Assembly: GCA_050253415.1 (NCBI GenBank)
Contig: JBFWJC010000007.1
Location: forward strand, 67,879-131,878
Source: Pedobacter sp.
Lineage (GTDB): Bacteria; Desulfobacterota; Desulfuromonadia; Desulfuromonadales; Syntrophotaleaceae
DNA: 64,000 nucleotides
Reading direction: 5' to 3'
Of this stretch, positions 1 to 64,000 are shown one piece after another (position 1 is the stretch's first letter; every line of letters begins with the position of its first letter). The notes below the pieces were generated by a model, which saw nothing but the letters and a program-made list of their open reading frames with translations, had not been told where the DNA came from and ran no database searches. A program made the position numbers and the translations under genes.

Positions 1-414
1 CTCGATCCTGCACTATCGATTGTCGTAGCTCTGTATATTTTTTACCAGGCGTTCGGTCTGTTTCGATATGGATTGCGGGACATCCTTGACGAGCGGTTGC
101 CTGAAACTATCCGCGAGGAAATAGCCACCATCCTCGAACAACATCGCGGCAAACTACTTGGCTACCACCGCCTGCGTACCCGAAGAGCCGGTTCACAAAA
201 GCTTATCGATTTTCACCTTACCCTGTGTAAATACCTGTCGGTCGAAGAGGCTCATGATATCGCCGATCACCTCGAAACACACATGAAGGAAAAGATCGGA
301 CGCGCCGATATCACCATCCATGTGGAACCCTGCCCGTTTGAAACCTGCCCGGGACGCCACAAATGTCCTGGTGATTTCCCCTTCAACAAAGAAACACCCA
401 AATCCACCCAATAA
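1..414 (+). CDS. Cation diffusion facilitator (FieF-like), 3' part; 5' end lies outside the window
   Basis: Open frame from base 1 (LDPALSIVVA...). C-terminal dimerisation-domain motifs HRLRTRRAG..IDFHL..SVEEAHDIAD..ITIHVEP. Confidence 0.85.
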   Translation, partial: LDPALSIVVALYIFYQAFGLFRYGLRDILDERLPETIREEIATILEQHRGKLLGYHRLRTRRAGSQKLIDFHLTLCKYLSVEEAHDIADHLETHMKEKIGRADITIHVEPCPFETCPGRHKCPGDFPFNKETPKSTQ

Positions 415-440
415 AAAAGAGGCGCTTAACAGCGCCTCTT
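413..440. terminator. Intrinsic terminator-like hairpin
   Basis: AAGAGGCGCT-TAAC-AGCGCCTCTT, preceded by an A-tract, right after the CDF stop codon. Confidence 0.7.
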
Positions 441-574
441 CGGTCTGCCCTGAAAACCCTTTTATGAATTATATTTTTTTGCAATGAATCACTGTTCCCC
501 GGTAAAATCCCGTAAGGATTTTGCCTTGCATATCTGAAAGGTACCTATCACTTCCTTTTATCATGTAAATTCCC

Positions 575-603
575 TTGCTATATCCGGAAAAACGGATTAA
601 GTT
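575..603 (+). promoter_or_regulatory. Sigma70-like promoter of arsR with overlapping palindromic operator
   Basis: TTGCTA (575-580), 17 bp, TAAGTT (598-603). ATCCG-N6-CGGAT palindrome at 582-597 in the spacer. Related site TTCCG-GATACA-TGGAT at 974-989. Confidence 0.55.
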
Positions 604-610
604 TTCAAGT

Positions 611-949
611 ATGAAAAAAGAAACAAATCTCTTCAAGGCATTAGCTCACCAGACACGTCTGCAGATCCTTTGCCTGCTGCTCGAGGGGGAAGTGTGTGTC
701 TGCAAAATCATGGCTATCCTTGAACTGCCGCAATCAACGGCGTCTCGCCATTTGGGCATCCTGAAAAACGCTCGACTGGTGGAAGATCGCCGCGACGGAA
801 CCTGGGCACACTATTCTCTTGCAAAGGGTCAAAACGTCCTAACCGACCAACTTCTGGAAGTGCTGCGGGAGCATCTGCCACACACCAAAGAGGGTATCAG
901 GGATCGCCAAAGGCTCTTGGCCATTTTGCAAAAACGAAATTGCGCCTGA
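611..949 (+). CDS. arsR: ArsR/SmtB family transcriptional repressor
   Basis: FKALAHQTRLQIL..EVCVCKI..PQSTASRHL..L..D.R.G.W..Y motif. ATG at 611 preferred over the TTG at 575. Confidence 0.9.
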   Translation: MKKETNLFKALAHQTRLQILCLLLEGEVCVCKIMAILELPQSTASRHLGILKNARLVEDRRDGTWAHYSLAKGQNVLTDQLLEVLREHLPHTKEGIRDRQRLLAILQKRNCA

Positions 950-1031
950 TTTTTTTATCGGATGCATCTGCAATTCCGGATACATGGATATACTTCAGGG
1001 GTGATCATTTCTTACCCCCAGGGAGAGATGT

Positions 1032-1235
1032 ATGGATAAAAAAACCTTGGAGTTGATCGCCATTGGGGCTTCGGTGGCTTCCGGCTGCATTCCCTGCCTG
1101 GAATACCACGTCAAAGCGGCAAGTGAGGCGGGGGCCAGTCATGCAGATTTGGCCACAGCGGTCAAAATAGGGAAAAAGGTTCGACAAGCGCCCATGGACA
1201 AAATGGATCAGAAATGTGAAGAGCTCGATATTTGA
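1032..1235 (+). CDS. Small carboxymuconolactone decarboxylase/AhpD-like protein
   Basis: ELIAIGASVASGCIPCLEYH..A..AG motif (CxxC), with an RBS upstream. Confidence 0.75.
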   Translation: MDKKTLELIAIGASVASGCIPCLEYHVKAASEAGASHADLATAVKIGKKVRQAPMDKMDQKCEELDI

Positions 1236-1398
1236 AAACTGTGTTCCCTGGTCCACAACAAAAATTCAGCTACCGTCGCATATTTTTAAATGGAGTGTCT
1301 GACTGACGAATCAGACCGGCGTCCTCATTCAAATTGCGTACTACTGACGATTCGACACCTATAAGCAAAGTGGATTCCAGGAAAAGGAAGGTGAAACG

Positions 1399-2796
1399 AT
1401 GGATCGACCGCATGACCAGAAAGAAAAGACACCGCAGGAAATTCTTCGGAACGTTATGCAATTGTGTGCCGACTGTGATACCTGTCGCACCATGATGGAG
1501 GAGGATTGCGCCTTTTTCATCGAACTCTATCGGCTTGTCGACCAGGAACAGGAAGAAGGCGTCCCGATCAGCGAATCGCAACTTCGCTATCTGACCGAAC
1601 TTTGCACCCTCTGCGGTTTGTGCCCTTGCCCGAAAGTTCCCATGGATGTGATGGAGGCCAAGGCCCGCTATATTGAGAAAGAAGGGATGCCCCTTGCGAC
1701 CCGCCTGCTCAACGATGTTCCGCGCATGGCCCGACTGTGCGGAACATTTCCCCGTCTGGTCAAGGCCATGCAGTCGAACAGTGTCCTCGGCCCGCTGCTG
1801 CGCAAAGCGACCCGTATCCATCCCGAACGGCAATTGCCCTCTTTTCCCAAACAAAATTTCTTCCAGTGGGCGTCACGTCAGGGCCTCGACCAACGCCAAG
1901 AAGGTGAAAATCAGGTTGCCTACTTCGCAGGCTGCACCGCTGGATACCTGTTCCCCCAGATCGGGCGAAGCGTGGTAGAGATTCTGCAGCACAATGGCGC
2001 ATCGGTTTACGTACCACCACAGCAGTGTTGCGGAATGCCTTATCTGGTGGAGGGTGACCGGGAACGTACCCTGCAATTGGCACAAACCAACATGCAACAT
2101 CTGCTCGAAACGGTTCGCGCCGGCGATGACCTTATCTATTCCTGCCCCACCTGTGGTTTTTTCCTGAAAAAACTGCTTAAGGACAGAGCTTATTATTCCG
2201 ACGCGTTCCAGAAGTCGGTCAACGCCGCAGAGGGTGAATTAAAGGTTCCCGCACCCGAAAAAGGCGAGAACCAATTCTGGCACCTTAAAAAATTAATGTA
2301 TCACGGCATCCTGAAAGACGATGGATACTTTGCTTCTATCGATCCCATGGACCGAATCCATCTATCTGATCATCTTTTCGATTTCGGTTTTTACCTTTCA
2401 CGCCTTCATGCACAAGGACAACTCGTTACCGACTTTAAGCCTGTACCTGAACGCATGGCCTATTTTGCCCCCTGCCACCTGCGAGAGCAAAAAATGGGAC
2501 GTCCTTATCTCGACCTGCTGAAGCTGATTCCAGGATTGGACATCGAATCGGTCGGCAGCGATTACGACTGTTGCGGAATGGGAGGAATCTTTGGATTCAA
2601 GGATCATTTTCACCAAAAGTCCATGGATCTGGGAGAGCCTCTGATGAAAAAGTTTCGTGCTTTTAACCCGCAGGCCATCGTCACCGACTGCATGAGTTGC
2701 CGCCTGCAGTTTAATCACTGCCTGCCCTATCCTGTTTATCATCCGGTTGAAGTGCTTGCCATGGCGTATAAGGGTGACGCATCCCAAAAAAAATAA
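1399..2796 (+). CDS. GlpC/HdrD-like Fe-S oxidoreductase with two CCG domains
   Basis: CxxCxxC motifs (CADCDTC, CTLCGLC). YFAGC, QCCG, SCPTC, PCH, CCGMGG and DCMSC motifs. Confidence 0.8.
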   Translation: MDRPHDQKEKTPQEILRNVMQLCADCDTCRTMMEEDCAFFIELYRLVDQEQEEGVPISESQLRYLTELCTLCGLCPCPKVPMDVMEAKARYIEKEGMPLATRLLNDVPRMARLCGTFPRLVKAMQSNSVLGPLLRKATRIHPERQLPSFPKQNFFQWASRQGLDQRQEGENQVAYFAGCTAGYLFPQIGRSVVEILQHNGASVYVPPQQCCGMPYLVEGDRERTLQLAQTNMQHLLETVRAGDDLIYSCPTCGFFLKKLLKDRAYYSDAFQKSVNAAEGELKVPAPEKGENQFWHLKKLMYHGILKDDGYFASIDPMDRIHLSDHLFDFGFYLSRLHAQGQLVTDFKPVPERMAYFAPCHLREQKMGRPYLDLLKLIPGLDIESVGSDYDCCGMGGIFGFKDHFHQKSMDLGEPLMKKFRAFNPQAIVTDCMSCRLQFNHCLPYPVYHPVEVLAMAYKGDASQKK

Positions 2797-2893
2797 TCGC
2801 CGGAAATGTAAAAGAAGACCGGGATGAACTGAAACTATCTGTTTTTCTCTAACAGAGCAGGTCCCGGTGTTAAAATTCGAAGGAGCACCACCC

Positions 2894-3955
2894 ATGGACA
2901 ACCAAACCTGCGCAACCCCGGAGTCAGAAAGCACTACCCGTAAAACTTTTATAGGCATCCGGTTCGGCCTGTTCCTGACCGCATGGTTCATGCTTTACCA
3001 GCAGCTGCTAACCCTGTCTCGGTTTATCACTTATGATCTCATACAGCTGAGAGCGGATTCACACCTTGGGTCAGCGGTGGAATTCTTCTTGTATGACACA
3101 CCCAAGGTATTAATGTTGCTGATACTTGTGGTGTTCGGGGTCGGTATCTTGCGCAGCTTTATTACTCCGGAGCTGACCCGTAAAATCCTTGCCGGGCGAC
3201 GGGAAACCACCGGCAATGTACTGGCCGCACTGCTCGGTGTGGTAACCCCCTTCTGTTCCTGCTCGGCGGTCCCCCTGTTTATCGGGTTCGTCACGGCCGG
3301 CATACCGTTGGGCGTAACCTTCTCTTTCCTCATCTCGGCCCCCATGGTCAATGAAATAGCCTTGGTTCTGCTGTTCGGAATGTTAGGTTGGAAAGTTGCC
3401 GCGCTCTATTTTATTACCGGAATTCTTATCGCCACTGTGGCCGGTTGGACTATCGGCCGCTTAAAACTCGAGAATCATGTGGAAGACTGGGTGAGGGAAA
3501 TGCAGGTCAACCAGGCAGCCATGCCTGACAACGCTCTGTCGTGGGAAGAACGTATCAGCTTCGGCATCGATGCGGTACGGGATATTGTCGGCAGGGTGTG
3601 GCTTTACGTCATCATCGGCATTCTGGTTGGAGCGGCCATACACGGATTCGTACCGGAGAATTTCATGGCCGGCATCATGGGCAAGAGCGCCTGGTGGTCG
3701 GTACCCGTCTCGGTGCTGATCGGCATCCCCATGTATACCAACGCCGCCGGCATGATCCCTGTGGTGGAGGCACTGCTTGGTAAAGGCGCCGCATTGGGCA
3801 CCGTACTGGCATTCATGATGAGCGTTATCGCTCTGTCCTTTCCGGAGATGGTCATTTTACGCAAAGTGCTCAAGCCGAAGCTCATTGCAACGTTTATCGC
3901 AGTGGTCGGAACAGGCATTCTGATTGTCGGCTACCTGTTCAATCTTGTCATTTAA
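2894..3955 (+). CDS. ArsP-like (DUF318) permease
   Basis: Multi-TM protein with TPFCSCSAVP, SAPMVNE, GIPMY and ALSFPE motifs. Confidence 0.85.
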   Translation: MDNQTCATPESESTTRKTFIGIRFGLFLTAWFMLYQQLLTLSRFITYDLIQLRADSHLGSAVEFFLYDTPKVLMLLILVVFGVGILRSFITPELTRKILAGRRETTGNVLAALLGVVTPFCSCSAVPLFIGFVTAGIPLGVTFSFLISAPMVNEIALVLLFGMLGWKVAALYFITGILIATVAGWTIGRLKLENHVEDWVREMQVNQAAMPDNALSWEERISFGIDAVRDIVGRVWLYVIIGILVGAAIHGFVPENFMAGIMGKSAWWSVPVSVLIGIPMYTNAAGMIPVVEALLGKGAALGTVLAFMMSVIALSFPEMVILRKVLKPKLIATFIAVVGTGILIVGYLFNLVI

Positions 3956-3967
3956 AGGAAAAAGGAG

Positions 3968-4207
3968 ATGGTCATGAAAATTCAGATTCTGGGTACCGGA
4001 TGCGCCAAATGCCAGAAACTGGCCAAGCACGCCGAAGCTGCCGCGCAGGAACTGCAACTGGATTATGAGCTGTCAAAGATCACCGATATCAAGCAGATAG
4101 CCGGCTTCGGGGTCATGATGACACCGGCTCTGGCCATAGACGGGCAAGTCAAACTGTCAGGGAAAGTCCCCTCGGTCGATGAGCTCAAACGCATATTGAC
4201 GGCCTGA
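3968..4207 (+). CDS. Small thioredoxin-like protein (MTH895/ArsE family)
   Basis: MKIQILGTGCAKC...GVMMTPALAIDG..GKVPS. Confidence 0.85.
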   Translation: MVMKIQILGTGCAKCQKLAKHAEAAAQELQLDYELSKITDIKQIAGFGVMMTPALAIDGQVKLSGKVPSVDELKRILTA

Positions 4208-4244
4208 ACTTTCGAATTTTATATTTTACCAACGAGGCTTTTTC

Positions 4245-4724
4245 ATGAAATTCACCGCCATTCTGAAAAAACATTGCCTTTGTTTCAGCGTTGCCGTACT
4301 TTTCGGATTGGGCATTCAGTCCATTGCCTGCGCCGCGCAGGCGGTACATACCAATGCCCCACAAGCTGCTACCCTTCCGCAGCAACGGATCAAAACCGTA
4401 GTCTACTACTTTCACGGCAACATGCGATGCTCTTCCTGCAAAAAAATCGAAGCCTACACCAGGGAGGCTATCCAATCCGGCTTTGCCGAAGCATTGAAGA
4501 ATGGCAACCTGGAATTGAAAGTGATCAACGTGGAAGAGTCCGGCAATGACCATTACGTAGAAGATTTCCAGCTGTATAGCCGTTCGGTGGTTCTGGAAAG
4601 GCGGTCGGGAAACAAGCAGCAAGAGTGGAAGAATCTCGATCAGGTCTGGAGTCTTATCCGCAACAAAACGGCCTTTATGCAGTATATCCAGGAACAAACC
4701 CTTGCCATGATAAAAGGGGGCTGA
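4245..4724 (+). CDS. Exported thioredoxin-fold protein (ArsF-like)
   Basis: Signal peptide, VYYFHGNMRCSSCKKIE, WKNLDQVW. Confidence 0.75.
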   Translation: MKFTAILKKHCLCFSVAVLFGLGIQSIACAAQAVHTNAPQAATLPQQRIKTVVYYFHGNMRCSSCKKIEAYTREAIQSGFAEALKNGNLELKVINVEESGNDHYVEDFQLYSRSVVLERRSGNKQQEWKNLDQVWSLIRNKTAFMQYIQEQTLAMIKGG

Positions 4725-4726
4725 GC

Positions 4727-5419
4727 ATGCACGAGTATGGCATTGCCATCGCCTCGGCCTTCTGGTTTGGCGTGCTAACCTCCATCAGCCCCTGTCCTCT
4801 GGCCACCAACATCGTTGCCATCTCTTTCGTCGGGCGACGTGTGGACAACCCACGGCAGGTTTTTTCCGCAGGACTGCTCTACACATCAGGCCGCAGCCTG
4901 GCCTATCTGGCACTGGGTTGTCTACTGGTGTCAAGCGTGCTTTCCGCCCCCTTCTTAGCCCATGCCCTGCAGAAATATATGAATCGCGCCCTGGGTCCGA
5001 TTCTTATTCTGGTGGGACTGATCTTATTGGGAGTTGTCTCTTTCAGTTTTCCCGTTACCGGTTTTGGCGACAGGCTTCTAAAACGGGCCGAAGCAATGGG
5101 CGTCTGGGGGGCTGGTCTTCTTGGAATTCTGTTCGCCCTGTCCTTCTGTCCAACTTCGGCAGCGCTGTTTTTCGGAAGTCTTCTACCCTTGGCTCTACAT
5201 CAAAAATCCGGGCTGTTACTGCCGGGGGTTTACGGAATCGCCACCGGCCTGCCCGTACTGTTCTTCGCAGTATTGATTGCCCTGGGTGCCAACAGGGTCG
5301 GTATGGCCTTCAATCGCATTCAGGTGTTTGAACGCTGGGCAAGACGGGTTACCGGTACATTGTTCATATTGATAGGTGGGTATTATTGTCTGGCTACTTT
5401 CTGGGGTATTTCATTATGA
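4727..5419 (+). CDS. CcdA/DsbD-like membrane protein (ArsG-like aromatic arsenical permease)
   Basis: TSISPCPLATNI and ALSFCPTSAALFFG motifs. ATG at 4727 directly after the upstream stop codon. Confidence 0.8.
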   Translation: MHEYGIAIASAFWFGVLTSISPCPLATNIVAISFVGRRVDNPRQVFSAGLLYTSGRSLAYLALGCLLVSSVLSAPFLAHALQKYMNRALGPILILVGLILLGVVSFSFPVTGFGDRLLKRAEAMGVWGAGLLGILFALSFCPTSAALFFGSLLPLALHQKSGLLLPGVYGIATGLPVLFFAVLIALGANRVGMAFNRIQVFERWARRVTGTLFILIGGYYCLATFWGISL

Positions 5420-5502
5420 CTTTTCCAAAAGAATAAAAGACATTCGACCGGGAAAAGTTCCTGACTGTTTGTGCCTTGGTTTCTGCTCTAACCACATTCT
5501 GA

Positions 5503-5745
5503 TCACGTCCCCTTCCATACGATTTTTTTTCTGGATACAATCAATCCGCATCGGTTACAGAAAAACCCACTCACGCATTTTCCGCACACCTGCAATGCAT
5601 TCCCGCACTTGGGGCAATAAGGCTCCATATCAAATTCGTCAAAGAGGGTGTATCCGTCACAGTCCTTACAGAAAAACCGGGGACCTTCCGGGGTTAACTC
5701 CTTGATCATTTCAAAACCGCAATTCCGACACAGTCTTCGGATCAT
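5503..5745 (-). CDS. Small multi-CxxC (zinc-ribbon type) protein
   Basis: Five CxxC pairs in 80 aa. Strong RBS GGGGAGGT. Confidence 0.6.
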   Translation of the reverse strand: MIRRLCRNCGFEMIKELTPEGPRFFCKDCDGYTLFDEFDMEPYCPKCGNALQVCGKCVSGFFCNRCGLIVSRKKIVWKGT

Positions 5746-6108
5746 GAGTACCTCCCCTAATTGTTCGCAGTATTTCGGTCATCCTCCAAACGTTGGATCA
5801 CTACCGCGTACCGTCCCTCCCTTCTTACATTCTTGCCTCGTCAGGAAATTTTGCAAGGATATAAATACCAGGTTTAGCGCAGCCATTTTCCATGCGGACT
5901 GGATTAACATTTAAATGAAACGCGCGAAATGAGCATTTTAGACAAAAAAAAATCCCGCTCCATTTTGAGACGAAGGGGATTGCGGAACATTTATGGCGCT
6001 TTCGACACCCATAACTAAAAAGCTTCATAACGCTTTTTTTTAAATAATCATCAATCGTTGATCACTGGCTTATCCAAATGACGAATAACAAGGGACAAAT
6101 GACGATTT

Positions 6109-7200
6109 TCATCGCCCCAACATAATACCGAGCTGTTCTGCAGTCCACACCAGGTTACCGGCAGGATCAACCAGATTCTGTCCATTTACAGCATGGTCAA
6201 TGGGGACGGAAACGACATTGCGACCATGTAGCGCGACCATGTGGCCATACTCCTCCCTCTCAATGAGTTCCACAGCACGCACTCCGAAGCGGCTGGCCAA
6301 AATACGGTCAAACGGTGATGGCGTACCGCCTCGCTGGGTATGCCCCAACACGACAACCCGGGTCTCCAGGCCCTTGCGCCGTTCGATCTCACCTGCCACA
6401 TAATGGCCAATGCCGCCAAGACGCTCAAGGCCATGAGTTTGTTCGGCCGAGGCCTGAACAACCTTGCGGCCACCAACCGGAAAAGCACCTTCCGCTACAA
6501 CAATGATGGAAAAACGGCTCCCTTGCTCGCGTCGTTGCATGATGTGGTCACATACCAGATCCAGGTCGAAAGGAATTTCCGGCAACAGTATCACCTCTGC
6601 GGACCCGGCAATCCCCGATTCGAGGGCGATCCAGCCGGCATCCCTCCCCATAACCTCCACCACCATAACGCGATGATGGCTTTCCGCTGTGGTCTGCAAC
6701 CGATCGAGAGCTTCGGTAACGATGCCGACAGCAGTATTGTAGCCAAAAGTAACGTCCGTTTCCTGCAGATCGTTATCGATGGTTTTGGGCACCCCAATCA
6801 CAGGCATCCCCAAATGACTCATCCGCTGGGCGATCTTAAGGGTTCCGTCGCCACCGACCGCAACAAGAGCCTCGGCACCGAGACGACGAAAATTATCCAC
6901 CACCCGTTGCGACACATCTGACAAAACCATCGTCCCATCAGCCTGGGTCACCGGATACCGAAAGGGATTCCCCCGGTTACTGGTTCCCAGAATCGTACCG
7001 CCGAGCGGCAGGATGCCGCGTACCGACTTAAGATCGAGTTCGCGACAGCGTGGGCCATCAGCCAAGCCGTCAAACCCGTCTTCAATTCCCAATACACGCC
7101 AACCACGCTGCAATACGGCAGCACGCACCACGCCACGGATAACACCATTCAGGCCAGGGCAATCTCCTCCACCATTCAGTATCGCAATGCATCGACTCAT
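6109..7200 (-). CDS. pfkA: 6-phosphofructokinase
   Basis: GGGDCPGLN, GGTILGTS, GGDGT, PKTIDND, EVMGR and LGHTQRGG motifs. Confidence 0.95.
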   Translation of the reverse strand: MSRCIAILNGGGDCPGLNGVIRGVVRAAVLQRGWRVLGIEDGFDGLADGPRCRELDLKSVRGILPLGGTILGTSNRGNPFRYPVTQADGTMVLSDVSQRVVDNFRRLGAEALVAVGGDGTLKIAQRMSHLGMPVIGVPKTIDNDLQETDVTFGYNTAVGIVTEALDRLQTTAESHHRVMVVEVMGRDAGWIALESGIAGSAEVILLPEIPFDLDLVCDHIMQRREQGSRFSIIVVAEGAFPVGGRKVVQASAEQTHGLERLGGIGHYVAGEIERRKGLETRVVVLGHTQRGGTPSPFDRILASRFGVRAVELIEREEYGHMVALHGRNVVSVPIDHAVNGQNLVDPAGNLVWTAEQLGIMLGR

Positions 7201-7371
7201 AAAGTTAATTCCCATCAGGATGAGTGCTAAAAGTGATATCGGAGAGATACGTCAACATCGATCTCTAAACGTCAAGAAAGCTGAATCGATAAAAAAACCA
7301 CCAATAAACAGGTAAGCCCATATCTGCAGCCCCTATGTGATCAGAGATAAATCAAAGGCCTTTTTTTAACG

Positions 7372-8334
7372 TCATGCGGGCTCTATAAACATCTCGCGTA
7401 CAGCATGAGCGGCACCAAGTATCCCGGCCCTGTCCCCCAGAGCGGCCGGCACCAATTTCATCCGGCGAGCAGGCACCGCAAAAGCACGCTTATCAATCTC
7501 TTCACGAAGAGACGGCATGATCAGCTCAAGATTTGCGCTAACGCCCCCACCGATGACAGCCCCCTCAAGATTAAGCAGGTTTGCTATGCCGGCAAGGACC
7601 TGACCGAGATAGCGTCCGGCAGACGCATAAGCGCCCAGTGCGGCAGGATGGCCATTCAGAGCAGCAACCGCCACCTCTTCAGCGGTACGGGGCTTATTCG
7701 AAGCATAGCTACTCTGCTCATTGTACTGGTCCCACAGCTCCAGACATGTCCTGACCAACGCCGGACCGGAAGCATACTGTTCCAAACATCCATAGGCACC
7801 ACAACCACAAAGACGACCTACCGGCTCAACAGCAATATGTCCCAACTCACCTGCAGCACCATCAGCTCCACTCCAGATCTGACGATTAATAATCAAACCT
7901 CCACCAACACCGGTACCCAGGGTAACCATGACGAAACTGGAGAATTCCAGGCCGGCACCCCACCGGGCTTCCCCCAAGGCTATGGCATTGGCATCATTAA
8001 CAACCCGAACAGGCAACTGCAACTGACTGACAAGCCGATCCGCCAGGGCGAAACCATTTAATGGCGGAAGATTCGGTGACACACGCACAAAACCTTCCTT
8101 TGCCACAATTCCGGGGAAACCAAGCCCCAGTCCTTTAAGATCATAGCCCTGTTGTATGCCTTCATCTATCAATGCCCGGCAAAAACAGAGAAACCGCATC
8201 CAGAAGCTATCGAAACCCGCATCGATCTCGGTTTTGATGCTACGCTGAAAAAAAAGCTGCCCATCATCACCCACCAAGGCTCCCCGGCAATTGGTCCCAC
8301 CCAGGTCTATTCCGATAACGGCTGGACGTTTCAT
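7372..8334 (-). CDS. glk: ROK family sugar kinase (glucokinase)
   Basis: GIDLGGT, NDANAIALGE, TLGTGVGGG, GELGH, CGCG..GCLE. Confidence 0.9.
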   Translation of the reverse strand: MKRPAVIGIDLGGTNCRGALVGDDGQLFFQRSIKTEIDAGFDSFWMRFLCFCRALIDEGIQQGYDLKGLGLGFPGIVAKEGFVRVSPNLPPLNGFALADRLVSQLQLPVRVVNDANAIALGEARWGAGLEFSSFVMVTLGTGVGGGLIINRQIWSGADGAAGELGHIAVEPVGRLCGCGAYGCLEQYASGPALVRTCLELWDQYNEQSSYASNKPRTAEEVAVAALNGHPAALGAYASAGRYLGQVLAGIANLLNLEGAVIGGGVSANLELIMPSLREEIDKRAFAVPARRMKLVPAALGDRAGILGAAHAVREMFIEPA

Positions 8335-8741
8335 GGCGTTTTCGCGTATTCCGTAGCGATGGCAAGGGTTTTGAACTGTGCCGCTTTGGCCATATCCATC
8401 AGACGCACCACCTCACCGTGGCGGGCATCACGATCAGCCAGCAACACAAAGGTCATTTGCCTGGCTTCGGATCCATAGGCGCGCAGACGATATTCAAGTT
8501 CCTCGCGGGTGACCTTATCCTTACCGATGGATATTTCACCGGTTTTCGACAAATAAACTTTTATTTCCTGCACTTCAGGCTTTGACGCCTGCGAAGAAGA
8601 TTCGGGTAATTTAACATCGATGCCGGGCGCTTCGACAAAGGTGGTGGAAATCATGAAAAAAATCAGCAGGAGAAAAACCACATCGACCATAGAAGTCAGG
8701 TCAACCCGTGGTTCTTCGCGTTTTTTACGCAAAAAGGCCAT
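8331..8741 (-). CDS. exbD: ExbD/TolR biopolymer transport protein
   Basis: DLTSMVDVVFLLLIFFM motif. Confidence 0.9.
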   Translation of the reverse strand: MAFLRKKREEPRVDLTSMVDVVFLLLIFFMISTTFVEAPGIDVKLPESSSQASKPEVQEIKVYLSKTGEISIGKDKVTREELEYRLRAYGSEARQMTFVLLADRDARHGEVVRLMDMAKAAQFKTLAIATEYAKTP

Positions 8742-8744
8742 GGA

Positions 8745-9344
8745 TTATTCCCCCAGAAGATCGACAAGATGCAGGGAGCTTTCCTCCATTTTGAGCACCA
8801 TGTGATCAAGCCGACTGGTCAGGTACTTATGAAGAAGAATGGTCGGAATCGCTACGGACAAACCGGCGGCCGTGGTAATCAAGGCTTCGGAAATACCGCC
8901 ACCAAGCGTTTCCGGCGTTCCCGTTCCTGCGGTGGCGATAACAGTAAAGGCCCGAATCATACCAAGTACGGTTCCAAGCAACCCGAGCAATGGCGAAATA
9001 GTAGCCATAGTGCCAAGCAACCCAAGGAAACGTTCCAAGGGAGCGGCCTCCCGGCTACCTGTTTCTTCAACAACGGTTTTGATCTGATCGCGCGAGCGGC
9101 CGTGAGCGCGCAAAGCCGACAGTAATATGCGCGACAGGGGAGTATCGCTTCGCTGGCAAACAACTATCGCCTCTTCGATGCGACCTTTCATGACCAGTTG
9201 TTCAACCTCGCGGACCAGCTCATCACGACCCCGTCCTACGCGAAAAAAAGTCCATAAACGTTCGAAAAAGATGGCCATCGCCATAATCGAACAAAGAAGA
9301 ATGGGATACATGAGGGGGCCACCCTTTTGAAAAATCTCCAGCAT
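8745..9344 (-). CDS. exbB: MotA/TolQ/ExbB proton channel protein
   Basis: SPLLGLLGTVLGMI and GGISEALITTAAGL motifs. Confidence 0.9.
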   Translation of the reverse strand: MLEIFQKGGPLMYPILLCSIMAMAIFFERLWTFFRVGRGRDELVREVEQLVMKGRIEEAIVVCQRSDTPLSRILLSALRAHGRSRDQIKTVVEETGSREAAPLERFLGLLGTMATISPLLGLLGTVLGMIRAFTVIATAGTGTPETLGGGISEALITTAAGLSVAIPTILLHKYLTSRLDHMVLKMEESSLHLVDLLGE

Positions 9345-9557
9345 GGTTGACGCGTTCCTTTCAGAATAAAAATAAAGCACGTAAAGTAAGCTAACTAGCA
9401 GAAAGGTACATTTACCGCTGAGTCCGCAAAGAAAACCTATTGCGTTGAACAGGCCTTACGTTGTGATCTGAGGAGTGAGTGCTTAATACCTGCAAAGCGG
9501 CTAAAATACTTAACAAGCCACATGAAGTAGAATTACCCATCCTACTGAATCAATGAC

Positions 9558-10061
9558 CTATTCTTCCAAATTTACTGAATTAAAACCGTCAAGCAGAATC
9601 CCGTAAGTTTCTTCCAGGTGCTGCGGTATGACTCGCACATCGGCGAAGACCGGCATAAAATTGGTGTCGCCGGTCCAGCGCGGCACAATATGCATATGCA
9701 GATGGTCGGCAAGGCCGGCACCGGCAATCTTGCCAAGGTTGATCCCAACATTAAATCCCTGAGGCTTCAGACATTCCTGCATGACAATGCGACACTTTCG
9801 CAACAACTGGAACATTTCGGCCTGCTCCTCCGGTTCCAGGTCAAGAATATCAGGGATATGCCGATAGGGAGCGATAAGCAGATGACCATTTGTGTATGGA
9901 TATTTATTCATAACCACGAAGGCATGCTGGCCGCGCCAAAGGATCAATCTCTGAGCATCCTGGCCCTCGATATCGCGCACACAGAAGACACAACAGTCTG
10001 TGGCCTGCTTATCCTTGCATTCAAGATAGGTCATGCGCCAGGGCGCCCAGAGATGCTTCAT
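9558..10061 (-). CDS. HIT family hydrolase (Ap4A phosphorylase-like)
   Basis: LWAPWRM.Y, CVFC, NKYPY..GH, HLHMHIVPRW. Confidence 0.9.
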   Translation of the reverse strand: MKHLWAPWRMTYLECKDKQATDCCVFCVRDIEGQDAQRLILWRGQHAFVVMNKYPYTNGHLLIAPYRHIPDILDLEPEEQAEMFQLLRKCRIVMQECLKPQGFNVGINLGKIAGAGLADHLHMHIVPRWTGDTNFMPVFADVRVIPQHLEETYGILLDGFNSVNLEE

Positions 10062-10070
10062 AGTTACCCC

Positions 10071-10592
10071 TTATCCAATGTTTGACCCGAAGTTTTCGCC
10101 TTCAAGGGATAAAATACTCCCCCGAATGCCGGTTTCGTCAACCTCCAACAACCCCACACTTGGGGAATACCCACCGCGCGGACTGGTTGCACTGCCGGGA
10201 TTGAACAGCAACAGACCCTCATAACGACAACAATCGGGCAGATGAGAATGTCCATAGACGAGGCAGTCAAGGTCATCTGTAGCGAATTCTGCTGCCATGC
10301 GTGGACCGAGGCCTTCTGGAGGCCCCCAACCATGTATCAGCCCGATTCTATACACCTCCACCTCCAACACCTTGCGTGACGGAAAGCTTACACTCGGAGG
10401 ATCCATATTACCCCGCACGGCATGGATAATGCGCGGCTCAAAGATATACAACAGCTCCTGATCTACCAGGTCACCGGCATGCAGAATCATATCCACATGG
10501 CGAAATACCTTACGATCAAGCACCTCAAGAAAGCCGACATAATTGATGACATGGCGAATATGCGTATCTGAAATCACGCCAATCTTGAGCAT
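10071..10592 (-). CDS. YfcE-like metallophosphoesterase
   Basis: SDTH, HAGD, VRGNMD, HG, GHSH and NPGS motifs. Confidence 0.9.
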   Translation of the reverse strand: MLKIGVISDTHIRHVINYVGFLEVLDRKVFRHVDMILHAGDLVDQELLYIFEPRIIHAVRGNMDPPSVSFPSRKVLEVEVYRIGLIHGWGPPEGLGPRMAAEFATDDLDCLVYGHSHLPDCCRYEGLLLFNPGSATSPRGGYSPSVGLLEVDETGIRGSILSLEGENFGSNIG

Positions 10593-10942
10593 AGCATCAT
10601 AACCTTCATCGTCAGAAAGTGCCAAAACTCATATTGGCACCAGGACTGAAATGATAAGAACATGACCTTTTCTACAGCCTGAATTGAAGGCTGTCAATCC
10701 CAATGCGGGTATGGAGCATAGGTAAAAGCCATATCTACCCGAGACCGCAACCCACTTGAGCATACACCGAGTCAAGGAAAATGGGACATCGTATTTTCCC
10801 CCTCACCTCTTTTTTTTTCAACTCTTTGCTGGTATAGTTGGCAGGCCATTTTCAATGGCGCTCATCTGATTTCTACCCACTTATATGTTGCCGCTGATCA
10901 GAGGCCTTACCCCCTGTATCAGCATGAAGGAGCCATTGACCA

Positions 10943-12334
10943 ATGCAATACATGAGCACTCGCGGCAAGACAAGCGGATTAACTTTCAAGGATGCTGTCA
11001 TGATGGGCCTGGCCGACGACGGCGGCCTATTGTTGCCCGAATCTATTCCGACCCTCTCCCGGGGCGATATCGCCGCACTTTCCAAAATGGCCTATCCGGA
11101 ACTGGCGTTTCGCATCATCTCCCTGTTTTCCGGGAATATCCCCGCAGGGGATTTAAAACACCTCATCGATAAATCCTACCAGACCTTTAATCATCCGGAA
11201 GTAACTCCGGTCGTGCATAAGGACGGAATCTATATCCTTGAGCTATTTCATGGCCCGACTTTGGCTTTTAAAGATGTCGCTTTGCAGTTTCTGGGCAACA
11301 TGTTCGAATATCTGCTTAAAGAAAGCGGCGCCCACATGAATATTCTTGGCGCAACCTCCGGCGACACCGGAAGTGCCGCCATTTACGGTGTACGCGGTAA
11401 GGAGAATATCAATATATTCATTCTTCACCCAGACCAGAGGGTTTCACCGATACAAAAACTGCAGATGACCACGGTGACGGATCCAAACGTCTTCAATCTG
11501 GCCATACGTGGAACGTTTGACGACGGGCAACGTATCGTCAAGGAGATTTTCGGAGATCTTGAGTATAAAGGAAAAATGTCCCTTGGCGCCGTTAATTCCA
11601 TCAACTGGGCCCGGGTCCTCGCACAAGTGGTCTATTATTTTTACGCATTTGGACGAGTCCAGCGTGAAACCAACTGCACCGAAGCCTATTTTTCGGTACC
11701 TACCGGTAATTTTGGGGATATTTTTGCCGGCTATGTTGCCAAACGCATGGGGTTGCCAATCCGTCGCTTGATTCTTGCCACCAACGAAAATGACATTCTT
11801 TCACGGTTTATTACCCATGGTGACTATTCAACAGCAAACGTTGTACCGACCCCATCTCCATCCATGGACATCCAATTGGCAAGCAACTTCGAACGGTACC
11901 TTTTCTACCTTTTCGATCAGGACGCCAGCAAGGTTAGCAAAACCATGGAGGAGCTTGCAGCTACAGGACAACTGAAGTTTGGCCCCGAAGATATGAACCG
12001 TGTCGCTAAAGACTTTCTTGCAGGCTCTGCAACCCGGCAGGAAACCCTCGACACGATCAGCGCTTTTCACAAAGCTACCGGCTATACCCTTGATCCGCAC
12101 ACGGCTGTCGGGGTTAAAGTTGGCAAGGAACTGACCGGCGGAGAATGCCCGCTTATTTGCCTGGCAACCGCCCATCCGGCAAAATTCGGTGAAGCGGTAC
12201 AACAGGCTATCGGTCAGGACCCCATCTTACCGCGCGAATTCCAGGGTATTGAAAACAAAGAACAACGATGCGAAATCATCGATGCCGATACCCAGGCAAT
12301 CAAAGACTACCTGGCAAAACACGCGCTGCTGTAG
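10943..12334 (+). CDS. thrC: Threonine synthase
   Basis: YMSTRG, ELFHGPTLAFKD, ATSGDTG, NSINWAR, VPTGNFG. Confidence 0.97.
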   Translation: MQYMSTRGKTSGLTFKDAVMMGLADDGGLLLPESIPTLSRGDIAALSKMAYPELAFRIISLFSGNIPAGDLKHLIDKSYQTFNHPEVTPVVHKDGIYILELFHGPTLAFKDVALQFLGNMFEYLLKESGAHMNILGATSGDTGSAAIYGVRGKENINIFILHPDQRVSPIQKLQMTTVTDPNVFNLAIRGTFDDGQRIVKEIFGDLEYKGKMSLGAVNSINWARVLAQVVYYFYAFGRVQRETNCTEAYFSVPTGNFGDIFAGYVAKRMGLPIRRLILATNENDILSRFITHGDYSTANVVPTPSPSMDIQLASNFERYLFYLFDQDASKVSKTMEELAATGQLKFGPEDMNRVAKDFLAGSATRQETLDTISAFHKATGYTLDPHTAVGVKVGKELTGGECPLICLATAHPAKFGEAVQQAIGQDPILPREFQGIENKEQRCEIIDADTQAIKDYLAKHALL

Positions 12335-12351
12335 TTTTGACCTCCATACAA

Positions 12352-12393
12352 AACAAAAGGCCCCCAGCGCTTGTCGTTGGGGGCCTTTTTGTT
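12352..12393 (+). terminator. thrC intrinsic terminator
   Basis: AAAAGGCCCCCAGCG-CTTGT-CGTTGGGGGCCTTTTT. Confidence 0.8.
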
Positions 12394-12450
12394 ATCGAAA
12401 TACGTGGAACAAGTGATTCGTGATTGGTGAATAGTTGGAAACCGAAAAAG

Positions 12451-12632
12451 CAGTCACCAAGCACCAGTCACCAAGCACCAGTCACCAGTCACCAGTCACC
12501 AGTCACCAGTCACCAGTCACCAGTCACCAGTCACCAGTCACCAGTCACCAGTCACCAGTCACCAGTCACCAGTCACCAGTCACCAGTCACCAGTCACCAG
12601 CCACCAGCCACCAGTCACCAGTCACCAGTCAC
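12451..12632. repeat. Heptamer tandem repeat (CAGTCAC) x26 with a few variant units
   Basis: 182 bp equals 26 units. Variants CAAGCAC and CAGCCAC. Preceded by GTGATTCGTGATTGGTGA. Confidence 0.95.
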
Positions 12633-12665
12633 AAAAAAAGCCCCCGGCATTGCCGGGGGCTTTTT
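12633..12665 (-). terminator. glnA (bidirectional) intrinsic terminator
   Basis: AAAAAAAGCCCCCGGC-ATT-GCCGGGGGCTTTTT. Confidence 0.85.
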
Positions 12666-12683
12666 AATGGATCACTTAAAAAC

Positions 12684-14093
12684 TTAGCAGTCGTAGTACA
12701 GAGCGAATTCGAGGGGAACCGGACGCATGCGAACGGGATCCACTTCGGCTTCGGTCTTGTACTCGATCCACTTTTCAATAACGTCTTCAGTAAAGACATC
12801 ACCTTTAAGCAGGAAGGCATGATCTTCTTTGAGAGCTTCAAGAGCCTCAATCAAGCTGCCGGCAACGCTGGGGATAGTTGCCAGTTCTTCGGGGGGAAGA
12901 CCGTAGATGTCTTTATCCAAAGGCTCGCCCGGATCAATCTTGTTTTCGATACCGTCAAGTCCAGCCATCAGGATAGCTGAGAAGCACAGGTAGCCGTTAG
13001 CCGAGGGATCAGGCGTACGGTATTCAACGCGCTTGGCTTTGGGGCTGTTACCCTGGGGGATACGCAGTGCAGCAGAACGGTTACGACCCGAATAAGCCAG
13101 GTTAACCGGCGCTTCGTAACCGGGCACCAGACGCTTGTAGGAGTTAGTGCTGGGGTTGGTGAAAGCGCACAGAGCTTTGGCATGCTTGATGATACCGCCG
13201 ATGAAGTACAGAGCGGTCTTGGACAAACCGGCATAGCCGTCGCCAGCAAAGGTGTTAACGCCGTCTTTCCAGATGGAAACGTGACAGTGCATCCCGCTTC
13301 CGTTATCACCGAAGAGAGGCTTCGGCATAAAGGTTACGGTTTTGCCATTGCGAACCGCAACGTTCTTGATAACGTATTTGAACCACTGCAGAGTATCGCC
13401 TGCGTTGAGAAGGGTATCAAATTTAAAGTCGATCTCACACTGGCCGCCGGTAGCAACTTCATGGTGTTGAGCTTCGATGTGAATGCCAACTTCCTGGCAA
13501 ACCTGAACCATCTCGTTACGCAGATCCACCAGGGAGTCGGTGGGAGCGCAAGGGAAGTAACCTTCCTTGTGACGGGGTTTGTAACCGAGGTTGGGGAACT
13601 CTTCACGGCCGGTGTTCCAGATACCTTCGCTGGAATCAACGCTGTAAAAAGACTCATTACAGGTGGAGCTGTAACGAACATCATCAAAGATGAAGAATTC
13701 AGGCTCAGGACCGTAGAAAGCGGTGTCGCCGATACCGGTGGACTTAAGGTAGGCTTCAGCCTTTTGAGCAATGAAGCGGGGGTCGCGGCTGTAACCTTCT
13801 TTGGTAATGGGATCATAAATGTTACAGATCAGGCTCAGGGTCGGAACCTTGATAAAAGGATCGAGTCTGGCGCTGTTGGGGTCAGGAATAATGGCCATGT
13901 CGCTGTTGTGAATGGGCTGCCAGCCACGAATGGAGGAACCGTCAAAGCCAAGACCTTCTTCGAAAGTATCTTCACTGAATTCACAAATAGGTACGGAAAC
14001 ATGCTGCCAGATACCAACGAAGTCGAGGAACTTGTAATCCACCATCTGGATATTCTTTTCCTTGACAAACTCCATTACCTCTTTAGGTGTCAT
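12684..14093 (-). CDS. glnA: Glutamine synthetase type I
   Basis: [47 protein letters not shown], and adenylylation-site region DKDIY. Confidence 0.98.
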
Positions 14094-14161
14094 TGCGATT
14101 ACTCCTTTTGACTAACCTCGGTTGAAATGATAGTAAACGTAAGATTCGGCAAATAGCCGGC

Positions 14162-14566
<405 letters not shown>

Positions 14567-14634
14567 CTAAACAATGCCGGTCACCAAAATAGATAACTGG
14601 TAGCGGTTTTCTACTTCCTTCGGCCGCATTAACA

Positions 14635-14651
14635 AGCAAATTAATTGCCAA
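14635..14651 (-). promoter_or_regulatory. Sigma54 (-24/-12) promoter of glnB-glnA
   Basis: Minus strand reads TTGGCAATTAATTTGCT, matching TGGCA-N6-TTGC. Confidence 0.85.
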
Positions 14652-14758
14652 CACCACGTAGAGAATACAATGTTTTTATAACTATCTATTTTTAAAAATA
14701 TTTTCCATGCAAAACCAACAACGATCATGCACCTTACTTTAGTTGACTATACAATGAC

Positions 14759-14807
14759 TGCTTATTTTATAAACACAAACGAGAAGAAAGTGTTTATATT
14801 TTAAGCA
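14759..14807. promoter_or_regulatory. Tandem enhancer sites for an NtrC-like activator
   Basis: Two 17-bp palindromes, TGCTTATTTTATAAACA (14759-14775) and TGTTTATATTTTAAGCA (14791-14807), 32 bp apart, 110-155 bp upstream of the sigma54 site. Confidence 0.65.
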
Positions 14808-14855
14808 CGGATGAAGTTCAACACTTCAGCTATTATTTATTCAAACACCAAAGAT

Positions 14856-15374
14856 TTAGCCCTGGGACCAGCGGCAGTACAACGCCCACTCTTCCTCGAA
14901 ATTAGGAGTAAAAAAACCCTGTCCCAGGCGCTCACCAATCTCATCTGCGGAAAAAAAACGTACAGCATCTATTTCACAGGGATCAAAACTAATTTCGCCA
15001 TCATAGCGAATCAAAAAGGTCGCAATGTTCTCGGATTCGAAGTCGTTACGAATCCGCGAGTGATACAGAAATTCAATGGGAACATTACTAATTCCCAACT
15101 CTTCCCGCATCTCCCTCAGAGCGGCCGCATGATATCCCTCCCCCGGGTCAAGGTGACCACCGACACTCGTATCCCAACGCCCCGGTTGAACATCCTTGGT
15201 CATGGAACGCTTTTGCAGCAAAATTTGATCATCCCGATTAACAACGAGAACATGGGCAACGCGATGAATCAGTTCGGGGTTACCATGGCACTCTCTGCGC
15301 AGAGCCGTACCAACAAACCGATCCTGATCGTCCACGATTTCAAACCACTCTTCGCCAGACATCCCTTTTGCCAT
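14856..15374 (-). CDS. NUDIX hydrolase (IPP isomerase/YfcD-like)
   Basis: HRVAHV, LLQKRS..KD..PGRWD.SVGGH..GE....AA.RE..EELG. Confidence 0.9.
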   Translation of the reverse strand: MAKGMSGEEWFEIVDDQDRFVGTALRRECHGNPELIHRVAHVLVVNRDDQILLQKRSMTKDVQPGRWDTSVGGHLDPGEGYHAAALREMREELGISNVPIEFLYHSRIRNDFESENIATFLIRYDGEISFDPCEIDAVRFFSADEIGERLGQGFFTPNFEEEWALYCRWSQG

Positions 15375-15898
15375 TATTTCCGGTCGAAAAAAGGACTTTT
15401 ACCCGTTATCGAAAGAGGCAGTCCAAATGCCAGAGCAGCATCCTCTCCCAACATTCCCAGTTCCAGGGCGGCTTTACCGGCCGTATACAGGATGCGATTA
15501 TCAATACGCAGATCAGCAGCGCGACTCACAGCGGAACCGAGGGCAATACCGAGATCCCCACTGTTGAAGGCGCACACGGCCCCGGCCTTTTGTAACTCAC
15601 CGCAATTACTAAAACCACAAAAACCACAATGGGGTAATCCGAGGGGCTTCTTGCTGGTGGCAAAAAGGATAATAAGTTGCGCCTGGCGAACATTTTCGGC
15701 ATCGCGGGCAAAAAACGCAACACCATCACGTTCAGCAATAAGATGCATGCGTTCGACCAGACTATCCTTTTCATCACCATCAACGATGGCAGTGGTCATC
15801 AAATCAAGACCGCGACCTTTTGGTGCTGTACGCGCAGCTGCACAGATCATACGCGCAAAATCAAGCAACCCGTTTTTCTCATCATTGATAAGAAGCAT
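15374..15898 (-). CDS. DUF2148 family ferredoxin-domain protein
   Basis: AARTAPKGRG, CGFCGF..C, DLGIALGSA, DNRI, GKSPFFDR. Confidence 0.8.
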   Translation of the reverse strand: MLLINDEKNGLLDFARMICAAARTAPKGRGLDLMTTAIVDGDEKDSLVERMHLIAERDGVAFFARDAENVRQAQLIILFATSKKPLGLPHCGFCGFSNCGELQKAGAVCAFNSGDLGIALGSAVSRAADLRIDNRILYTAGKAALELGMLGEDAALAFGLPLSITGKSPFFDRK

Positions 15899-16238
15899 CG
15901 TCGATCCTCAGACCAGCTTTGTTTATACAGAGAACTTTTTGAACCCGATATTATGCAGGTTGTTAAAATACACCCCAAAGATCGTGAATGAAAGAAGAAA
16001 AATACGCGATTACTGAGAGTGCTTCGATTTTCTTCTTAAATGCGACGGCTAAACGTACCCCGGATAACGCTTGTATTACCAAACCAGGAGACCTTAACGT
16101 CATGAAACTTTTCCCACACCAGGTAAAAATTCACCTATTCAGTGATTGAAACCGCCGATATCCTACACGGACATTTTCTGCTGTCAAGATATTCTTTGTC
16201 CCTGATTAACTATGCCACACCTCGATACCCTCCCCACT

Positions 16239-17570
16239 TTACGGCATCGGCATCTCTCCACGACAGGAGATCAACTGGCAAACCTTCGCAGCCAATGACC
16301 CCGGCGCAGTCTCAATGAATTCATACGATACCTGCATGATGGGCTTTTCGATATGCAGCAACCTCCCTAAATCGACTGGAGTGGCTGATAAAATAAGGTC
16401 GCATGGCACATCATTCAAGGTACGCTTGAGATCATTCAACTGAGATTTGGAATAGCCCATGGCCGGCACGATAAAGTCGATATGCGGATAATCGGTATAG
16501 ACCTGCGCCAAACTGCCAGCAGCATAAGGCCGAGGATCAACTATCTCGGCGGCTCCAAAACGCCGGGCAGCAACAACTCCCGCCCCAAAGGCCATATCTC
16601 CATGCGTCACGGTCGGCCCATCCTCCACGACCAGCACACGTTGACCGGCTACAGCAAGAGGCTTTTCCACCGTTACGTCGAGGTCGCCCTGAATAATCTG
16701 CGTGCCCGGAACCGTTTGTTGGAGATTTTGCCGGACAAGCCGGAGATTTTCGTCGGGCACCCCGGATAACTTGCTGATAATAATGACATGAGATCGCAGT
16801 AAATTGACATAGCCCGGATAATAAGATAATTCATCGCCGGCGCGCAGCGGATCAACCAGCACAATTTCCAGATCGGGCCTGAAAAACGGCGTATCGTTGT
16901 TGCCTCCATCCCAGATCAGGATATCCCCTGTTTTTTCAGCCATAGCCAAAACCGCTTCATAATCAACCCCGGCGAACAAAGGAATGCCCAGGCGCAGCAG
17001 CGGTTCGTATTCCTCGCGTTCTTCCAGAGTTGATCCGTACCGATCAAGATCCTGCAAATTCAAAAAACACTGTACCGCGTGTTCTTCAAGCTGACCGTAA
17101 GCCATAGGGTGTCGCACAACCACCGGCTTGCGGCCCTCTTTGAGCAATGCCTGACAAATATACCGTGTAACGGCACTCTTGCCACAACCGGTGCGCACCG
17201 CACATACAGAAACTACGGGCAATGCCGCCTTGAGCATCGTCCGCTCCGAACCAACAAGATGAAAATCACACCCTGTAGCTAAAACCCGGGATGCCAGATC
17301 CATAATTCTGCTGTGGGATATGTCACTGTAGGAGAAAACCGCTGCATCGATCTTGAGTCGACGCACCATCTCATCCAGACCGTTATCGTCAACAATCGGT
17401 ATGCCTTCGGGGTACAGGGGCCCTGCCAGACAAGGCGGATATCTACGCCCCACCTGAAAAGGGATCTGCGAGGCCGTAAAGGCAACCACCTCCACATCCC
17501 TGCGGTGGCGATATAACAGATTGAAGTTATGAAAATCGCGCCCGCCTGCTCCCAGGATCAATACTCGCAT
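16239..17570 (-). CDS. P-loop protein, cyclic 2,3-diphosphoglycerate synthetase-like/GTPase
   Basis: GAGGRDFHNFN, AVRTGCGKS, RHPM.YG, EEREEYE, WDGGNND, EDGPT.THG. Confidence 0.8.
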   Translation of the reverse strand: MRVLILGAGGRDFHNFNLLYRHRRDVEVVAFTASQIPFQVGRRYPPCLAGPLYPEGIPIVDDNGLDEMVRRLKIDAAVFSYSDISHSRIMDLASRVLATGCDFHLVGSERTMLKAALPVVSVCAVRTGCGKSAVTRYICQALLKEGRKPVVVRHPMAYGQLEEHAVQCFLNLQDLDRYGSTLEEREEYEPLLRLGIPLFAGVDYEAVLAMAEKTGDILIWDGGNNDTPFFRPDLEIVLVDPLRAGDELSYYPGYVNLLRSHVIIISKLSGVPDENLRLVRQNLQQTVPGTQIIQGDLDVTVEKPLAVAGQRVLVVEDGPTVTHGDMAFGAGVVAARRFGAAEIVDPRPYAAGSLAQVYTDYPHIDFIVPAMGYSKSQLNDLKRTLNDVPCDLILSATPVDLGRLLHIEKPIMQVSYEFIETAPGSLAAKVCQLISCRGEMPMP

Positions 17571-17588
17571 AAGCCCCCTTCATCACAT

Positions 17589-19079
17589 TCAGGACATATC
17601 TATCTGGGCCCTCTGCAACTTCCCGCTGAAATCGCGATATACCACTTTGATCCGTGAAAAAAAGTCGATGGCTCCCATGCGCCCGCCGGCTTCCGGATGA
17701 CCGGAACCCGAATGTTTGAAACCTCCGAAAGGCAGTTGAATCTCGGCACCGATAGTACTGGCATTGATATAGACCAACCCTGTATCAATGTCTCTTTCTG
17801 CGCGCGCAGCGAGATTGATATCGCGCGTATAAATGGCAGCGGAAAGCCCAAAACGACTCTGGTTGATCATCGCCACGCCCTGATCGTAGGAAGCGCACTT
17901 CATAACGGCCACCACAGGTCCGAAAATTTCCTCCCGGGCAATACGCATAGTCGGCTTAACCTCCGAAAAAACCGTAGGCTCGACAAAAAATCCTTCTCCC
18001 AGCGAGCCTTGCTCCGCCTGTTTGCCGCCACAGTGTAAGTGCGCCCCTTCATCCTGCCCGATGCGTATGTAGTTCAAAACCTTGCTTACCGCCCGGCGGT
18101 TTATCAAAGGGCCGACATCGGTATCTTTTCCAAGGCCATTACCCAGGCGCAATGCCTTGGCAGCTTTTACCAGGCGTTCAAGAAAATCATCATAAACCTG
18201 TTCATGCACAATGATGCGACTCGAGGCGGTACATCGCTGGCCGGTCGTACCGAAAGCCCCCCACAAAACCCCCTCAAGAGCCAAATCGAGATCGGCATCC
18301 TCCATAATCAGGATGGCATTTTTCCCCCCCATTTCCATGGCAATCGGACGGTGCAATTCCGCAACGCTACATGCCATGGCTTCGCCGACCGAGCAGGATC
18401 CGGTAAAAGAGACGCCCTGAACATCCGGATGCTTTACAAGTTCGGCCCCAACCGTTTCACCTGATCCCGTAATAACATTCAACACTCCGGCCGGCAAACC
18501 GGCCTCCTGCAGGACCTCTGCAAAACGCACAGCACATAGGGGAGCATCGGAAGAAGGCTTGAGAACGACCGTGTTACCGCAAATAAGCGAAGCAAAAATT
18601 TTCCAGGAAGGGATGGCTATGGGGAAATTCCAGGGCGTAATAAGAGCAAATACCCCCCACGGGACCCGTATCGACTTGGCATCCTTGTTCGGCAACTCGC
18701 AGGGGACAGTCTCCCCCTGTAACCGCCGTCCTTCACCGGCCATGAAATATCCCATGTCGATAGCTTCTTGTACATCGCCCAAACCTTCAGCCAGCACCTT
18801 GCCCATCTCAAGCGTTACCAACCGACCAAGCTCGTCCTTGCGACGGGTAAGAATTTCCGCAGCACGAAACAGTATCTCGCCACGCTTCGGCGCTGGCATG
18901 TCTCGCCAACCGGGAAAGGCTTGCTTGGCTGCCGCTACCGCAAGATCAACATCGACTTTGCCACTTAACGGATAACGAGCGACAACCTCGATATCATGAG
19001 CCGGATTTACACTTTGTCCATAATCGCCAGTCGATGGAGGAACCCATTGACCGCCAATCAAATTTTGAATTGTGGTCAT
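17589..19079 (-). CDS. NAD-dependent aldehyde dehydrogenase
   Basis: ITPWNFP, FTGS, EMGGKN, GQRCTA, EEIFGPV, PFGG.K.SG. Confidence 0.95.
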   Translation of the reverse strand: MTTIQNLIGGQWVPPSTGDYGQSVNPAHDIEVVARYPLSGKVDVDLAVAAAKQAFPGWRDMPAPKRGEILFRAAEILTRRKDELGRLVTLEMGKVLAEGLGDVQEAIDMGYFMAGEGRRLQGETVPCELPNKDAKSIRVPWGVFALITPWNFPIAIPSWKIFASLICGNTVVLKPSSDAPLCAVRFAEVLQEAGLPAGVLNVITGSGETVGAELVKHPDVQGVSFTGSCSVGEAMACSVAELHRPIAMEMGGKNAILIMEDADLDLALEGVLWGAFGTTGQRCTASSRIIVHEQVYDDFLERLVKAAKALRLGNGLGKDTDVGPLINRRAVSKVLNYIRIGQDEGAHLHCGGKQAEQGSLGEGFFVEPTVFSEVKPTMRIAREEIFGPVVAVMKCASYDQGVAMINQSRFGLSAAIYTRDINLAARAERDIDTGLVYINASTIGAEIQLPFGGFKHSGSGHPEAGGRMGAIDFFSRIKVVYRDFSGKLQRAQIDMS

Positions 19080-19520
19080 AATGAAAACTCCTGCTTAGTG
19101 GTGTCATTGGATAAAACTGGATATTTACAGTTCTTCTTACGGCCATATCCACTGCGATAAACACGATGATTGATGGGCAACCGAAACAATACTCACCTTC
19201 GACCACATTGTTTCCCCATATAAAAAGAAGCCATTTTCAGAGACGAGAAGGCCTTGTCATCGCAGCCCGCTGATCAAAACAACATGCTTGAAACAATCTG
19301 TTTCAGCCGCCGGGGATACACCGAACGCTTACCGTCCCAAGGATCGAAATTAGCTTTACCTTCAGCTTATCAGATGCCCCACCCCTTTCAAGACAGGGCC
19401 ATCAAACCTGGAAAGACCAAAACACCTTGAACGCCTCGGTTATTTAGGGCACTATAGTGAAGCTACAAAGATCCCTATCCATTTTTGCGCCGTCTGCGCC
19501 CTTTGTTTTGAGGAGCCTCT

Positions 19521-20312
19521 ATGGCCATAATCCATCCAACCGCAATTGTCGATTCATCCGTCAACCTGGCTGAAGATGTCGAGGTCGGTCCCAACGTCTT
19601 TATTGACGCCGATGTTTCCATCGGGTCAGGTACTCGCCTTATGCATGGAGCCCATGTCGCTCGTTGGACCACGTTGGGCAAAGGCAATCAGGTTTTCCCC
19701 TACGCCGTCATTGGACAGGCCCCGCAGGATATAGGATACCGGGGGGAAGAAGCGCACACAGTGATTGGCGACAACAATATTTTCCGTGAAGGCGTCACGG
19801 TACATCGAGGTAATCGCCAGAACACCTCAACCATCATCGGCCACAACAATTTTTTCATGGTGAACAGCCACATTGCCCATAATTGTCGTATCGGCGATCA
19901 CGTTATTCTGGTTAACGGAGCCTTGTTAGCCGGCCATGTCGAAGTCGGTAACCGTGCCATCATATCCGGGAACTGTCAGGTGCATCAGTTTGTGCGTATC
20001 GGCGAACTGGCTATGATGCGTGGTGGTTCTGGTGCCACAAAAGACGTCCCGCCATTCTGCATCAACGATGAGATGAGCTGGATTCGTGCTGTTAACCTTG
20101 TCGGCATGCGCCGTAGCGGGCTTGAATCCAAACGCATTCTTGCTGTCAAAAGAGCGTTCAAGTCTATTTTCCGTTCCGACAAACGCCTCGAAGACGTACT
20201 CAACGAATTGGATACAGCCCCAGAGACAACTCCTGAAGTACGCTTGATGATAGATTTCATCCGTTCCTCCAAACGTGGTATCGGATGTGGACGTAACAAA
20301 TCCATGGATTGA
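19521..20312 (+). CDS. lpxA: Acyl-ACP--UDP-N-acetylglucosamine O-acyltransferase
   Basis: IHPTAIV, hexapeptide repeats, PQD..Y.GE, HIAHNC, VHQFVRIG, KDVPPF. Confidence 0.9.
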   Translation: MAIIHPTAIVDSSVNLAEDVEVGPNVFIDADVSIGSGTRLMHGAHVARWTTLGKGNQVFPYAVIGQAPQDIGYRGEEAHTVIGDNNIFREGVTVHRGNRQNTSTIIGHNNFFMVNSHIAHNCRIGDHVILVNGALLAGHVEVGNRAIISGNCQVHQFVRIGELAMMRGGSGATKDVPPFCINDEMSWIRAVNLVGMRRSGLESKRILAVKRAFKSIFRSDKRLEDVLNELDTAPETTPEVRLMIDFIRSSKRGIGCGRNKSMD

Positions 20313-20403
20313 CTTCCCAGAGTCATCAGGATCTAAATTCACTCATATAAATACCGGAGGGGGCACCTTTCAAAAACCTTTCCCCGGATAGCTTTCACTG
20401 TAC

Positions 20404-20446
20404 AAAAAAAGGGATAGCAAAAGCGGTATGCTTTGCTATCCCTTTT
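20404..20446. terminator. Bidirectional terminator between lpxA and the DUF1456 gene
   Basis: AAAAAAAGGGATAGCAAA...TTTGCTATCCCTTTT. Confidence 0.75.
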
Positions 20447-20510
20447 ATGATTCAATCCTTCACCATACTAGATTGTTGCTGGCTACAGAATAAAGCTAAA
20501 ACCCAACAAT

Positions 20511-20972
20511 TCACTCCGGCCGATATTTTAACTGTAATCCTTGAAGGAAGTTGCGCAAAATTTGATCCTGGCAATCGCGGTAATGCCTGTGATCCGACTT
20601 TCTGAAAAATGCACTTAACTCACTTTTACTTATACGAAAATTGGCCAAAGCCATAACTTCAATAATATCTTCGGCTTTGAGATTTAATGCTATTTTCAAT
20701 TTCATAAAAATTATATTGTTTGTTAAACGTTTTTCCGGTTCGGGCTTGGAACCTTCTTTTTTACCGCGCCTATCGATAATCAAGCCATTCAAAAAAATCG
20801 CCAACTGAGTATCGTTGCACTTTTTATACGCAGGGTCATCCTCTTTTTTCAACCAATCGCTGATCTGTTCCCGCGTTACGGCATAATCAGCCACGCCGAA
20901 TATTTCCACCATTTTCGCATCGCTATAGTCGAAAACATAGCGCACACGCCGCAAGATATCGTTATTTGTCAT
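20511..20972 (-). CDS. DUF1456 (YehS-like) protein
   Basis: MTNNDILRR.RY, FLNGLI..RRG, NNIIF.KLKIAL, ELSAFFRK..HRHYR.C.DQ.LRNFL.GL. Confidence 0.85.
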   Translation of the reverse strand: MTNNDILRRVRYVFDYSDAKMVEIFGVADYAVTREQISDWLKKEDDPAYKKCNDTQLAIFLNGLIIDRRGKKEGSKPEPEKRLTNNIIFMKLKIALNLKAEDIIEVMALANFRISKSELSAFFRKSDHRHYRDCQDQILRNFLQGLQLKYRPE

Positions 20973-21643
20973 AATGTAATACTCTCTACTTTTCGAAAAA
21001 GACTGATAAAAATCAACGTGAATCGACAAACAAATAAAAAGTCAAACAACTCAGTATGCAATAAAAAGAGGTTTACCTACGCCATAGTAACCACTGAATT
21101 TATTAATTTCATTATAGAGATTAAACCTACGCTACCCATTGTGTAAAGGCGATCTTTCCTTATCACACAATAATCCAAGGCAAACGGCAAAGAGTCGACT
21201 CTCCATATTTTCCATTAATTTCAGTCAAGTTACAGCAACATGGTTTTGAATATCCTCATCCATGCACTTTACGCCACCACAAGCCCGCGGCGCATCAAAA
21301 AAACTCACCAACCTGCAAAGGCCATCCATCGACTGTTAACCGTGCCCTAACCTTTTTAAAGTCTATGCTTCCATACCCGGGACAAACCACGACGAGTGAC
21401 AAACCCATTCATATATACGGATCTCGTCCAAGGCTGTGAAGAGTGTTCGTCGAAAGCTGAATCATAACAACGGTCAAAAGCGAGGATAGATCAAAGGCAG
21501 AGCCTTCGCTATTTTAAATTCCAGAGAATAAGGTAACATTTTATCAACCTTAAATATGGCTGCGTCCCCCTCCGGCCCTTTCAGAAAACCCCAAAACCTT
21601 TGCCGGTTTGCCAGGGGAATTTTCCTTCATGGAGTTAGTGGCT

Positions 21644-22129
21644 ATGAAGCAACTAGACAAAAAAATCGTTGCCTATCATGAAGCCGGTCATGCTGTGGTT
21701 GGGTATCGATTCGGGCATCGATTTGCCGATTTATCTATTTTTCCAATAAAAGATAAAGAGGGCTTTTGCCAATTTTTTTCGGGATTGAACAACCCAAAAC
21801 ATGCAGCGCTTGTTTTGTTGGCTGGACATTCAGCTGAAATACACCTTTGTCAAAATGGCCTAAAAAAACCATCAAGGTCAGACCACCGAAAAATTTGCCA
21901 ACTCACCGGCTCTATGCCTACCGCCGAATTCAAAAAGCTTTTAAAGGAATCCGATGATCTTGTCGCTGCTAATTGGCATCAAATTCAAGCCGTTGCAGAA
22001 GGGCTTTTGGAAGCCGGTACGATAAAAGGTGGCATGTTCGCTGAGATTATTGAAGCCGTGGACAATGGTGAGAACTGGCGACAATTACCGGCATGGATAT
22101 CCCACTTGTCATCGGTTAGAGGTGGGTAA
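21644..22129 (+). CDS. Stand-alone HExxH metallopeptidase-like protein (FtsH/M41-like domain)
   Basis: VAYHEAGHAVV, LLAG..AE, W..I.AVAE.LL. Confidence 0.6.
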   Translation: MKQLDKKIVAYHEAGHAVVGYRFGHRFADLSIFPIKDKEGFCQFFSGLNNPKHAALVLLAGHSAEIHLCQNGLKKPSRSDHRKICQLTGSMPTAEFKKLLKESDDLVAANWHQIQAVAEGLLEAGTIKGGMFAEIIEAVDNGENWRQLPAWISHLSSVRGG

Positions 22130-22388
22130 GCACCAACACCATATCAAGAATGATGCCACCTACCGCGACAAGACGGCTAACCTCCACCCAGACGGGATAC
22201 ATAGTGAACAATGAAGCTTCCTACAAAGCATCCTACTCTGAAGGAGCGTTTTACGTTTAAGACCAGCAGGATGACACAGAATCCACGAACCACTGTAGGG
22301 GCATAAATAGGGAGCAAGACGGTCTCAACAACGAACCGAACTACATACCGGCGGATAATCTGTTTTCAGCACGTACATCTTAGAAATA

Positions 22389-22569
22389 TGTGAACCACCG
22401 ACTGGTATGGCACTAGACGGGAATGGACGGGAATGGGCAAGGATGCGTGGGAATGCAGTGTTTATGCGGGTTTGAAGGGGGATTGAATGATTTAGCATGG
22501 CGGGGTCAATATTCGCGTGGTTTGGCATCGTTTTGGATCCGTGTCTATAGTCGTCGGTTGGTTTGGCAC
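22389..22569 (+). repeat. attL: terminal repeat and candidate transposase-binding sites
   Basis: TGGCAC at 22408-22413, TTTGGCAT at 22521-22528, TTTGGCAC at 22562-22569. These mirror the GTGCCAAA sites at the right end. Confidence 0.7.
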
Positions 22570-22697
22570 TGGCGTGCATTATATTTTTTATGGTTGTTTC
22601 AGGTGGGCCCTGGCTTTGATTGGGGCTTTTTTGCATCCGGGTGCTGGCTGCGGCAACGGGTGCTTTGGCCAGGCTGATCTGTAGCCTTAAGCTCTCA

Positions 22698-23057
22698 TTA
22701 ATGGAAAAATCCAAAAAGGGGTGGCGGGCTGGTGATCAGGGGTGCCAACAGCATGGCAGCCAAGAGGATGTGACGTTTGAACTTTGATGATTTTATGGGT
22801 TGACCACAATGGGGGCATGATTTAGCGGCTTTTGCTACTATATGGCCGCAAGCCTTACAGTTGTTTGTATAGGGGGCGTCAGAACTTTTTGGTGATATTA
22901 CACATTGATTGCCTATGGCAAAGGTGTTGTTATCTCCAACAATACAAATACCGAGAGGTTGTTGCTGATTTTGTGTGTCAGTGGGGGACTCTTCTTTCTC
23001 AACATCATTATTTAGTTGGCTTAACAAAGATTTTAAACGCTTACTGCGCTGAAACAT
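22698..23057 (-). CDS. Zinc-ribbon membrane protein downstream of the repressor gene
   Basis: CKACGH.VAK.A.SCPHCG followed by a C-terminal hydrophobic segment. RBS GGAGG. Confidence 0.6.
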   Translation of the reverse strand: MFQRSKRLKSLLSQLNNDVEKEESPTDTQNQQQPLGICIVGDNNTFAIGNQCVISPKSSDAPYTNNCKACGHIVAKAAKSCPHCGQPIKSSKFKRHILLAAMLLAPLITSPPPLFGFFH

Positions 23058-23065
23058 GAACCCTC

Positions 23066-23491
23066 CTATGAAGCTAACTTCACAATCCGAAGAACGTTTT
23101 TCTCTATCTCTTCGGACTTCATTTCACCTTCCATAATTTCATCATGCAACAATAGAATCAGTTCGGCCTTTTTTTCTGGCGGCCATGGTTTGCTCAAACG
23201 AGCAAACACCTTTTCAATCTCAACAATCACCTCCCACATTATTTTCTTATCTATAGGAAAGGTAGAAACATACTCCTCTTTGCAGCGCATCATCTCGCCA
23301 TCTTCCAGCAATACCCAATTTATGTTAAATCCTAGACGACCTAAACCTTCTAGGACATTCCCACCAGGTACACTCCCACCCTCCTCGTATATTTGCCAAG
23401 TGCGTGTAGCGATGCTTAAGGACTTTGCCATATTTTTTTGGCTTAGCCCCGTCTCTTCACGAACTTTTTTTAGTCGTTCGGCTAGTGTCAT
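23066..23491 (-). CDS. XRE-family HTH prophage repressor (c-like), no S24 domain
   Basis: LAERLKKVRE..GLSQK.MA..L......WQ.YE.G...P....L..L..LG.NINWVL. Divergent from ner/A. Confidence 0.85.
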   Translation of the reverse strand: MTLAERLKKVREETGLSQKNMAKSLSIATRTWQIYEEGGSVPGGNVLEGLGRLGFNINWVLLEDGEMMRCKEEYVSTFPIDKKIMWEVIVEIEKVFARLSKPWPPEKKAELILLLHDEIMEGEMKSEEIEKNVLRIVKLAS

Positions 23492-23661
23492 ATGCTTTCC
23501 TGGCTGCCTAAATACATGTCCGTACTTGATGCTTGAGTATGGACATGAGTATGGACATAAGCAGAAACTTGTCTGTACTATAAAATAGTCCTTAATTACA
23601 GCTACTTAGGTGTAAAAATTTAAAATTTCAAAAAATTAGAGTATGGACGAACATTTTTTAG

Positions 23662-23690
23662 TTGACCGACTAATAATTATTAGTTATCTT
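23662..23690 (+). promoter_or_regulatory. Early promoter (Pe-like) with palindromic operator
   Basis: TTGACC, 17 bp, TATCTT. The spacer holds the perfect 16-bp palindrome ACTAATAATTATTAGT (23669-23684). Confidence 0.7.
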
Positions 23691-23745
23691 CTGTCTATGT
23701 CCATTTCATTTCTCGGAAACAGACAGTCAAAAAAAGGAGGCTCTC

Positions 23746-24216
23746 ATGGCCTGTCCATTTCACTCTAAGCATCTCGGTCATTACGCCGTCGCGGTAGACG
23801 GTCAGGACAATTATCCGGCGGTTTTTTCGTGCCCACAATGCGCCCAAAAATGGGGGCAGCGTGAGCATGCCGGGCGGTTCAAGGTGGTGCCGGTGGCAGA
23901 TCACTCCGGCCTGTCTGTCTCGACAGGATCTTACCTCGCGGAGAACACTGCGCCAGGTTCAGCTGATCGCATTATCGCCCGGCTGCTCTTTGAGGCAAAA
24001 GGCAATATACGGTCAGCGTTTGAGCGGCTGGTAGCCGAGCACTCACTCGACGATCATCTCTGGTTTATTTTTCTTCACCAGGCCGCCGAGCATATCACTT
24101 CGGAATCTCCAGTCTCGCTTTCAAGTGAACCAGCGCCGCCTCGGCCTGAAGTCTCGAAAGATCATATTGAGCCGTCGGAGAGAACGAATCCACAGTGTCT
24201 TGCAGTGCGGTTATAA
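23746..24216 (+). CDS. Hypothetical early protein
   Basis: Strong RBS AGGAGG and a CPQC motif. Confidence 0.55.
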   Translation: MACPFHSKHLGHYAVAVDGQDNYPAVFSCPQCAQKWGQREHAGRFKVVPVADHSGLSVSTGSYLAENTAPGSADRIIARLLFEAKGNIRSAFERLVAEHSLDDHLWFIFLHQAAEHITSESPVSLSSEPAPPRPEVSKDHIEPSERTNPQCLAVRL

Positions 24217-24349
24217 GCGCCTGGACGGAGATCTCTCCGTCGCGCTCAATCAAAAACAAAACCTTATCACCAATGGCCTTTGTTTTGGTTTCGTCGGCCA
24301 TTTTGAAACGGGACGCAACCATTTGCTGAAACGCTTTTTTTTCATCCAT
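24095..24349 (-). CDS. Small hypothetical protein, antisense to the early operon
   Basis: MDEKKAFQQMVASRF..., helical protein-like composition. Confidence 0.45.
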   Translation of the reverse strand: MDEKKAFQQMVASRFKMADETKTKAIGDKVLFLIERDGEISVQALITALQDTVDSFSPTAQYDLSRLQAEAALVHLKARLEIPK

Positions 24350-24374
24350 AGAGAATCCCCTGGAAGGATCAAAC

Positions 24375-24656
24375 ATGAACTGTGCAAAGAAACACACCCC
24401 TCAAACCGACTGGCACCCGGCGGACATCAAGGCCGCTCTGGCGAAAAAGGGCTTTACCTTTGCCCGGATCGCCCGGGAGCACGGTTATCGCTCCAACTCG
24501 CCGAATTCGGTGCTGTGGACCCGGTGGCGGCCGATGGAGCGGATCGTGGCCGACATCATCGGCGTGGCGCCGGAGGATATCTGGCCGAGCCGCTATGGGT
24601 CCGAGCCGCAACGCTTCATAACTCGAAAAAAGAGTATCAAATCTACATTGAATTAA
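24375..24656 (+). CDS. ner: Ner/Nlp-like transcriptional regulator
   Basis: DWHPADIKAAL.KKG....IA....W..ME..VA..IGV.PEDIWPSRY. Confidence 0.9.
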   Translation: MNCAKKHTPQTDWHPADIKAALAKKGFTFARIAREHGYRSNSPNSVLWTRWRPMERIVADIIGVAPEDIWPSRYGSEPQRFITRKKSIKSTLN

Positions 24657-24710
24657 CAATGACCAAAAGGAGGGGGTGCGGTTGACCTTGTTTCGTCTAC
24701 GGAGGAGATC

Positions 24711-25184
24711 ATGGCCAGACAGAATACGGACCCCAATCAACTGAGCTTGCTGGATGTTTTGCGAAAAGAGGAGGAGCGGATGCTGCTGGGTTTGCGAGAC
24801 GCGCCGGGGGCTTTGAACATGCGGTCGCTGGTGCGCAACGCGATGTACGAGGCGATCAAGGAGAGCCACCTTAGCCGCTGGGAGATCGCGGCCAAGATGA
24901 GCGAACTGACGGATCAGGAGATCAGCAAGTTTATGCTGGACGCCTGGACCAGCGAGAGCAAGGAGGGGCATCGCTTCCCCCTGGAGTACGCTGCGGCTTT
25001 TTGCCGGGCAACGGGCAACTCCAAAGTGCTTGAGATCGTGTGTCAGCCGGTGGGGATGTTTGCTCTGGGCGGGCCGGATGCGCTGCGCAGCCAGAAGCAA
25101 CAGCTTACCGAACAGATGTCTGAGATGCGGAAGAAGTCGGCGGAGATCGATCAGATGATCAAGGCATGGGAGAAGAAGAGATGA
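24711..25184 (+). CDS. Phage regulatory protein (CII/CP76-like HTH)
   Basis: SRWEIAAKMSELT...ISK.MLDAWTSESK..HRFP. RBS GGAGG. Confidence 0.6.
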   Translation: MARQNTDPNQLSLLDVLRKEEERMLLGLRDAPGALNMRSLVRNAMYEAIKESHLSRWEIAAKMSELTDQEISKFMLDAWTSESKEGHRFPLEYAAAFCRATGNSKVLEIVCQPVGMFALGGPDALRSQKQQLTEQMSEMRKKSAEIDQMIKAWEKKR

Positions 25185-25187
25185 GGT

Positions 25188-25218
25188 TGCGGGGGATATC
25201 CCCTTGTTATCCCCCGCA
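25188..25218. terminator. Hairpin between convergent genes
   Basis: TGCGGGGGATA-N9-TATCCCCCGCA. Confidence 0.55.
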
Positions 25219-25227
25219 GGAAGGGGG

Positions 25228-25368
25228 TCAGCGGCCTGTGGGTTTTTTATCCCTGGTCGTGATGCGACTGCCGTCTTCGCTGTTGGTCGCGATATCCAGC
25301 GTAGCCGGCGGAGTGGGCGGGGCCTGTGGTTTAGGGGCCTGGGCCTCGCCCTTGGTTTTATCAGCCAT
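25228..25368 (-). CDS. 46-aa Pro-rich peptide, not in the ORF track
   Basis: AGGAGGTG RBS, then MADKTKGEAQAPKPQAPPTPPATLDIATNSEDGSRITTRDKKPTGR. Confidence 0.55.
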   Translation of the reverse strand: MADKTKGEAQAPKPQAPPTPPATLDIATNSEDGSRITTRDKKPTGR

Positions 25369-25384
25369 TAGAAATCACCTCCTT

Positions 25385-25885
25385 TCAGGAGAGGATAAAC
25401 AGCGCCCCCGCTATCAGCAGGAGGACGAAGGATGTCATCAGATACATGGATATACCTCGCAATCTTTTTGCTCGCGAGCTTTGGACTGCTATTTGACGCT
25501 GAATAACGACCCGGGTCTGATCGACGAGGAATCGCATGGCCGTTTCATCGTCATAAGTGCCGTCGGCCAGCCCGTCAAGATAGGCGCAATAATCGGGAGC
25601 TTTGATATTGTCGGCATCCTTACCGCGCAAGCTGTCAAGACAGAAGCCAACGATGAGCAACGCCAGAGCCGCCGAAACCACGGCAAAGGCCTGCCAATGC
25701 ATCACCGGAAAGACCGGCGATTTTTGAAGCAACATCAGATCGAGGGTCAGGGCCAGGGAAGCCGACCACAGGTAAGTCCGGAACAACCCGTCCTGACGGG
25801 CGGGGAGCCGGTCGGTCAGCCAGACATAGAGATTTTCCATCTGTTTGAAGATCAGTTCGTAGGCTTTGGTCAAAGTGTCCTCCAC
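25385..25885 (-). CDS. Multi-TM membrane protein (moron)
   Basis: Three hydrophobic segments. Antisense to the early operon. Confidence 0.6.
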   Translation of the reverse strand: MEDTLTKAYELIFKQMENLYVWLTDRLPARQDGLFRTYLWSASLALTLDLMLLQKSPVFPVMHWQAFAVVSAALALLIVGFCLDSLRGKDADNIKAPDYCAYLDGLADGTYDDETAMRFLVDQTRVVIQRQIAVQSSRAKRLRGISMYLMTSFVLLLIAGALFILS

Positions 25886-25943
25886 AAGGTTGGTTAATGC
25901 TGAAAGCCTATCACAGACAAATGGTTATATGAAAACGATTTAA

Positions 25944-26007
25944 GCGAAACCGCGCCCCTTGGGGCCGGTCGTCCGAGGGTGGCACTTCGGGCCTGACGAG
26001 CAGCCAT
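25944..26007 (+). ncRNA. Type II hammerhead ribozyme 1 (predicted cleavage after C25970)
   Basis: GC-GAAA, stem III (CCG c GCCC CTTG GGGC CGG), TC, stem I (GTCCGAGG/GTGGCA/CTTCGGGC), CTGACGA-GC. Loop TGGC can pair with the 3' GCCA (pseudoknot). Confidence 0.85.
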
Positions 26008-26026
26008 GCAATACAAGGAGTGATTT

Positions 26027-28171
26027 ATGGACGCATATTTTAACGGTGAAGAATTAGCCGGGCTACCCGGCATGCCTAAGACCGCCAGGAGTGTCCATCG
26101 CAAGGCAGCCAGTGAAAGTTGGCAGAGTCAGGAAGTGGCTGCCAAGGGTGGGCGAACAGGTACCAGGCGGGAATATCACATCAACAGCCTGCCGCCTGAG
26201 ACCCGCAAGGCGTTGGCAAAGTCACACCCTGCTGCCATGCACGACCCCGCAGGTACCGAGACCGGCCAGAAGCTGGCCCTGAGCGCCAAAACCAAAAAAC
26301 AGGCACAGCGCAAGCAGGCCGAGGACGCCTTACAGTGCGCAGCGCATCTGCCCGAGCGCGAACGCCAACGCAATGCCGATCGCTCGGCCATATTGGCCGA
26401 CTGGAAGCAATACCGCCGGGTCTCCGGAGAATCGGTCAACCCTTCGCTTGCCTCGTATTCCAAATTGTATAACGCCGGGCAGCGCGAAGGTATGGAGACG
26501 ATCCGGCAGCGGATCCGCAAAGTTTCCATGCGCACCCTGTTGCGCTGGCGCAGCGACGTCAAAGAGCGCGGGCACCTGGGCGCACATTACGGCCAAAACA
26601 AGGGCGGCAACAAGATCGACAGCCAGCCGGAGTTGAGAGATTTTGTGGTGGCGATGCTGACGGCCTATCCGCACTGCAAGGCCAGCCAGGTGATCCAGTC
26701 TCTGGATGCTCGGTTTGCCGATCGCGATGACCTTGATCTGCCGAGTCAGGGACGGCTTGGCAAATGGATGAATGTCTGGAAGGAAAAAAACGCCCAGCTG
26801 TTCAGCGCCATGAGTAACCCTGACCAATGGAAGAACGGCTTCATGACGGCGTTTGGCAGCTCCTCGGAGAACGTCGCGGTATTGAATCAGCTTTGGGAAT
26901 TCGACGGCACCCCGGCGGACATCATGTTTACCGACGGCAGGCATTCGATCTGCGGCGTAATCGACGTGTACAGCCGCCGCCCCAAGATGCTGGTCACACC
27001 TACGGCACGAGCCACGGCGGTGGCCGCCCTGCTGCGCCGCGCGCTGCTCGACTGGGGCCTGCCTGCCGATCCCTGGCGACTGACCGCCAAAACCGACAAC
27101 GGCTCTGATTACAAGTGCCATCACATGGCGCGGGTGTTTGAGCTGCTGGATATCGACCAGGTTCTCTGCCCGCCCTTCTCCCCCTGGCACAAGCCGCACA
27201 TCGAGCGTTTTTTTCGCAGTTTCTCCCACGACCTTGTGGAGCTTTTGCCTGGATTTATCGGGCACAACGTCGCCGATCGCAAGGGTATCGAGGCACGCAA
27301 GGCTTTTTCGGAGCGACTGTTTAAAAAAGACCAAGTCATCGAGGTCAACATGCGCGCCGAGGAATTCCAAAAGTTTTGCGATGAGTGGGTGACCAACATT
27401 TACATGCACCGGCCTCACGATGGCCTTAACGGCAAGACGCCCTACCAGATGGTGAACGAATGGCGCGAACCGGTGGAGCGCATCCGCAACGAACGGGCAC
27501 TGGATCTGTTGTTGTCGGAAGCCCCCGGCAAGGGGCTGCGCACGGTCAGCAAAAAGGGCATCCGCCTGGATCACGGTTTGTTTATCGCGCCGGAGCTGTG
27601 GGCGGTGGTCGGACAAGAGGTGCGGGTGCTGGAAGTGGCCGACGATCTCGGGAGGATCATGGTGTACGGCGGCGAGCAACTCAACGAATTTGTGTGCGTG
27701 GCGGAATGTCCGGAGCGTACCGGCATCGACCGCGCCGAGGTAGCCGCCAAGGCCAAGGAGATCCAGAAAAAAGCCGTACAGGAAGCCAAGGCCGAACTCA
27801 AGGCCAAGGCCAAAAAGCTTGGTGTGGACGATATCGTCACCGAGATCCGCGCAGCGGCAGCGACCCAGGCCGGCAAGCTCACCGCCCTTCCGCGCCCCTC
27901 GCGCGATTACACCAGCGCAGGATTGGACGCTGCAGCCGAGGCCGCATGCAGCCTGGACAACATTGCGACACGCCAGAAGATCACGGCCGATATCTCGACA
28001 CCGGAGGCATCTTACGCCCGGTGGAAAAAACTGGAAGCACGGCACGCCGCAGGCGAGACGCTGTATGCGGAAGACGCGGCGTTTTTCAAGGGGTTTGCCA
28101 TGAGTGCGGACTGGAGAGCCATGCAGAAGATGGAAGAGGATTTCGGGCCGTTTTACCTGGCCCATTCATGA
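26027..28171 (+). CDS. MuA-like DDE transposase
   Basis: N-terminal Mu-type HTH (ELAGLPGMP...REYHINSLP). Catalytic motifs WEFDGTPAD, TDNGSDY, KPHIERFF. Confidence 0.95.
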   Translation: MDAYFNGEELAGLPGMPKTARSVHRKAASESWQSQEVAAKGGRTGTRREYHINSLPPETRKALAKSHPAAMHDPAGTETGQKLALSAKTKKQAQRKQAEDALQCAAHLPERERQRNADRSAILADWKQYRRVSGESVNPSLASYSKLYNAGQREGMETIRQRIRKVSMRTLLRWRSDVKERGHLGAHYGQNKGGNKIDSQPELRDFVVAMLTAYPHCKASQVIQSLDARFADRDDLDLPSQGRLGKWMNVWKEKNAQLFSAMSNPDQWKNGFMTAFGSSSENVAVLNQLWEFDGTPADIMFTDGRHSICGVIDVYSRRPKMLVTPTARATAVAALLRRALLDWGLPADPWRLTAKTDNGSDYKCHHMARVFELLDIDQVLCPPFSPWHKPHIERFFRSFSHDLVELLPGFIGHNVADRKGIEARKAFSERLFKKDQVIEVNMRAEEFQKFCDEWVTNIYMHRPHDGLNGKTPYQMVNEWREPVERIRNERALDLLLSEAPGKGLRTVSKKGIRLDHGLFIAPELWAVVGQEVRVLEVADDLGRIMVYGGEQLNEFVCVAECPERTGIDRAEVAAKAKEIQKKAVQEAKAELKAKAKKLGVDDIVTEIRAAAATQAGKLTALPRPSRDYTSAGLDAAAEAACSLDNIATRQKITADISTPEASYARWKKLEARHAAGETLYAEDAAFFKGFAMSADWRAMQKMEEDFGPFYLAHS

Positions 28172-28237
28172 TGAAAGCCGCGTTGCAGCGCGGCTTCACC
28201 GCCCGATAAATCGGGTATTACAAAGGAGGCATAAAGC

Positions 28238-28975
28238 ATGACACAGATTAACTCAGGATGCAAGACCACCGCGCCGCTGACCAACGTCGGCCTGTTTATG
28301 CGGCTGGTCGAACGCGCGATGAACCGCGCACCGCGCTTGCCGGGGATGGTGTGTTTCCACGGCCCGAGCGGCTGGGGGAAATCCTCGGCGGCGGTGTACG
28401 CCTACCAGAAGCTCGACACTCACTACATCGAGTGCCGCAGCACCATGACCAAAAAGACCTTTTTGGCCGAGCTTCTCAAAGAGATGGGGATCCTTCCGGA
28501 GCGCACCATCGGCGCCATGTATGCGCAAGCGGTCGCCGCCCTTGAAGGCAGCCAGCGGCTGCTGATCATCGACGAAATGGACTACCTGGTGCAGAAGTCG
28601 GCGGTGGATATCGTGCGCGACCTGCACGACGAAACCGGTGTGGTCATCGCCCTGATCGGCGAGGAGCAACTGCCTGCCAAGCTCAAGCGCTGGGAGCGTT
28701 TTCACGGGCGCATACTGGCCTGGCAGGGCGCCCAACCGGTCACCACAGCCGATGTGGAGCATCTGGCCAGGCTGTACTGCCCGACGGTAGCAGTAGACGC
28801 CGATCTGCTTGACAAGCTGCACACCCTGAGTAAAGGGTCGGCGCGGCGTATCTGCGTCAATCTGGCGATGATCTTTGAAGAGGCCCGCCGCCAGGGGATG
28901 GAAGCTATGGGCCTGAACGAATGGGGTAATCGCCCGCTGTATACCGGCGAAGCCCCTGCCGGCAGGAGGTTTTAA
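28238..28975 (+). CDS. MuB-like AAA+ transposition ATPase
   Basis: Walker A GPSGWGKS, Walker B LLIIDEMD, VRDLHD. Confidence 0.9.
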   Translation: MTQINSGCKTTAPLTNVGLFMRLVERAMNRAPRLPGMVCFHGPSGWGKSSAAVYAYQKLDTHYIECRSTMTKKTFLAELLKEMGILPERTIGAMYAQAVAALEGSQRLLIIDEMDYLVQKSAVDIVRDLHDETGVVIALIGEEQLPAKLKRWERFHGRILAWQGAQPVTTADVEHLARLYCPTVAVDADLLDKLHTLSKGSARRICVNLAMIFEEARRQGMEAMGLNEWGNRPLYTGEAPAGRRF

Positions 28976-28976
28976 C

Positions 28977-29552
28977 GTGCCTCTCAAGCCTGTCGACAAA
29001 CGCAATGCCATGCAAACCCGCGAGGCCCTGTGGGCGGCCATGCGCGAGGCTGGAGAATTCACCGTGCGCCAGGTGCGCAAGATGACCCGCTGCAGCATGG
29101 ATCAAACCCGCGATTACGTCACCGCCCTGCACAATGCCGGGCACCTGCTCAAGGTACCTTTCGAAGATGGCCGTGCCGCCATCTATATCCTGGTCAAAGA
29201 GAAGGCCAGCGCCCTCGCCCCGAAGGTGCGTAAGGACGGCAGCCTCATCACCCAGGGGCGCGGCCGCGAGCAGATGTGGCGCGCGATGCGGGTGCTCGGG
29301 GTCTTCACAGTGCAGGAGCTGGTGGTGCATGCGACAACCGAAGAACACGCGGTCGCCGACAACGAGGCGGTCACCTACTGCCGGTTTTTGATGAACGCAG
29401 GCTATCTGACCCGCAAAGGCAGTGTTTACCAGTTTGTTCGCAGCCGGTACAGCGGCCCGCGACCGCCGATGATCCAACGGGTCAAGCAGGTGTATGACCC
29501 CAACCTTTGCAAAGTGGTGTGGAGCCAGGGAGGAACCCATGACGCAGACTGA
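28977..29552 (+). CDS. Conserved Mu-like early protein (tandem winged-HTH-like)
   Basis: Two repeats of W.AMR....FTV..L......Y...L..AG.L, and C-terminal GPRPP.IQR...VYDPN. Confidence 0.7.
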   Translation: MPLKPVDKRNAMQTREALWAAMREAGEFTVRQVRKMTRCSMDQTRDYVTALHNAGHLLKVPFEDGRAAIYILVKEKASALAPKVRKDGSLITQGRGREQMWRAMRVLGVFTVQELVVHATTEEHAVADNEAVTYCRFLMNAGYLTRKGSVYQFVRSRYSGPRPPMIQRVKQVYDPNLCKVVWSQGGTHDAD

Positions 29553-29859
29553 CCAGCAGACGTTATTTTTAGCCATGATCGAAACCCACGGTGCCGCCAG
29601 CGTGGCCCGTGCCATCGGTTACAGCCAGAGCGCCGTCAGCCAGGCCAAAAACGACAAGTACCAGGGCGACCTGACCAACCTGCTCACCCGAGTTGAAGAG
29701 GTGTATGGCAGCACCCGGCACTTTTGCCCGGTGTTCGGCGAGGAGATCAGCCTGGGGCGCTGCGCCGAAGAACGCCGCAAGCTGCCACGCTATACCAACC
29801 CGGTGGCACGGCTTTTGACCCAGACCTGCCCCACCTGCGAGAGAGGCGGTGGCCAATGA
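29539..29859 (+). CDS. HTH protein with C-terminal Cys motif
   Basis: VARAIGYSQSAVSQ...KY.GD, CPVFGE, CPTC. Confidence 0.7.
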   Translation: MTQTDQQTLFLAMIETHGAASVARAIGYSQSAVSQAKNDKYQGDLTNLLTRVEEVYGSTRHFCPVFGEEISLGRCAEERRKLPRYTNPVARLLTQTCPTCERGGGQ

Positions 29860-30227
29860 GTACGATTTGTTGTCGCAAATGCGGTGCCGGTCGCGGCTCG
29901 CTGGAACCGATCATCGAGCATCTGGAGAATGGCGCCTTACTGCAAACCGTGCGCTGCATCCTGTGCGGCGAGCGGCGCTCGCGGGAAGCCAGCCTCTACA
30001 AGGATCTGTCGGAGGCAAGGAGGCGGATCGCCTACGGCAAAACCTGCGGGGTCGTCGGCTGCAACGTCAAATTGTCCCATAGCAACACGACCGGCATGTG
30101 CAAAACGCATGGCAAGGTGTTGCACAACTGGATGAACAGCAAACGCCAAAGGCCTACGCCCTATATCCAGACCGCCGATGGATGGATCCCTAACCCGGAA
30201 CGCGAGGTGAATCATGCGCATGTCTGA
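29856..30227 (+). CDS. Cys-rich hypothetical protein
   Basis: CRKCG, CILCG, CGVVGC, CKTH. ATGA overlap with the upstream gene. Confidence 0.6.
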   Translation: MSTICCRKCGAGRGSLEPIIEHLENGALLQTVRCILCGERRSREASLYKDLSEARRRIAYGKTCGVVGCNVKLSHSNTTGMCKTHGKVLHNWMNSKRQRPTPYIQTADGWIPNPEREVNHAHV

Positions 30228-30408
30228 CGAACGTCTCAATTATCTGGCCAGCCGGTTTGTAGAGCTGGATCTGGCCAAGCTGCTGCGAATCACGTTTGAG
30301 CAGTACCTGGCGGACCCCGAAGGTTGGGACATGCACGCCACCTACCTGGTGGCCGGTGGCGGGTTGAATGTCACGTTTGGGGTGCAGCGCCCCGTCGCGC
30401 TGCAGTGA
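30214..30408 (+). CDS. Small hypothetical phage protein
   Basis: Translationally coupled. ITFEQYL motif. Confidence 0.5.
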   Translation: MRMSDERLNYLASRFVELDLAKLLRITFEQYLADPEGWDMHATYLVAGGGLNVTFGVQRPVALQ

Positions 30409-30418
30409 GGAGATAAAC

Positions 30419-30673
30419 ATGTGCGATTGCAGAAAAACAATTGAAAAAAAGTTGCTAGACAAATTTCGTCAAGATGCACCCGAGGCCAAAGATCACACAT
30501 CTAAACTCACGGGATATGCCTTTATATTCGGTGAAAGTGTAATGGAAAAGGGCGTTATGCCGATAGAGCAAACGGCAAAGTTCCCCTTGAAAAAGGGTGG
30601 AATGAAAGAGAGAAAAATTAAAATCAACATGATGTTTACTTACTGCCCCTTCTGTGGCGAGAAGTACGCCTAA
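30419..30673 (+). CDS. Small Cys-motif phage protein
   Basis: MCDC...YCPFCG. RBS GAGGAG. Confidence 0.6.
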   Translation: MCDCRKTIEKKLLDKFRQDAPEAKDHTSKLTGYAFIFGESVMEKGVMPIEQTAKFPLKKGGMKERKIKINMMFTYCPFCGEKYA

Positions 30674-30701
30674 ACCATTATTTAACAGGAGATTAACGAA
30701 C

Positions 30702-31322
30702 ATGGAAATCGCCGTAAAAGAGATCTCAGCAGAAGGATACATGGAAGACTCCAAGGGGCGGCTGGTGCCGCTGTGCCGAGTCAGCCAAATAGATAAGGAA
30801 CGTGACGCCCTGGTCCGTGAAATCGTTATTCAGGCCCAGAGTGTCGCAGCTCAAGTGGCGGCCTTTAAAACCAAGGTGCTTGGCGATATCGAGGCGTTTG
30901 TGGATCTCAGCGCCGAACGTTTTGACGTCAAGCTCGGCGGCGCCAAAGGCAACGTATCGTTGCTCAGTTATGACGGCTGCTACAAGGTCCAGAGGGCAAT
31001 TGACGATTATCTGGTGTTTGATGAGCGACTGCAGATCGCCAAGGCCTTGATCGACGACTGCATCAATACCTGGTCGGAAGGCTCCCGCGAGGAGATCCGC
31101 ATGCTGATAAACGACGCCTTCCAGGTCGATCAGCAGGGCAAGGTCAACGTCAAGCGCATCCTTGGTCTGCGTCGTTTACCCATCACCGACAAGCGTTGGC
31201 TCAAGGCCATGGACGCTATCGGCGAGAGTATCCAGGTGACGGGCTCCAAAACCTATGTGCGGGTCTACGAGCGCATGGCAGACGGAAGCTTTAAGCAGAT
31301 CAGTCTCGACGTATCCAAATAA
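30702..31322 (+). CDS. DUF3164 family protein (Gam-position gene of Mu-like phages)
   Basis: GYM.DSKGRLVP, GG.KGNV.L.SYDG, FDERLQIAK.LID.C, AFQVD..G, SKTYVR.YER. Confidence 0.8.
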   Translation: MEIAVKEISAEGYMEDSKGRLVPLCRVSQIDKERDALVREIVIQAQSVAAQVAAFKTKVLGDIEAFVDLSAERFDVKLGGAKGNVSLLSYDGCYKVQRAIDDYLVFDERLQIAKALIDDCINTWSEGSREEIRMLINDAFQVDQQGKVNVKRILGLRRLPITDKRWLKAMDAIGESIQVTGSKTYVRVYERMADGSFKQISLDVSK

Positions 31323-31334
31323 CGGAGGTGGCGT

Positions 31335-31526
31335 ATGGCAGAGAATAATTTCCAAGTGCCACCGATGACCAAGAATGGCAATGCCCAAACCGAAAGCGGC
31401 AACCAGGGCCATGTGCTGATCGGCAAAGGGTGCCCGGCGCCGCGCCAGAGCCCCATGGGCGTGACCATCGGTAGAGCAACGTTTGTCTCTTTGGATCTGG
31501 TACCGCAGGAGATGGTGCAGGGTTAA
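31335..31526 (+). CDS. Small hypothetical protein
   Basis: RBS GGAGGT, in the operon. Confidence 0.45.
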   Translation: MAENNFQVPPMTKNGNAQTESGNQGHVLIGKGCPAPRQSPMGVTIGRATFVSLDLVPQEMVQG

Positions 31527-31552
31527 CCCCTCAAACGGAAAGGTAAACAGCC

Positions 31553-31735
31553 ATGAGAATTGTCGTTACCGCGTTTTGCAACCGCCCGGGTTGCCCCGTT
31601 ACAGAGTTTGTCGACCTGCGCGATAGCCTGACGTACCAGAGCATGGTCCATGAAGAACCCAAGCCGATCACGCACCTGCAGTGCCCCTGCTGCAAAGGAA
31701 TGGGCACGATCGTCAAGACGCAGGAGGTGGCCTGA
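31553..31735 (+). CDS. Small Cys-motif protein
   Basis: C....CP and CPCC motifs. Confidence 0.5.
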   Translation: MRIVVTAFCNRPGCPVTEFVDLRDSLTYQSMVHEEPKPITHLQCPCCKGMGTIVKTQEVA

Positions 31736-31737
31736 TC

Positions 31738-31905
31738 ATGAAACTTTTATCCCATTTTCACGGCATTGAATCGGTAGAGGTTTTGAAAACAGTGCTGGGT
31801 GACTACCCCGACAAGATGAAAATCTGCGACGTAAGTGGCGAACCGCTGGATCTGCGGGTTTTTGAGGACAAGCAGACCGGCGAACGAACCCTTGTTGTGG
31901 ATTGA
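31738..31905 (+). CDS. Small hypothetical protein
   Basis: RBS GGAGGT. Its stop codon abuts hammerhead 2. Confidence 0.5.
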   Translation: MKLLSHFHGIESVEVLKTVLGDYPDKMKICDVSGEPLDLRVFEDKQTGERTLVVD

Positions 31906-31988
31906 TTGCGAAACCGGACCATTTTGTTGACGTCAACAAAGTGGTCCGGTCGTCCAGGGGTGGCGCCCTGGGCCTGATGAGCAGCCAT
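31906..31988 (+). ncRNA. Type II hammerhead ribozyme 2 (predicted cleavage after C31951)
   Basis: TTGC-GAAA, long stem III (CCGGACCATTTTGTTGACGTCAACAAAGTGGTCCGG), TC, stem I (GTCCAGGG/GTGGCG/CCCTGGGC), CTGATGA-GCAG. TGGC/GCCA pseudoknot. Confidence 0.88.
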
Positions 31989-32019
31989 AGCACAGCGGGG
32001 CGATGCGCGCCTCTATTTG

Positions 32020-32057
32020 GCCGGCGGGATCATCCTCCTGACCCGCCGGCATTTTTT
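32020..32057 (+). terminator. Intrinsic terminator-like hairpin after hammerhead 2
   Basis: GCCGGCGGG...CCCGCCGGC-ATTTTTT. Confidence 0.6.
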
Positions 32058-32080
32058 AAGACTGGAGCCTGAGAGCGTCG

Positions 32081-32281
32081 ATGGCTGACAAGCACTGCGG
32101 CAATTGCAAATACACCGGATGGAAAGGCCTCACACGGTGGTGCCGCCATCCGTATCATGTGGCCCCTTTGGAAAACCCCTCCGGACACTGCAATGAATGG
32201 CTGGATGAAGAGACCAAGCACATGCCTGGCGAAGTACCAACCTGGGAGTATCCGGTTCGTTTAGCGGAGAAAAACGCGTGA
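32081..32281 (+). CDS. Small Cys-rich hypothetical protein
   Basis: HCGNCKY...WCRHP...HCNEW. Confidence 0.5.
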   Translation: MADKHCGNCKYTGWKGLTRWCRHPYHVAPLENPSGHCNEWLDEETKHMPGEVPTWEYPVRLAEKNA

Positions 32282-32574
32282 ACAAATCGAACAAAAAGCG
32301 GCAAAAGTGTACGCACATGACACCCGCCAAGCTCAAGCAGATCCGGCGCGATGTCGGTTTTGACATGCGCAGCATGGCCCGCAGTCTGGGGATGCCATAT
32401 CGCACCTATCAGGACTACGAGTACGGCAAGCGCGGTGTCTCCAAAGCGGCCGCCGATGCCGTCCGTGATTTGTGGCGGCGCGATCGTGCGTTTATGAAAA
32501 AGTTTCGTCGGGAGATGTTGGCCGATATCGATCGGGCGTTTCCCGGCGGCATACCCTCGGAGGTGAGCGAGTGA
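32278..32574 (+). CDS. XRE-family HTH protein
   Basis: LKQIRR..G.....MA..LG...RTYQDYEYGKR. Confidence 0.75.
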   Translation: MNKSNKKRQKCTHMTPAKLKQIRRDVGFDMRSMARSLGMPYRTYQDYEYGKRGVSKAAADAVRDLWRRDRAFMKKFRREMLADIDRAFPGGIPSEVSE

Positions 32575-32981
32575 CTAAGGATGATTGGGCGAAGGTTGAG
32601 AAGGCGCTGAGCGGGACGTACGGCTACGCGATAATCCAGGCGGACGGGCGGAGGGTCACCTTTCAGCGGTGTATGGTGGGGGAAAACAGGTTAGGGATCC
32701 GAACCTATATTGACGGCACCATGGACGGCGCATGGATGATGCCGAAGAACGAATGCCCCGAACGCGTATATCTGCGGCCGGACAGCCGATATATCCATAG
32801 TCCTAAACAGCGGGCAAAGTTGAAGAAGCTCACCAAGCGGGTGCTCAAGGAGATGGGGGATTATTGGAACCCTGACGCAAAATACCTAATTTACAACCCT
32901 TCATGGCCCAACGCCACAGCGATCCGCAGGCACTACCAGAAGACGTTCGAGAGCATCGAACTGATCGAGGTGGTTGGATAG
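32571..32981 (+). CDS. Hypothetical phage protein
   Basis: GTGA overlap with the upstream gene. Protein-like composition. Confidence 0.6.
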   Translation: MTKDDWAKVEKALSGTYGYAIIQADGRRVTFQRCMVGENRLGIRTYIDGTMDGAWMMPKNECPERVYLRPDSRYIHSPKQRAKLKKLTKRVLKEMGDYWNPDAKYLIYNPSWPNATAIRRHYQKTFESIELIEVVG

Positions 32982-33034
32982 GCAAGAACCTTGTCTCACG
33001 CGAAGCCGCAAAGGCGCGAAGAAAGGCATGAATC

Positions 33035-33493
33035 ATGGCTAAAACATACCCAGACCACCGCCGTGCTGAGCTGGCGAAGATCCACATCGCAAAAAAAGAC
33101 CTCGGCATGACCGATGATGATTATACCACCATGCTGATGGCGATCACCGACAAGACCTCCGCTGGCGATATCACCGCCCGGCAGCGCCAGGAAGTGCTTG
33201 AGCACCTGGTCAGTTTGGGATTCAAAAACGACCGCAAGCGCGGTCGGCCTGCCAACATGGAGCGCAAGCCCAGCCAGGCAGAGGAACAGGTAAGCCGCGC
33301 CAAGCAGCTGGAGAAGATCGAGGCGCTGCTGACCGTCGGAGAAAAGCCCTGGGGTTACGCTGACGCTCTGGCTGCACGGATCTGCAAGGTCGATCGGGTG
33401 GCCTGGGTGGCTACCGTCGATCTGTATAAGATCATCACCGCGCTGCGCAAGCAGGCGAAGCGTGAGGGGTGGGATTTGAGTGGGGAGGAGTAA
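33035..33493 (+). CDS. gemA: GemA / Mu gp16-like protein (DUF1018)
   Basis: LAKIHIAKKDLG..DD.Y..ML...T.K.SA..., KIEALL. Confidence 0.85.
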   Translation: MAKTYPDHRRAELAKIHIAKKDLGMTDDDYTTMLMAITDKTSAGDITARQRQEVLEHLVSLGFKNDRKRGRPANMERKPSQAEEQVSRAKQLEKIEALLTVGEKPWGYADALAARICKVDRVAWVATVDLYKIITALRKQAKREGWDLSGEE

Positions 33494-33732
33494 TGGCAAA
33501 GATTGAAGTGAAATACCGGTGTAGCGAATGCGGTGAGATCCACGACACCGGCAGAGAAGCCGTGGAATGCTGTACTCCGGAGGTCTTCGAAGTTTATATC
33601 TGTCCCACATGTGGTGAGGGCCATGACGACGAGGATGAGGCCCGTGAATGCTGTGCCAGCGAGGCCGCTGGAGCGGATGGCAGCATTGACTATCATGCGT
33701 TGGAGCTGGCAGGCCAGCAACGGTTGTTTTGA
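33493..33732 (+). CDS. Small zinc-finger-like protein
   Basis: Two repeats Y.C..CGE.HD...A.ECC. Confidence 0.65.
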   Translation: MAKIEVKYRCSECGEIHDTGREAVECCTPEVFEVYICPTCGEGHDDEDEARECCASEAAGADGSIDYHALELAGQQRLF

Positions 33733-33742
33733 CGGAGGGGCT

Positions 33743-33934
33743 ATGGCCACCTGCAACGGGTTAACAATCAGTTGTTTGATAAGCACCAGCGTCGATGATT
33801 GCCGAAGTTCCCTGCAAATTATTGACAACATACCGTTTTTGCTGGAGTTGCTGGCCAGGTGCGAACGCTGTGAGCACCATACCAGGGCCCAGGTGGTGCG
33901 GCGGCGGATCAGGCAGATTGAAAAGAGGAAATGA
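33743..33934 (+). CDS. Small hypothetical protein
   Basis: RBS GGAGG. Confidence 0.5.
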   Translation: MATCNGLTISCLISTSVDDCRSSLQIIDNIPFLLELLARCERCEHHTRAQVVRRRIRQIEKRK

Positions 33935-34009
33935 GTCGATCGGCTAAAGCCGTTTTTTCTGATAGTGGCTGTGCTGGTCTACGATCAGAAGAGGTGACTG
34001 TAGAGATGA

Positions 34010-34252
34010 TCATGATATTCCGGCAACCAAAAGTCCATTTTCAAGTTGCTCAAGCTTATCCTTAGTCGCTTGCCAAAGCACGCCATCGATTGCGTCTTTC
34101 TTGCCCACAAAGTAATCGGTCGGAATTTCGGCTTCGACTATGTCAAAAATTTCGATGATTGGAGATCCAACGGGGAAGAAATGGAATACACATTCGCGCT
34201 TAACGATGTTGCCAGTAAAAACAATGTCTTTCTCCGTAATCTTAGCATTCAT
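34010..34252 (-). CDS. Small AT-rich antisense moron gene
   Basis: RBS AAGGAG, low GC, opposite strand to its neighbours. Confidence 0.55.
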   Translation of the reverse strand: MNAKITEKDIVFTGNIVKRECVFHFFPVGSPIIEIFDIVEAEIPTDYFVGKKDAIDGVLWQATKDKLEQLENGLLVAGIS

Positions 34253-34387
34253 AGTTTAACTCCTTTTTATTCGGGTTTGGATCAACAAAACAAAATATCG
34301 GGCGCCTGTCAACCATCTTTGAATACAAAAATACCTGTGTTGTCAGTGGGTTAACAAATATTCTGCATTTTTTTGAAAGCATCCACC

Positions 34388-35272
34388 ATGAACCTCACCT
34401 GCCCCTGCTGCCACGCAAAATATCCCCTGGAGGCCGCGCTCGATGGCGAGGCGGCCGGCGAGCTGCAACTGATCCTCGCCCAGGCCGGCCCGCTGGCCCG
34501 GCCGCTGATCGCCTACCTCGGATTGTTCCGCAGCCGAACCCGTGCGCTGTCTTTCGACCGTGCGGTACGCCTGGCCGGTGAGGCTCTGGCATTGACTGCC
34601 GATCGGCAGCAACTGGCCGTTGCGTTGGCCGAGACGATCGAAGCACTACGCGCCAAGCGAGACCAGGGCCAGGTCGAGCCATTAACAGGTCACGGCTATT
34701 TGAAGAAGGTTTTGAAAACCGTAGGGGCAAGCCTTGCGTCTGCCCAGATCGGGCACCCACAAGGGGTGCCCCTACAGGACCCGGACGGCCCGCCGCGTGG
34801 CAAACGTGCCCAGGCTATTGCCTCCCTGGCTGATTGGGGCCAGGGTGACTGGCTGCGCGGGTTGATCGCCGATGGCCTGGCTGCCCTGGTCTGCCTGGGA
34901 CTCGACAGTTCGCCTGGTGCGGACGTGATCTGCCGTACCGCCGATGTCTGGTATCATGTGATGGCCGCAAGCTGCAGCGTTGAGACGCTTGATTCAACAC
35001 GGGTTAAAGCGGCCTTTTCAGGGCTTTTAAAGGACGTTGAAAAATGGCCGGAGCCCAAGGCGATCTGGGCGCACATGGCGTGTCGGCCACAGCAGGATCG
35101 CCTGCCGGAACCGCCCCGGTCAGAGGATGCCTGTCAGTTGGCCCTCAAAGGCCTTGCACAGATGCGCCAGCGGGTTGCTGGCTGTATGGGATTGCCCAGC
35201 GCGGAGCTTGATGAAGAGGCCCGCCGCAAGCAGCTGCACCAGCAGGCCCGACAACTGGCCGAGGAGAATTGA
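34388..35272 (+). CDS. Conserved Mu-like hypothetical protein
   Basis: MNLTCPCC...PLEA, YLGLFR...RALS, PL.GHGYLKKV, WPEP. Confidence 0.7.
   Translation: MNLTCPCCHAKYPLEAALDGEAAGELQLILAQAGPLARPLIAYLGLFRSRTRALSFDRAVRLAGEALALTADRQQLAVALAETIEALRAKRDQGQVEPLTGHGYLKKVLKTVGASLASAQIGHPQGVPLQDPDGPPRGKRAQAIASLADWGQGDWLRGLIADGLAALVCLGLDSSPGADVICRTADVWYHVMAASCSVETLDSTRVKAAFSGLLKDVEKWPEPKAIWAHMACRPQQDRLPEPPRSEDACQLALKGLAQMRQRVAGCMGLPSAELDEEARRKQLHQQARQLAEEN
34721..34775. repeat. GTAG-type REP doublet (REPIN-like) inside a CDS
   Basis: GTAGGGGCAAGCCTTGCGTCTGCCC-AGATC-GGGCACCCACAAGGGGTGCCCCTAC: two inverted 25-nt GTAG-hairpin units. Confidence 0.75.
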
Positions 35273-35589
35273 TGATCCCCGTTGAGGTTGCAGAAGAGCG
35301 CTTGGTCGGCATGCTGCGTGCGGCCGGCTTATCGAAAAAAGCCAGTTATGCCCCGGGCGAGGTGCAAGCCATGCTTGCGATCTCTGATCGTACTTTCTGG
35401 CGGTTGGTTGCCGCCTACGAGCGCGATCCGGATACCGGTCAGCCACTCAGCCCCTGTAGTCTTGATTCCTTTATGCTGCGCCGTTCACGGCGCGTTCGTT
35501 TTGATGAGCTGGTGGAGTTTCTCCAGAGGAACAACACGTATGAGCGGGTGAATGGGGTTGATCCGAGGCAGATGGGGTTGTTTGGGTAG
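35269..35589 (+). CDS. Xis/MerR-like winged-HTH protein, candidate late-gene activator
   Basis: SY.PGEV..ML.IS.RTFWRL...RRVRFDEL.EFL. Occupies the Mor/C position before the lysis genes. Confidence 0.65.
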   Translation: MMIPVEVAEERLVGMLRAAGLSKKASYAPGEVQAMLAISDRTFWRLVAAYERDPDTGQPLSPCSLDSFMLRRSRRVRFDELVEFLQRNNTYERVNGVDPRQMGLFG

Positions 35590-35672
35590 GAGCATTGCTT
35601 ACCGAAGAACCCATACTTCGGCTATGAAAAACCTATGGATAATTTTACACTAAAAAATAGAGGAAAAAGTGG

Positions 35673-35701
35673 TTGACAATCTTGGATAAAAAGAATAAGT
35701 T
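35673..35701 (+). promoter_or_regulatory. Sigma70 promoter of the XRE-ImmA cassette
   Basis: TTGACA, 17 bp, TAAGTT. Confidence 0.7.
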
Positions 35702-35777
35702 ACTCCAAGGGTTGGCGTAAAATTTAATGAAGTTCGATATCCTGCTTATCTCAGGAGGATACCAAAAGGAGGCCGTT

Positions 35778-36146
35778 ATGGCAGAACGTTTCGGGCAAAT
35801 TTTGAGGAAGGCTCGGAAACAGACAAGGAAAACGTTGCGGGAACTGTCTGATGCTTCGGGCCTGGCAATCAGCTACATCTCAGACATTGAGCACGGAAGA
35901 AAAAATCCACCTCGAAGTGAGGCAATTCGCAAAATGCAGGATGTTCTCAATATATCTGGGAATATTCTTATTGACGCAGCAAATCGTGAATTGAAAGTAA
36001 GTAAAGAAATTGATGTAAACATGAAAAACCTCATCAACAAGCGACCAGCGTTGAGTGTTCTGAGTTTGCTGCGGGTAACTGCTGACATGGATGAGGACGA
36101 GTTTAGCCTGCTTGTCAATAGCCTTGAAAAGCGAAAGGAGCTCTAA
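35778..36146 (+). CDS. XRE-family HTH regulator
   Basis: RBS AGGAGG. FGQILRKARK....TLRELS...G...SYISDIEHGRKNPP. Confidence 0.88.
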   Translation: MAERFGQILRKARKQTRKTLRELSDASGLAISYISDIEHGRKNPPRSEAIRKMQDVLNISGNILIDAANRELKVSKEIDVNMKNLINKRPALSVLSLLRVTADMDEDEFSLLVNSLEKRKEL

Positions 36147-36150
36147 ATTT

Positions 36151-36744
36151 GTGAGTAAAGTGAATTTGGTTTTTGAAGGCATGAAAGGGAGGGATATAGA
36201 TCGTCTTGCTGAGGCTGTAATTCAAAAATTTCAGCCGGAGGTATTGACGGGGAAATGCCCTTTTGATATCGAGCAGTTTGCTGAGTTTGACCTAGAGGAT
36301 GGGTATGGGTTTACCTACCACGTGTCAGATGAGTTACCTCACGGGATTTTCGGCGTGACAGATTGCACCGAGAGGAAAGTCTGGATCCATGAAGATTTGA
36401 CAGCACCAGAGAACATCAGGCTTCTTCGCTCAACTGCTGCACACGAAACCGGGCATTGTATTATTCATGCTCCACAAATCGACCGAGCCGGGGCACTTCA
36501 GGTTTTTCGGCAGAAAAAAGAGAGTGGATCCCCGAAACTGTATCGTAAAGACGATGTACCAATTTACAGAAATCCGGAGTGGCAAGCTCATCGGTTTGCT
36601 GGGGCGTTATTGATGCCAGCAAGTATTGTTAATCAGTTAGTACGTAATGGCGCTGGTTTATATGATCTCGTAGAAAAATTTGATGTTCACCCAGCATTTG
36701 TTAGGAGTCGCCTACGCGCACTGAAAATTTTGATAAAAAATTAA
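36151..36744 (+). CDS. ImmA/IrrE family zinc metallopeptidase
   Basis: RSTAAHETGHCIIH (HExxH) and EWQAHRFAGALLMP. AAGGAG RBS before GTG 36151. Confidence 0.9.
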   Translation: MSKVNLVFEGMKGRDIDRLAEAVIQKFQPEVLTGKCPFDIEQFAEFDLEDGYGFTYHVSDELPHGIFGVTDCTERKVWIHEDLTAPENIRLLRSTAAHETGHCIIHAPQIDRAGALQVFRQKKESGSPKLYRKDDVPIYRNPEWQAHRFAGALLMPASIVNQLVRNGAGLYDLVEKFDVHPAFVRSRLRALKILIKN

Positions 36745-36858
36745 ACCCATTCGTTGTTGGCGCAACGAATGGGTTTCCCGACTTGGCAAGGTCGGGCCAG
36801 CTTGTAGCTGCAAAATCTACCGCTCAGTATACCAATAAGGCGGACGCTCTTCAAGCTG
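36743..36858 (+). ncRNA. Structured RNA leader (candidate cis-regulatory element)
   Basis: 14-bp perfect hairpin at 36743-36776, hairpin CCCGACTT-GGCA-AGGTCGGG at 36777-36796, and CAGCTTG/CAAGCTG closing a multi-stem at 36798-36858. Confidence 0.55.
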
Positions 36859-36891
36859 AAAAAATCATTTGCCAGACTGGAGGTGGTTTTT

Positions 36892-37023
36892 ATGGCAAGA
36901 AGAGCGTATCCTTCGAACCCCAGAAAGCGGGTCATTTTCCGGCGCTATCGGAAATTGAAAAATGGTACTGTCCTTGACGCACACGACTATGGTCTCAAGG
37001 CCTGGCCGATTCATCTCGGTTAA
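36892..37023 (+). CDS. 43-aa basic peptide, not in the ORF track
   Basis: GGAGGT RBS at 36879-36884. MARRAYPSNPRKRVIFRRYRKLKNGTVLDAHDYGLKAWPIHLG. Terminator immediately after. Confidence 0.7.
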   Translation: MARRAYPSNPRKRVIFRRYRKLKNGTVLDAHDYGLKAWPIHLG

Positions 37024-37034
37024 CTTTCAACCTT

Positions 37035-37062
37035 GCCCCTCCCTCACAGGAGGGGCTTTTTT
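37035..37062 (+). terminator. Intrinsic terminator
   Basis: GCCCCTCC-CTCACA-GGAGGGGC-TTTTTT. Confidence 0.85.
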
Positions 37063-37091
37063 GTTTGTTCGTTTTCTGATATTTTCCTTCC

Positions 37092-37472
37092 ATGAAGATC
37101 TCTCTCATGGTTATCCTTTTCTTAAAGCTTTTGTTTCCAAGTATGACTTACGCCAAACACCTTAAGCCAGAGCGAGCATACCAGGAACAATGGTGTTCTG
37201 AGGCTCAAGGTGTGACGGAATACCTCTTACCAGACCGCACTCGCGTGGATTGTCTGACCTCTACCCATGCTATCGAGTTTGATTTTGCCGCAAAATGGGC
37301 CGAAGCCATTGGACAATCTCTTTACTATGGTTCCTGTACAGACAAAACACCTGGTGTTGTTCTCATTCTCGAATACCCTTCCGACAAGCGTTACTTAGAT
37401 CGTCTCCAACCTATTGCCACACAACATGGCATTACTCTCTGGATCATCCAAGCTTATCCTGCAAATCCTTAA
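37092..37472 (+). CDS. Exported protein with PD-(D/E)xK-like motifs
   Basis: Signal peptide, E..YQ..WC, LPDRTRVDCLT, AIEFDF..KWAEAIGQSLYY. Confidence 0.6.
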   Translation: MKISLMVILFLKLLFPSMTYAKHLKPERAYQEQWCSEAQGVTEYLLPDRTRVDCLTSTHAIEFDFAAKWAEAIGQSLYYGSCTDKTPGVVLILEYPSDKRYLDRLQPIATQHGITLWIIQAYPANP

Positions 37473-37475
37473 TAT

Positions 37476-37529
37476 CCCTGCCAAACCCTGACAAACCACC
37501 ACGCTAAATCCATCAACTTTCCATATGCT
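37476..37529 (+). promoter_or_regulatory. Candidate activator-dependent late (lysis) promoter
   Basis: Tandem 10-bp repeats CCCTGCCAAA/CCCTGACAAA (37476-37495), a -10-like TATGCT (37524-37529), and no -35 consensus. Confidence 0.5.
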
Positions 37530-37637
37530 CATATCTGTCAGCACCGACGTGTCATGCGTCGCTGTTCATCCTTTTGATTAGGGGCAGACCATGGTGGTCT
37601 GCCTCGCCCATACCCGCCCGCAATACACGGAGCTGCC

Positions 37638-38228
37638 ATGGAGCAGGCTGTTTTTGAATCGGCCATCACCTTCACTTTGCAACAAGAAGGCGGCGGCAAG
37701 ATGTCGATGGACCCAGACGATCCGGGCAACTGGACCGGCGGTGTCGTGGGGATCGGTGAACTCAAGGGCACCAAGTATGGCATCTCGGCGGCCGCCTTTC
37801 CTTGGGTTGATATCCAACGTTTAACCCTCCCAGCCGCCATCGAGCTTTATCGGGAGCATTACTGGAAACCCTGCGGAGCCTGGCGTATTGCAGCAGACAC
37901 TCCGGATCTGGCTTGCCGGTTGTTTGACCTGGCCGTCAACTGCGGCACCGGTACCGCCGCGCGCATGTTGCAGCGGGCCGCTAATGTTGTTTGCACCGGA
38001 GAAATCGCGCCTCAGCGTCGGGCTAACTGGCGGCAGAAGATCGCTACGATACTCGGCAAGGGCACCCTGCGGGTGGACGGCATCATCGGCGCGATCACGG
38101 CCTCGGTGATCGGTGTCTGCCCCTACAAGAAAGCCTTGCTGATCGCCCTGAAAGGCGAAGCCTATAACCACTACCGCACCGGCAAGCCGCTGTACATCCC
38201 AGGCTGGCTGCAGCGGTTGGGATCCTAA
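37638..38228 (+). CDS. Endolysin, glycoside hydrolase family 108
   Basis: EGG....DPDDPGNWTGG...GTKYGIS, Y..HYW, FD.AVNCG, VDGIIG..T, GW..RL. Confidence 0.9.
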   Translation: MEQAVFESAITFTLQQEGGGKMSMDPDDPGNWTGGVVGIGELKGTKYGISAAAFPWVDIQRLTLPAAIELYREHYWKPCGAWRIAADTPDLACRLFDLAVNCGTGTAARMLQRAANVVCTGEIAPQRRANWRQKIATILGKGTLRVDGIIGAITASVIGVCPYKKALLIALKGEAYNHYRTGKPLYIPGWLQRLGS

Positions 38229-38249
38229 CCCTTCAACTTGGAGAGCCCC

Positions 38250-38861
38250 ATGGGTAAAGCGTTTTATCTGAGTAAAACCTTCTGGCTTAACGTGCTGGCG
38301 ATCGTTGCTCTCATTCTGCAGAGCTACACCGAGTTTGTGCTGTCGCCCGAAGCGCAGGTGGCCATCCTCGGCCTGATCAACCTCATCCTGCGGGCTGTCA
38401 CCAATGAGCCGTTGTCCTGGGGCAATCAGACCGGCCGCCTCGCGCCGCCTCTAGTGCTGCACCTGCTGATGGCATGCCTGGCGCTTGGCTTGCTGGTGTC
38501 GTCCTTGCCCGGCTGCGCCATCACGCAGCAATCCCATGCCAGTATCGCCGCCAAAAGCCTGCTGGCCGCCCAGGCCGTCACGGTCGGTTTGGCCGAAGCC
38601 GCCGATGCTATGTGCACAGCGGGTACGCTGAACCAGGGCCAGTGTGACCAGTTCGGCGAGATCTACGGCCAGGCCCGCGCCAGTTACGACCTGGCCACCG
38701 AACTGCTAATCGTGGCGATCGAGTCCGGCGATTCGGAGGAAAGCGCCGCCTGGGCCAACTACCAGGTGGTCAATGCCCGATTTTTCGACATCACAACCAG
38801 CATGCAGGCGATCGCCACTGAATTCGGCATCGTATCCGCCACCGGGGAGAGTGACCAATGA
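38250..38861 (+). CDS. Holin-like N-terminus fused to a lipoprotein-like domain
   Basis: K.FYLSKTFWLN...INLILRAVT.EP two-TM segment, then a hydrophobic stretch ending SSLPGC and a helical domain. Confidence 0.6.
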   Translation: MGKAFYLSKTFWLNVLAIVALILQSYTEFVLSPEAQVAILGLINLILRAVTNEPLSWGNQTGRLAPPLVLHLLMACLALGLLVSSLPGCAITQQSHASIAAKSLLAAQAVTVGLAEAADAMCTAGTLNQGQCDQFGEIYGQARASYDLATELLIVAIESGDSEESAAWANYQVVNARFFDITTSMQAIATEFGIVSATGESDQ

Positions 38862-39049
38862 ACGAGCAAACCGTTGCCCTGATACTGGCCCTGCTGCCGG
38901 TCGCCGAGAAACTGATATTCGAAGTCGGGGGCCGCCTGATCGAACTATCCACCGCTGATCTGACCCGTGAGGAGTTGGTGGCCGCCCTGGAGAAAAGCAA
39001 GGCGCAGAGCTGGCCGCAGCTGGAGTTCGCCAGCCCTCGGCTGGATTGA
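38858..39049 (+). CDS. Small lysis-region protein
   Basis: ATGA overlap, RBS. Confidence 0.55.
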   Translation: MNEQTVALILALLPVAEKLIFEVGGRLIELSTADLTREELVAALEKSKAQSWPQLEFASPRLD

Positions 39050-39052
39050 TTT

Positions 39053-39265
39053 GTGGACGATATCGACCGCGCCCAGGCGATTAACGAGCAGCTGCAGGCA
39101 GACGCCATGCGCGATTGGCGTCTGCGGCAGCAGACCGGTTCAGGGCTGAGTGAGTGTGAGGAGTGCGGGGAGGAGATCCCCGAGAAGCGGCGGCAGGCTA
39201 TACCGGGTTGCCGATTATGTGTGGATTGCCAAGGCGCCCTGGAGCTGGCGCGAGGGAGACGGTGA
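39053..39265 (+). CDS. TraR/DksA C4-type zinc finger protein
   Basis: D.IDRAQ, CEECGEEIPEKRR.AIPGCRLCVDCQ. Confidence 0.9.
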   Translation: MDDIDRAQAINEQLQADAMRDWRLRQQTGSGLSECEECGEEIPEKRRQAIPGCRLCVDCQGALELARGRR

Positions 39266-39673
39266 GTGGATTACGAAGCTTTGCGGTTCTGGCGTGATGC
39301 CGTGCTGGCGGTCCTTATGGCGGCGAACTTTATTTATACCTGGTGGGTGAATCGGGAAAAAGTCAATGCCAGGCGTTTTAAATCGCTGGAAGACAAGGTG
39401 GCGGATAAGCAAGACCGCGAGGAGGCTAAAAAGGCCACGGCCGAGTACGAGGACCGCTGTCTGCGACACCGCGAACGCACCGGCAGTATCGAAGGCGCCC
39501 TGGGGCGGTTGCAGACTGAAGTCCACCATCTGCCGAGCCAGGCGGACATAGGCCGGGTGCACGCTCGCATGGATGACGTGCTGGGGCTGGTTAAAGAGCT
39601 GGGCGGCAATATGCAGGCCAGTCGCCGGCAACTGGATCTTGTTTTGGAAGAGCTGCTGCGGAGGGATAAATGA
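39266..39673 (+). CDS. DUF2730-like membrane coiled-coil protein (Mu gp25 position)
   Basis: N-terminal TM, HLPS..D, coiled coil. Confidence 0.65.
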   Translation: MDYEALRFWRDAVLAVLMAANFIYTWWVNREKVNARRFKSLEDKVADKQDREEAKKATAEYEDRCLRHRERTGSIEGALGRLQTEVHHLPSQADIGRVHARMDDVLGLVKELGGNMQASRRQLDLVLEELLRRDK

Positions 39674-39966
39674 GTTTCGCCGACATTGTAATCGCCGACA
39701 TCCGCCTGATCATTCTGCGCACGCTGGCTGAGGATCAGGGCTACAGCATGAACGAATCCGTGCTGCAGGAAGTACTGGGCATGTTCGGACATGCCGTCAG
39801 CCGGGACCGGGTCAAAACAGAATTGCGCTGGCTGGAGGAACAGGGCCTGGTCACGGTGGAAAACGTGGTCGGCATCATGGTCGCCAAGCTGACCCCGCGC
39901 GGTGCCGATGTGGCAAGCGGCGCGGCTAAGGTCGATGGTGTCAAGCGTCCGCGGCCGAGGGGCTGA
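39670..39966 (+). CDS. Mu gp26-like protein
   Basis: RL.ILR.L....GY..NES, SRD.V...L.WL.EQGLV, LT.RG.DVA.G...V.GVKRP.P. Confidence 0.8.
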   Translation: MSFADIVIADIRLIILRTLAEDQGYSMNESVLQEVLGMFGHAVSRDRVKTELRWLEEQGLVTVENVVGIMVAKLTPRGADVASGAAKVDGVKRPRPRG

Positions 39967-39968
39967 CC

Positions 39969-40565
39969 ATGGGCGGCCGCCAGCAATCAAGCATCGATCT
40001 GCTCCCCGAGGAGATCCGGAGCCAGCTGCAGGATCTGCTCAACGATCGCCGCGTCACGCAGCTGCAGGCGGTGGAGCGCATCAACGCCATCCTCGCCTCC
40101 ATGCGCGACGCCGGCAAACTTCCCGAGTACGCTCCCGACCGGCTGAGCAAGTCGGCGGTCAACCGCTATGCCCTGCGCATGGAAGAGGTCGGCGCCAAGT
40201 TGCGCCAGTCCCGCGAGGTGGCCGAGGTCTTCATTTCCAAGGTCGGCGCCGCGCCCCAGGGGCAGGTCGGGCTGCTAATCAACGAGATGCTGCGCTCGAT
40301 GGCCTTCGACCTTTCCCTCAAGCTGCAGGATGCCGACCTGGAAGATCCGGAGAAGATGTCCGCCACCATCGACCAGGTCAAGGCCCTGGCGCTGGCGGTG
40401 CAACGCTTGGAGCAGGGAGCCAGCATCAACGTCAAGCGCGAAACCGAAATCCGTAAGCGCGCCCTGGAGGCCGCCGCAGAGAAAGTTGGAGACGCTGCCA
40501 TCCAGCGCGGCTTGACCAAAGAAGACGCGCAGTTCTGGCGCGAGCAAGTATTGGGGATTCGATGA
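39969..40565 (+). CDS. Terminase small subunit (Mu gp27/DUF3486)
   Basis: SSID.LP.EIR..L...L, SKSAVNRY. Confidence 0.8.
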   Translation: MGGRQQSSIDLLPEEIRSQLQDLLNDRRVTQLQAVERINAILASMRDAGKLPEYAPDRLSKSAVNRYALRMEEVGAKLRQSREVAEVFISKVGAAPQGQVGLLINEMLRSMAFDLSLKLQDADLEDPEKMSATIDQVKALALAVQRLEQGASINVKRETEIRKRALEAAAEKVGDAAIQRGLTKEDAQFWREQVLGIR

Positions 40566-42175
40566 ATCAGCCAGGGGATGTTGTTCGCATACTCAGCCCG
40601 GAAGAGTTGCCTAACGATGTTCGCAGCCTGCCGGCCGATCACAACCCGCTGCGTGATGGCGTGTTGATGAAGCACCAGGTCGCCTGGTGCAAGCTGATCA
40701 ACGCCGAGGACCTCTGCGTGGCGGAAAAAGGCCGGCGAACCGGAATCACCTACGCCACCGCCCTGGATGACACGATCACCGCCTCCAGCTCGAAAGAGGC
40801 TGGCGGTGATGACAGTTACTATGTCGGGGACACGAAGGAAAAGGGTCTTGAATTCGTCGGCTACTGCGCCCACTTTGCCCGCGTCATGGCCTGCGCCATG
40901 GCGGAGAACTGGAATGGCATCGAGGTCTTTTTATTCAAAGACCAGGAATTCGACCAGGTCGGCAACGAGATTGCCACCCGCGATATCACAGCCTATCGCA
41001 TCCGCTTCGCGTCCGGTTTTCAGATCGTGGCTCTGTCCAGCAATCCGGCCAACATTCGCGGTCTGCAAGGGATCGTCAACATCGATGAAGCGGCTTTCCA
41101 CAAAAACGTGCAGGCGGTGATCGACTCGGCGCTGGCGCTGCTGATCTGGGGCGGCAAGATCCGCATCATCAGCACCCACAATACCGATCGCAGTCCCTTT
41201 AACCAGCTGGTCAAAGATAGCCGCGCCGGACTGCAGCCATTCAAGATCATGCGCATCACCTTTGATGATGCCGTGAACAACGGGCTGTACGAACGGGTGT
41301 GCATGGTTCGCGGATGGGAACCGACAGCCGAGGGCAAGGATGCCTGGTACAAAAAGATCCGGGGCAGCTACGGCACCAACAAGGCGGCGATGAAGGAAGA
41401 GCTGGACGCCATCCCCCGCGAAGGCAGCGGTGTGGCCATCCCCAGCATTTATGTCGAACAGTGCATGCACGAGCCCCGGCCGATACTGCGGCTGGCGCTT
41501 GAAAAGGAATTCGCCCTGCAAGACGACTATGTCCGCCGTCGCTGGGCCGAGGATTGGATCAGGCAGAACATCAACCCGTTGCTCGATCTGCTCGACCCCA
41601 AGCTGGTGCACGTATTTGGCAGCGACTATGCCCGCTATTGCGACTTTGCGGTGTTTGTCCCCGGAGAACAGCAGCAGGATCTGGTACTCAAGGCACCTTT
41701 CATGATTGAGATGCACAACGTCCCGACCCGCCAGCAGGAGCAGATCCTCTGGCATGTTATCGAGCGGATGCCACAGTTCCGCTGCGGAGCCATGGATGCC
41801 ACCGGTAACGGCCAGACCCTGGCCGAATATACCGCCGATCGTTTTGGCCATGATGTCATCGCCCAGGTCAGTCTCAACGATGCCTGGTACCGCAACAACA
41901 TGGGGCGATTCGAGGACGCCTGGCGCGATCGCATGCTCGATGTTCCGGCCGATGCGGATGTGCTCAACGACGTGCGCGCCCTGGAGCGGATCGACGGCAT
42001 CATCAAATTGCCGAGTATCAAAACCCCGGACACCAAATCCGAAGGACTTAATCGGCACGGTGACTCCGCCATCGCCCTGGCGCTGATGCACTACGCCAGC
42101 CAGCTTGACATTGCCGAAACCACCATCCTCTCCGCCGCCCCCAGAGCTGCGGCGGGCATGTTCAGGGGGTACTGA
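40562..42175 (+). CDS. Terminase large subunit (Mu gp28-like)
   Basis: EKGRRTGIT, RGLQG...IDEAAFH, IISTHN, DATGNG, RHGDSAIALAL. Confidence 0.92.
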   Translation: MNQPGDVVRILSPEELPNDVRSLPADHNPLRDGVLMKHQVAWCKLINAEDLCVAEKGRRTGITYATALDDTITASSSKEAGGDDSYYVGDTKEKGLEFVGYCAHFARVMACAMAENWNGIEVFLFKDQEFDQVGNEIATRDITAYRIRFASGFQIVALSSNPANIRGLQGIVNIDEAAFHKNVQAVIDSALALLIWGGKIRIISTHNTDRSPFNQLVKDSRAGLQPFKIMRITFDDAVNNGLYERVCMVRGWEPTAEGKDAWYKKIRGSYGTNKAAMKEELDAIPREGSGVAIPSIYVEQCMHEPRPILRLALEKEFALQDDYVRRRWAEDWIRQNINPLLDLLDPKLVHVFGSDYARYCDFAVFVPGEQQQDLVLKAPFMIEMHNVPTRQQEQILWHVIERMPQFRCGAMDATGNGQTLAEYTADRFGHDVIAQVSLNDAWYRNNMGRFEDAWRDRMLDVPADADVLNDVRALERIDGIIKLPSIKTPDTKSEGLNRHGDSAIALALMHYASQLDIAETTILSAAPRAAAGMFRGY

Positions 42176-44382
42176 TGCCGGGATTGTGGCTCACCGAAAA
42201 CCAATACGTTGACCTGGCCGAGACGCCCGATCACACGGCGCTGACCGGCGATCTGGCGACGCGTGGCAATGCCATGGAGTGGCTCGATCTTATGGGCATG
42301 CTGCCGGATCCGGATCCGGTGCTGCGCAAGCTGGACGATGGCGGCGTGAAGGTGCTAGAGGGCCTGCTGGCCGACGGTCATCTGATCAGCGTGGTGCAAT
42401 CGCGCAAATTGGGCACGCTAAAAAAGGAGTTTCGTTTCGAACCGGGCAGCCTCAAGGGCGAGGAGCCCTCGGCCGCTGCCGTCCAGCTGCGTGACGACCT
42501 GGTCGAGGATCTGGAAAACGTCGACCTGTACAACCTGGTCAGCAGCATCCTCGATGCGCCCCTGTACGGCATGAGCCCGGTGGAGATCCTCTGGGCGTCC
42601 GGCGACTCCAGTCTGCGTATCGCGGATCTGATCGGCAAGCCGGTGCGCTGGTTTGGTTTTGACACGGACAACCACCCGAGATTCCGCAGTGCCGGCAACC
42701 CCTGGTTGGGCGAGGTATTGCCGTTCGGCAAATTCGTGTTTGCCAGGCATTTTCCGACCTATGACAACCCCTACGGGCTGCGCCTGCTGTCGCGGTGCTT
42801 CTGGCCGGCGGCTTTCAAAAAGGGCGGCATCAAGTTTTGGGTCACGCTGGCGGAGAAATACGGCATGCCGTTCATGCTCGGCAAATACCGCCAGGGCGCG
42901 CCGCCGTCGGAACAGCAGGACATGCTTAACAAGCTGGCAGGCATGGTGCGCGACGCCTGCGCGGTTATCCCCCAGGGCGGCACGGTGGAGATCCTCGACA
43001 ACAAGGGAGCCTCAACGGCAGACATCCACGAGCGGCTCAAAAGCGCCATGGACGCCGAGATGAGCAAGGTGATCATGGGCCAGACCCTGACCGCCGAGGT
43101 CAGTGCCCAGGGTGGCTCCCGTGCGCAGGGACAGGTGCATGAGGATATCCTCGAGGACTTCCGCGATGGTGACCAGAAACTGGTCAAAACCACCATGGAG
43201 GAGATCGCCTGGCTCTACGGGAAAATCAACGCACCTGGGGTACCGACGCCGTCATTTAAATGGTTCGAGGAGGAGGAACCGCAGAAGGAGTTCGCCGATC
43301 GGGACAAGACCCTGCAGGAAACCGGCGTGCGGTTTCGCAAATCCTACTACGTGCGCCGCTACGGGCTGCAGGAGGACGATTTTGATCTGACCGGTGAGCA
43401 GCCTCAGCCCCCGGCCGAGTTTTCCGAACCTGGCGGCACGTCGGGCGGCGCCGACCCAGTCGATGCGCTGGCAAATCAGTCTATGCAACAGGCCGATGGC
43501 CGTGATCTGACGGCCGCCGTTTACCAGGCGCTGCAGGCTGCACGGGATTTCGAGGATGCCGGCACCCGATTGGCGGCGCTGGCCGAAACATCCGTGGAGG
43601 TGATTGCCGGTGCTTTCGGGCAGGCCCTGCTGCTGGCACAGCTGGCCGGGCGCGCCGAGATCCAGAGCGCTGCCGAATTTGCCGAGCCGCTTGACCTGCC
43701 GTTTGAGGAGGCGATCGCGTACTTCCGTCAGAAGTTGTCGATCCCTACAGCGACCTGGACCGGCTTGTGGAAAGGTGAGCATGCCAAAGGCTTCACCATC
43801 GCCGGCGCACTTCGCGACGATCTGCTGACGGACTTCCGAGGTGCGATCGACGCGGCGCTGGCCGAAGGGAAGACCATTTCCGACTTCCGACAGGAGTTTG
43901 ACGCCATCGTGCAGCGCTACGGCTGGAGCTACAACGGCGGCCGTGGCTGGCGCACCCGCGTGATCTACGAGACCAACGTGCGCACCGCCTATCAGGCCGG
44001 CCGCTACGCGCAGATGAGCGACCCCGACGTGCTCAGTTATCGCCCCTACTGGCGCTACCGGCACGGCGACAGCCGTCAGCCGCGACCGCAGCATCTGGCC
44101 TGGGACGGATTGGTGCTGGCAGCTGACGATCCCTTTTGGCAGACCCACTACCCGCCCAACGGTTGGGGCTGCAAGTGCCGGGTCGATGCCTTGTCCGAAC
44201 GGCAACTAACCAAGCTCGGCAAAACCGTGCCGGATAAGGCCCCGGCAATCGAGACCTACGAGTGGACCGATCGCAACACCGGCGAGATCCACCAGGTTCC
44301 GGTTGGCATCGATCCGGGGTGGGATTACAACGTCGGCAAACAGTGGCTCAACCCGGCCACCGGCAAACGAGAGCAACGCTGA
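42175..44382 (+). CDS. Portal protein (DUF935/gp29) fused to head morphogenesis protein (gpF/gp30)
   Basis: Portal motifs NPYG..LL, EKYGMP, SKVIMGQTLT, then in frame LPFEEAIAYFRQK, IYETN.RTAY.AGR, R..H..WDG, PPNGWGCKC. Confidence 0.88.
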   Translation: MPGLWLTENQYVDLAETPDHTALTGDLATRGNAMEWLDLMGMLPDPDPVLRKLDDGGVKVLEGLLADGHLISVVQSRKLGTLKKEFRFEPGSLKGEEPSAAAVQLRDDLVEDLENVDLYNLVSSILDAPLYGMSPVEILWASGDSSLRIADLIGKPVRWFGFDTDNHPRFRSAGNPWLGEVLPFGKFVFARHFPTYDNPYGLRLLSRCFWPAAFKKGGIKFWVTLAEKYGMPFMLGKYRQGAPPSEQQDMLNKLAGMVRDACAVIPQGGTVEILDNKGASTADIHERLKSAMDAEMSKVIMGQTLTAEVSAQGGSRAQGQVHEDILEDFRDGDQKLVKTTMEEIAWLYGKINAPGVPTPSFKWFEEEEPQKEFADRDKTLQETGVRFRKSYYVRRYGLQEDDFDLTGEQPQPPAEFSEPGGTSGGADPVDALANQSMQQADGRDLTAAVYQALQAARDFEDAGTRLAALAETSVEVIAGAFGQALLLAQLAGRAEIQSAAEFAEPLDLPFEEAIAYFRQKLSIPTATWTGLWKGEHAKGFTIAGALRDDLLTDFRGAIDAALAEGKTISDFRQEFDAIVQRYGWSYNGGRGWRTRVIYETNVRTAYQAGRYAQMSDPDVLSYRPYWRYRHGDSRQPRPQHLAWDGLVLAADDPFWQTHYPPNGWGCKCRVDALSERQLTKLGKTVPDKAPAIETYEWTDRNTGEIHQVPVGIDPGWDYNVGKQWLNPATGKREQR

Positions 44383-44924
44383 TGGCCGGTGCACAGCAGA
44401 TATTCGACGGCAGCTTTGATGACGACGCGGTGCAGAAGCGCCTGCGCGATATTGAGCGGGCCGCCGGTGATCTGACCCCGGCGATGAAAAACATCGGCGA
44501 GCACATGCTGCAGAGCACCGAGGAGAACTTCCGCACCGAGACCGGCCCCGACGGTCAGCCATGGCAGGACGTATCGCCAGCGACCAGGGCGCGCAAGAGG
44601 CACCAAAAGGTACTGACAGAGAGCGGACATCTGCGCGGCACGGTCAACTACCGGGCCAATCGCAAGTCGGTCAGGGTCGGCACCAATGCCCCCTATGCCG
44701 AACCGCATCAGTTCGGATTTGACGGCATCGTGCAGGTACCGCAGCAGAACCGCCTGGTCAAGCAGGCGTTTGGCAAGAAGCTTAAGCATCCGGTATGGGC
44801 CACGGTCGGGGCATTCAGCTTTGAACAACACATACCGCAAAGGGAATTCCTTGGTATCGGTCGGGACGACACCGCCGAGATCGTCAGCATCCTGGAAGAT
44901 CACTTTGCCGGGGCGATTAAATAG
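44382..44924 (+). CDS. Virion morphogenesis protein (Mu gpG-like)
   Basis: P.M..IGE......E.F.....PDG.PW, VGTN..YA..HQFG, IP.R.FLG. Confidence 0.85.
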   Translation: MAGAQQIFDGSFDDDAVQKRLRDIERAAGDLTPAMKNIGEHMLQSTEENFRTETGPDGQPWQDVSPATRARKRHQKVLTESGHLRGTVNYRANRKSVRVGTNAPYAEPHQFGFDGIVQVPQQNRLVKQAFGKKLKHPVWATVGAFSFEQHIPQREFLGIGRDDTAEIVSILEDHFAGAIK

Positions 44925-45075
44925 AGATGCTGAAAATCGCTCTGTAACAACGCAAAGGGTCGAGTCGGGCAAGTCTGCGTGTTTTTAAGATGCGTCCAGC
45001 ACAGAGGAATTTAAAGAGGGTTTAAACGGGGTTTTGTGGGTGGTTTCGATAGCCACCAATAACAGGAGAGCACTT

Positions 45076-46074
45076 ATGAATCGTGTGCATATTTTCAAGC
45101 CCGGCAAATACATGGCCACCAACGGTCAAACGTATGAATTCACCGAAGCCATGTTGCAAGCCTCGGCGGCGGCTTACGATCCGCAGTTGCACGAAGCGCC
45201 TATCGTCCTCGGCCATCCCAAACATGACGACCCGGCGTATGGCTGGATCAGCAAACTGGAGTTTGCCGACGGGCAGTTGTGGGGTAACCCCGACCAGGTT
45301 GATCCCGGGTTCGCCGAATTGCACCGGGGCGGTCGTTACAAGAAGCGCTCTGCTAGCTTTTACTCGCCTGACGATCCTCGTAATCCTGTGCCAGGCGTGT
45401 TTTACCTGCGACACCTCGGCGTGTTGGGGGCGCAACCACCGGCAGTAAAGGGTCTCAAGGCGGCTAATTTCGCAGATGGCGAAGCGCCGGTCACGCTCGA
45501 GTTCGGCGACTGGAATGACCGGACCATCGCCCGGGTGCTGCGCAAGATGAAGAATTTCTTTATCGAGCAGTTCGGTAAGGACAAAGCCGATCAGCTCATT
45601 GATGAATGGGATCTGGAGGAAATTACTACCGAGGCTTTGCGACCTGAGCCGGTTAAAGCAGAGCCCGTCAACCCCGAGTTCGGCGAACCGCCGAGAAAGG
45701 ATCTTCCCATGCGACTGACGCCGGAAGAGATCGCGGCCAAAGAGGCCGAACTGGTAGAGAGGGAAGCCGCGCTAGGCCTGAAAGAGGCCGCCGGCCGCAA
45801 AGCTGCCGATGCCGCTTTTGCCGAACAGTTGGTCAAAGACGGCAAGCTCCTTCCGCAACACAAGCCCTTTGTAACCGACTTCCTCGAGGCCATCGAGGGC
45901 AACCAGGTCGAAGTGGCTTTCTCCGAAGGTAAAAAAGTCTCCCCCAGGGAGGCGTTTTGCCAGTTCCTCGAGGATCTTGGTAGTCATCCGCTGTTTAAGG
46001 AAATGACCAGGGAACCCGAGACTACAGATAAGGACACGGCGTCCTTCGCTGAACCCCTGACCGATCGCGTTTAA
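45076..46074 (+). CDS. Prohead protease/scaffold (gpI/Z-like)
   Basis: IFKPG, EAPIVLGHP, PAYGW, YKKRSASFY, YLRHLG.LGAQPPAVKGL. Internal in-frame ATG at 45709 with an AAGGA RBS. Confidence 0.85.
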   Translation: MNRVHIFKPGKYMATNGQTYEFTEAMLQASAAAYDPQLHEAPIVLGHPKHDDPAYGWISKLEFADGQLWGNPDQVDPGFAELHRGGRYKKRSASFYSPDDPRNPVPGVFYLRHLGVLGAQPPAVKGLKAANFADGEAPVTLEFGDWNDRTIARVLRKMKNFFIEQFGKDKADQLIDEWDLEEITTEALRPEPVKAEPVNPEFGEPPRKDLPMRLTPEEIAAKEAELVEREAALGLKEAAGRKAADAAFAEQLVKDGKLLPQHKPFVTDFLEAIEGNQVEVAFSEGKKVSPREAFCQFLEDLGSHPLFKEMTREPETTDKDTASFAEPLTDRV

Positions 46075-46108
46075 TCACTGACCTGTTACAGACCACAAGG
46101 AGATCATC

Positions 46109-46708
46109 ATGGCCATTAATGGTAATACCGCAAGCTTTGGACGCAGCGAAGAAAAGGCCGGCCTGCCCGGACACAGCCCGGTCCTGGTGGGCATCATACT
46201 GGCCGGCGCGTCTGGCGTTTACCCGGTCGGTCTGCTGCTCACCCGCGACGGTGCCGATGTCGGCCAGCCACTCCAGGTGGTGGTGGCCGAGGTGCTTGGA
46301 GCCGGGGACGGTGCCACCAAGGATTTCGCAGCCACCCTGGGCGATGGACTGCCCGTTGAGCCCGGCACGATCACGGTCACCGACGGCGTCGAAGCGTTCG
46401 CCGACGATGGAAGCGGTCGTCTGGTTGGCGACGCAGGCGGCACCGGCACCATCAACTATGCCACTGCCGCGATTGCGGTGAGTTTTGCCGCCAATGTCGT
46501 CAACGAGGTCGACGTCACGGCCGACTACATCACCCGGGTTGATGCCGTGCTGGATCAGGAGATCGACACCGCCGCCGAAACTTCCGGCAACGCCGTGATC
46601 CACGGCACCGTGGCTACACAAGCCCTGAAGGTTGGCGCCTTGGCCAAGGCTGCCCCGTCGGCAGCACTGCTCAAGAAACTGCGCCGCGCCGGCATTTACC
46701 CGATATAA
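46109..46708 (+). CDS. Head decoration-like protein with inserted beta-rich domain
   Basis: Lies between the protease and capsid genes. C-terminal ..HG.V....L.....L...GIYP. Confidence 0.55.
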   Translation: MAINGNTASFGRSEEKAGLPGHSPVLVGIILAGASGVYPVGLLLTRDGADVGQPLQVVVAEVLGAGDGATKDFAATLGDGLPVEPGTITVTDGVEAFADDGSGRLVGDAGGTGTINYATAAIAVSFAANVVNEVDVTADYITRVDAVLDQEIDTAAETSGNAVIHGTVATQALKVGALAKAAPSAALLKKLRRAGIYPI

Positions 46709-46740
46709 CCGGATTTAACAAACCCAAGGAGACAACCGCC

Positions 46741-47718
46741 ATGAACAGTATTCGCAACCTGTTTACCGCTGCCGCCATCGTGCAGTACCTGAAATCCCTG
46801 CCGGTGATTCGCACCCCGGTCATCGACACGGTGTTCGCCAATCGCCCGCAGTTGGGCTTGCCCTTAGTCGGCCGGGACGATGTCAACACTGTGGTGCGCG
46901 CCATGCCCCTGACTCGTCGCGGTGCGCCGTCCATCTCTATCGCAGCCGGTACCGGTCAGGCCGATTTCTTCGAGCCGTTTCCGATCAATCCGGACGTCTT
47001 TGTCGGGGCGCATGACATCAACAACCTCAAGCTGCTCGGACCGGCAAGCAAGCAGGCCTGGGCCCAGCAAAAAACCGACCTGCTGCGGCGGACCATCCGC
47101 GAGACCACTGAAGCCATGGCAGCTATTGCCATTACCGGCACCCTGGCTTGGCCGGTGCAGCTCGAGGGTGGTGCTTTCGATACCTACCAGGTGGTGTTCG
47201 GCACGCCGGTCGCCTACGTGCCTGATAAGAAATGGGATGCTGCAGATGCCAAGATTAGCCATGTGATGCAGCAACTGCAGGACATGCAAGAAGCGCTGCA
47301 GGATAACGGCTACGGCAGCGTGATCGAATTCTGGGCTGGTAAAACTGCCTACGGGGCCTTGTTGGTGCTGGCCGAAAAGGTCACCACCACCGCCAAGGTA
47401 CGGGTGGAGATCTCTGACAAGGGCATCGATATCGGTGGCTTTCTGGTCAAGCGCCGCACCGAAAAGCACCGCAACCCGCAGACCGGAGCCATGGTACCTA
47501 CCGTGGCGGACAACGATCTAGTGGCAATTGCTATGGATGCCGGGCATGTGATGCCGTATGCCGCCCTGGATGATCTGGACGCCAACCTGCAGCCGTTGCC
47601 GATGTTCGTCAAGCCGATCGAAAAGCAGAACCCCAGCGGCATCCAGCTGGTCGGCAACAGCAAGCCGTTCCCGTCGCCCAACATGAAGGGCATCGCCAAG
47701 GCGACGGTGACCGGCTGA
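46741..47718 (+). CDS. Major capsid protein (lambda gpE-like family)
   Basis: Position and 325-aa size. MP...RGAP, T.EAMAA.AITG, S.P.P.P C-terminus. Confidence 0.75.
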   Translation: MNSIRNLFTAAAIVQYLKSLPVIRTPVIDTVFANRPQLGLPLVGRDDVNTVVRAMPLTRRGAPSISIAAGTGQADFFEPFPINPDVFVGAHDINNLKLLGPASKQAWAQQKTDLLRRTIRETTEAMAAIAITGTLAWPVQLEGGAFDTYQVVFGTPVAYVPDKKWDAADAKISHVMQQLQDMQEALQDNGYGSVIEFWAGKTAYGALLVLAEKVTTTAKVRVEISDKGIDIGGFLVKRRTEKHRNPQTGAMVPTVADNDLVAIAMDAGHVMPYAALDDLDANLQPLPMFVKPIEKQNPSGIQLVGNSKPFPSPNMKGIAKATVTG

Positions 47719-47786
47719 TCGATAGATCAAGGTAAATAATCACCGGGGCGGCCCTGCCGCCCCGCCAACTTAACTCCGAGGTCATT

Positions 47787-48215
47787 ATGTATTGCGGCAT
47801 CAACGACATTCTCGAACGGATACCCAACGAGATCCTGATCCAGCTGACCGACGACGCTAATCTCGGGGCGGTTGATCTCGCCAATGTCAATGCCGCCATC
47901 GACCGGGCCGACAGCGAAATAGATGCCTGGTGCGGCGGCCGCTACCGGGTGCCGTTTGCCCAAGCGCTGTCGATCATCGCTGAACTGTCGGCTGACATGG
48001 CCGCCTATCACCTCTACAGCCGGCGGCAGGAGATCATCCCCGAGGCCAGGGCGATGCGATACAAGGATAACGTCGCCCTGCTCAAGGAGATCGCCAAGGG
48101 AACGGTGAAGCTGCCCGGGGCCGCCGGAGCGGAAACGACCGTCGAAACGGATGGCGGCATGCTGACCAGCACCTCTCCACGGTTGTTCGGTTCGGATACC
48201 CTGGATCAGTTTTGA
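47787..48215 (+). CDS. Head-tail adaptor (Mu gp36/DUF1320)
   Basis: MYC...D......L.QLTDD, AI..A..EID.....RY.VP, D.A.Y.LY. Confidence 0.85.
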   Translation: MYCGINDILERIPNEILIQLTDDANLGAVDLANVNAAIDRADSEIDAWCGGRYRVPFAQALSIIAELSADMAAYHLYSRRQEIIPEARAMRYKDNVALLKEIAKGTVKLPGAAGAETTVETDGGMLTSTSPRLFGSDTLDQF

Positions 48216-48225
48216 GGAGAAACCA

Positions 48226-48669
48226 TTGACCTACGCCGAAATCGAAGATGCCGCCCTGACCCTGCTCGCTCCACTCAAAGCCGACCATGGCGTACGCACC
48301 CTGGAGAGCTACGGCGGCGAGTTTTCGCCCGACAGCTTCGGCCAGGTGACGGTTAACTATCCGGCCGTGTATGTCTGCATCCCCAGCCTGGACAGCGAAA
48401 AAGCCAACCAGGATGACAAACGGCACGCGATCGTCGAGGTGTATGCCGCCTCTCGCAATCTGCGCGGCGAGGCCGCAGCCCGGCGTGGCGACAGTCAAAA
48501 CAGCGGAGCCTATGCCCTGATCGAAGCGGCCCGCGCCAAACTCAACCGGCAGACTCTCCCGGGCGCCGGGCAGCTGATCCTCAAGCGGGAACGGCTGGTC
48601 GGCTACAGCAAAGTGCTGTCTTTGTGTGTCATGAAGGCAGAATTCGAACTCTCATTCAGGAGCAACTGA
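48226..48669 (+). CDS. Mu gp37-like neck/tail completion protein
   Basis: IEDA....L, ESYGGEF, PAVYV, NLRGE..AR.G. Confidence 0.75.
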   Translation: MTYAEIEDAALTLLAPLKADHGVRTLESYGGEFSPDSFGQVTVNYPAVYVCIPSLDSEKANQDDKRHAIVEVYAASRNLRGEAAARRGDSQNSGAYALIEAARAKLNRQTLPGAGQLILKRERLVGYSKVLSLCVMKAEFELSFRSN

Positions 48670-48670
48670 C

Positions 48671-49459
48671 ATGCCTCAGAATAATGCAGTACAGACCCGT
48701 TACTACTCCGGCCAGGGAATTGTCCTGGTAGCGGAGCTTGACAGCAACAACGTGCCTTTGGGGTTTCGAAATATCGGCAACGTGCCGGATCTGAAACTGG
48801 CCATCGAAGTGGAAGTGGAGGAGAAAAAGGAGTCGAGCACCGGACAGCGCGCCACGGTATTGCGGTTGGAAAAGGAAAAGAAAGCCTCGTTTTCGGCGAC
48901 GCTTGAGGATCTCAGCAAAGAGACGCTAGCCATGGCGCTGCGTGGCACGGCTGCCGCAGTCACGTCGGGGGGTGTTGAAGATGAGGCGATCGTGGCGCGC
49001 CTTGGCCTGACCGTGCCCCTGGAACACCCCGGCGTAAGCAATGTGGTCGTGACCAGCAGCGACGGCCTCACCACCTATGAGCTGGATAAAAACTACACCA
49101 TCAACGCCGAGGCCGGCTCCATCAATATCCTTACCGACGCGGCCCAGACCGTCGCCGGTGCAGCCGCCAATATCGCCGATGCGGACGCCCTGCTGGTCGA
49201 TTACGACCATGTCGCCTACGACAAGATCGATGCTTTGACCTCGGCCAGCAAATACTATGCACTGCGTTTTGAGGGGCTCAACACCGCCGACAGCAACAAG
49301 GCGGTAATCGTCGAGATCTTCCGCATCAGCGCCGACCCGCTCAAGGAATTGGCCCTGATAAACGATGAAACGGCAGCCATGACGCTGGATGGCTCGATCA
49401 TGGCGGACCTGACCCGCACGGTCGGAAGCCAGTTTTTCCGCGAGAAGATCGTCAGCTAA
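48671..49459 (+). CDS. Major tail tube protein (siphophage type)
   Basis: YYSGQG.V, R.IGNVP.L.L, ES.TG.R, LRFEGLNTA. Confidence 0.75.
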   Translation: MPQNNAVQTRYYSGQGIVLVAELDSNNVPLGFRNIGNVPDLKLAIEVEVEEKKESSTGQRATVLRLEKEKKASFSATLEDLSKETLAMALRGTAAAVTSGGVEDEAIVARLGLTVPLEHPGVSNVVVTSSDGLTTYELDKNYTINAEAGSINILTDAAQTVAGAAANIADADALLVDYDHVAYDKIDALTSASKYYALRFEGLNTADSNKAVIVEIFRISADPLKELALINDETAAMTLDGSIMADLTRTVGSQFFREKIVS

Positions 49460-49495
49460 CCCGTTTTCAATCCATCTTTAACGAGGCGTTAAACC

Positions 49496-49831
49496 ATGCG
49501 TAAATCGAAGGATATCACGGTTGCAGAGCGGAAAATCACAGCCGAGGAGCTGACTGTCGAACAGGTGACCAACATCATGGACGGCCTGCAGACCGCGACC
49601 ACCGACGCGTTTGATCTGCTGTTCCCTGACCGGCTGCCGAGTGTCGCGGTATGTCAGTCCACCGGCCTGACGGTTGTGGAGCTTAAGGGAATGGCGCCCT
49701 CCGAGTTGGACGCGATTTGGAAGGCGACGGAGGAGGTGAACTCTTTTTTCGTCGCGATGGTGGGGAGGCTGTCGTCTCTCGGCGCGGCCGCCCTGGCCGC
49801 CGGGGATCTTTCCGCCATGACATTGAAATAG
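49496..49831 (+). CDS. Tail assembly chaperone (G); -1 frameshift extends it to 49941 (GT)
   Basis: Position before the tape measure gene. Slippery T TTT TTC at 49744-49750. The -1 frame is open to 49941. Confidence 0.75.
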   Translation: MRKSKDITVAERKITAEELTVEQVTNIMDGLQTATTDAFDLLFPDRLPSVAVCQSTGLTVVELKGMAPSELDAIWKATEEVNSFFVAMVGRLSSLGAAALAAGDLSAMTLK

Positions 49832-49924
49832 CCTGCTGCCAGTTGATGGCGGCAGGCTGTCAGACCCCATGGAGCTGGGGCTGGGCGTTTTTTGAAACGG
49901 CATGTCAGGAACTGCCAAAAATCA

Positions 49925-50137
49925 TCAGCGGGAAAGACTGACCAAAAATGCGCCGGCGGCCACCATCAGCAAAACAAACAGCGCGATCACCACGGCCGCC
50001 CCGATAATCGGACCGATAAAACCGAAGATCGCGGCGGCGCTTTTTTCATCGAGAGTCAGCCAGGCGGACAGGCCGCCGCCGATCAACACGGTCAGCACGT
50101 TGGGCCAGCCCCAGTTTTTTGGGAGCAGCTTTTTCAT
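49925..50137 (-). CDS. Small two-TM membrane protein (antisense moron)
   Basis: 70-aa, highly hydrophobic ORF between the chaperone and tape measure genes. Confidence 0.5.
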   Translation of the reverse strand: MKKLLPKNWGWPNVLTVLIGGGLSAWLTLDEKSAAAIFGFIGPIIGAAVVIALFVLLMVAAGAFLVSLSR

Positions 50138-50159
50138 ACTTTAATTCTTAACAGAAACC

Positions 50160-53100
50160 GTGGCCATGGCAAACGATAAGGTCAAAATCGAGATTACGGC
50201 GGATCCGGCCGGGCTTAAAAATGGGGTCAAGGTCTCGCTGCAGGAGCTTGGCAACCTCGGACGCGGCTACGAGCGTTTGCGCAAAAGCCAGAGCAAACTC
50301 GGCTCGGCCCGGGAGCTGCTCGATGTGCGGCCGGCCCAGCAGATCCGCCGCGAGATCGATCAACTGAATGCGGCCTACAACCGGCTGAAGCGTTCCGGCA
50401 AGCTCAGCGCCCAGGAGCTGTACCGCGCCCAGCTGCAGCTGCAGCGCAAGACTGCCGATCTCAAAGCCGAAACCAACGGCTGGGCCGAGTCGATATCATC
50501 GGCTCGGGCCGGGTTGGCCGCTCTGGCCGTGGTCGGTTATGGCGTCATCAAATCGCTGGGTGCTTATGGCGAATTCGCCCAGCGCATGGCCGAGGTCAGT
50601 ACCCTTAGCGATGCCGGGGCCGAAAGCATGGCAGCGATGTCGCGGGAGGTGATCAACCTGTCGCGCAACGTACCGCAGACTGCCAGTCAACTGGCGGCGG
50701 CGCAGTACGACATCCTCTCTGCTGGCGTCTCCCTGGAACGCTCCATGGGCGTACTGGAGCTGTCGAGCAAGGCGGCGACGGCCGGCGTGACCGACACCAA
50801 GACCGCTGTCAATGCGGGATTGGGTGTACTTAACGCCTATGGCCTGTCAGTTGGCGAGTTGGGTGACGTCTATGACGCGCTGTTTATGACGGTGAAGCTG
50901 GGCGTGACCACGTTCCCCCAGCTCAGCCAGCATTTGGGCGAAGCCCTACCCACCGCCAAAGCAGCCGGGGTTGGCTATCGTGATGTGGCGGCGGCCGTGG
51001 CGGCCATGACCAAGGCGGGGATTCGCACACCGCAGGCGGTCACCGCGCTAAAAGGGGCGATCAACTCTCTGGCTGCGCCGACTGCTGAAGCCAAGAAGCA
51101 GCTGCAGGGCATGGGCATCGAGTGGCGCGGCTTGCTTCCGACCCTGGAGCAGATCGCCGCCAAAAATCTCTCCATCGACCAGATGCGTTTGCTGATCCCC
51201 GATGTCGAGGCGCGAACCGGCGTGCTGGCCCTGACGCAAAATCTCAGCGGACTGCGGGACATCATGGAAAAGGTGCACCAGGCATCGGGAGCCATGCAGG
51301 AAGCCTACGACAAGATGGCCGACACCCCTGAGGCACAGATCCAGCTGCTTAAGAACGAAATTAACGCCATTACTCTGGCCGCCGGAGCGATGCTCTCTAA
51401 GGGGCTATTGCCGGTAGCCAAGGTGATTAAAGCGGTTCTGCAGTCCTTCAATGAAATGGACGGTGTGTCCAAGGTTTTTGTGGGCCTCCTGTTGTCTGCC
51501 GGTGCGGTGTTTGTACTCTGGCATATGGGCTTGGGCAAGATCGTGTTTGGGCTTAAGGGAATGGGTTTGGCCATGCATGCATCGCGCGCCAAAATACTGG
51601 CCTGGATGGCCGCCAGCAAGGGCGCCACATTGGCCATGCAGGGGTTGACCGCTGCCGTGATCATCTGGGCGGCGATCAAACTGACCCAGGCGATCAATGA
51701 GTATTTCAAGATGCGCGAAGCGATCAAAGAGGCCGAAGCGGCGCAGAAACGCTTGCTGGAAGCGACCGGCAAGATCAAGAAGAAATTCGAAGAGTTCAAG
51801 GACGTGGAGATCCCCAAAGATCTAACCGGCAAAACTCAGGAGGAACTTCAAGAGTTAATGAGGAAGTTGGCCGGGGCCAAGGCCCACTGGACAGCTTTGC
51901 AGATGGAACTGTCGGAAAAGGCCAAAGCAACCACCTGGCTTGGCAATCCTACCGAAGAGGCAAAGGTCGCGCAGAAGGAACTGGGGCGGGCGGAATCGCG
52001 GGTGCGGCAACTGATCGGTGCGGTAGGCCAAGTGCAGACAGCGATGCAAGGCCAGAGCCAAAAGACCGCCGAGGTCGGCAGGATCGGGCAGGAAGTCTAT
52101 CGGGAGCTGGCCGACGAAGCCAAGAAGAGCTACGAAAAACAGATCAAAGAGGCGGAAGCCTGGGCGGCCAAAGTCATCGATCTGGATGAGAAGATCCGTC
52201 AGCAGCGCATGTCTACCGAGGACAAGCTGCGTGCCCTGGCTCAAAAAGGCATGACCGATGAACAGCGCCAGCAAGATAACCAGGCGCTAGGCGACGAGAA
52301 GAGCGGCGCGGCCCGTCAGGAACTGGCGGCTGCCCAGGCCGCCTACATCGATGCGCAGGCCAAACGCACCGCCGCGCGCCAGGCCATGCTTGAGGTGCAG
52401 GCCGCTTTGGCTGAGGGCGATGCTACTGCCCTGGCCGCTGCCCGCGCAGCCGCCGAGGAAGCCACCCAACAAGCCGAACAGGCAACCGCTGCCACCGAGC
52501 AGCATTTCACCCGGGCCAACGAGCTGGCCCAGCAGGCCGAGAGTGCCTACAGCCAGCTGGCCACCGAGGTTAAAAGCGGCGATCGGGTGGTGGTCAGCCT
52601 GCAGCAAGGCGTCGATGCGGCACGCAGCGGCGTGGCCGAAGTCGGGCAGCTGCAGGCGCAGATCCTCCAAACGCAGCGCGATCAGGCCGCCGGTTTTGCC
52701 CAGACCGCGCTGGCGGCAGCCGGCGAAGCCAAGCAGGCGTTTGAACAATTCAGCAACCAAACGATGGAAGTCACCATCGAGACCCCCAACCTTGACCAGG
52801 TACGCAGCCAACTGGCGGTGCTGGCCAAGCCTGTCACCAAGGTGGTCACCATCAAGACCGTCGAAGCGCACGCAACTGGCGGGCCGGTCGGCGGGTATGT
52901 GCGCATGAGTCGAGGCGGCCGCCTGCCGGGTACCGACAGCAAGATCGACAAGGTGCCAGTGCTGGCGCGCCCGGGCGAGTGGTTTATCCGCAACGAGGCG
53001 GTGGCCGCCTGGACGCGTTCCATGGGCAGCGGTTTTATGCACGCGATCAACGCGCCCTGGAGCGGCGCCGGGCAAAAGCTGATGGCCGGACTACGCGGTT

Positions 53101-53315
53101 TTAAAGCGCCGCAGGTCAGCGCGCCCCGCGTATCCGTGCCGAGCATCGGGCCGCTGCGTTTTGCGACCGGCGGAGCGGTGCCTGGCGGTGCTGCAGCTGT
53201 ATCCATGGGCACCCTCAGTCTGATGCTAGGAGGCGACAGTGTCGAGGTCAGTGCGCCGGTGTCGGAGCTTGACCGCCTGAATCAGATGATCAAACGGGCC
53301 CGGAGGACATCATGA
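50160..53315 (+). CDS. Tail tape measure protein (TP901-like domain)
   Basis: 1051 aa, Ala-rich helical. F...MAEV.TL, G.TTF.QL, C-terminal A.GG..G....D.VP....PGE. Confidence 0.92.
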   Translation: MAMANDKVKIEITADPAGLKNGVKVSLQELGNLGRGYERLRKSQSKLGSARELLDVRPAQQIRREIDQLNAAYNRLKRSGKLSAQELYRAQLQLQRKTADLKAETNGWAESISSARAGLAALAVVGYGVIKSLGAYGEFAQRMAEVSTLSDAGAESMAAMSREVINLSRNVPQTASQLAAAQYDILSAGVSLERSMGVLELSSKAATAGVTDTKTAVNAGLGVLNAYGLSVGELGDVYDALFMTVKLGVTTFPQLSQHLGEALPTAKAAGVGYRDVAAAVAAMTKAGIRTPQAVTALKGAINSLAAPTAEAKKQLQGMGIEWRGLLPTLEQIAAKNLSIDQMRLLIPDVEARTGVLALTQNLSGLRDIMEKVHQASGAMQEAYDKMADTPEAQIQLLKNEINAITLAAGAMLSKGLLPVAKVIKAVLQSFNEMDGVSKVFVGLLLSAGAVFVLWHMGLGKIVFGLKGMGLAMHASRAKILAWMAASKGATLAMQGLTAAVIIWAAIKLTQAINEYFKMREAIKEAEAAQKRLLEATGKIKKKFEEFKDVEIPKDLTGKTQEELQELMRKLAGAKAHWTALQMELSEKAKATTWLGNPTEEAKVAQKELGRAESRVRQLIGAVGQVQTAMQGQSQKTAEVGRIGQEVYRELADEAKKSYEKQIKEAEAWAAKVIDLDEKIRQQRMSTEDKLRALAQKGMTDEQRQQDNQALGDEKSGAARQELAAAQAAYIDAQAKRTAARQAMLEVQAALAEGDATALAAARAAAEEATQQAEQATAATEQHFTRANELAQQAESAYSQLATEVKSGDRVVVSLQQGVDAARSGVAEVGQLQAQILQTQRDQAAGFAQTALAAAGEAKQAFEQFSNQTMEVTIETPNLDQVRSQLAVLAKPVTKVVTIKTVEAHATGGPVGGYVRMSRGGRLPGTDSKIDKVPVLARPGEWFIRNEAVAAWTRSMGSGFMHAINAPWSGAGQKLMAGLRGFKAPQVSAPRVSVPSIGPLRFATGGAVPGGAAAVSMGTLSLMLGGDSVEVSAPVSELDRLNQMIKRARRTS

Positions 53316-53692
53316 CTACCCTCGAAACGATCGAACTGCCCGGATTGGTATGGGCCGATGAATTCGACTGGCGCGGCGTCGTGTGTGAGGCGGCTGCCGG
53401 TGTCAATGGCAACCTGATTGTGCAGCAGGCGCCGCTCTCCGGAGGGCGCCCGGTGACTCTGCAAGGCGACGCGGAAACAGGCTGGTTGCAGCGCTCGGAT
53501 CTGCTGGCGCTGCAAGCTTTATCCGGCGTGGCGGATGCGACCTACACCCTGAACTACAACGGCACGGACTACACGGTGCGTTGGCGGCATGAGGACGCAC
53601 CGGTCATTGCTGCTACGCCGATCGTCGGCAGGGAGAATGCTGCCGGAGGCGACTACTATCACAACATCACCCTGAAGCTGATCACGGTCTGA
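53312..53692 (+). CDS. Distal tail-like protein
   Basis: L.W.DEF.W, G.L.VQ.....GRP.TL, LKLITV. Confidence 0.65.
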   Translation: MTTLETIELPGLVWADEFDWRGVVCEAAAGVNGNLIVQQAPLSGGRPVTLQGDAETGWLQRSDLLALQALSGVADATYTLNYNGTDYTVRWRHEDAPVIAATPIVGRENAAGGDYYHNITLKLITV

Positions 53693-53693
53693 C

Positions 53694-56138
53694 ATGGGCA
53701 CAACCATTGAAATCGAAAACGCTGCGCTGGAATGGATCGATGTGACCGCCTTGATCGAGGAGCTGGACGACGGCACCGACGATGCCGACCAGGTCATCCC
53801 CGAGATCAGCGTCAGCTTCCGCAAATTGCCGAGCGATGCGGATCTTTACAATCCGTCACTCAACAAATACCGCGCGCGGATCCGCGTGACCGAAGATGGG
53901 GCCGCCACCTACTACCTGATGGAACGACCCCAGGGCAACATCGTGCGCAGCCTCGACAGCAAAAGTTTGTACGGCCGAGCCTGGGCAGGCGTGCTTGACA
54001 ACCTACGCCCTGCCAGTTGGGAATGGGCGGAGGATACCCGTTGCAGCGTAATCTGCGCCCAGATTGCGCACCAGGATGTCGCCAACCAGGGCGGCATCAC
54101 GGTGGGTGTGAGTTGGCAGGCCAGCATCGACCCGAGTATCCCCGGCGGCCGCTACAGTGTCAGCCGTGTCGATCGCCGGCAGGTGATCGCCGAGGTGGCC
54201 CAGATGTGCGGTGCGCGGGTCCGTACCAGTCTGGATGGGCTGAGCCTGGAGGTTTATGACGCGCCGGCACGGGATGGCAGCGAGCCGGTGGTGCGGACCT
54301 ATACTGAAGCGTTCGCTCCGCTGAACTACGAGCTGCGACGGGTGGATCAGATCGCCAACTGCGTGCGCGTGATGGGCGAAAAACTAAACTACACCACTGC
54401 AGCTCTGCCGGTGGTCTCGGTGCAAGTGATCCCCGGTGCCATCGATGCCGATGGCGAGAGCGTCGCCAATGCGCGTGCGCGGGTCTACGACAGTGCCGGC
54501 GATCCGGTGCAGCACACCGCCATCGTGGATGAGGCGATCGCAGCCGGTAGCTATACGGAAATCCCGGTCAGCGGTTGTTTCAGCGTGCAGGGTGTATGGC
54601 TGAATGTGGGCACGGCGGAGGATCCGGTCAAAGGCACGCGGATCGATCCAGAGAGTTTCACCGCTTCAGTTATCACCGTACCAGCACAGGCTACGCAGTT
54701 GTTTATCGTCAGTTACACTCAAGCGCAGGCGGTCTCCTGGGGCAGCGCCCTGGTCACCAACGAGATCCGTGGCGAGGCGCAGGCCACTACCGGCCTGCAG
54801 GCCGTCAGCACCGATCAGCCGATCGGGCGGGTGGTGGGTGTGTACCGCGCCACGGATACCAACCGGGTTGGCACCAATTATTTCACCGGTGGCTCGGCGG
54901 TCGCCGGTGGCACCAGCATCATCCTGGGTATCAAACCCGGCGCGATCGGCACGGCGGTGATCGTCGATTATGACGAATTCGAAGCCTCGGCCTCGGTCAA
55001 CCTCTCCCCGGCCTCAAGCCTGTGTGATAGCGAGGGTTGGGCGCAGACCACAGTCGGCGCGGGTAATATCGTCGGTCTGGTGCAGATCATCGCCTCGGCG
55101 CTGGGGCAGGAAGGCCGAGCCGCTCTGTCGCTGCTCGGCGATGCGATCGGATCGCTGCAGGTCACTGCCGATCCGGACGCGCTGCGGGCCGAAATACGCG
55201 GTCAGATGTTTAGCACTCTGTACTCCGATGAGGTGGCCACCCTGCAGGCCAGCGGCAGCGATAAGTACATCGAGGTGGACAACCAGATTGCCAGCGTCGG
55301 GGATGTGGCTATCAGCGGCTACGGTGCGATTGCCAGTCGCTGGCAAAATGACGGCAGCACGCACCGCATCTATATCACGACCGATGCCCCGGTTGGCAGC
55401 AGCGTGGTGGCCGATTATTTTGGCACCGAATATGTCGATGAGGCCGACCAGACCTCCACAATCACCGCGATGGTGCTTACTGCCAGCGGTGATCCGGTCA
55501 CCGATGGCACGGAAGTTACCTTTGCCCTGGTGGGGTCGACCGGTGGAGCTACCCTATCAGCTACCAAGGCCGTGACCGCCGACGGTATTGTCAGTATCAC
55601 GCTGACGGCCAAATACGAAGCGACATTTTCGGTGCGGGTGACTGCTGGGCCGTATATTGCCAATGTGCAGATCGCCGTTGCCGAAAGCGTGACCCCAACG
55701 GACATCGGTACCAGTGAAACAGCAGATGGGACCGAATCAACCGGGCTTGCTAGCGGCGGAAGCAGCCCGGCAGACGGTGCAGGCAGCAAAGACTCCGAGG
55801 CCAAAACTGATCTCGAAGATGGCGAATATAAACGCGCCGACGGTCGAGTTTGTCATCTGGTGCTCAAGGATTGGGAAGACGCCAGCGGGAATATACGGGG
55901 CCGTCGTTTAGCAAAGGGCTGCGATGGGGTGTTGCCTTTTGCCAAAATCATTATCGACGGAGCGGTTGAGGTGACCACCGACGCCGAGGGTTACTTTTAT
56001 TTTTCTGTGGCTGCGGCCGGATCACACACAGCCACGTATAACAACATAGAGAAAACCTTTTCCGTCGCCGCCGGTGGCGATATGCGCTGGACGCCTGGAT
56101 CCTCTGATCGCTGGTATGAGGTTTGTCGCGATGAGTGA
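53694..56138 (+). CDS. Tail tip/hub protein with Ig-like (Big-1-like) domains
   Basis: Beta-rich repeats such as TITA.V....G.PV.DGT.VTF and T...G...ITLT. Confidence 0.65.
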   Translation: MGTTIEIENAALEWIDVTALIEELDDGTDDADQVIPEISVSFRKLPSDADLYNPSLNKYRARIRVTEDGAATYYLMERPQGNIVRSLDSKSLYGRAWAGVLDNLRPASWEWAEDTRCSVICAQIAHQDVANQGGITVGVSWQASIDPSIPGGRYSVSRVDRRQVIAEVAQMCGARVRTSLDGLSLEVYDAPARDGSEPVVRTYTEAFAPLNYELRRVDQIANCVRVMGEKLNYTTAALPVVSVQVIPGAIDADGESVANARARVYDSAGDPVQHTAIVDEAIAAGSYTEIPVSGCFSVQGVWLNVGTAEDPVKGTRIDPESFTASVITVPAQATQLFIVSYTQAQAVSWGSALVTNEIRGEAQATTGLQAVSTDQPIGRVVGVYRATDTNRVGTNYFTGGSAVAGGTSIILGIKPGAIGTAVIVDYDEFEASASVNLSPASSLCDSEGWAQTTVGAGNIVGLVQIIASALGQEGRAALSLLGDAIGSLQVTADPDALRAEIRGQMFSTLYSDEVATLQASGSDKYIEVDNQIASVGDVAISGYGAIASRWQNDGSTHRIYITTDAPVGSSVVADYFGTEYVDEADQTSTITAMVLTASGDPVTDGTEVTFALVGSTGGATLSATKAVTADGIVSITLTAKYEATFSVRVTAGPYIANVQIAVAESVTPTDIGTSETADGTESTGLASGGSSPADGAGSKDSEAKTDLEDGEYKRADGRVCHLVLKDWEDASGNIRGRRLAKGCDGVLPFAKIIIDGAVEVTTDAEGYFYFSVAAAGSHTATYNNIEKTFSVAAGGDMRWTPGSSDRWYEVCRDE

Positions 56139-56796
56139 TATCCCTGACCAGGCAACCTTTTGCGATCCCGCCGAAGATGCGGAAAGAGTCGGAGAAATCC
56201 TGTTTTGCGATACGGCGGAAGATGCAAAAAGTGTTGGCGAACTGCGCTTTTGTGACAAGGAAGAACAGGACCAAACAGATTTACCAGGGGAATGCCAGGG
56301 GCTCGATGAACTGGAAATTGCAGGATCGGAAACCCCTGGAGTTGGAACCATATACGGGGCATCGGGTGGATTGCGCCCATACAGCTGGAGCATCAGCGCC
56401 GGGGTGATCGACGGAGGCGGCCGCGTCAACAGCCTCTCGGGCGCATGCGGAGCCGGATCGGTCACCGTCACGGACGCATGCGGAAACACCGCAACTATGG
56501 ATGTCCGGTTTCCCGACGGACAATGGGTGCTGAAAGAGTCGTGGACCAACCCATGTTACTGGTGGGCCGATGAAAAATACCTACATACCGAGGAGGTTAT
56601 ATCCGGTCACTCAAAGCATCACATCAATTTTTCGCACAAGGGAGTCGGGATGGATTGCGCAGCATGCGAGTGTATCGCCGGCTGGTGCTGCGATAGTAGC
56701 ACGACATTTTTTGATTATTTCGGAATTCCCGGTGACGGCACCGAGGTGAGCATCTACCCGTCACTGGCCTCTATTTACGCGTGGGAATGCCCATGA
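56131..56796 (+). CDS. Cys-rich tail-associated protein
   Basis: Three FCD repeats, GG..PYSWS Ig-like segment, Cys-rich C-terminus. Confidence 0.55.
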   Translation: MSDIPDQATFCDPAEDAERVGEILFCDTAEDAKSVGELRFCDKEEQDQTDLPGECQGLDELEIAGSETPGVGTIYGASGGLRPYSWSISAGVIDGGGRVNSLSGACGAGSVTVTDACGNTATMDVRFPDGQWVLKESWTNPCYWWADEKYLHTEEVISGHSKHHINFSHKGVGMDCAACECIAGWCCDSSTTFFDYFGIPGDGTEVSIYPSLASIYAWECP

Positions 56797-57320
56797 AAAT
56801 TATAGCGGAGCGCATCGTTGACGGAGAGACAGCCGAGCAGATCGGCATCGATAAAAATTCGTACGGAAGCCGTCGCGAAACCATCGACCGCTATCTGGCG
56901 ACGACATCTGGACTATTTGACCGGGAAGGATACCTCGAGTGGTTAAGATCCGACCCGGCAGGATCCGTCGGGGCAAGCCGCATCGTTAAGGCAAGACAGG
57001 GTGAGGTCCGGCATGCCACACGGAGACGTACCGGGTCTGGGTGCGGATGCGGCCGGAGTATGCCGCCAGGGTTGGTGCAGCGTGTCGGCAGTCTGATGAC
57101 AACCCTCGGCAGGTGGGCGGTTGCAGGTTTTAGCTGCATGCCAAAAAAGGCATACCACGAACGGCTGAAAATCTGCGCGGCCTGCGAGGAATACACCTGG
57201 GCGAAAACATGCAGCGTTTGCGGATGCTTCATGCCGGCAAAAGCCAAACTCGCATCGATCGACTGTCCAAAACTTAAATGGCACGGCCCGCCGACAGAAG
57301 CAACCATCGCGGAGGTTTAA
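56793..57320 (+). CDS. Protein with C-terminal Cys-rich (DUF6171-like) domain
   Basis: RL.IC..C......C..CGCF...KA......CP..KW. Confidence 0.6.
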   Translation: MKIIAERIVDGETAEQIGIDKNSYGSRRETIDRYLATTSGLFDREGYLEWLRSDPAGSVGASRIVKARQGEVRHATRRRTGSGCGCGRSMPPGLVQRVGSLMTTLGRWAVAGFSCMPKKAYHERLKICAACEEYTWAKTCSVCGCFMPAKAKLASIDCPKLKWHGPPTEATIAEV

Positions 57321-57323
57321 CGA

Positions 57324-59537
57324 ATGGGCACTATCCTCGATTTACAGAGCGAGACAATCAAAGGGTTTGCATGCAGGCCTGACATTGGCCGCCTTTATGT
57401 TTTTAGCGCCAACGGCCTCGACGTCTACCGGACCAGCGACATGCAGCGCGTCGCCTGGGCCGGAATTAATAACGTCACCTGCGGGACTGTCAACGATGCA
57501 GGCATCTACGTCGGCACAGATGACGCAGGTATGTATCATCTTCCGCTTACGATTAAAGACTGCGCCAATGCCGATATGACGCCGATGTTTTGGCCAGGTG
57601 CGGCAGTAGTGTTGACAAGCTACAACATTTTGGCCATATCAGGCTGCGGATCCGCTCTGGCGATCGTCACCGATTCGGAGTTTAAATATTTGCCGACCAT
57701 AGGCTCGGCATACACGTACGCCGGATCACAAACTCCGGAATTATGCGCGATTAACGGTAACTATCTGGCATGGGCGGATGCCAACACGATAAGCCTATCC
57801 GTCCTGCCAACAGCTGACTGGAGCGCTGCTGCGACCTCCATCACCGATGTAGCCAACCACCTGACATTTGAGGCAGGCACCGACAACTTGCTGATCAGCC
57901 ACACGGAGGGGTTGATGGTCCTCGACTGCACCAACCCTGGCGGCTCCGTTGCGCCAACAACAGGCATGATTAGCCACTACTCTATGGACAACATCACGGG
58001 GTCCACGTTAACCGACGACGCTGGCACACAGGATGGGACAATAACCGGAGCGACGCAGGTTGCCGGTCACATCGGTCAGGCGTTGCAGTTTGCCGGCGGC
58101 GGTGACCACGTATCTGTCGCGCAAAACAGTGCCCACGAATTCGGCAGCGCGACAGATTTTAGTTATGCCTTGTGGTTTAAAACAAGCCAGTCTACCAGGG
58201 GTGACATCCTTGAAAACGGCTACAACGGAAATACCGGTAAATGGTCCGGTCTGTACGTGTATAACGGTATTTTTGCCGGGTGTATTGACGACGGGACAAG
58301 CGCGGTCTTTGCTTCCGGGGCCACCAACGCCTGGACGATAAACGACGACGAATGGCACCTCGGGGTCGTGAACTTCGACCGCGACGGGAATCTGCAGCGA
58401 TATATCGACGCCGAGGCTTATGGCGATCCATACGATATTAGTTCGGTTGGGGACATAACAAACACTGAATACGGGATGCTGATCGGCATGAGGACAGGCA
58501 CAACAGACTATTTCGTCGGGCAGATGGACGAAATCCGGATTTACAGTGGATTGTTGACCGTCGAAGAAATCCAAGACATGTACCTCGAGGGTGTCGGCGG
58601 AGGCATCGAGTACGCGGCATCCCTCGGCACCGTCACAAATTGCCAGGCGGCCTGGAAAGAAGGAGAGTACATTGCGTACGGTACAAGCAATGGCGCCGAT
58701 GGCGGCCGTTTTGGGCTTTTGCTGCTCGATAATGATCTCGTCGCCGCCAGCAAGACGACCATCGCCGATACCGATACCGATGCTGTATGGTTATCCGCAG
58801 GGGCAACCGATGCCATCCACAATAACACCCTCGAACGATATAGGCTGGTGGCGGAGGTAAGCCCCGGAGTCAACGCCATCAACGTGCGGCGCGATTGGGC
58901 CTTATACGCAGAGATCACCGACAGCCTCGGCGGCATCCAGGCCGGCACGGTTGTGCTCACGATCAATGGCCAGACCGTCAGCCCGACGGTCAGCGCCATC
59001 ACCGACGGCTACGCGGCAGCCTATACCCCAGGCAGCAGCAGCGGCTACGCACAGCGCATCACCGTCAAGCTATCCGGTACCGATGCCGACGGCAACACGG
59101 TCAGTAAAATCTGGTCATTTGTGACTGCCGCCGCGCCGACAGCCACAGTCACCGACACCACTCCGCCCAACGTGGTCTGTACCCGCGATATACGTTTGGG
59201 CGAGGGCGAAGCCGATGAAGTTGTTGATGGTGTGAACGTAGTATGGCAGGCAGATATCAGCTCGCCGTTGATCGTCGAGCAGGTGCAGGCGGAACGTGTA
59301 GGCAAGGTCGAAATTGATGGCACGACCTATAACGAGTGGCGTCTATCAGCAACCATCCTTCCAACCGATGCTGCCGGATTCCCAACCCGCGACATTCAAC
59401 AAGGCGAGACTGTCGCCATGACCGTGCCGTCGCTAGGCATGGCCGCGCAACCCTGCGAGGTGTTGGCAAAGCAACGTATCGTTCGTGGCGGCCTGACCAG
59501 GTACCGGATGTCCCTGGGCCATTACGAGCAGGTGTAA
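57324..59537 (+). CDS. Tail fibre/receptor-binding protein with LamG-like domain
   Basis: GQALQF.G, FS.ALWFKT, D.EWH, YID, F.GQMDEIRIY...LT.EEI. Confidence 0.75.
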   Translation: MGTILDLQSETIKGFACRPDIGRLYVFSANGLDVYRTSDMQRVAWAGINNVTCGTVNDAGIYVGTDDAGMYHLPLTIKDCANADMTPMFWPGAAVVLTSYNILAISGCGSALAIVTDSEFKYLPTIGSAYTYAGSQTPELCAINGNYLAWADANTISLSVLPTADWSAAATSITDVANHLTFEAGTDNLLISHTEGLMVLDCTNPGGSVAPTTGMISHYSMDNITGSTLTDDAGTQDGTITGATQVAGHIGQALQFAGGGDHVSVAQNSAHEFGSATDFSYALWFKTSQSTRGDILENGYNGNTGKWSGLYVYNGIFAGCIDDGTSAVFASGATNAWTINDDEWHLGVVNFDRDGNLQRYIDAEAYGDPYDISSVGDITNTEYGMLIGMRTGTTDYFVGQMDEIRIYSGLLTVEEIQDMYLEGVGGGIEYAASLGTVTNCQAAWKEGEYIAYGTSNGADGGRFGLLLLDNDLVAASKTTIADTDTDAVWLSAGATDAIHNNTLERYRLVAEVSPGVNAINVRRDWALYAEITDSLGGIQAGTVVLTINGQTVSPTVSAITDGYAAAYTPGSSSGYAQRITVKLSGTDADGNTVSKIWSFVTAAAPTATVTDTTPPNVVCTRDIRLGEGEADEVVDGVNVVWQADISSPLIVEQVQAERVGKVEIDGTTYNEWRLSATILPTDAAGFPTRDIQQGETVAMTVPSLGMAAQPCEVLAKQRIVRGGLTRYRMSLGHYEQV

Positions 59538-59540
59538 AAG

Positions 59541-59789
59541 ATGAGTTTAAGGGAAATTAAACGGGAGTTGGCGATCGACCAGGCCAACATTATGATCGGT
59601 AGGGTGATCTCCGTATCACAAGGCATTGCCATGGTACGTTTGGCCGATGGCAGGGTGGTCCGTGCCGGTGGTGGAAACAGCTATGGCGCTGGTGATCGGG
59701 TACAGTTACAGACTGACGGCAGCAGCTACACCGTGTCCGGCAGAGCGCCACTGGCGGCTACGGATGGAGAGATTATCGTGCATGTTTAA
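59541..59789 (+). CDS. Small OB-fold-like tail protein
   Basis: G.V.SV..G.A.V.L.DG.V.RA.G...GDRV. Confidence 0.55.
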   Translation: MSLREIKRELAIDQANIMIGRVISVSQGIAMVRLADGRVVRAGGGNSYGAGDRVQLQTDGSSYTVSGRAPLAATDGEIIVHV

Positions 59790-60304
59790 TACTCGATAAA
59801 TTGGAGATCGTCGATATGCCATTCACCGGCATCATCAATCGAAAGATCACAATAAAACCGGGATCGAATCAACGCACCAAAGCTGTTTTGGGAATCAACG
59901 TGTGATCCAATCCGGAATTTTTTATTGGAGAGTTGTTGGGTGAAATCAGGCTGAAGGGGAAATTCAGCTGTTGCTGGGGACTTCAGGCTGGCTTTTACGA
60001 AGTTCTGACTGATGATATAGGCCATCGCGGTTGAAGGGTGGATCTTCTTGTTTTCGGCTGGGCTCCCATCGATGCGGTTCATAGCGGTCGTGGAGTAGAT
60101 CTGGGCCGCGACTATCCCGATAATGCAGATGGCGAGGACGGTTACCCGGTGTTTTTGCCAAAGCCCCTTCTTGGCAGGAGCCGGGACAACTCCAGGGTGG
60201 CTTTCATCGGTAAGTTGTACATTTGGACTTGCATGACAAAAAGGACAATCAGGCATTTTGTCTGAGTGATTCTTGCCACATGCCGAACACTTGATAATAG
60301 CCAT
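59786..60304 (-). CDS. Zinc-ribbon membrane protein (moron)
   Basis: CSACGK..SD....CPFC, TM segment, VK..LKSP.TA.F, VDSQNSFGA.IR. RBS AGGAGG. Confidence 0.75.
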   Translation of the reverse strand: MAIIKCSACGKNHSDKMPDCPFCHASPNVQLTDESHPGVVPAPAKKGLWQKHRVTVLAICIIGIVAAQIYSTTAMNRIDGSPAENKKIHPSTAMAYIISQNFVKASLKSPATAEFPLQPDFTQQLSNKKFRIGSHVDSQNSFGALIRSRFYCDLSIDDAGEWHIDDLQFIEY

Positions 60305-60360
60305 ATACGCCTCCTACTAGAGTCGTTTTGCTACTGAATCGAAGTTGGAAAAAGAAAACA

Positions 60361-60510
60361 GGGGAGCGACAAATCGACGCTGGAACGTCGATCCGCCCCC
60401 ACCACACAGTGCTGAGGACTGTGAGCCAGGCAAGGCTCCCCCACCGCGACGTCACGGCTGCAGGAGCCTACCATAAATTAACAAACACCCACAAGGGTAA
60501 ACGGAGGCTC
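60361..60510 (+). ncRNA. Structured 5' leader of the methyltransferase gene
   Basis: Hairpins ATCGACG/CGTCGAT, CACAGT/ACTGTG and GAGCC/GGCTC. Alternative pairings reach the RBS. Confidence 0.6.
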
Positions 60511-61323
60511 ATGATGTCCAGTAAACCAATTATTCCCTGGATCGGCGGCAAGCGGAAACTTGCCGATCATATTCTGCCAATTTTTCCGAACCATAAGTGC
60601 TATGTCGAGCCGTTCTGCGGAGCGGCGGCATTGTTCTTTCTCAAACAGCCATCAGAGGTCGAGGTCATCAACGATGTACACGGTGACCTGGTCAACTTGT
60701 ATAGGGTTGTAAAGCATCATTTAGAGGAGCTTTACAAACAATTCAAATGGGCCTTAACCAGTCGCCAGAATTGGGAGTGGCTGCAAGTAACACCGCCCCA
60801 AACCCTGACCGACGTGCAGCGCGCGGCGCGCTTTCTATATCTGCAAAAGCTCGCCTTTGGCGGCAAGGTTGATGGGCAATCCTTCGGCACCGCCACCACC
60901 AGCCGGCCAAGGTTTAATATATTCACCCTGGAGCAGGATCTGGCGGACGCCCATTTCAGGCTGGCCAATACCACCATCGAGCACCTGGACTGGCAAGAGG
61001 TGATCCTCAAATATGACAGGCCGCATACACTCTTCTATTGCGATCCACCCTACTGGCAAACCGAAGGCTACGGCGTGACGTTCGGATGGGAGCAATACGA
61101 AGCGATGGCCAATCTGGCCAGCACAATAAAAGGCCAAATGATCATCTCCATCAACGATCACCCGGATATTAGGGGGCTGTTCAAGGATCTGCCAGTTGTC
61201 GAAGTTGATTACCAATACACGGTCGGCGGCGGAGCAAAACAGAGCGATTGCGTCGAGCTGATCTACGGCACGTGGCCAGGTGGGATACCAAAGTCAAAAG
61301 GGGTGCAGGAATCCTTGTTTTAA
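60511..61323 (+). CDS. D12-class N6-adenine DNA methyltransferase (Dam-like)
   Basis: PW.GGKR.LA, YVEPFCG, EVIND, YCDPPY, ISINDHP. RBS GGAGG. Confidence 0.93.
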   Translation: MMSSKPIIPWIGGKRKLADHILPIFPNHKCYVEPFCGAAALFFLKQPSEVEVINDVHGDLVNLYRVVKHHLEELYKQFKWALTSRQNWEWLQVTPPQTLTDVQRAARFLYLQKLAFGGKVDGQSFGTATTSRPRFNIFTLEQDLADAHFRLANTTIEHLDWQEVILKYDRPHTLFYCDPPYWQTEGYGVTFGWEQYEAMANLASTIKGQMIISINDHPDIRGLFKDLPVVEVDYQYTVGGGAKQSDCVELIYGTWPGGIPKSKGVQESLF

Positions 61324-61393
61324 TTGGTTGAGCATTCTGTGCTTTAATGCTATGAAAATATTTTTATCCTATTTGTGCGCTGGAGGCATGGTC

Positions 61394-61774
61394 ATGAATT
61401 TAATCAATTTCATAATTCCGAACATGAAAACTCTGTTGAACAGTGGGGGGTTGTCGTTAGATATCATCGGGGCAGTTCTCATTTTTAAATTTGGCTTGCC
61501 AGAGCCGATAGGTAGGGATGGATACACCTACTTTATGGTCAGAACAGAAGATGATCAGGAGGAAAAACAATCCAAGACATACGACTTTTTGGCCAAGGCA
61601 GGTATATGGTTTTTGATCCTTGGTTTTGCCTTTCAATTGTTAAGTAATTATGTTCCCCAAGGGATACCTAGCCAGGGCAAAATCGAGGAAAGAAAAACCG
61701 TCATACAGGAGGGTAAACCGAACATGAAATCAGTTGAAGAAGTTCAACTGAAGGTGGTGCCAAAGAAACCGTAA
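61394..61774 (+). CDS. Membrane protein (right-end moron)
   Basis: GL.LDIIGAVL and G...LILGF.FQL TM segments. Its 3' end overlaps the right-end sites. Confidence 0.6.
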   Translation: MNLINFIIPNMKTLLNSGGLSLDIIGAVLIFKFGLPEPIGRDGYTYFMVRTEDDQEEKQSKTYDFLAKAGIWFLILGFAFQLLSNYVPQGIPSQGKIEERKTVIQEGKPNMKSVEEVQLKVVPKKP

Positions 61775-61803
61775 AACGGTGCCAAATCGCGCGGCGCGTT
61801 ACA
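61756..61803 (-). repeat. attR: two GGTGCCAAA sites 22 bp apart and the terminal CA
   Basis: GGTGCCAAAG (61756-61765), GGTGCCAAAT (61778-61787), ...TTACA followed by AAATA. Confidence 0.8.
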
Positions 61804-61854
61804 AAATAAGGTTAAAATATTTATGTTACGTGCTTATAGCGTACTTAAGAAATG

Positions 61855-61886
61855 AAAAGGGGCTAGGTCTACCGACCTAACCCCTT
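61855..61886 (-). terminator. tRNA terminator hairpin
   Basis: AAAAGGGGCTAGGTC-TACC-GACCTAACCCCTT. Confidence 0.7.
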
Positions 61887-61894
61887 GAATTTAA

Positions 61895-61969
61895 TGGTGG
61901 GCGTTGTAGGGATTGAACCTACGACCCCTGCCGTGTGAAGGCAGTGCTCTCCCGCTGAGCTAAACGCCC
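61895..61969 (-). tRNA. tRNA-Val (anticodon CAC)
   Basis: GGGCGTTTAGCTCAGCGGGAGAGCACTGCCTTCACACGGCAGGGGTCGTAGGTTCAATCCCTACAACGCCCACCA folds as a cloverleaf. Confidence 0.97.
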
Positions 61970-62066
61970 AATATGTGCGAATTTATATCAATTGAATTTG
62001 GACAAGTCAATAATTTTCCCCTTTATTTGCCCGATGGAAGCACTGATTAGGTGCGCAAAAATACTT

Positions 62067-62471
62067 TTATGAACACGGCTCCAAAAGCTTTTCCAGCACC
62101 GGTTTCGGCAAGGACACCGGGCGCCTGTCTGCCCCCAACACAAGATGACGGGTTCGACCTTCAGCGAGCAGGGTCCCCTCTGCATTGAGAATCCGGTAGA
62201 CGAACTCAAGCAACCTGCCGCGGGCCTTAACCAAACGCGTTTCAATGGAAATGCGATCTTCATAAAACGCGGGAGAACGATAAGTAACTGCCACCTCAGT
62301 AACAACTACGAAAAAACCATCCTTCTCCAAATCACTATAGGGAAGCCCCTGCTGTCGCAGAAAATCGGATCTCGCTTCCTCAAACCAGACAAGATAATTG
62401 GAGTGATGCACAACACCCTGCGCATCGGTTTCCGCATAGCGAACGATCAGATTTGTAGTCTTTGTTACCAT
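62067..62471 (-). CDS. YbgC/4HBT family acyl-CoA thioesterase
   Basis: VRYAETDAQGVVHHSNYLVWFEEAR, Y..PA.YED. Confidence 0.9.
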   Translation of the reverse strand: MVTKTTNLIVRYAETDAQGVVHHSNYLVWFEEARSDFLRQQGLPYSDLEKDGFFVVVTEVAVTYRSPAFYEDRISIETRLVKARGRLLEFVYRILNAEGTLLAEGRTRHLVLGADRRPVSLPKPVLEKLLEPCS

Positions 62472-62557
62472 ATTCGCTCCCTGAATGACCATCTTTCCAA
62501 GGCATGCCTACGTGCCATTTGCTATTGCCGTCAAAAACCCTTAAAAATCTGAATAGT

Positions 62558-62988
62558 ACGCGGATAACATCTGATGCGCACGGATCTTCACGGATTAAAC
62601 CCAAGATCGATGCCCATGGTTTAAATCCGATTGTTATCCTGCCGTTTCCGCGTCATCCGCGTTCTATGGTCTTTGAGAGCTTAAATCTGAAAACCCTTCG
62701 ATCAGCCGCAGATTCACACAGATTGTCGCAGATAAAGTCCAGGTGAAACCTTTTGTTTATACAGTTTTTATCCGAAGTTATCTGCGTTTGTCTGCGGCTG
62801 AAAAAGCCTGTAGGGTTCGTATCAGGATATCAAAACCCTCACTAGGACGCGGATCACACCTGATGCGCACGGATCTTCACGGATTAAACCCAAGATCGAT
62901 GCCCATGGTTTAAATCCGATTGTTATCCTGCCGTTTCCGCGTCATCCGCGTTCTATGGTCTTTGAGAGCTTAAATCTAAAAACCCTTC
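62558..62988. repeat. Two 142-bp direct repeats, each a long imperfect palindrome, around a third palindromic unit
   Basis: 62558-62699 vs 62847-62988 differ at 3 positions. ACGCGGAT...ATCCGCGT arms. TCAGCCGCAGA...TCTGCGGCTGA at 62702-62801. Confidence 0.85.
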
Positions 62989-63113
62989 CATTATCCGCAG
63001 GTTCACGTAGACAAATGCCAACGCAACCCCTAAATTTATCAGGGTTTTAAGTTCAGGGGTTTTCGAATGACAACCAAGGACGAATAACAAGATACAAATG
63101 ACGGTTTAACAAC

Positions 63114-63788
63114 CTACTCCTTATACCGCTCCGCCAAATCGAGAAGACCCTGAAAATTCAAAATCTCAATCGTCCTCCCCCGCACAGTGATAAGGTTATC
63201 GTCGGACATCTTGCGCAAGGTGCGTGACAGCGTTTCTCCAGCCGTATTCAGGTTGGCTGCCAACTGCGCCTTGGAGACAGGTAAGTGTACATGCCGTTGT
63301 TTCATATCCGACAGATCCAACAAATACCGAGCCAGGCGCGAAGGCACATCCTTAAAGGTCAAAGACTCCATATGGTCCATCATTTCCCGCAGTATCCGCG
63401 AAAGACCACCGACCATATTAATAGCAAGTTGGGCATTGCAATGTAACAGATCGAGGACCGCCTGTTTGGGAAAAAACAACAACACGGTAGGCTCGATGGC
63501 CTGAGCATAGGCAGGAAATACACCAACATCAAAAATTGCTGCTTCAGCAAATGTACGGCCGGGATGCGCAATACGCAAGACACGCTCGCGCCCCTCGGGA
63601 GACAACTTATATATCTTAACCTTCCCTTCAAGAGGGATAAAAAACCCGGTGGCTACCTCGCCTTCCGAAAACACCATCTGATCCTTGGCATATATTTGCT
63701 GGCGGGCAATGCGCGTCAAGTCATCAAGATCACTATCGGTTACCCCGACAAACAACGGGCAACTTTTTATGGCTTCACGCTCATTCAT
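63114..63788 (-). CDS. Crp/Fnr family transcriptional regulator
   Basis: F.EGE, G.VKIYK.S.EGRE, F.EAA.F, RLARYLL, LA..L.T..ETLSR.L. Confidence 0.93.
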   Translation of the reverse strand: MNEREAIKSCPLFVGVTDSDLDDLTRIARQQIYAKDQMVFSEGEVATGFFIPLEGKVKIYKLSPEGRERVLRIAHPGRTFAEAAIFDVGVFPAYAQAIEPTVLLFFPKQAVLDLLHCNAQLAINMVGGLSRILREMMDHMESLTFKDVPSRLARYLLDLSDMKQRHVHLPVSKAQLAANLNTAGETLSRTLRKMSDDNLITVRGRTIEILNFQGLLDLAERYKE

Positions 63789-63873
63789 TCCGGTTTCCTT
63801 TTGAGGCCGCGACTGGTTGAAAGGCAGTGATTGGCTGTAAGCTGTGATTGGTGATTAGTAATTAGATGACTGT

Positions 63874-64000
63874 TTGTCACTTGTCACTTGTCACTTGTCA
63901 CTTGTCACTTGTCACTTGTCACTTGTCACTTGTCACTTGTCACTTGTCACTTGTCACTTGTCACTTGTCACTTGTCACTTGTCACTTGTCACTTGTCACT
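63874..64000. repeat. Heptamer tandem repeat (TTGTCAC)n, at least 18 units, truncated by the window edge
   Basis: Perfect array, preceded by GTGATTGGTGATTAG. Confidence 0.95.

Follow-up and report, generated by a model that had tools for sequence, protein, structure and literature searches.

What purpose could two self-cleaving ribozymes serve on either side of the transposition genes of a prophage? The stretch of DNA analysed here (64,000 nucleotides, hereafter the window) contains an apparently complete Mu-like (transposable) prophage, in which a preliminary description had placed type II hammerheads before and after the block of transposase (A) and MuB (B) genes, with the suggestion that they process, stabilise or circularise the transposition mRNA.

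Two type II hammerheads in a Mu-like early region

Pfam and PHROG assignments give the prophage order as repressor, ner-like, cII-like, MuA, MuB, DUF3164, GemA, and then lysis, terminase, portal and protease genes. A MuA DDE transposase with an adjacent MuB AAA+ protein, GemA downstream, and a repressor and ner upstream identify the early operon as Mu-like; the attL and attR ends of a Mu-like prophage were looked for and not found. The features of the early region are:

23066..23491, minus strand: XRE-type (c-like) repressor gene, divergent from the early genes (PHROG repressor/regulator families, best phrog_8, 1.2e-09)
24375..24656, plus strand: Ner-like small repressor gene (phrog_769 'transcriptional repressor', 9.2e-26)
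24711..25184, plus strand: cII-like regulator gene (phrog_2345, 3.9e-34)
25178..25940, no strand: 763-bp insertion relative to the nearest relatives (blastn against locus L143)
25385-25885, minus strand: membrane-like ORF of 166 aa within the insertion (identity in locus L006)
25942..26009, plus strand: HH1, type II hammerhead (RF02276, 52.7 bits, E 5.2e-08), predicted cleavage after C25970
26027..28171, plus strand: MuA-type DDE transposase gene (Pfam HTH_Tnp_Mu_1, rve, Mu-transpos_C; phrog_310, 2.3e-106)
28238..28975, plus strand: MuB-type AAA+ transposition protein gene (Pfam AAA_22, TniB; phrog_296, 6.8e-62)
28977..31905, plus strand: about nine small early genes (ORF list, Pfam, PHROG), including the next three entries
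28977-29552, plus strand: phrog_2030 regulator gene (Pfam/PHROG)
30654-31322, plus strand: DUF3164 gene (Pfam/PHROG)
31681-31905, plus strand: last ORF of the A/B early block (ORF list)
31906..31990, plus strand: HH2, type II hammerhead (RF02276, 56.9 bits, E 4.3e-09), predicted cleavage after C31951
31997..32013, plus strand: small GC hairpin separating HH2 from the terminator (fold of 31952-32056)
32020..32057, plus strand: intrinsic-terminator-like hairpin (hairpin 32020-32050 plus T-run; sequence and fold)
32081..33493, plus strand: next block (Pfam, PHROG), made up of the four entries below
32081-32281, plus strand: small Cys-containing ORF
32278-32574, plus strand: HTH_3 protein gene
32472-32981, plus strand: phrog_5671 ORF
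33035-33493, plus strand: GemA gene

The terminator hairpin after HH2, and the ner-like and cII-like genes and the insertion upstream of HH1, are additions to the preliminary description. Homologues of the repressor lie on the left side of related Mu-like loci. The cII-like gene is 49% identical to L014:3545-4015, which precedes MuA in that locus, and in relatives it is the last gene before the transposase.

An Infernal search of the whole window with the Rfam models returned exactly two matches to Hammerhead_II (RF02276; gathering cut-off 37 bits), both on the plus strand and of full model length, and a laxer scan (E<=1) of positions 21000-62500 added no further ribozyme. A whole-genome search gave the same result, HH1 and HH2 being the only hammerheads of their own genome (4.10 Mb), while none of 14 control genomes was positive. 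Read directly, both copies contain the core elements GAAA, GUC (with U-H at the cleavage site) and CUGANGA, the last as CUGACGA in HH1, with C at the free position N7, and as CUGAUGA in HH2. Stem II consists of two base pairs (GC/GC) in each. The Rfam alignment, the minimum-energy folds and our own descriptor search (both hammerheads on the plus strand, none on the minus strand) all give the type II topology, with stems I and III loop-closed and stem II open, and a loop I UGGC lies opposite a GCCA tail in both copies, corresponding to the tertiary contact between loop I UGGY and the 3' tail. The minimum-energy folds recover stems I and III of both; HH2, whose stem III is 17 bp, is markedly more stable than shuffled sequences (z-score -5.9).

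At two stem I pairs the copies differ by compensatory changes (G-C/A-U and A-U/G-C), and their stem III sequences are wholly different with pairing kept. Among 79 homologues, all eight stem I pairs change on both sides, with 98.2% of cells paired and a covariation score of 0.470 versus 0.147 in shuffles (none of 500 shuffles reaches 0.470; slid controls score at most 0.128). The pseudoknot is paired in 98.4% of cells, a figure for which the search pattern dictated the tail and left the loop side open to vary; for stem III, which aligns poorly, the test covered the three outer pairs. The covariation of stem I and the conserved catalytic core together indicate that selection acts on an RNA that folds and is active, rather than on identity of the DNA. 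With the Rfam scores, these comparisons confirm the earlier description of two complete type II hammerheads with covarying stems I and III.

The placement agrees as well. HH1 ends 17 nt upstream of the MuA ATG at 26027 (about 20 nt in the preliminary description), with the Shine-Dalgarno sequence AAGGAG of MuA at 26015-26020, and HH2 begins with the nucleotide that follows the stop of ORF 31681-31905. Counting reproduces the cleavage positions, 25970 and 31951, and the interval between them (31951-25971+1 = 5981 nt).

A conserved site ahead of gemA

Our own covariance model was applied to a blind sample of 80 viral contigs picked by MuB similarity alone (45-90% identity, with some near-duplicates), where it found 40 hammerheads in 31 loci, all 40 on the MuB strand. 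One hammerhead lies downstream of MuB/phrog_2030/DUF3164 in every positive locus (31/31), and it precedes GemA in all 26 loci with GemA detected. That the HH2 slot, between the A/B early block and gemA, is filled in 31 of 80 blind Mu-like loci is reported here for the first time. So is the rarity of an HH1-type site before the transposase, which is found in 4/80 MuB-selected loci, or 3/65 distinct evaluable ones; homologues of HH1 itself occur in L143 (1371-1439) and in L144 and L145 (812-882). The downstream site stands by itself in 27 of the 31 hammerhead-bearing loci, and in L014 and L015, both close relatives, the HH2 equivalent is likewise the sole hammerhead. Paired placement, for which the preliminary description had proposed a survey, is therefore not a general feature (an upstream partner in 4 of 31 loci), and the rarity of the HH1-type site means that a paired mechanism cannot be the conserved function.

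In the reverse search, by hammerhead pattern, 71 of the 80 viral contigs and 62 of the 79 named bacterial genome loci that were found proved to be Mu-like. The remaining 49 of the 80 MuB-selected loci contain no hammerhead, and the 11 of these hammerhead-free loci that were scanned contain no other Rfam family, so the function is dispensable. Gene borders were compared for 39 hammerheads (the two window copies, L014, L015, and 35 of the 40 covariance-model matches, five near-duplicate rows having been dropped): 34 begin -3 to +6 nt from the stop codon of the upstream ORF, and 26 have a Shine-Dalgarno sequence and an ATG within 35 nt downstream.

An occupant of the HH2 slot is already annotated, as a type II hammerhead at 7989-8059, in the Pseudomonas phage vB_Pae_LESphi4 (Casadabanvirus, OQ594957.1). 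As in our prophage, a stop codon abuts the ribozyme, which follows A, B, Kil and Gam-like genes and precedes a small DNA-binding protein, GemA and Mor; unlike our prophage, this phage has neither a hammerhead before transposase A nor a terminator hairpin after the ribozyme, its next gene following 17 nt on. Look-alikes are present in PaMx73, JBD69 and others, and our literature search found no paper tying hammerheads to phages of the vB_Pae_LESphi4, PaMx73 and JBD69 type.

Hammerheads flanking genes or short gene blocks in prophages were described by Perreault et al. 2011 (PMC3088659), whose type II examples share with ours the core, the topology, the loop I/3'-tail pseudoknot and the prophage intergenic setting. 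The bracketed block here is the transposase/MuB early block of about 6 kb, whereas the constructs described there are about 2 kb long and involve genes such as ardA; a Mu-like example may already be shown in that work. In Desulfovibrio vulgaris, hammerheads of the same family lie near phage-like genes (loc 1-3, cyPhyRNA-seq; PMC8782182), two of them, as reported there, flanking a very short interval of about 300 nt. The arrangement falls within a described class of phage feature, and its novelty was overstated; for the window itself the result amounts to routine annotation of two ribozymes of a known type in a setting already on record.

Probable processing of the early transcript and its alternatives

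The hammerheads are probably sites of protein-free intercistronic processing, at which a long early transcript is cut into separate messages. Cleavage at HH1 would part the regulatory genes (ner-like and cII-like) from the transposase gene A, and cleavage at HH2 would part the A/B early block from the terminator and then the gemA block. Hammerheads as a family produce 5'-OH and 2',3'-cyclic phosphate ends; RNase E has a 5'-monophosphate sensor, and 3'-exonucleases and poly(A) polymerase require a 3'-OH. After each cut the RNA upstream would carry a 2',3'-cyclic phosphate behind a terminal stem III hairpin, the RNA downstream would open with a 5'-OH and the stem I hairpin, with a Shine-Dalgarno sequence within a few nucleotides, and each segment could decay and be translated independently. 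We infer that the ribozymes cleave in this phage and that cleavage alters RNA stability and translation, the stability effects being drawn from this general enzymology. Among the sequencing data listed for this stretch, every entry consisted of contigs from wastewater metagenomes, belonging to related phages and probably DNA.

The processing of transposition mRNA proposed in the preliminary description is thus kept as the best reading, the family being firm, the slot conserved and the early region Mu-like. It accords with the proposal of Perreault et al. 2011 that long phage transcripts are processed to operon- or gene-length mRNAs, and with their constructs, polycistronic and about 2 kb long, in which tandem prophage hammerheads cleave co-transcriptionally, also in E. 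coli (PMC3088659). In Desulfovibrio vulgaris, three type II hammerheads located close to phage genes are reported to cleave in vivo and in vitro (PMC8782182), and the pE operon of Pseudomonas Mu-like phages is described as one induced unit that begins at ner, includes A and B and extends to gemA and mor (PMC9936078).

HH1 is not at a transcript start; it divides the ner-like and cII-like genes from A, a position described here for the first time. In L143 the TAA stop of the cII-like gene directly abuts HH1, and blastn aligns window 24354-25177 with L143 542-1365 and window 25941 onward with L143 1370 onward, which puts the insertion precisely at the junction of the cII-like stop codon with HH1. 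The ORF of the insertion is 72% identical to its L006 counterpart in the minus frame versus 54% in the plus frame, and the insertion also bears a hairpin and T-run on the plus strand. Several points count against processing at HH1: an insertion with an opposite-strand gene separates the early regulatory genes from it, no sigma-70-like promoter was found on the plus strand of 25000-26030, and the HH1 fold has no unusual stability relative to shuffles (z = 0.06). With the insertion and its plus-strand hairpin and T-run in between, pE transcripts may not reach HH1 in this prophage.

Double cleavage would also release a 5,981-nt A/B RNA, which host RtcB or reverse hammerhead ligation might join into an exonuclease-resistant circular mRNA. 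The end chemistry known for the family suits RtcB, and the host encodes this ligase (PF01139, 596.6 bits). Moreover, since HH2 has the same GC/GC stem II in its 5' half as HH1 has in its 3' half, a chimeric junction hammerhead is formally possible, and the bracket recurs in L143, L144, L166, L070 and L427, and with one small ORF between the ribozymes in L403 and L419. However, type II halves would be joined by just the two base pairs of stem II, the ends lie 6 kb apart with nothing to bring them together, and the paired layout is rare (upstream hammerhead in 4/80 loci; downstream site only in 27 of 31 positive loci). Known hammerhead-bounded circular RNAs, the viroid-like RNAs and retrozymes, resemble the locus in that two hammerheads bound a unit with ligase-suited ends, but they are below about 1-2 kb, mostly non-coding, of type I/III and observed as circles, whereas the hammerheads of the locus are of type II and bound about 6 kb; nor is pairing constant here (4/31, with L014 and L015 unpaired). 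In the experiments of Perreault et al. 2011 circular or spliced products were looked for and none detected (PMC3088659). With these observations, circularisation of the transposition mRNA is unsupported and extremely unlikely.

Another reading, which we regard as very unlikely, is that the hammerheads persist mainly as linkers conserved at those module boundaries at which accessory genes are exchanged, or travel selfishly with small gene cassettes, cleavage being neutral for the phage. It would fit the position of the 763-bp insertion exactly at a stop codon/HH1 junction, the differing gene content between hammerhead and gemA among phages, the more than 25 hammerheads in about 7 kb of L029, at nearly every gene border, the 10 descriptor matches in L368, and the 49/80 relatives without hammerheads. 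Against it stand the strict strand specificity (40/40 on the coding strand, and no minus-strand descriptor match in 957 kb), the covariation of 8/8 stem I pairs with a conserved catalytic core, and shared exact stretches of 7-14 nt, which are too short for homologous recombination.

The terminator behind HH2

HH2 and the terminator, a 9-bp GC stem with the 13-nt loop AUCAUCCUCCUGA and a U-run, delimit an RNA roughly 105 nt long, from 31952 to about 32057, and hairpins comparable to the small one at 31997..32013 are present in L143 and L153. In 13 distinct phages a CCUCC lies in the loop of an 8-13-bp hairpin 1-37 nt after a hammerhead, an arrangement first noted here. A T-run directly follows the hairpin in 12 of the 13; in L091, the exception, GCCGGGGAAC comes right after the stem and the T-run lies beyond a further outer helix. 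Weak cases with 6 bp are found in L191 and L192.

It is possible, if rather unlikely, that in addition to processing HH2 frees the roughly 105-nt 3' end of the early transcript as a small RNA, released from the transposition mRNA as the early phase closes. This RNA would consist of a 5'-OH, stem I, the small hairpin and the CCUCCU-loop terminator, would be stable, and would pair with GGAGG-type ribosome-binding sites. HH2 and the terminator would then form one unit, and we suggest only tentatively a regulatory small RNA that would be generated with the help of a self-cleaving ribozyme rather than of RNase E. Consistent with such a product, the stems of the 13 hairpins differ with full compensation around the conserved CCUCC loop, every blind-sample hammerhead with a real terminator hairpin behind it shows the motif, and a hammerhead just before a terminator has no obvious use to the mRNA itself. 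Strong composites occur in 8/31 hammerhead-positive versus 0/49 hammerhead-negative loci, a contrast that is overstated because kin are not independent, and they are clade-limited, six IMG/VR contigs fitting the strict pattern. The loop of L146 is perfectly complementary over 12 nt to the region where ribosomes bind gemA (-27.7 kcal/mol); pairing between loop and gemA start region reaches only -3 to -16 kcal/mol, however, in the 10 further loci tested, with no consistent target, and the window contains no enriched loop match. Some of these phages also have CCUCC loops in terminators on the opposite strand, and the motif may be a trait of terminators in this lineage.

Small RNAs with anti-Shine-Dalgarno loops, such as the cuckoo/alpha-r14 family and RsaE/RoxS, have their own promoters. 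The candidate RNA resembles them in its single-stranded CCUCC in a hairpin loop beside a terminator, a likeness that we do not take as membership, and differs in that its 5' end would be ribozyme-made.

De la Pena et al. 2017 (PMC6155905) still count the biological role of hammerheads in bacteria and phages among the open questions. Our analysis does not answer this one but narrows the place to search: in this clade, roughly four of every ten Mu-like phages retain a hammerhead at a single, invariant boundary of their early operon, the keepers include genetically tractable Pseudomonas Casadabanvirus phages, and the combination of a hammerhead with a CCUCC-loop terminator offers a testable lead for ribozyme-made small RNAs.

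Two hammerheads around the transposition genes

Infernal, searching the window for every Rfam family at gathering threshold, returned two plus-strand matches to the type II hammerhead (Hammerhead_II, RF02276; gathering cut-off 37 bits): HH1, ahead of MuA (52.7 bits), and HH2, behind MuB and the block of small early genes (56.9 bits). A laxer rescan of 21000-62500 (E<=1) added nothing except one tRNA. HH1 and HH2 are the sole hammerheads of the 4.10-Mb genome, and 14 control genomes contained none.

Features of the prophage around the two ribozymes (the first three genes by homology re-annotation)
23066-23491 (-): XRE-type repressor
24375-24656 (+): ner-like gene
24711-25184 (+): cII-like regulator
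25178-25940: 763-bp insertion
25187-25248 (+): hairpin and T-run within the insertion
25385-25885 (-): 166-aa membrane-like ORF of the insertion
25942-26009 (+): HH1, predicted cleavage after C25970
26027-28171: MuA (Mu HTH, rve and Mu C-terminal domains)
28238-28975: MuB
After MuB: phrog_2030 regulator, then small early genes including DUF3164
31906-31990 (+): HH2, predicted cleavage after C31951
32020-32050: terminator-like hairpin
Downstream: HTH protein, then GemA (33035-33493)
Further prophage genes: endolysin, terminase, portal, protease

Both copies carry the core (GAAA, GUC, CUGANGA), an open stem II of 2 bp (GC/GC), closed stems I and III, and a UGGC loop I opposite a GCCA tail, and their minimum-energy folds reproduce the expected hairpins. 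HH1 and HH2 satisfy every testable defining feature of RF02276. Compared with shuffled sequences, fold stability is far above expectation for HH2 (z = -5.9) and nothing unusual for HH1 (z = 0.06). The MuA start codon lies 17 nt beyond the end of HH1, while the first base of HH2 is directly 3' of the stop codon of an ORF at 31681-31905. The preliminary description, which had called two type II hammerheads with full cores, stems and loop-tail contact, at these positions and with 5,981 nt between the cuts, was thus correct on each of these points. The tip of HH2 stem III (31921-31936) is a perfect 16-nt DNA palindrome, TTGTTGACGTCAACAA; a related locus, L015, has another, different long palindrome at the matching position, and stem III tends to be longer in hammerheads that precede a terminator.

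In the closest relatives among the compared loci, L143 (MuA 83% identical) and L144, the cII-like gene ends with its stop codon directly against HH1, and MuA follows. The 763 bp in the window are inserted precisely at this junction. Their membrane-like ORF matched no Pfam or PHROG family; a homologue, 72% identical, lies upstream of MuA in L006, a locus without a hammerhead. No sigma-70-like site was found ahead of HH1. Because the relatives have the order cII-like stop codon, HH1, MuA, and because ner- and cII-like genes lie upstream, HH1 appears to be a separator of regulatory genes from transposition genes, not the 5' leader of the early transcript. Two 243-aa ORFs, 25166-25897 (+) and 24369-25100 (-), were ruled out as genes by homology, which identifies as the real genes the 166-aa ORF on the minus strand together with, on the plus strand, the ner-like and cII-like ORFs. 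Comparison of 25100-26030 with 56000-63000 gave no convincing terminal inverted repeat for the prophage ends. Between the early and lysis regions, two overlapping ORFs at 35727-36744, one HTH repressor-like and one metalloprotease-like, form an ImmA/IrrE-type pair going by their PHROG names and have third-position GC below that of neighbouring phage genes.

Conservation of the downstream position

Three independent survey routes agree. Within the same order, five genomes have a MuA relative, all from a separate genome search, a MuA-based search of genome contigs having returned none. Two of them, L014 (64% identity) and L015 (57%), have an equivalent of HH2 only, adjoining a stop codon and followed by a terminator with a CCUCC loop; no hammerhead precedes MuA in either. 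Starting from the ribozyme instead, a core pattern matched 123 IMG/VR stretches, from which 80 loci were taken: 71 encode Mu-protein relatives of the window, and in 55 the ribozyme has early proteins on its upstream side and GemA on the other, with GemA homology beginning 11-1658 nt past it. The same type of scan over named bacterial genomes gave 79 loci, 62 of them Mu-like (Desulfovibrio, Pseudomonas, Aeromonas, Undibacterium, roseobacters, Magnetococcales and others).

The third sample was blind to hammerheads: 80 viral contigs picked solely for MuB similarity (45-90% identity, near-duplicates included), using a query alignment of 12 closer sequences, the 30-sequence set being too diverse. 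We built a covariance model from 79 hammerheads and found 40 matches in 31 of these loci, every one on the MuB strand. The hammerhead follows MuB/phrog_2030/DUF3164 in all 31 positive loci and precedes GemA in all 26 in which GemA was detected. A descriptor search ignoring the tail motif placed plus-strand hammerheads in 25 of the 80 loci and minus-strand ones in none. Eleven hammerhead-less relatives (141.6 kb), searched for other ribozyme classes in the equivalent position, gave no match to other Rfam families. A look for RNA sequencing runs containing the stretch yielded none, only six wastewater metagenome runs that share 5-14% of words; short contigs from four of them are related phages, probably DNA, and show no ends or joints at 25970/31951, a result neutral on cleavage and joining.

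Paired placement, for which a survey of related Mu-like prophages had been proposed, did not generalize: a second hammerhead before the transposase occurs in only 4 of the 80 blind loci (L143, L144, L145, L166), or, under stricter criteria, in 3 of 65 distinct loci that could be evaluated. Bracketing also recurs sporadically across lineages (L070, L074, L089 and L427; in L403 and L419 one ORF lies between). By these counts the bracket layout is a minority form.

For the design of the unit we used 39 hammerheads: the window's two, those of L014 and L015, and 35 of the 40 blind-sample matches (five near-duplicate rows dropped). The ribozyme starts -3 to +6 nt from the upstream stop codon in 34 of 39, a Shine-Dalgarno sequence and ATG follow within 35 nt in 26, and all 8 stem I pairs covary across 79 sequences. 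This makes the unit a compact stop-codon/ribozyme/ribosome-site cassette that is selected as folded RNA.

Several side observations concern the compared loci. The first gene past the HH2 position (32081-32281 in the window; equivalents in L143, L144, L153, L056 and L019) often encodes 56-76 aa with paired cysteines near the N terminus and belongs to no Pfam or PHROG family. One IMG/VR locus, L029, has more than 25 type II hammerhead matches in ~7 kb (~9000-15600, minus strand), roughly one per small-gene border, with no Mu proteins detected; L020, L052, L067, L085 and L093 resemble it, and a Streptomyces locus (L368) has 10 descriptor matches. At 13149-13354, the Mu-like prophage L015 carries a C4 antisense RNA (55.2 bits, cut-off 45); matches that stay below threshold are to the a1/b1 target motif (41.4 bits against 46.7) and isrK (48 bits against 50). 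Together these represent the P1/P7-type antirepressor control module.

The hairpin behind HH2

Beginning 29 nt after HH2, the hairpin at 32020-32050 (9-bp GC stem, loop AUCAUCCUCCUGA, six-U run) resembles an intrinsic terminator in its predicted fold; it matched no Rfam family. The same composite, a hammerhead followed 1-37 nt on by an 8-13-bp hairpin, occurs in 13 distinct phages (the window, L143, L148, L153, L146, L150, L149, L014, L015, L166, L018, L056 and L091). A T-run follows in 12 of the 13; in the exception, L091, the stem is followed by GCCGGGGAAC, and a T-run comes only past an additional outer helix. All 13 loops contain CCUCC, and the differences between the stems are fully compensated. 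Among the blind-sample loci, 8 of the 31 with a hammerhead have a strong composite, against 0 of the 49 without one, a contrast that is overstated because kin are not independent.

HH2 cleavage plus termination would free a ~105-nt RNA with an anti-Shine-Dalgarno-like loop, a possibility we consider unlikely and offer as a lead, not a finding. In L146 (8696-8740 and 9311-9330), the loop of the terminator behind the hammerhead, CAACCCUCCUGG, has a perfect 12-nt complement in the ribosome-binding region of the gemA homologue, which lies 600 nt farther downstream. Potential targets of the CCUCC loop are not enriched in the window (3 matches with <=2 mismatches versus 1.4 expected), and no common target was found across 11 loci. 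A metagenome scan with CTGATGAGCAGCC...TTTTTT gave 77 distinct matches, with a hairpin in 17 and CCTCC in none, the pattern being too unspecific, as most matches were not hammerheads. Strong terminator-like hairpins with CCCUCC in the loop also occur on the opposite (minus) strand in L014 (~9438-9478, 14-bp stem), L149 (~9085-9123, 14-bp stem) and L153 (~10484-10518, 13-bp stem, with the hammerhead ~900 nt upstream); terminators with CCUCC loops may thus be more widespread in this phage group.

Relation to known hammerheads and probable role of cleavage

The hammerheads of the window belong to an already known kind. In GenBank, the entry for Pseudomonas Casadabanvirus LESphi4 has a type II hammerhead annotated exactly in the HH2 position, and related phages have hammerhead look-alikes. 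Our search of the searchable literature, with Perreault et al. 2011 covered by its running text, found no paper linking hammerheads to Mu-like or transposable phages by name, none placing a hammerhead alongside D3112, Casadabanvirus, LESphi4 or JBD, and nothing else of relevance besides the papers cited here. The present analysis adds a measure of how conserved the position is, a corrected operon map, evidence that the bracket is rare, and the hammerhead-terminator composite. According to the portion consulted of a 2017 review (PMC6155905), what prokaryotic hammerheads do is still unsettled.

The preliminary description had suggested that the pair may be a protein-free system for processing, stabilizing or circularizing the transposition mRNA. 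Its processing part matches what the consulted text of Perreault et al. 2011 (PMC3088659) proposes for prophage hammerheads generally; that text also describes cleavage of other type II members in long constructs and in E. coli, and excerpts of a later study describe cleavage of other members in Desulfovibrio cells (PMC8782182). In Pseudomonas Mu-like phages, the pE (early) operon is described as a single induced unit from ner to mor (PMC9936078, in part). Circularization of the released RNA is chemically possible, and the host genome encodes RtcB, but this part of the interpretation did not stand: the upstream site is absent in 27 of 31 hammerhead-bearing relatives, two base pairs are all that two type II halves share, and the sections of Perreault et al. 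consulted report no circular product (PMC3088659).

In the best-supported reading, self-cleavage divides long phage transcripts into pieces the length of operons. A 5'-OH RNA end avoids 5'-monophosphate-dependent RNase E entry, and 3' exonucleases and polyadenylation are impeded where a hairpin is followed by a 2',3'-cyclic phosphate. With such ends, each cleaved segment would have a lifetime of its own and a ribosome site insulated from the others.

Follow-up and report, generated by a model that had tools for sequence, protein, structure and literature searches.

Results and Discussion

The Methylase Gene and Its Leader

The stretch of DNA analysed, here called the window, comprises 64,000 nt of the forward strand of Pedobacter sp. 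(GenBank assembly GCA_050253415.1, contig JBFWJC010000007.1, positions 67,879–131,878). It contains a gene for a DNA adenine methyltransferase of the D12 class, the product of which matched PF02086 (E 7.1e-33) and phrog_56 (E 1.6e-93), with DpnM and E. coli Dam as the nearest solved structures (E 1e-12 to 1e-15). By the PF02086 match the product is a D12 adenine methylase and not Mom. The statement in the initial annotation that no com gene is present was borne out: a search of the whole genome with the Pfam Com family PF10122 gave nothing above the cut-off, the sole weak match (19.5 bits, cut-off 22.9) lying on a different contig, and the open reading frames on the + strand between 60305 and 60510 were unconserved chance frames only. 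A 43-aa frame (60345–60476) was considered as a leader peptide and dropped because covarying stems and indels run through it.

Inspection of the sequence upstream of the gene located the four complementary blocks described earlier exactly at GAGCC 60423–27, AGGCTCC 60433–39, GGAGCCT 60463–69 and AGGCTC 60505–10 (blocks 1 to 4), and the two further upstream hairpins reported with them correspond to H1 (60361–60400) and H2 (60405–09 with 60419–23). A GGAGG sequence is found at 60503–07, and ATG occurs at both 60511 and 60514. The full element extends over 60346–60513 and is larger than the leader first described (Table 1; primed names refer to the minus-strand RNA). The + strand RNA 60361–60530 gave a folding energy of −63.0 kcal/mol versus −46.2 ± 4.2 kcal/mol for 200 dinucleotide shuffles (z −4.04, 0/200 as good), and in its minimum-energy fold the pairings 1:4 and 2:3 are nested, instead of 1:2 plus 3:4.

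Table 1. Position of the methylase gene and of the observed and proposed features of the element in the window.
Feature	Position	Strand	Basis or partners
Proposed cis-antisense sRNA of ~110 nt: 5′ hairpin H3′, three-way junction (closed by P0′, arms H2′ and H1′), U-rich tail; both ends predicted	60346..60459	−	
U-rich tail CUGUUUUCUUUUUCC (minus strand), putative intrinsic-terminator run	60346..60360	−	
Purine block a0 AGGGGAGC (on +), one strand of helix P0	60360..60367	both	partner: block 2
Long hairpin H1/H1′; six-base loop CNNNAA on +, proposed terminator hairpin on minus	60361..60400	both	covariation
Hairpin H2, CACAG 60405–09 with CUGUG 60419–23	60405..60423	both	covariation
5′ strand of long-range helix P1, CUGUG + AGCC, contains block 1	60419..60427	+	
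Block 2 AGGCUCCCCC	60433..60442	both	partners: block 3 (P2) on + RNA, a0 (P0′) on minus RNA
H3 CCGCGACGTCACGG, hairpin with spacerless palindromic tip GACGTC	60444..60457	both	
Block 3 GGAGCCU, 3′ strand of P2	60463..60469	+	
Extended −10-like element TGGTAGGCT (minus strand), proposed sRNA promoter	60465..60473	−	
A/C-rich spacer, variable in length and sequence	60474..60502	+	
Methylase start region: SD GGAGG 60503–07; block 4 GGCU 60506–09 + CAUG, 3′ strand of P1; ATG 60511	60503..60513	+	
D12-class (Dam-family) DNA adenine methyltransferase, 270 aa	60511..61323	+	PF02086, phrog_56, structure neighbours

Conservation and Distribution of the Element

Two covariance models were used, R1 for the gene-strand element and R2 for the minus strand. 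R1 matched the window once (130.3 bits) and was present at 76 of 99 and 41 of 61, that is 117 of 160, loci encoding relatives of the methylase; two weak partial matches on the minus strand were set aside. A protein-independent search, based on a DNA pattern in viral contigs with 80 loci fetched, gave R1 at 13 loci, 12 of which are followed by the same methylase family, the thirteenth being cut by the contig end. All ten named phages tested (B3, UMP151, VP882, phiE125, KP12, Aval, TJ1, Bise, KS9 and PhiKM) carry the element, and according to their records they include Mu-like phages, Stanholtvirus and Hapunavirus. Judging from record titles, the element and the methylase family occur in Beta-, Gamma- and Deltaproteobacteria, and the enterobacterial form of the element together with the start of the methylase gene was found in 534 of 5,426 complete E. 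coli genomes. Downstream, the element reaches as far as the start codon of the next gene, which is either the methylase or com-like.

Misalignment of the variable stems in the raw MAFFT alignment (A1) limited RNAalifold to 14 pairs, and covariance-model alignments were used instead. Alignments A3, A4 and A6 were fitted to the same structures for which they were then scored, and the sequences are related, so that the shuffle counts given here and below overstate independence; with this limit, 89.1% and 88.4% of the cells were paired in the fitted alignments versus 70.5% and 67.9% after shuffling (0/500 shuffles reaching these values), and slid controls gave at most 42%. Two-sided changes were seen at 14/14 pairs of H1. 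H2 occurs as CACGG/CCGUG, CACGU/ACGUG, CACUG/CAGUG, UGCAG/CUGCA and GCCAC/GUGGC, and lengthens through G·U pairs when read on the minus strand. Of the 94 distinct members, 84 have an H3 palindrome of at least 6 nt; it occurs in 46 kinds, and its centre varies through symmetric double substitutions. The distance between blocks 3 and 4 ranges from 13 to 39 nt across the family. Two unpaired stretches, AGCCAA and CUAnCA, are conserved. Pairing of the H1 loop with the AGCCAA junction as a pseudoknot was considered and discarded, as consistent complementarity was absent from the family sequences checked by eye.

A candidate structured RNA preceding genes of D12-class methylases, named the D12-methyl motif, was reportedly described by Weinberg et al. 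in 2017, and a comparison with Rfam including this motif had been suggested for the leader. With Rfam 15 the leader in the window matched no family on either strand even at E = 10; nothing was obtained at E = 1 for nine other members, nor at E = 0.1 for twelve methylase loci lacking the element. Sub-threshold minus-strand matches over H1′ were seen with ctRNA_pGA1 (29.5 bits, gathering cut-off 45) and SymR (28.4 bits, cut-off 61). Provided that Rfam 15 contains the D12-methyl motif, the latter is a different RNA from the element. On the basis of Rfam and of searches of the literature on the D12-methyl RNA motif, Mu-like com/mom leaders, prophage methyltransferase antisense RNAs and VP882 small RNAs, the element is undescribed. 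It is a common, conserved and unannotated RNA element located before a phage methylase, with a putative role in its control.

A Long-Range Helix Takes in the Start Codon

Covariation among homologues supports the pairing of block 1 with block 4 (helix P1) and of block 2 with block 3 (helix P2). On A3, 92.5% of the P1 cells were paired versus 81.6% after shuffling (0/500), with covariation of 0.398 versus 0.198 (0/500). Of the 94 distinct sequences, 72 have all four core pairs, 73 at least three extension pairs, and 67 both. Eight kinds of core pairing were found, including AGCC:GGCU, AACC:GGUU, AGAC:GUCU, AAUC:GAUU and GGUC:GACC, and the extension shows two-sided changes from GUG:CAC to GCA:UGC or GUA:UAC. 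P1 is a long-range helix, maintained by compensatory change, in which an upstream segment pairs with the SD/AUG region and which takes in the SD-region GGCU and the AUG of the methylase; its 3′ strand always adjoins the start codon of the first gene, be it methylase or com.

The initial annotation had wired the same blocks differently, with 1:2 plus 3:4 hiding the ribosome-binding site (RBS) and 2:3 freeing it. On A3 the 1:2 pairing reached 82.7% of cells versus 81.9% in shuffles (77/500; covariation 0.139 versus 0.135), and the 3:4 pairing 81.8% versus 81.8% (292/500; covariation 0.155 versus 0.154). These scores are not above what block conservation alone would give. Joint changes of blocks 1 and 4 (AACC:GGUU in 20 sequences, AGAC:GUCU, AAUC:GAUU) have no counterpart in blocks 2 and 3. 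Neither pair of the earlier wiring covaries beyond shuffles, whereas 1:4 and 2:3 do, and formation of 2:3 does not free the RBS, the start region still being shut by block 1.

In a thermodynamic model the start region was shut in every modelled state, by about 7 kcal/mol, so that the model does not support a two-state switch; the estimated opening cost was 9.6 kcal/mol in the window and 7.15 kcal/mol on average over the 94 sequences. Of the Com-independent translational switch proposed earlier, what stands is a com-less conserved RNA structure, with compensatory changes, able to hide the RBS and the start codon; the two-state switching finds no support in the model. In relatives with com the same element stands before com, and it is therefore an extra layer and not a replacement for com. 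The best reading of the methylase leader is a fold-back lock able to bury SD and AUG without com, repression itself being predicted by the model.

Most of the Conserved Structure Fits the Minus Strand Better

An A·C mismatch on the gene strand is a G·U pair on the opposite strand, and the two kinds of cells were counted as signatures of strand. When read on the + strand, A·C exceeded G·U 3.6-fold in H1 (125 versus 35 cells), 11-fold in H3 (45 versus 4) and 12-fold in P0 (73 versus 6). The bias was the reverse in the P1 extension (G·U 29, A·C 5), whereas the P1 core was strand-neutral (11 versus 10) and P2 was without clear strand bias (G·U 75, A·C 55). Covariation of P0 was also seen in an alignment made without fitting to this helix. 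The compensatory kinds of P0 are GGGAGC:GCUCCC, GAAAGC:GCUUUC, GGAAGC:GCUUCC, CAGAGC:GCUCUG, GGCAGC:GCUGCC and GUAAGC:GCUUAC; the P0 cells were paired to 76.3% on the + reading and to 97.8% on the minus reading, on which H1 and H3 reached 94.0% and 98.7%. Duplex energies were better on the minus strand for P0 in 88 of 93 sequences; for P1 the plus strand was better in 48 and the minus strand in 30, with 15 ties, and for P2 minus was favoured in 52 and plus in 30.

The minus strand folded better in 93 of 94 sequences (mean −65.6 versus −51.6 kcal/mol), and although composition alone favours minus-strand folding because the + strand is C/A-rich, the shuffle z-scores still differ: the segment 60345–60460 gave −54.3 kcal/mol on the minus strand (z −3.71, 0/200 shuffles as good) and −38.3 kcal/mol on the + strand (z −1.57, 15/200 as good). 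R2 matched exclusively on the minus strand: at 104.5 bits in the window, and with 81 matches for one set of 100 sources and 42 for another of 56. In the R2 alignment 94.4% of cells were paired versus 69.5% after shuffling, with covariation of 0.726 versus 0.242 (0/500), and G·U was the commonest pair at several positions. Most of the conserved structure fits the minus strand better, a point that the initial annotation had missed.

A Candidate Antisense RNA, Its Proposed Promoter and Terminator

Directly after P0′/H1′ on the minus strand, at least five T in eight positions were present in 63 of 93 distinct members, versus a background of 5% of 4647 windows; the same test after H1 on the + strand gave 0/93. 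The U-rich tail is weak in about one third of the members (30/93 below 5/8). A G+C-rich hairpin followed by a U-rich tail was found in those 63 of 93 members, and a simple terminator scan made no call within the element of the window.

At the other end, the minus strand carries an extended −10-like element, TGnTAnnnT, the conserved positions of which were kept as follows among 94 distinct members: T−15 in 74, G−14 in 78, T−12 in 85, A−11 in 90 and T−7 in 84. Position −13 is free (A 35, G 26, C 25, T 8), and the enterobacterial subfamily has C at −12. H3′ begins 7–8 nt downstream. The best −35-like score averaged 3.02 of 6 versus 2.49 ± 0.10 in shuffled sequences. A two-hexamer promoter scan called no promoter inside the element of the window; in the E. 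coli version it called the promoter-like TTTTCA-16-TACAAT, which is placed between blocks 4 and 3 and reads on the minus strand. The −10 hexamer of the window, TAGGCT, departs strongly from consensus and shares bases with block 3, so that RNA pairing could instead account for its conservation. Two other candidates were rejected: a + strand promoter inside the element, TAnCAY, the last base of which is C, T or G and thus not that of a credible −10, and a minus-strand promoter within the methylase codons, which on inspection by eye rests on Ile-Ile codons that are not conserved as DNA, and which would be absent from com loci.

A search for RNA data sets containing the sequence gave none; two wastewater runs with 4% of the sampled words yielded only metagenome contigs of related methylase genes, which speak neither for nor against either RNA. 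As delimited here, the putative sRNA would extend to about 60459, with the SD at 60503, and the RBS would lie outside the overlap. Not covering the RBS is unusual for a repressing antisense RNA.

Proposed Mechanism

The reading that we prefer, and hold with about even confidence, is a translational lock formed by fold-back of the leader, with a cis-antisense sRNA of ~110 nt overlapping it, the two jointly keeping the methylase quiet. Both sets of helices and their opposite strand signatures are shown by the data above, and promoter, terminator and negative sign of the regulation are deduced from sequence and structure. The segment 60346–60513 would encode two overlapping structured RNAs. On the gene strand, CUGUGAGCC (60419–27) pairs with GGCUCAUG (60506–13), and AGGCUCC (60433–39) with GGAGCCU (60463–69); the SD tail and the AUG therefore sit in P1, at a modelled cost of ~7–10 kcal/mol to open. 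On the minus strand, the sRNA would start from the internal extended −10 promoter TGGTAGGCT (60473 to 60465) and end at H1′ and the U-run (~60348); it would be complementary to the 5′ half of the leader and would not reach the RBS.

In a lysogen, rare read-through transcripts would be folded shut and also captured by the antisense RNA, and the leader–sRNA duplex would presumably be cut by RNase III. Once the 5′ half is occupied, block 3 would, in the model, replace block 1 as keeper of the start region: masking the part of the leader covered by the sRNA left the opening cost unchanged (means 7.15 versus 7.12 kcal/mol, n = 94; a decrease in 53 sequences, an increase in 41), since block 4 is then taken up by block 3. 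Only abundant late transcripts would outnumber the antisense pool, and even these would be weakly translated, which would suit an enzyme required in small amounts. Such a unit would need no phage-specific factor, fitting its transfer with the methylase between unrelated phages.

Alternative Readings

The same two RNAs could act with the opposite sign, the antisense sRNA activating translation when it pairs with blocks 1 and 2 in the inhibitory 5′ half of the leader, perhaps with removal of that half by RNase III, much as DsrA opens the rpoS leader by pairing. As delimited, the sRNA has the complement of the anti-start strand CUGUGAGCC but lacks that of the RBS; it carries a copy of the start region, GGCUCACAG, that would compete for block 1; and in the E. 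coli version the promoter-like site is placed farther upstream on the minus strand, so that an sRNA starting there would extend over block 3 as well, depriving block 4 of a partner. Against this stands the masking result, in which block 3 pairs with block 4 and the opening cost is not cut, and repression is, to our knowledge, the action of nearly all cis-antisense RNAs described in phages, plasmids and transposons. We consider activation improbable. A still somewhat less probable form of it has the sRNA as the key to the lock, its H2′ arm copying the locked helix so that one segment of ~170 bp encodes both: the sRNA would have GGCUCACAG:CUGUGGGUU where the mRNA has GGCUCACAG:CUGUGAGCC, pairing of sRNA and leader with RNase III would strip the keeper strands, and a methylase pulse sized by the stored sRNA pool would follow. 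The always palindromic H3 would allow RNA homodimers. If this were true, the element would time methylation independently of other factors and could be picked up, together with the methylase, by any phage.

Without any antisense RNA, the gene-strand leader might be opened by a ligand, a protein or folding kinetics, the minus bias arising from composition or from tolerated A+·C pairs. The + leader does fold well (z −4.04), every helix can form on the + strand (89.1% of cells paired), H2 and the P1 extension share one strand and both covary in a switch-like manner, and AGCCAA and CUAnCA are conserved and unpaired. As for a riboswitch, conserved junction bases are present, yet most of the structure has the minus-strand signature. 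The 3.6-, 11- and 12-fold excess of A·C over G·U in H1, H3 and P0 occurs in the same sequences in which the P1 extension shows the opposite; P0 is paired to 76.3% on the + strand versus 97.8% on the minus strand; for the 116-nt segment z is −1.57 on the former and −3.71 on the latter; and the U-run and TGnTAnnnT have no obvious + strand role. A leader acting alone thus appears rather unlikely to us.

Far less probable is the switch first proposed, in which 1:2 plus 3:4 hides the RBS, 2:3 frees it, and methylation is timed without Com. Its blocks are real, RNAfold gives 1:2 plus 3:4 with H2 as the minimum-energy fold in some homologues (e.g., L085, L002, L034 and L033), and 3:4 shuts the start region in the model when the 5′ half is masked; but covariation of 1:2 and 3:4 does not go beyond shuffles, blocks 2 and 3 stay when blocks 1 and 4 change together, and block 1 shuts the start region even with 2:3 formed. 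There is equally little to be expected of an element acting as DNA, with protein-binding inverted repeats or a cruciform, for example as an operator for a late activator (Mu C, Mor). The Mu mom promoter is controlled via DNA sites, and the spacerless palindrome of H3 in 84/94 members, with its symmetric double substitutions, is something that an RNA hairpin loop does not need; by itself this palindrome may have a DNA role. However, the stems of H1, H2, H3 and P0 vary freely among close relatives with pairing retained, loop spacing is variable, strand-specific G·U/A·C asymmetries make no sense for double-stranded DNA, and the cassette is present in non-Mu-like phages too.

Comparison with Known Systems

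In the Mu com–mom scheme the start region lies in a hairpin and an antisense RNA is not known to be part of the control. The start-region helix of the window is, unlike that of Mu, long-range, its strands lying ~80 nt apart, and where Mu has mom with com, the window has a D12 adenine methylase without com. According to the available part of PMC3299994, the Mu system resembles the present one in that a DNA-modification gene occupies the same place in a Mu-like prophage, its mistimed expression is harmful, and its start is held in an RNA helix. Cassettes of com and an adenine methylase are described there for Mu-like phages (B3 ORF47/ORF48; Hia5/Hin1523/Nma1821), and that part of the article treats their proteins and possible Com sites, not the RNA of the element (PMC3299994). 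The B3 cassette has the same gene family in the same position, with a methylase 62.9% identical to that of the window, and the element lies upstream of B3 com (R1 28.5 bits, R2 37.2 bits), where the B3 record overlays it with two tiny annotated ORFs, ORF45 and ORF46.

In IS10 a fold-back helix hides the start region in incoming read-through transcripts, and a stable structured antisense RNA, RNA-OUT, is made from an internal outward-facing promoter. The RNA-OUT/RNA-IN pair shares with the present element the fold-back and an antisense RNA from an internal promoter, the latter being a proposal here. RNA-OUT covers the RBS of its target, whereas the proposed sRNA would end ~45 nt before it, and a + strand promoter belonging to the element and lying downstream of the fold-back strand was not found. 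In hok/sok, the fbi/tac fold-back in the mRNA and the Sok antisense RNA against the leader silence a harmful product; long-range mRNA pairing is likewise present here, and a leader-directed cis-antisense RNA is proposed. Unlike hok/sok, the locus has no mok-type leader ORF and no sign of activation by 3′ processing, and its product is a methylase and not a membrane toxin.

Conclusions

The two strands of the element provide RNA biology with a clear case of opposite-strand signatures side by side, one helix versus three, and a warning to motif finders that assign one strand only. Small ORFs annotated at the site of the element, such as B3 ORF45 and ORF46, are doubtful. As the element is present in studied phages (B3, VP882, phiE125 and KS9) and in 534 of 5,426 E. 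coli genomes, it is readily testable in the laboratory. Methylases of this type shield phage DNA against restriction, and certain relatives located at the mom position show little sequence preference in methylating adenine (PMC3299994). The silencing of such methylases in lysogens bears on phage–host conflict and on host epigenomes.

Prophage Setting of the Methylase Gene

The window contains a Mu-like prophage, marked by a transposase with Mu DNA-binding, rve and Mu C-terminal domains and by genes for an AAA+ partner, a Mu portal fused to Mu F, Mu gp27, a capsid E protein and a tape measure. A D12-class DNA adenine methylase (PF02086, E 7.1e-33; also phrog_56), to which DpnM and Dam are the closest solved structures, is encoded close to the right end of the prophage. 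Its gene is followed, in this order, by a small membrane-like ORF, a 13-pair terminator-like hairpin just past the final prophage ORF, and the adjoining tRNA-Val(CAC); no more than about 100 nt can separate the tRNA gene from the prophage end. The left neighbour, a divergent gene, codes for a protein of 172 aa that carries a CxxC...CxxC knuckle at its N terminus and a hydrophobic segment; it matched phrog_13160, of unknown function (E 3.4e-19), and no Pfam family. Nothing of the Com family scored above the cut-off in the whole 4.1-Mb genome. A perfect tandem heptamer, TTGTCAC (18.1 copies, 100% matches; an open frame of repeated VTCHLSL), continues past the window end.

Coordinates of the features in the window and in related loci
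Sequence	Feature	Position	Strand
Window	Mu-like transposase	26027-28171	
Window	Left neighbour gene	59786-60304	-
Window	Conserved element	60346-60513	
Window	Proposed minus-strand RNA (~110 nt)	60346-60459	-
Window	Block 1, GAGCC	60423-60427	+
Window	Block 2, AGGCTCC	60433-60439	+
Window	Palindromic hairpin H3	60444-60457	
Window	Block 3, GGAGCCT	60463-60469	+
Window	Block 4, AGGCTC	60505-60510	+
Window	D12-class methylase gene	60511-61323	+
Window	Terminator-like hairpin	61857-61886	-
Window	tRNA-Val(CAC)	61895-61969	-
Window	TTGTCAC repeat	63874-64000	
Phage B3 (L161)	B3ORF45/B3ORF46	1082-1307	
Phage B3 (L161)	Gene-strand model match	1213-1360	
Phage B3 (L161)	Minus-strand model match	1200-1310	
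L188	Decayed element copy	843-928	
L022	ctRNA_pGA1, sub-threshold	2838-2913	-
L037	SymR, sub-threshold	2708-2771	-

Conserved Element Upstream of the Methylase Relatives

Relatives were collected by methylase protein search (80 genome loci and 80 viral-contig loci), and their upstream regions proved to share a considerably larger element, about 155 nt long. It consists of a purine-rich block, the long hairpin H1, AACC, the hairpin H2 (CACAG/CUGUG), block 1, AGCCAA, block 2, the palindromic hairpin H3, block 3, CUAnCA, a variable spacer and block 4, which abuts the start codon either of the methylase or of a com-like zinc-finger ORF preceding it. With a crude DNA pattern the Com knuckle was seen in 56 of 161 upstream regions, 20 of them with the element core within 260 nt.

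A covariance model of the gene strand built from seven sequences (R1) matched once in the window, likewise once in the entire genome, and in 117 of the 160 related loci. When 80 loci were fetched independently of the protein, by DNA pattern, R1 matched 13; a methylase of the same family follows in 12, and the 13th ends at a contig edge. The element was present in all ten named phage loci fetched (B3, where it sits upstream of com, UMP151, VP882, phiE125, KP12, Aval, TJ1, Bise, KS9 and PhiKM), which indicates that element and methylase move together among Mu-like, lambda-like and P2/N15-like phages, and the enterobacterial form of the element was found in 534 of 5,426 complete E. coli genomes.

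The tiny annotated B3ORF46 lies inside the B3 element and B3ORF45 abuts it; both are probably not genes. At L188 a decayed copy ends within H3 and is fused straight to methylase codon 45, a deletion. In Methylophaga thiooxydans DMS010 an identical com-methylase locus with the element recurs on 12 or more scaffolds of a single genome (L037-L047, L056), reflecting either a multicopy transposable prophage or a duplicated assembly.

Helices of the Gene Strand

The four blocks and two upstream hairpins of the initial annotation were all found where it had placed them. For the plus-strand RNA 60361-60530 the folding energy was -63.0 kcal/mol (z -4.04; none of 200 shuffles matched it), and in its minimum-energy fold block 2:block 3 is nested within block 1:block 4 (P1), which places the SD and AUG within a long-range helix. 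In two R1 alignments 89.1% and 88.4% of cells were paired (shuffled, 70.5% and 67.9%), with covariation of 0.471 and 0.495 against 0.155 and 0.167 (0/500 in both cases), and slid controls did not exceed 0.083.

The initial annotation had proposed that pairing 1:2 plus 3:4 hides the RBS and 2:3 frees it. The rival pairings were compared on a covariance-model alignment, P1 being tested as four core and two extension pairs. P1 was paired in 92.5% of cells against 81.6% in shuffles (0/500), with covariation 0.398 against 0.198, whereas 1:2 (82.7% against 81.9%, 77/500; 0.139 against 0.135) and 3:4 (81.8% against 81.8%, 292/500; 0.155 against 0.154) scored as their shuffles did. Eight forms of the P1 core occur among 94 distinct sequences: AGCC:GGCU (38), AACC:GGUU (20), AGUC:GGCU (7) and rarer ones including AAUC:GAUU, AGAC:GUCU, GGUC:GACC and AUUU:AAAU; the extension is altered on both sides (GUG:CAC, GCA:UGC, GUA:UAC), and 67 of the 94 have the full core with at least three extension pairs. 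Blocks 2 and 3 do not track the core changes. Sequestration of the start region is therefore supported, by the covariation of P1, and the 1:2/3:4 wiring is not.

Signatures of the Minus Strand

Non-Watson-Crick cells were counted on the plus reading as G.U or A.C. H1 gave 35 G.U and 125 A.C, H3 4 and 45, and P0, a previously unmodelled helix between the purine block and block 2, 6 and 73, while the P1 extension gave 29 and 5. Since A.C on one strand is G.U on the opposite one, H1, H3 and P0 suit the minus strand and P1 the plus strand. Folding of the whole element favoured the minus strand in 93 of the 94 sequences, and the P0 duplex did so in 88 of 93; for the P1 duplex 48 favoured plus, 30 minus, and 15 were tied. 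P0 also covaried where the alignment had not been fitted to it, with changes on both sides in 42 cells against 14.4 in shuffles (0/500).

A minus-strand covariance model (R2), searched against 144 of the 160 related loci after 16 duplicate copies were left out, matched 81 of 100 and 42 of 56 sources, on the minus strand every time. In its alignment 94.4% of cells were paired (H3' 98.7%, P0' 97.8%, H2' with extension 90.3%, H1' 94.0%, primes denoting minus-strand versions), covariation was 0.726 versus 0.242, and G.U was the commonest pair at several positions. The same 116 nt of the window gave -54.3 kcal/mol (z -3.71) as minus and -38.3 (z -1.57) as plus strand.

A U-rich stretch immediately follows H1'/P0' on the minus strand: at least five of eight bases are T in 63 of 93 members, a level reached in 5% of background windows and in none of the 93 on the plus side of H1. 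A TGnTAnnnT motif lies 7-8 nt upstream of H3' (T-12 in 85, A-11 in 90 and T-7 in 84 of 94; position -13 free), with a slight rise of the -35-like score upstream of it; in the E. coli version position -12 is C, and a promoter-like TTTTCA-16-TACAAT is found slightly further upstream on the same strand. Simple promoter and terminator scans called neither end feature in the window. These comparative signals suggest both ends of a putative minus-strand RNA, a candidate cis-antisense sRNA. The left neighbour starts about 40 nt past its proposed terminator, on the same strand. Sub-threshold Rfam matches over H1' were to two cis-antisense RNAs, ctRNA_pGA1 (29.5 bits, E 0.051) and SymR (28.4 bits, E 0.18), probably a likeness of shape only, hairpin plus U tail.

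In 84 of the 94 distinct members H3, including its tip, is a spacerless palindrome (at least 10 nt in 50; 46 kinds), and its centre varies by symmetric double substitutions, e.g., GACGTC, GTCGAC and GAGCTC. A hairpin loop does not need such a centre; RNA homodimers or a DNA-level role as a two-fold site are possible.

Proposed Mechanism

The helices fall into two sets, one for each strand, and P1 coincides precisely with the start region of the first gene, whichever gene that is. The plus leader would act as a fold-back lock, for which a partition-function model gave a cost of opening the start region of 9.6 kcal/mol for the window and a mean of 7.15, and the minus RNA would be a cis-antisense partner to the leader 5' half. 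The same two RNAs could be read in an activating sense, as an 'anti-antisense', and this is the main rival. When the 5' half was blocked in the model, the opening cost was unchanged (7.12 kcal/mol), because block 3, freed from block 2, pairs with block 4; this favours negative control, in which a double lock would have its threshold set by the antisense pool.

IS10 and hok/sok combine fold-back inhibition with cis-antisense RNA, and the element, as proposed to work, resembles them. We found no description of the element itself in the literature searched, a scope outside which the B3 genome paper and the D12-methyl supplement lie and may bear on novelty, and it belongs to no family of Rfam 15. 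Its position is that occupied by com-mom in Mu (PMC3299994). The movement of the cassette between unrelated phages makes a self-contained mechanism more plausible than dependence on a phage-specific factor.
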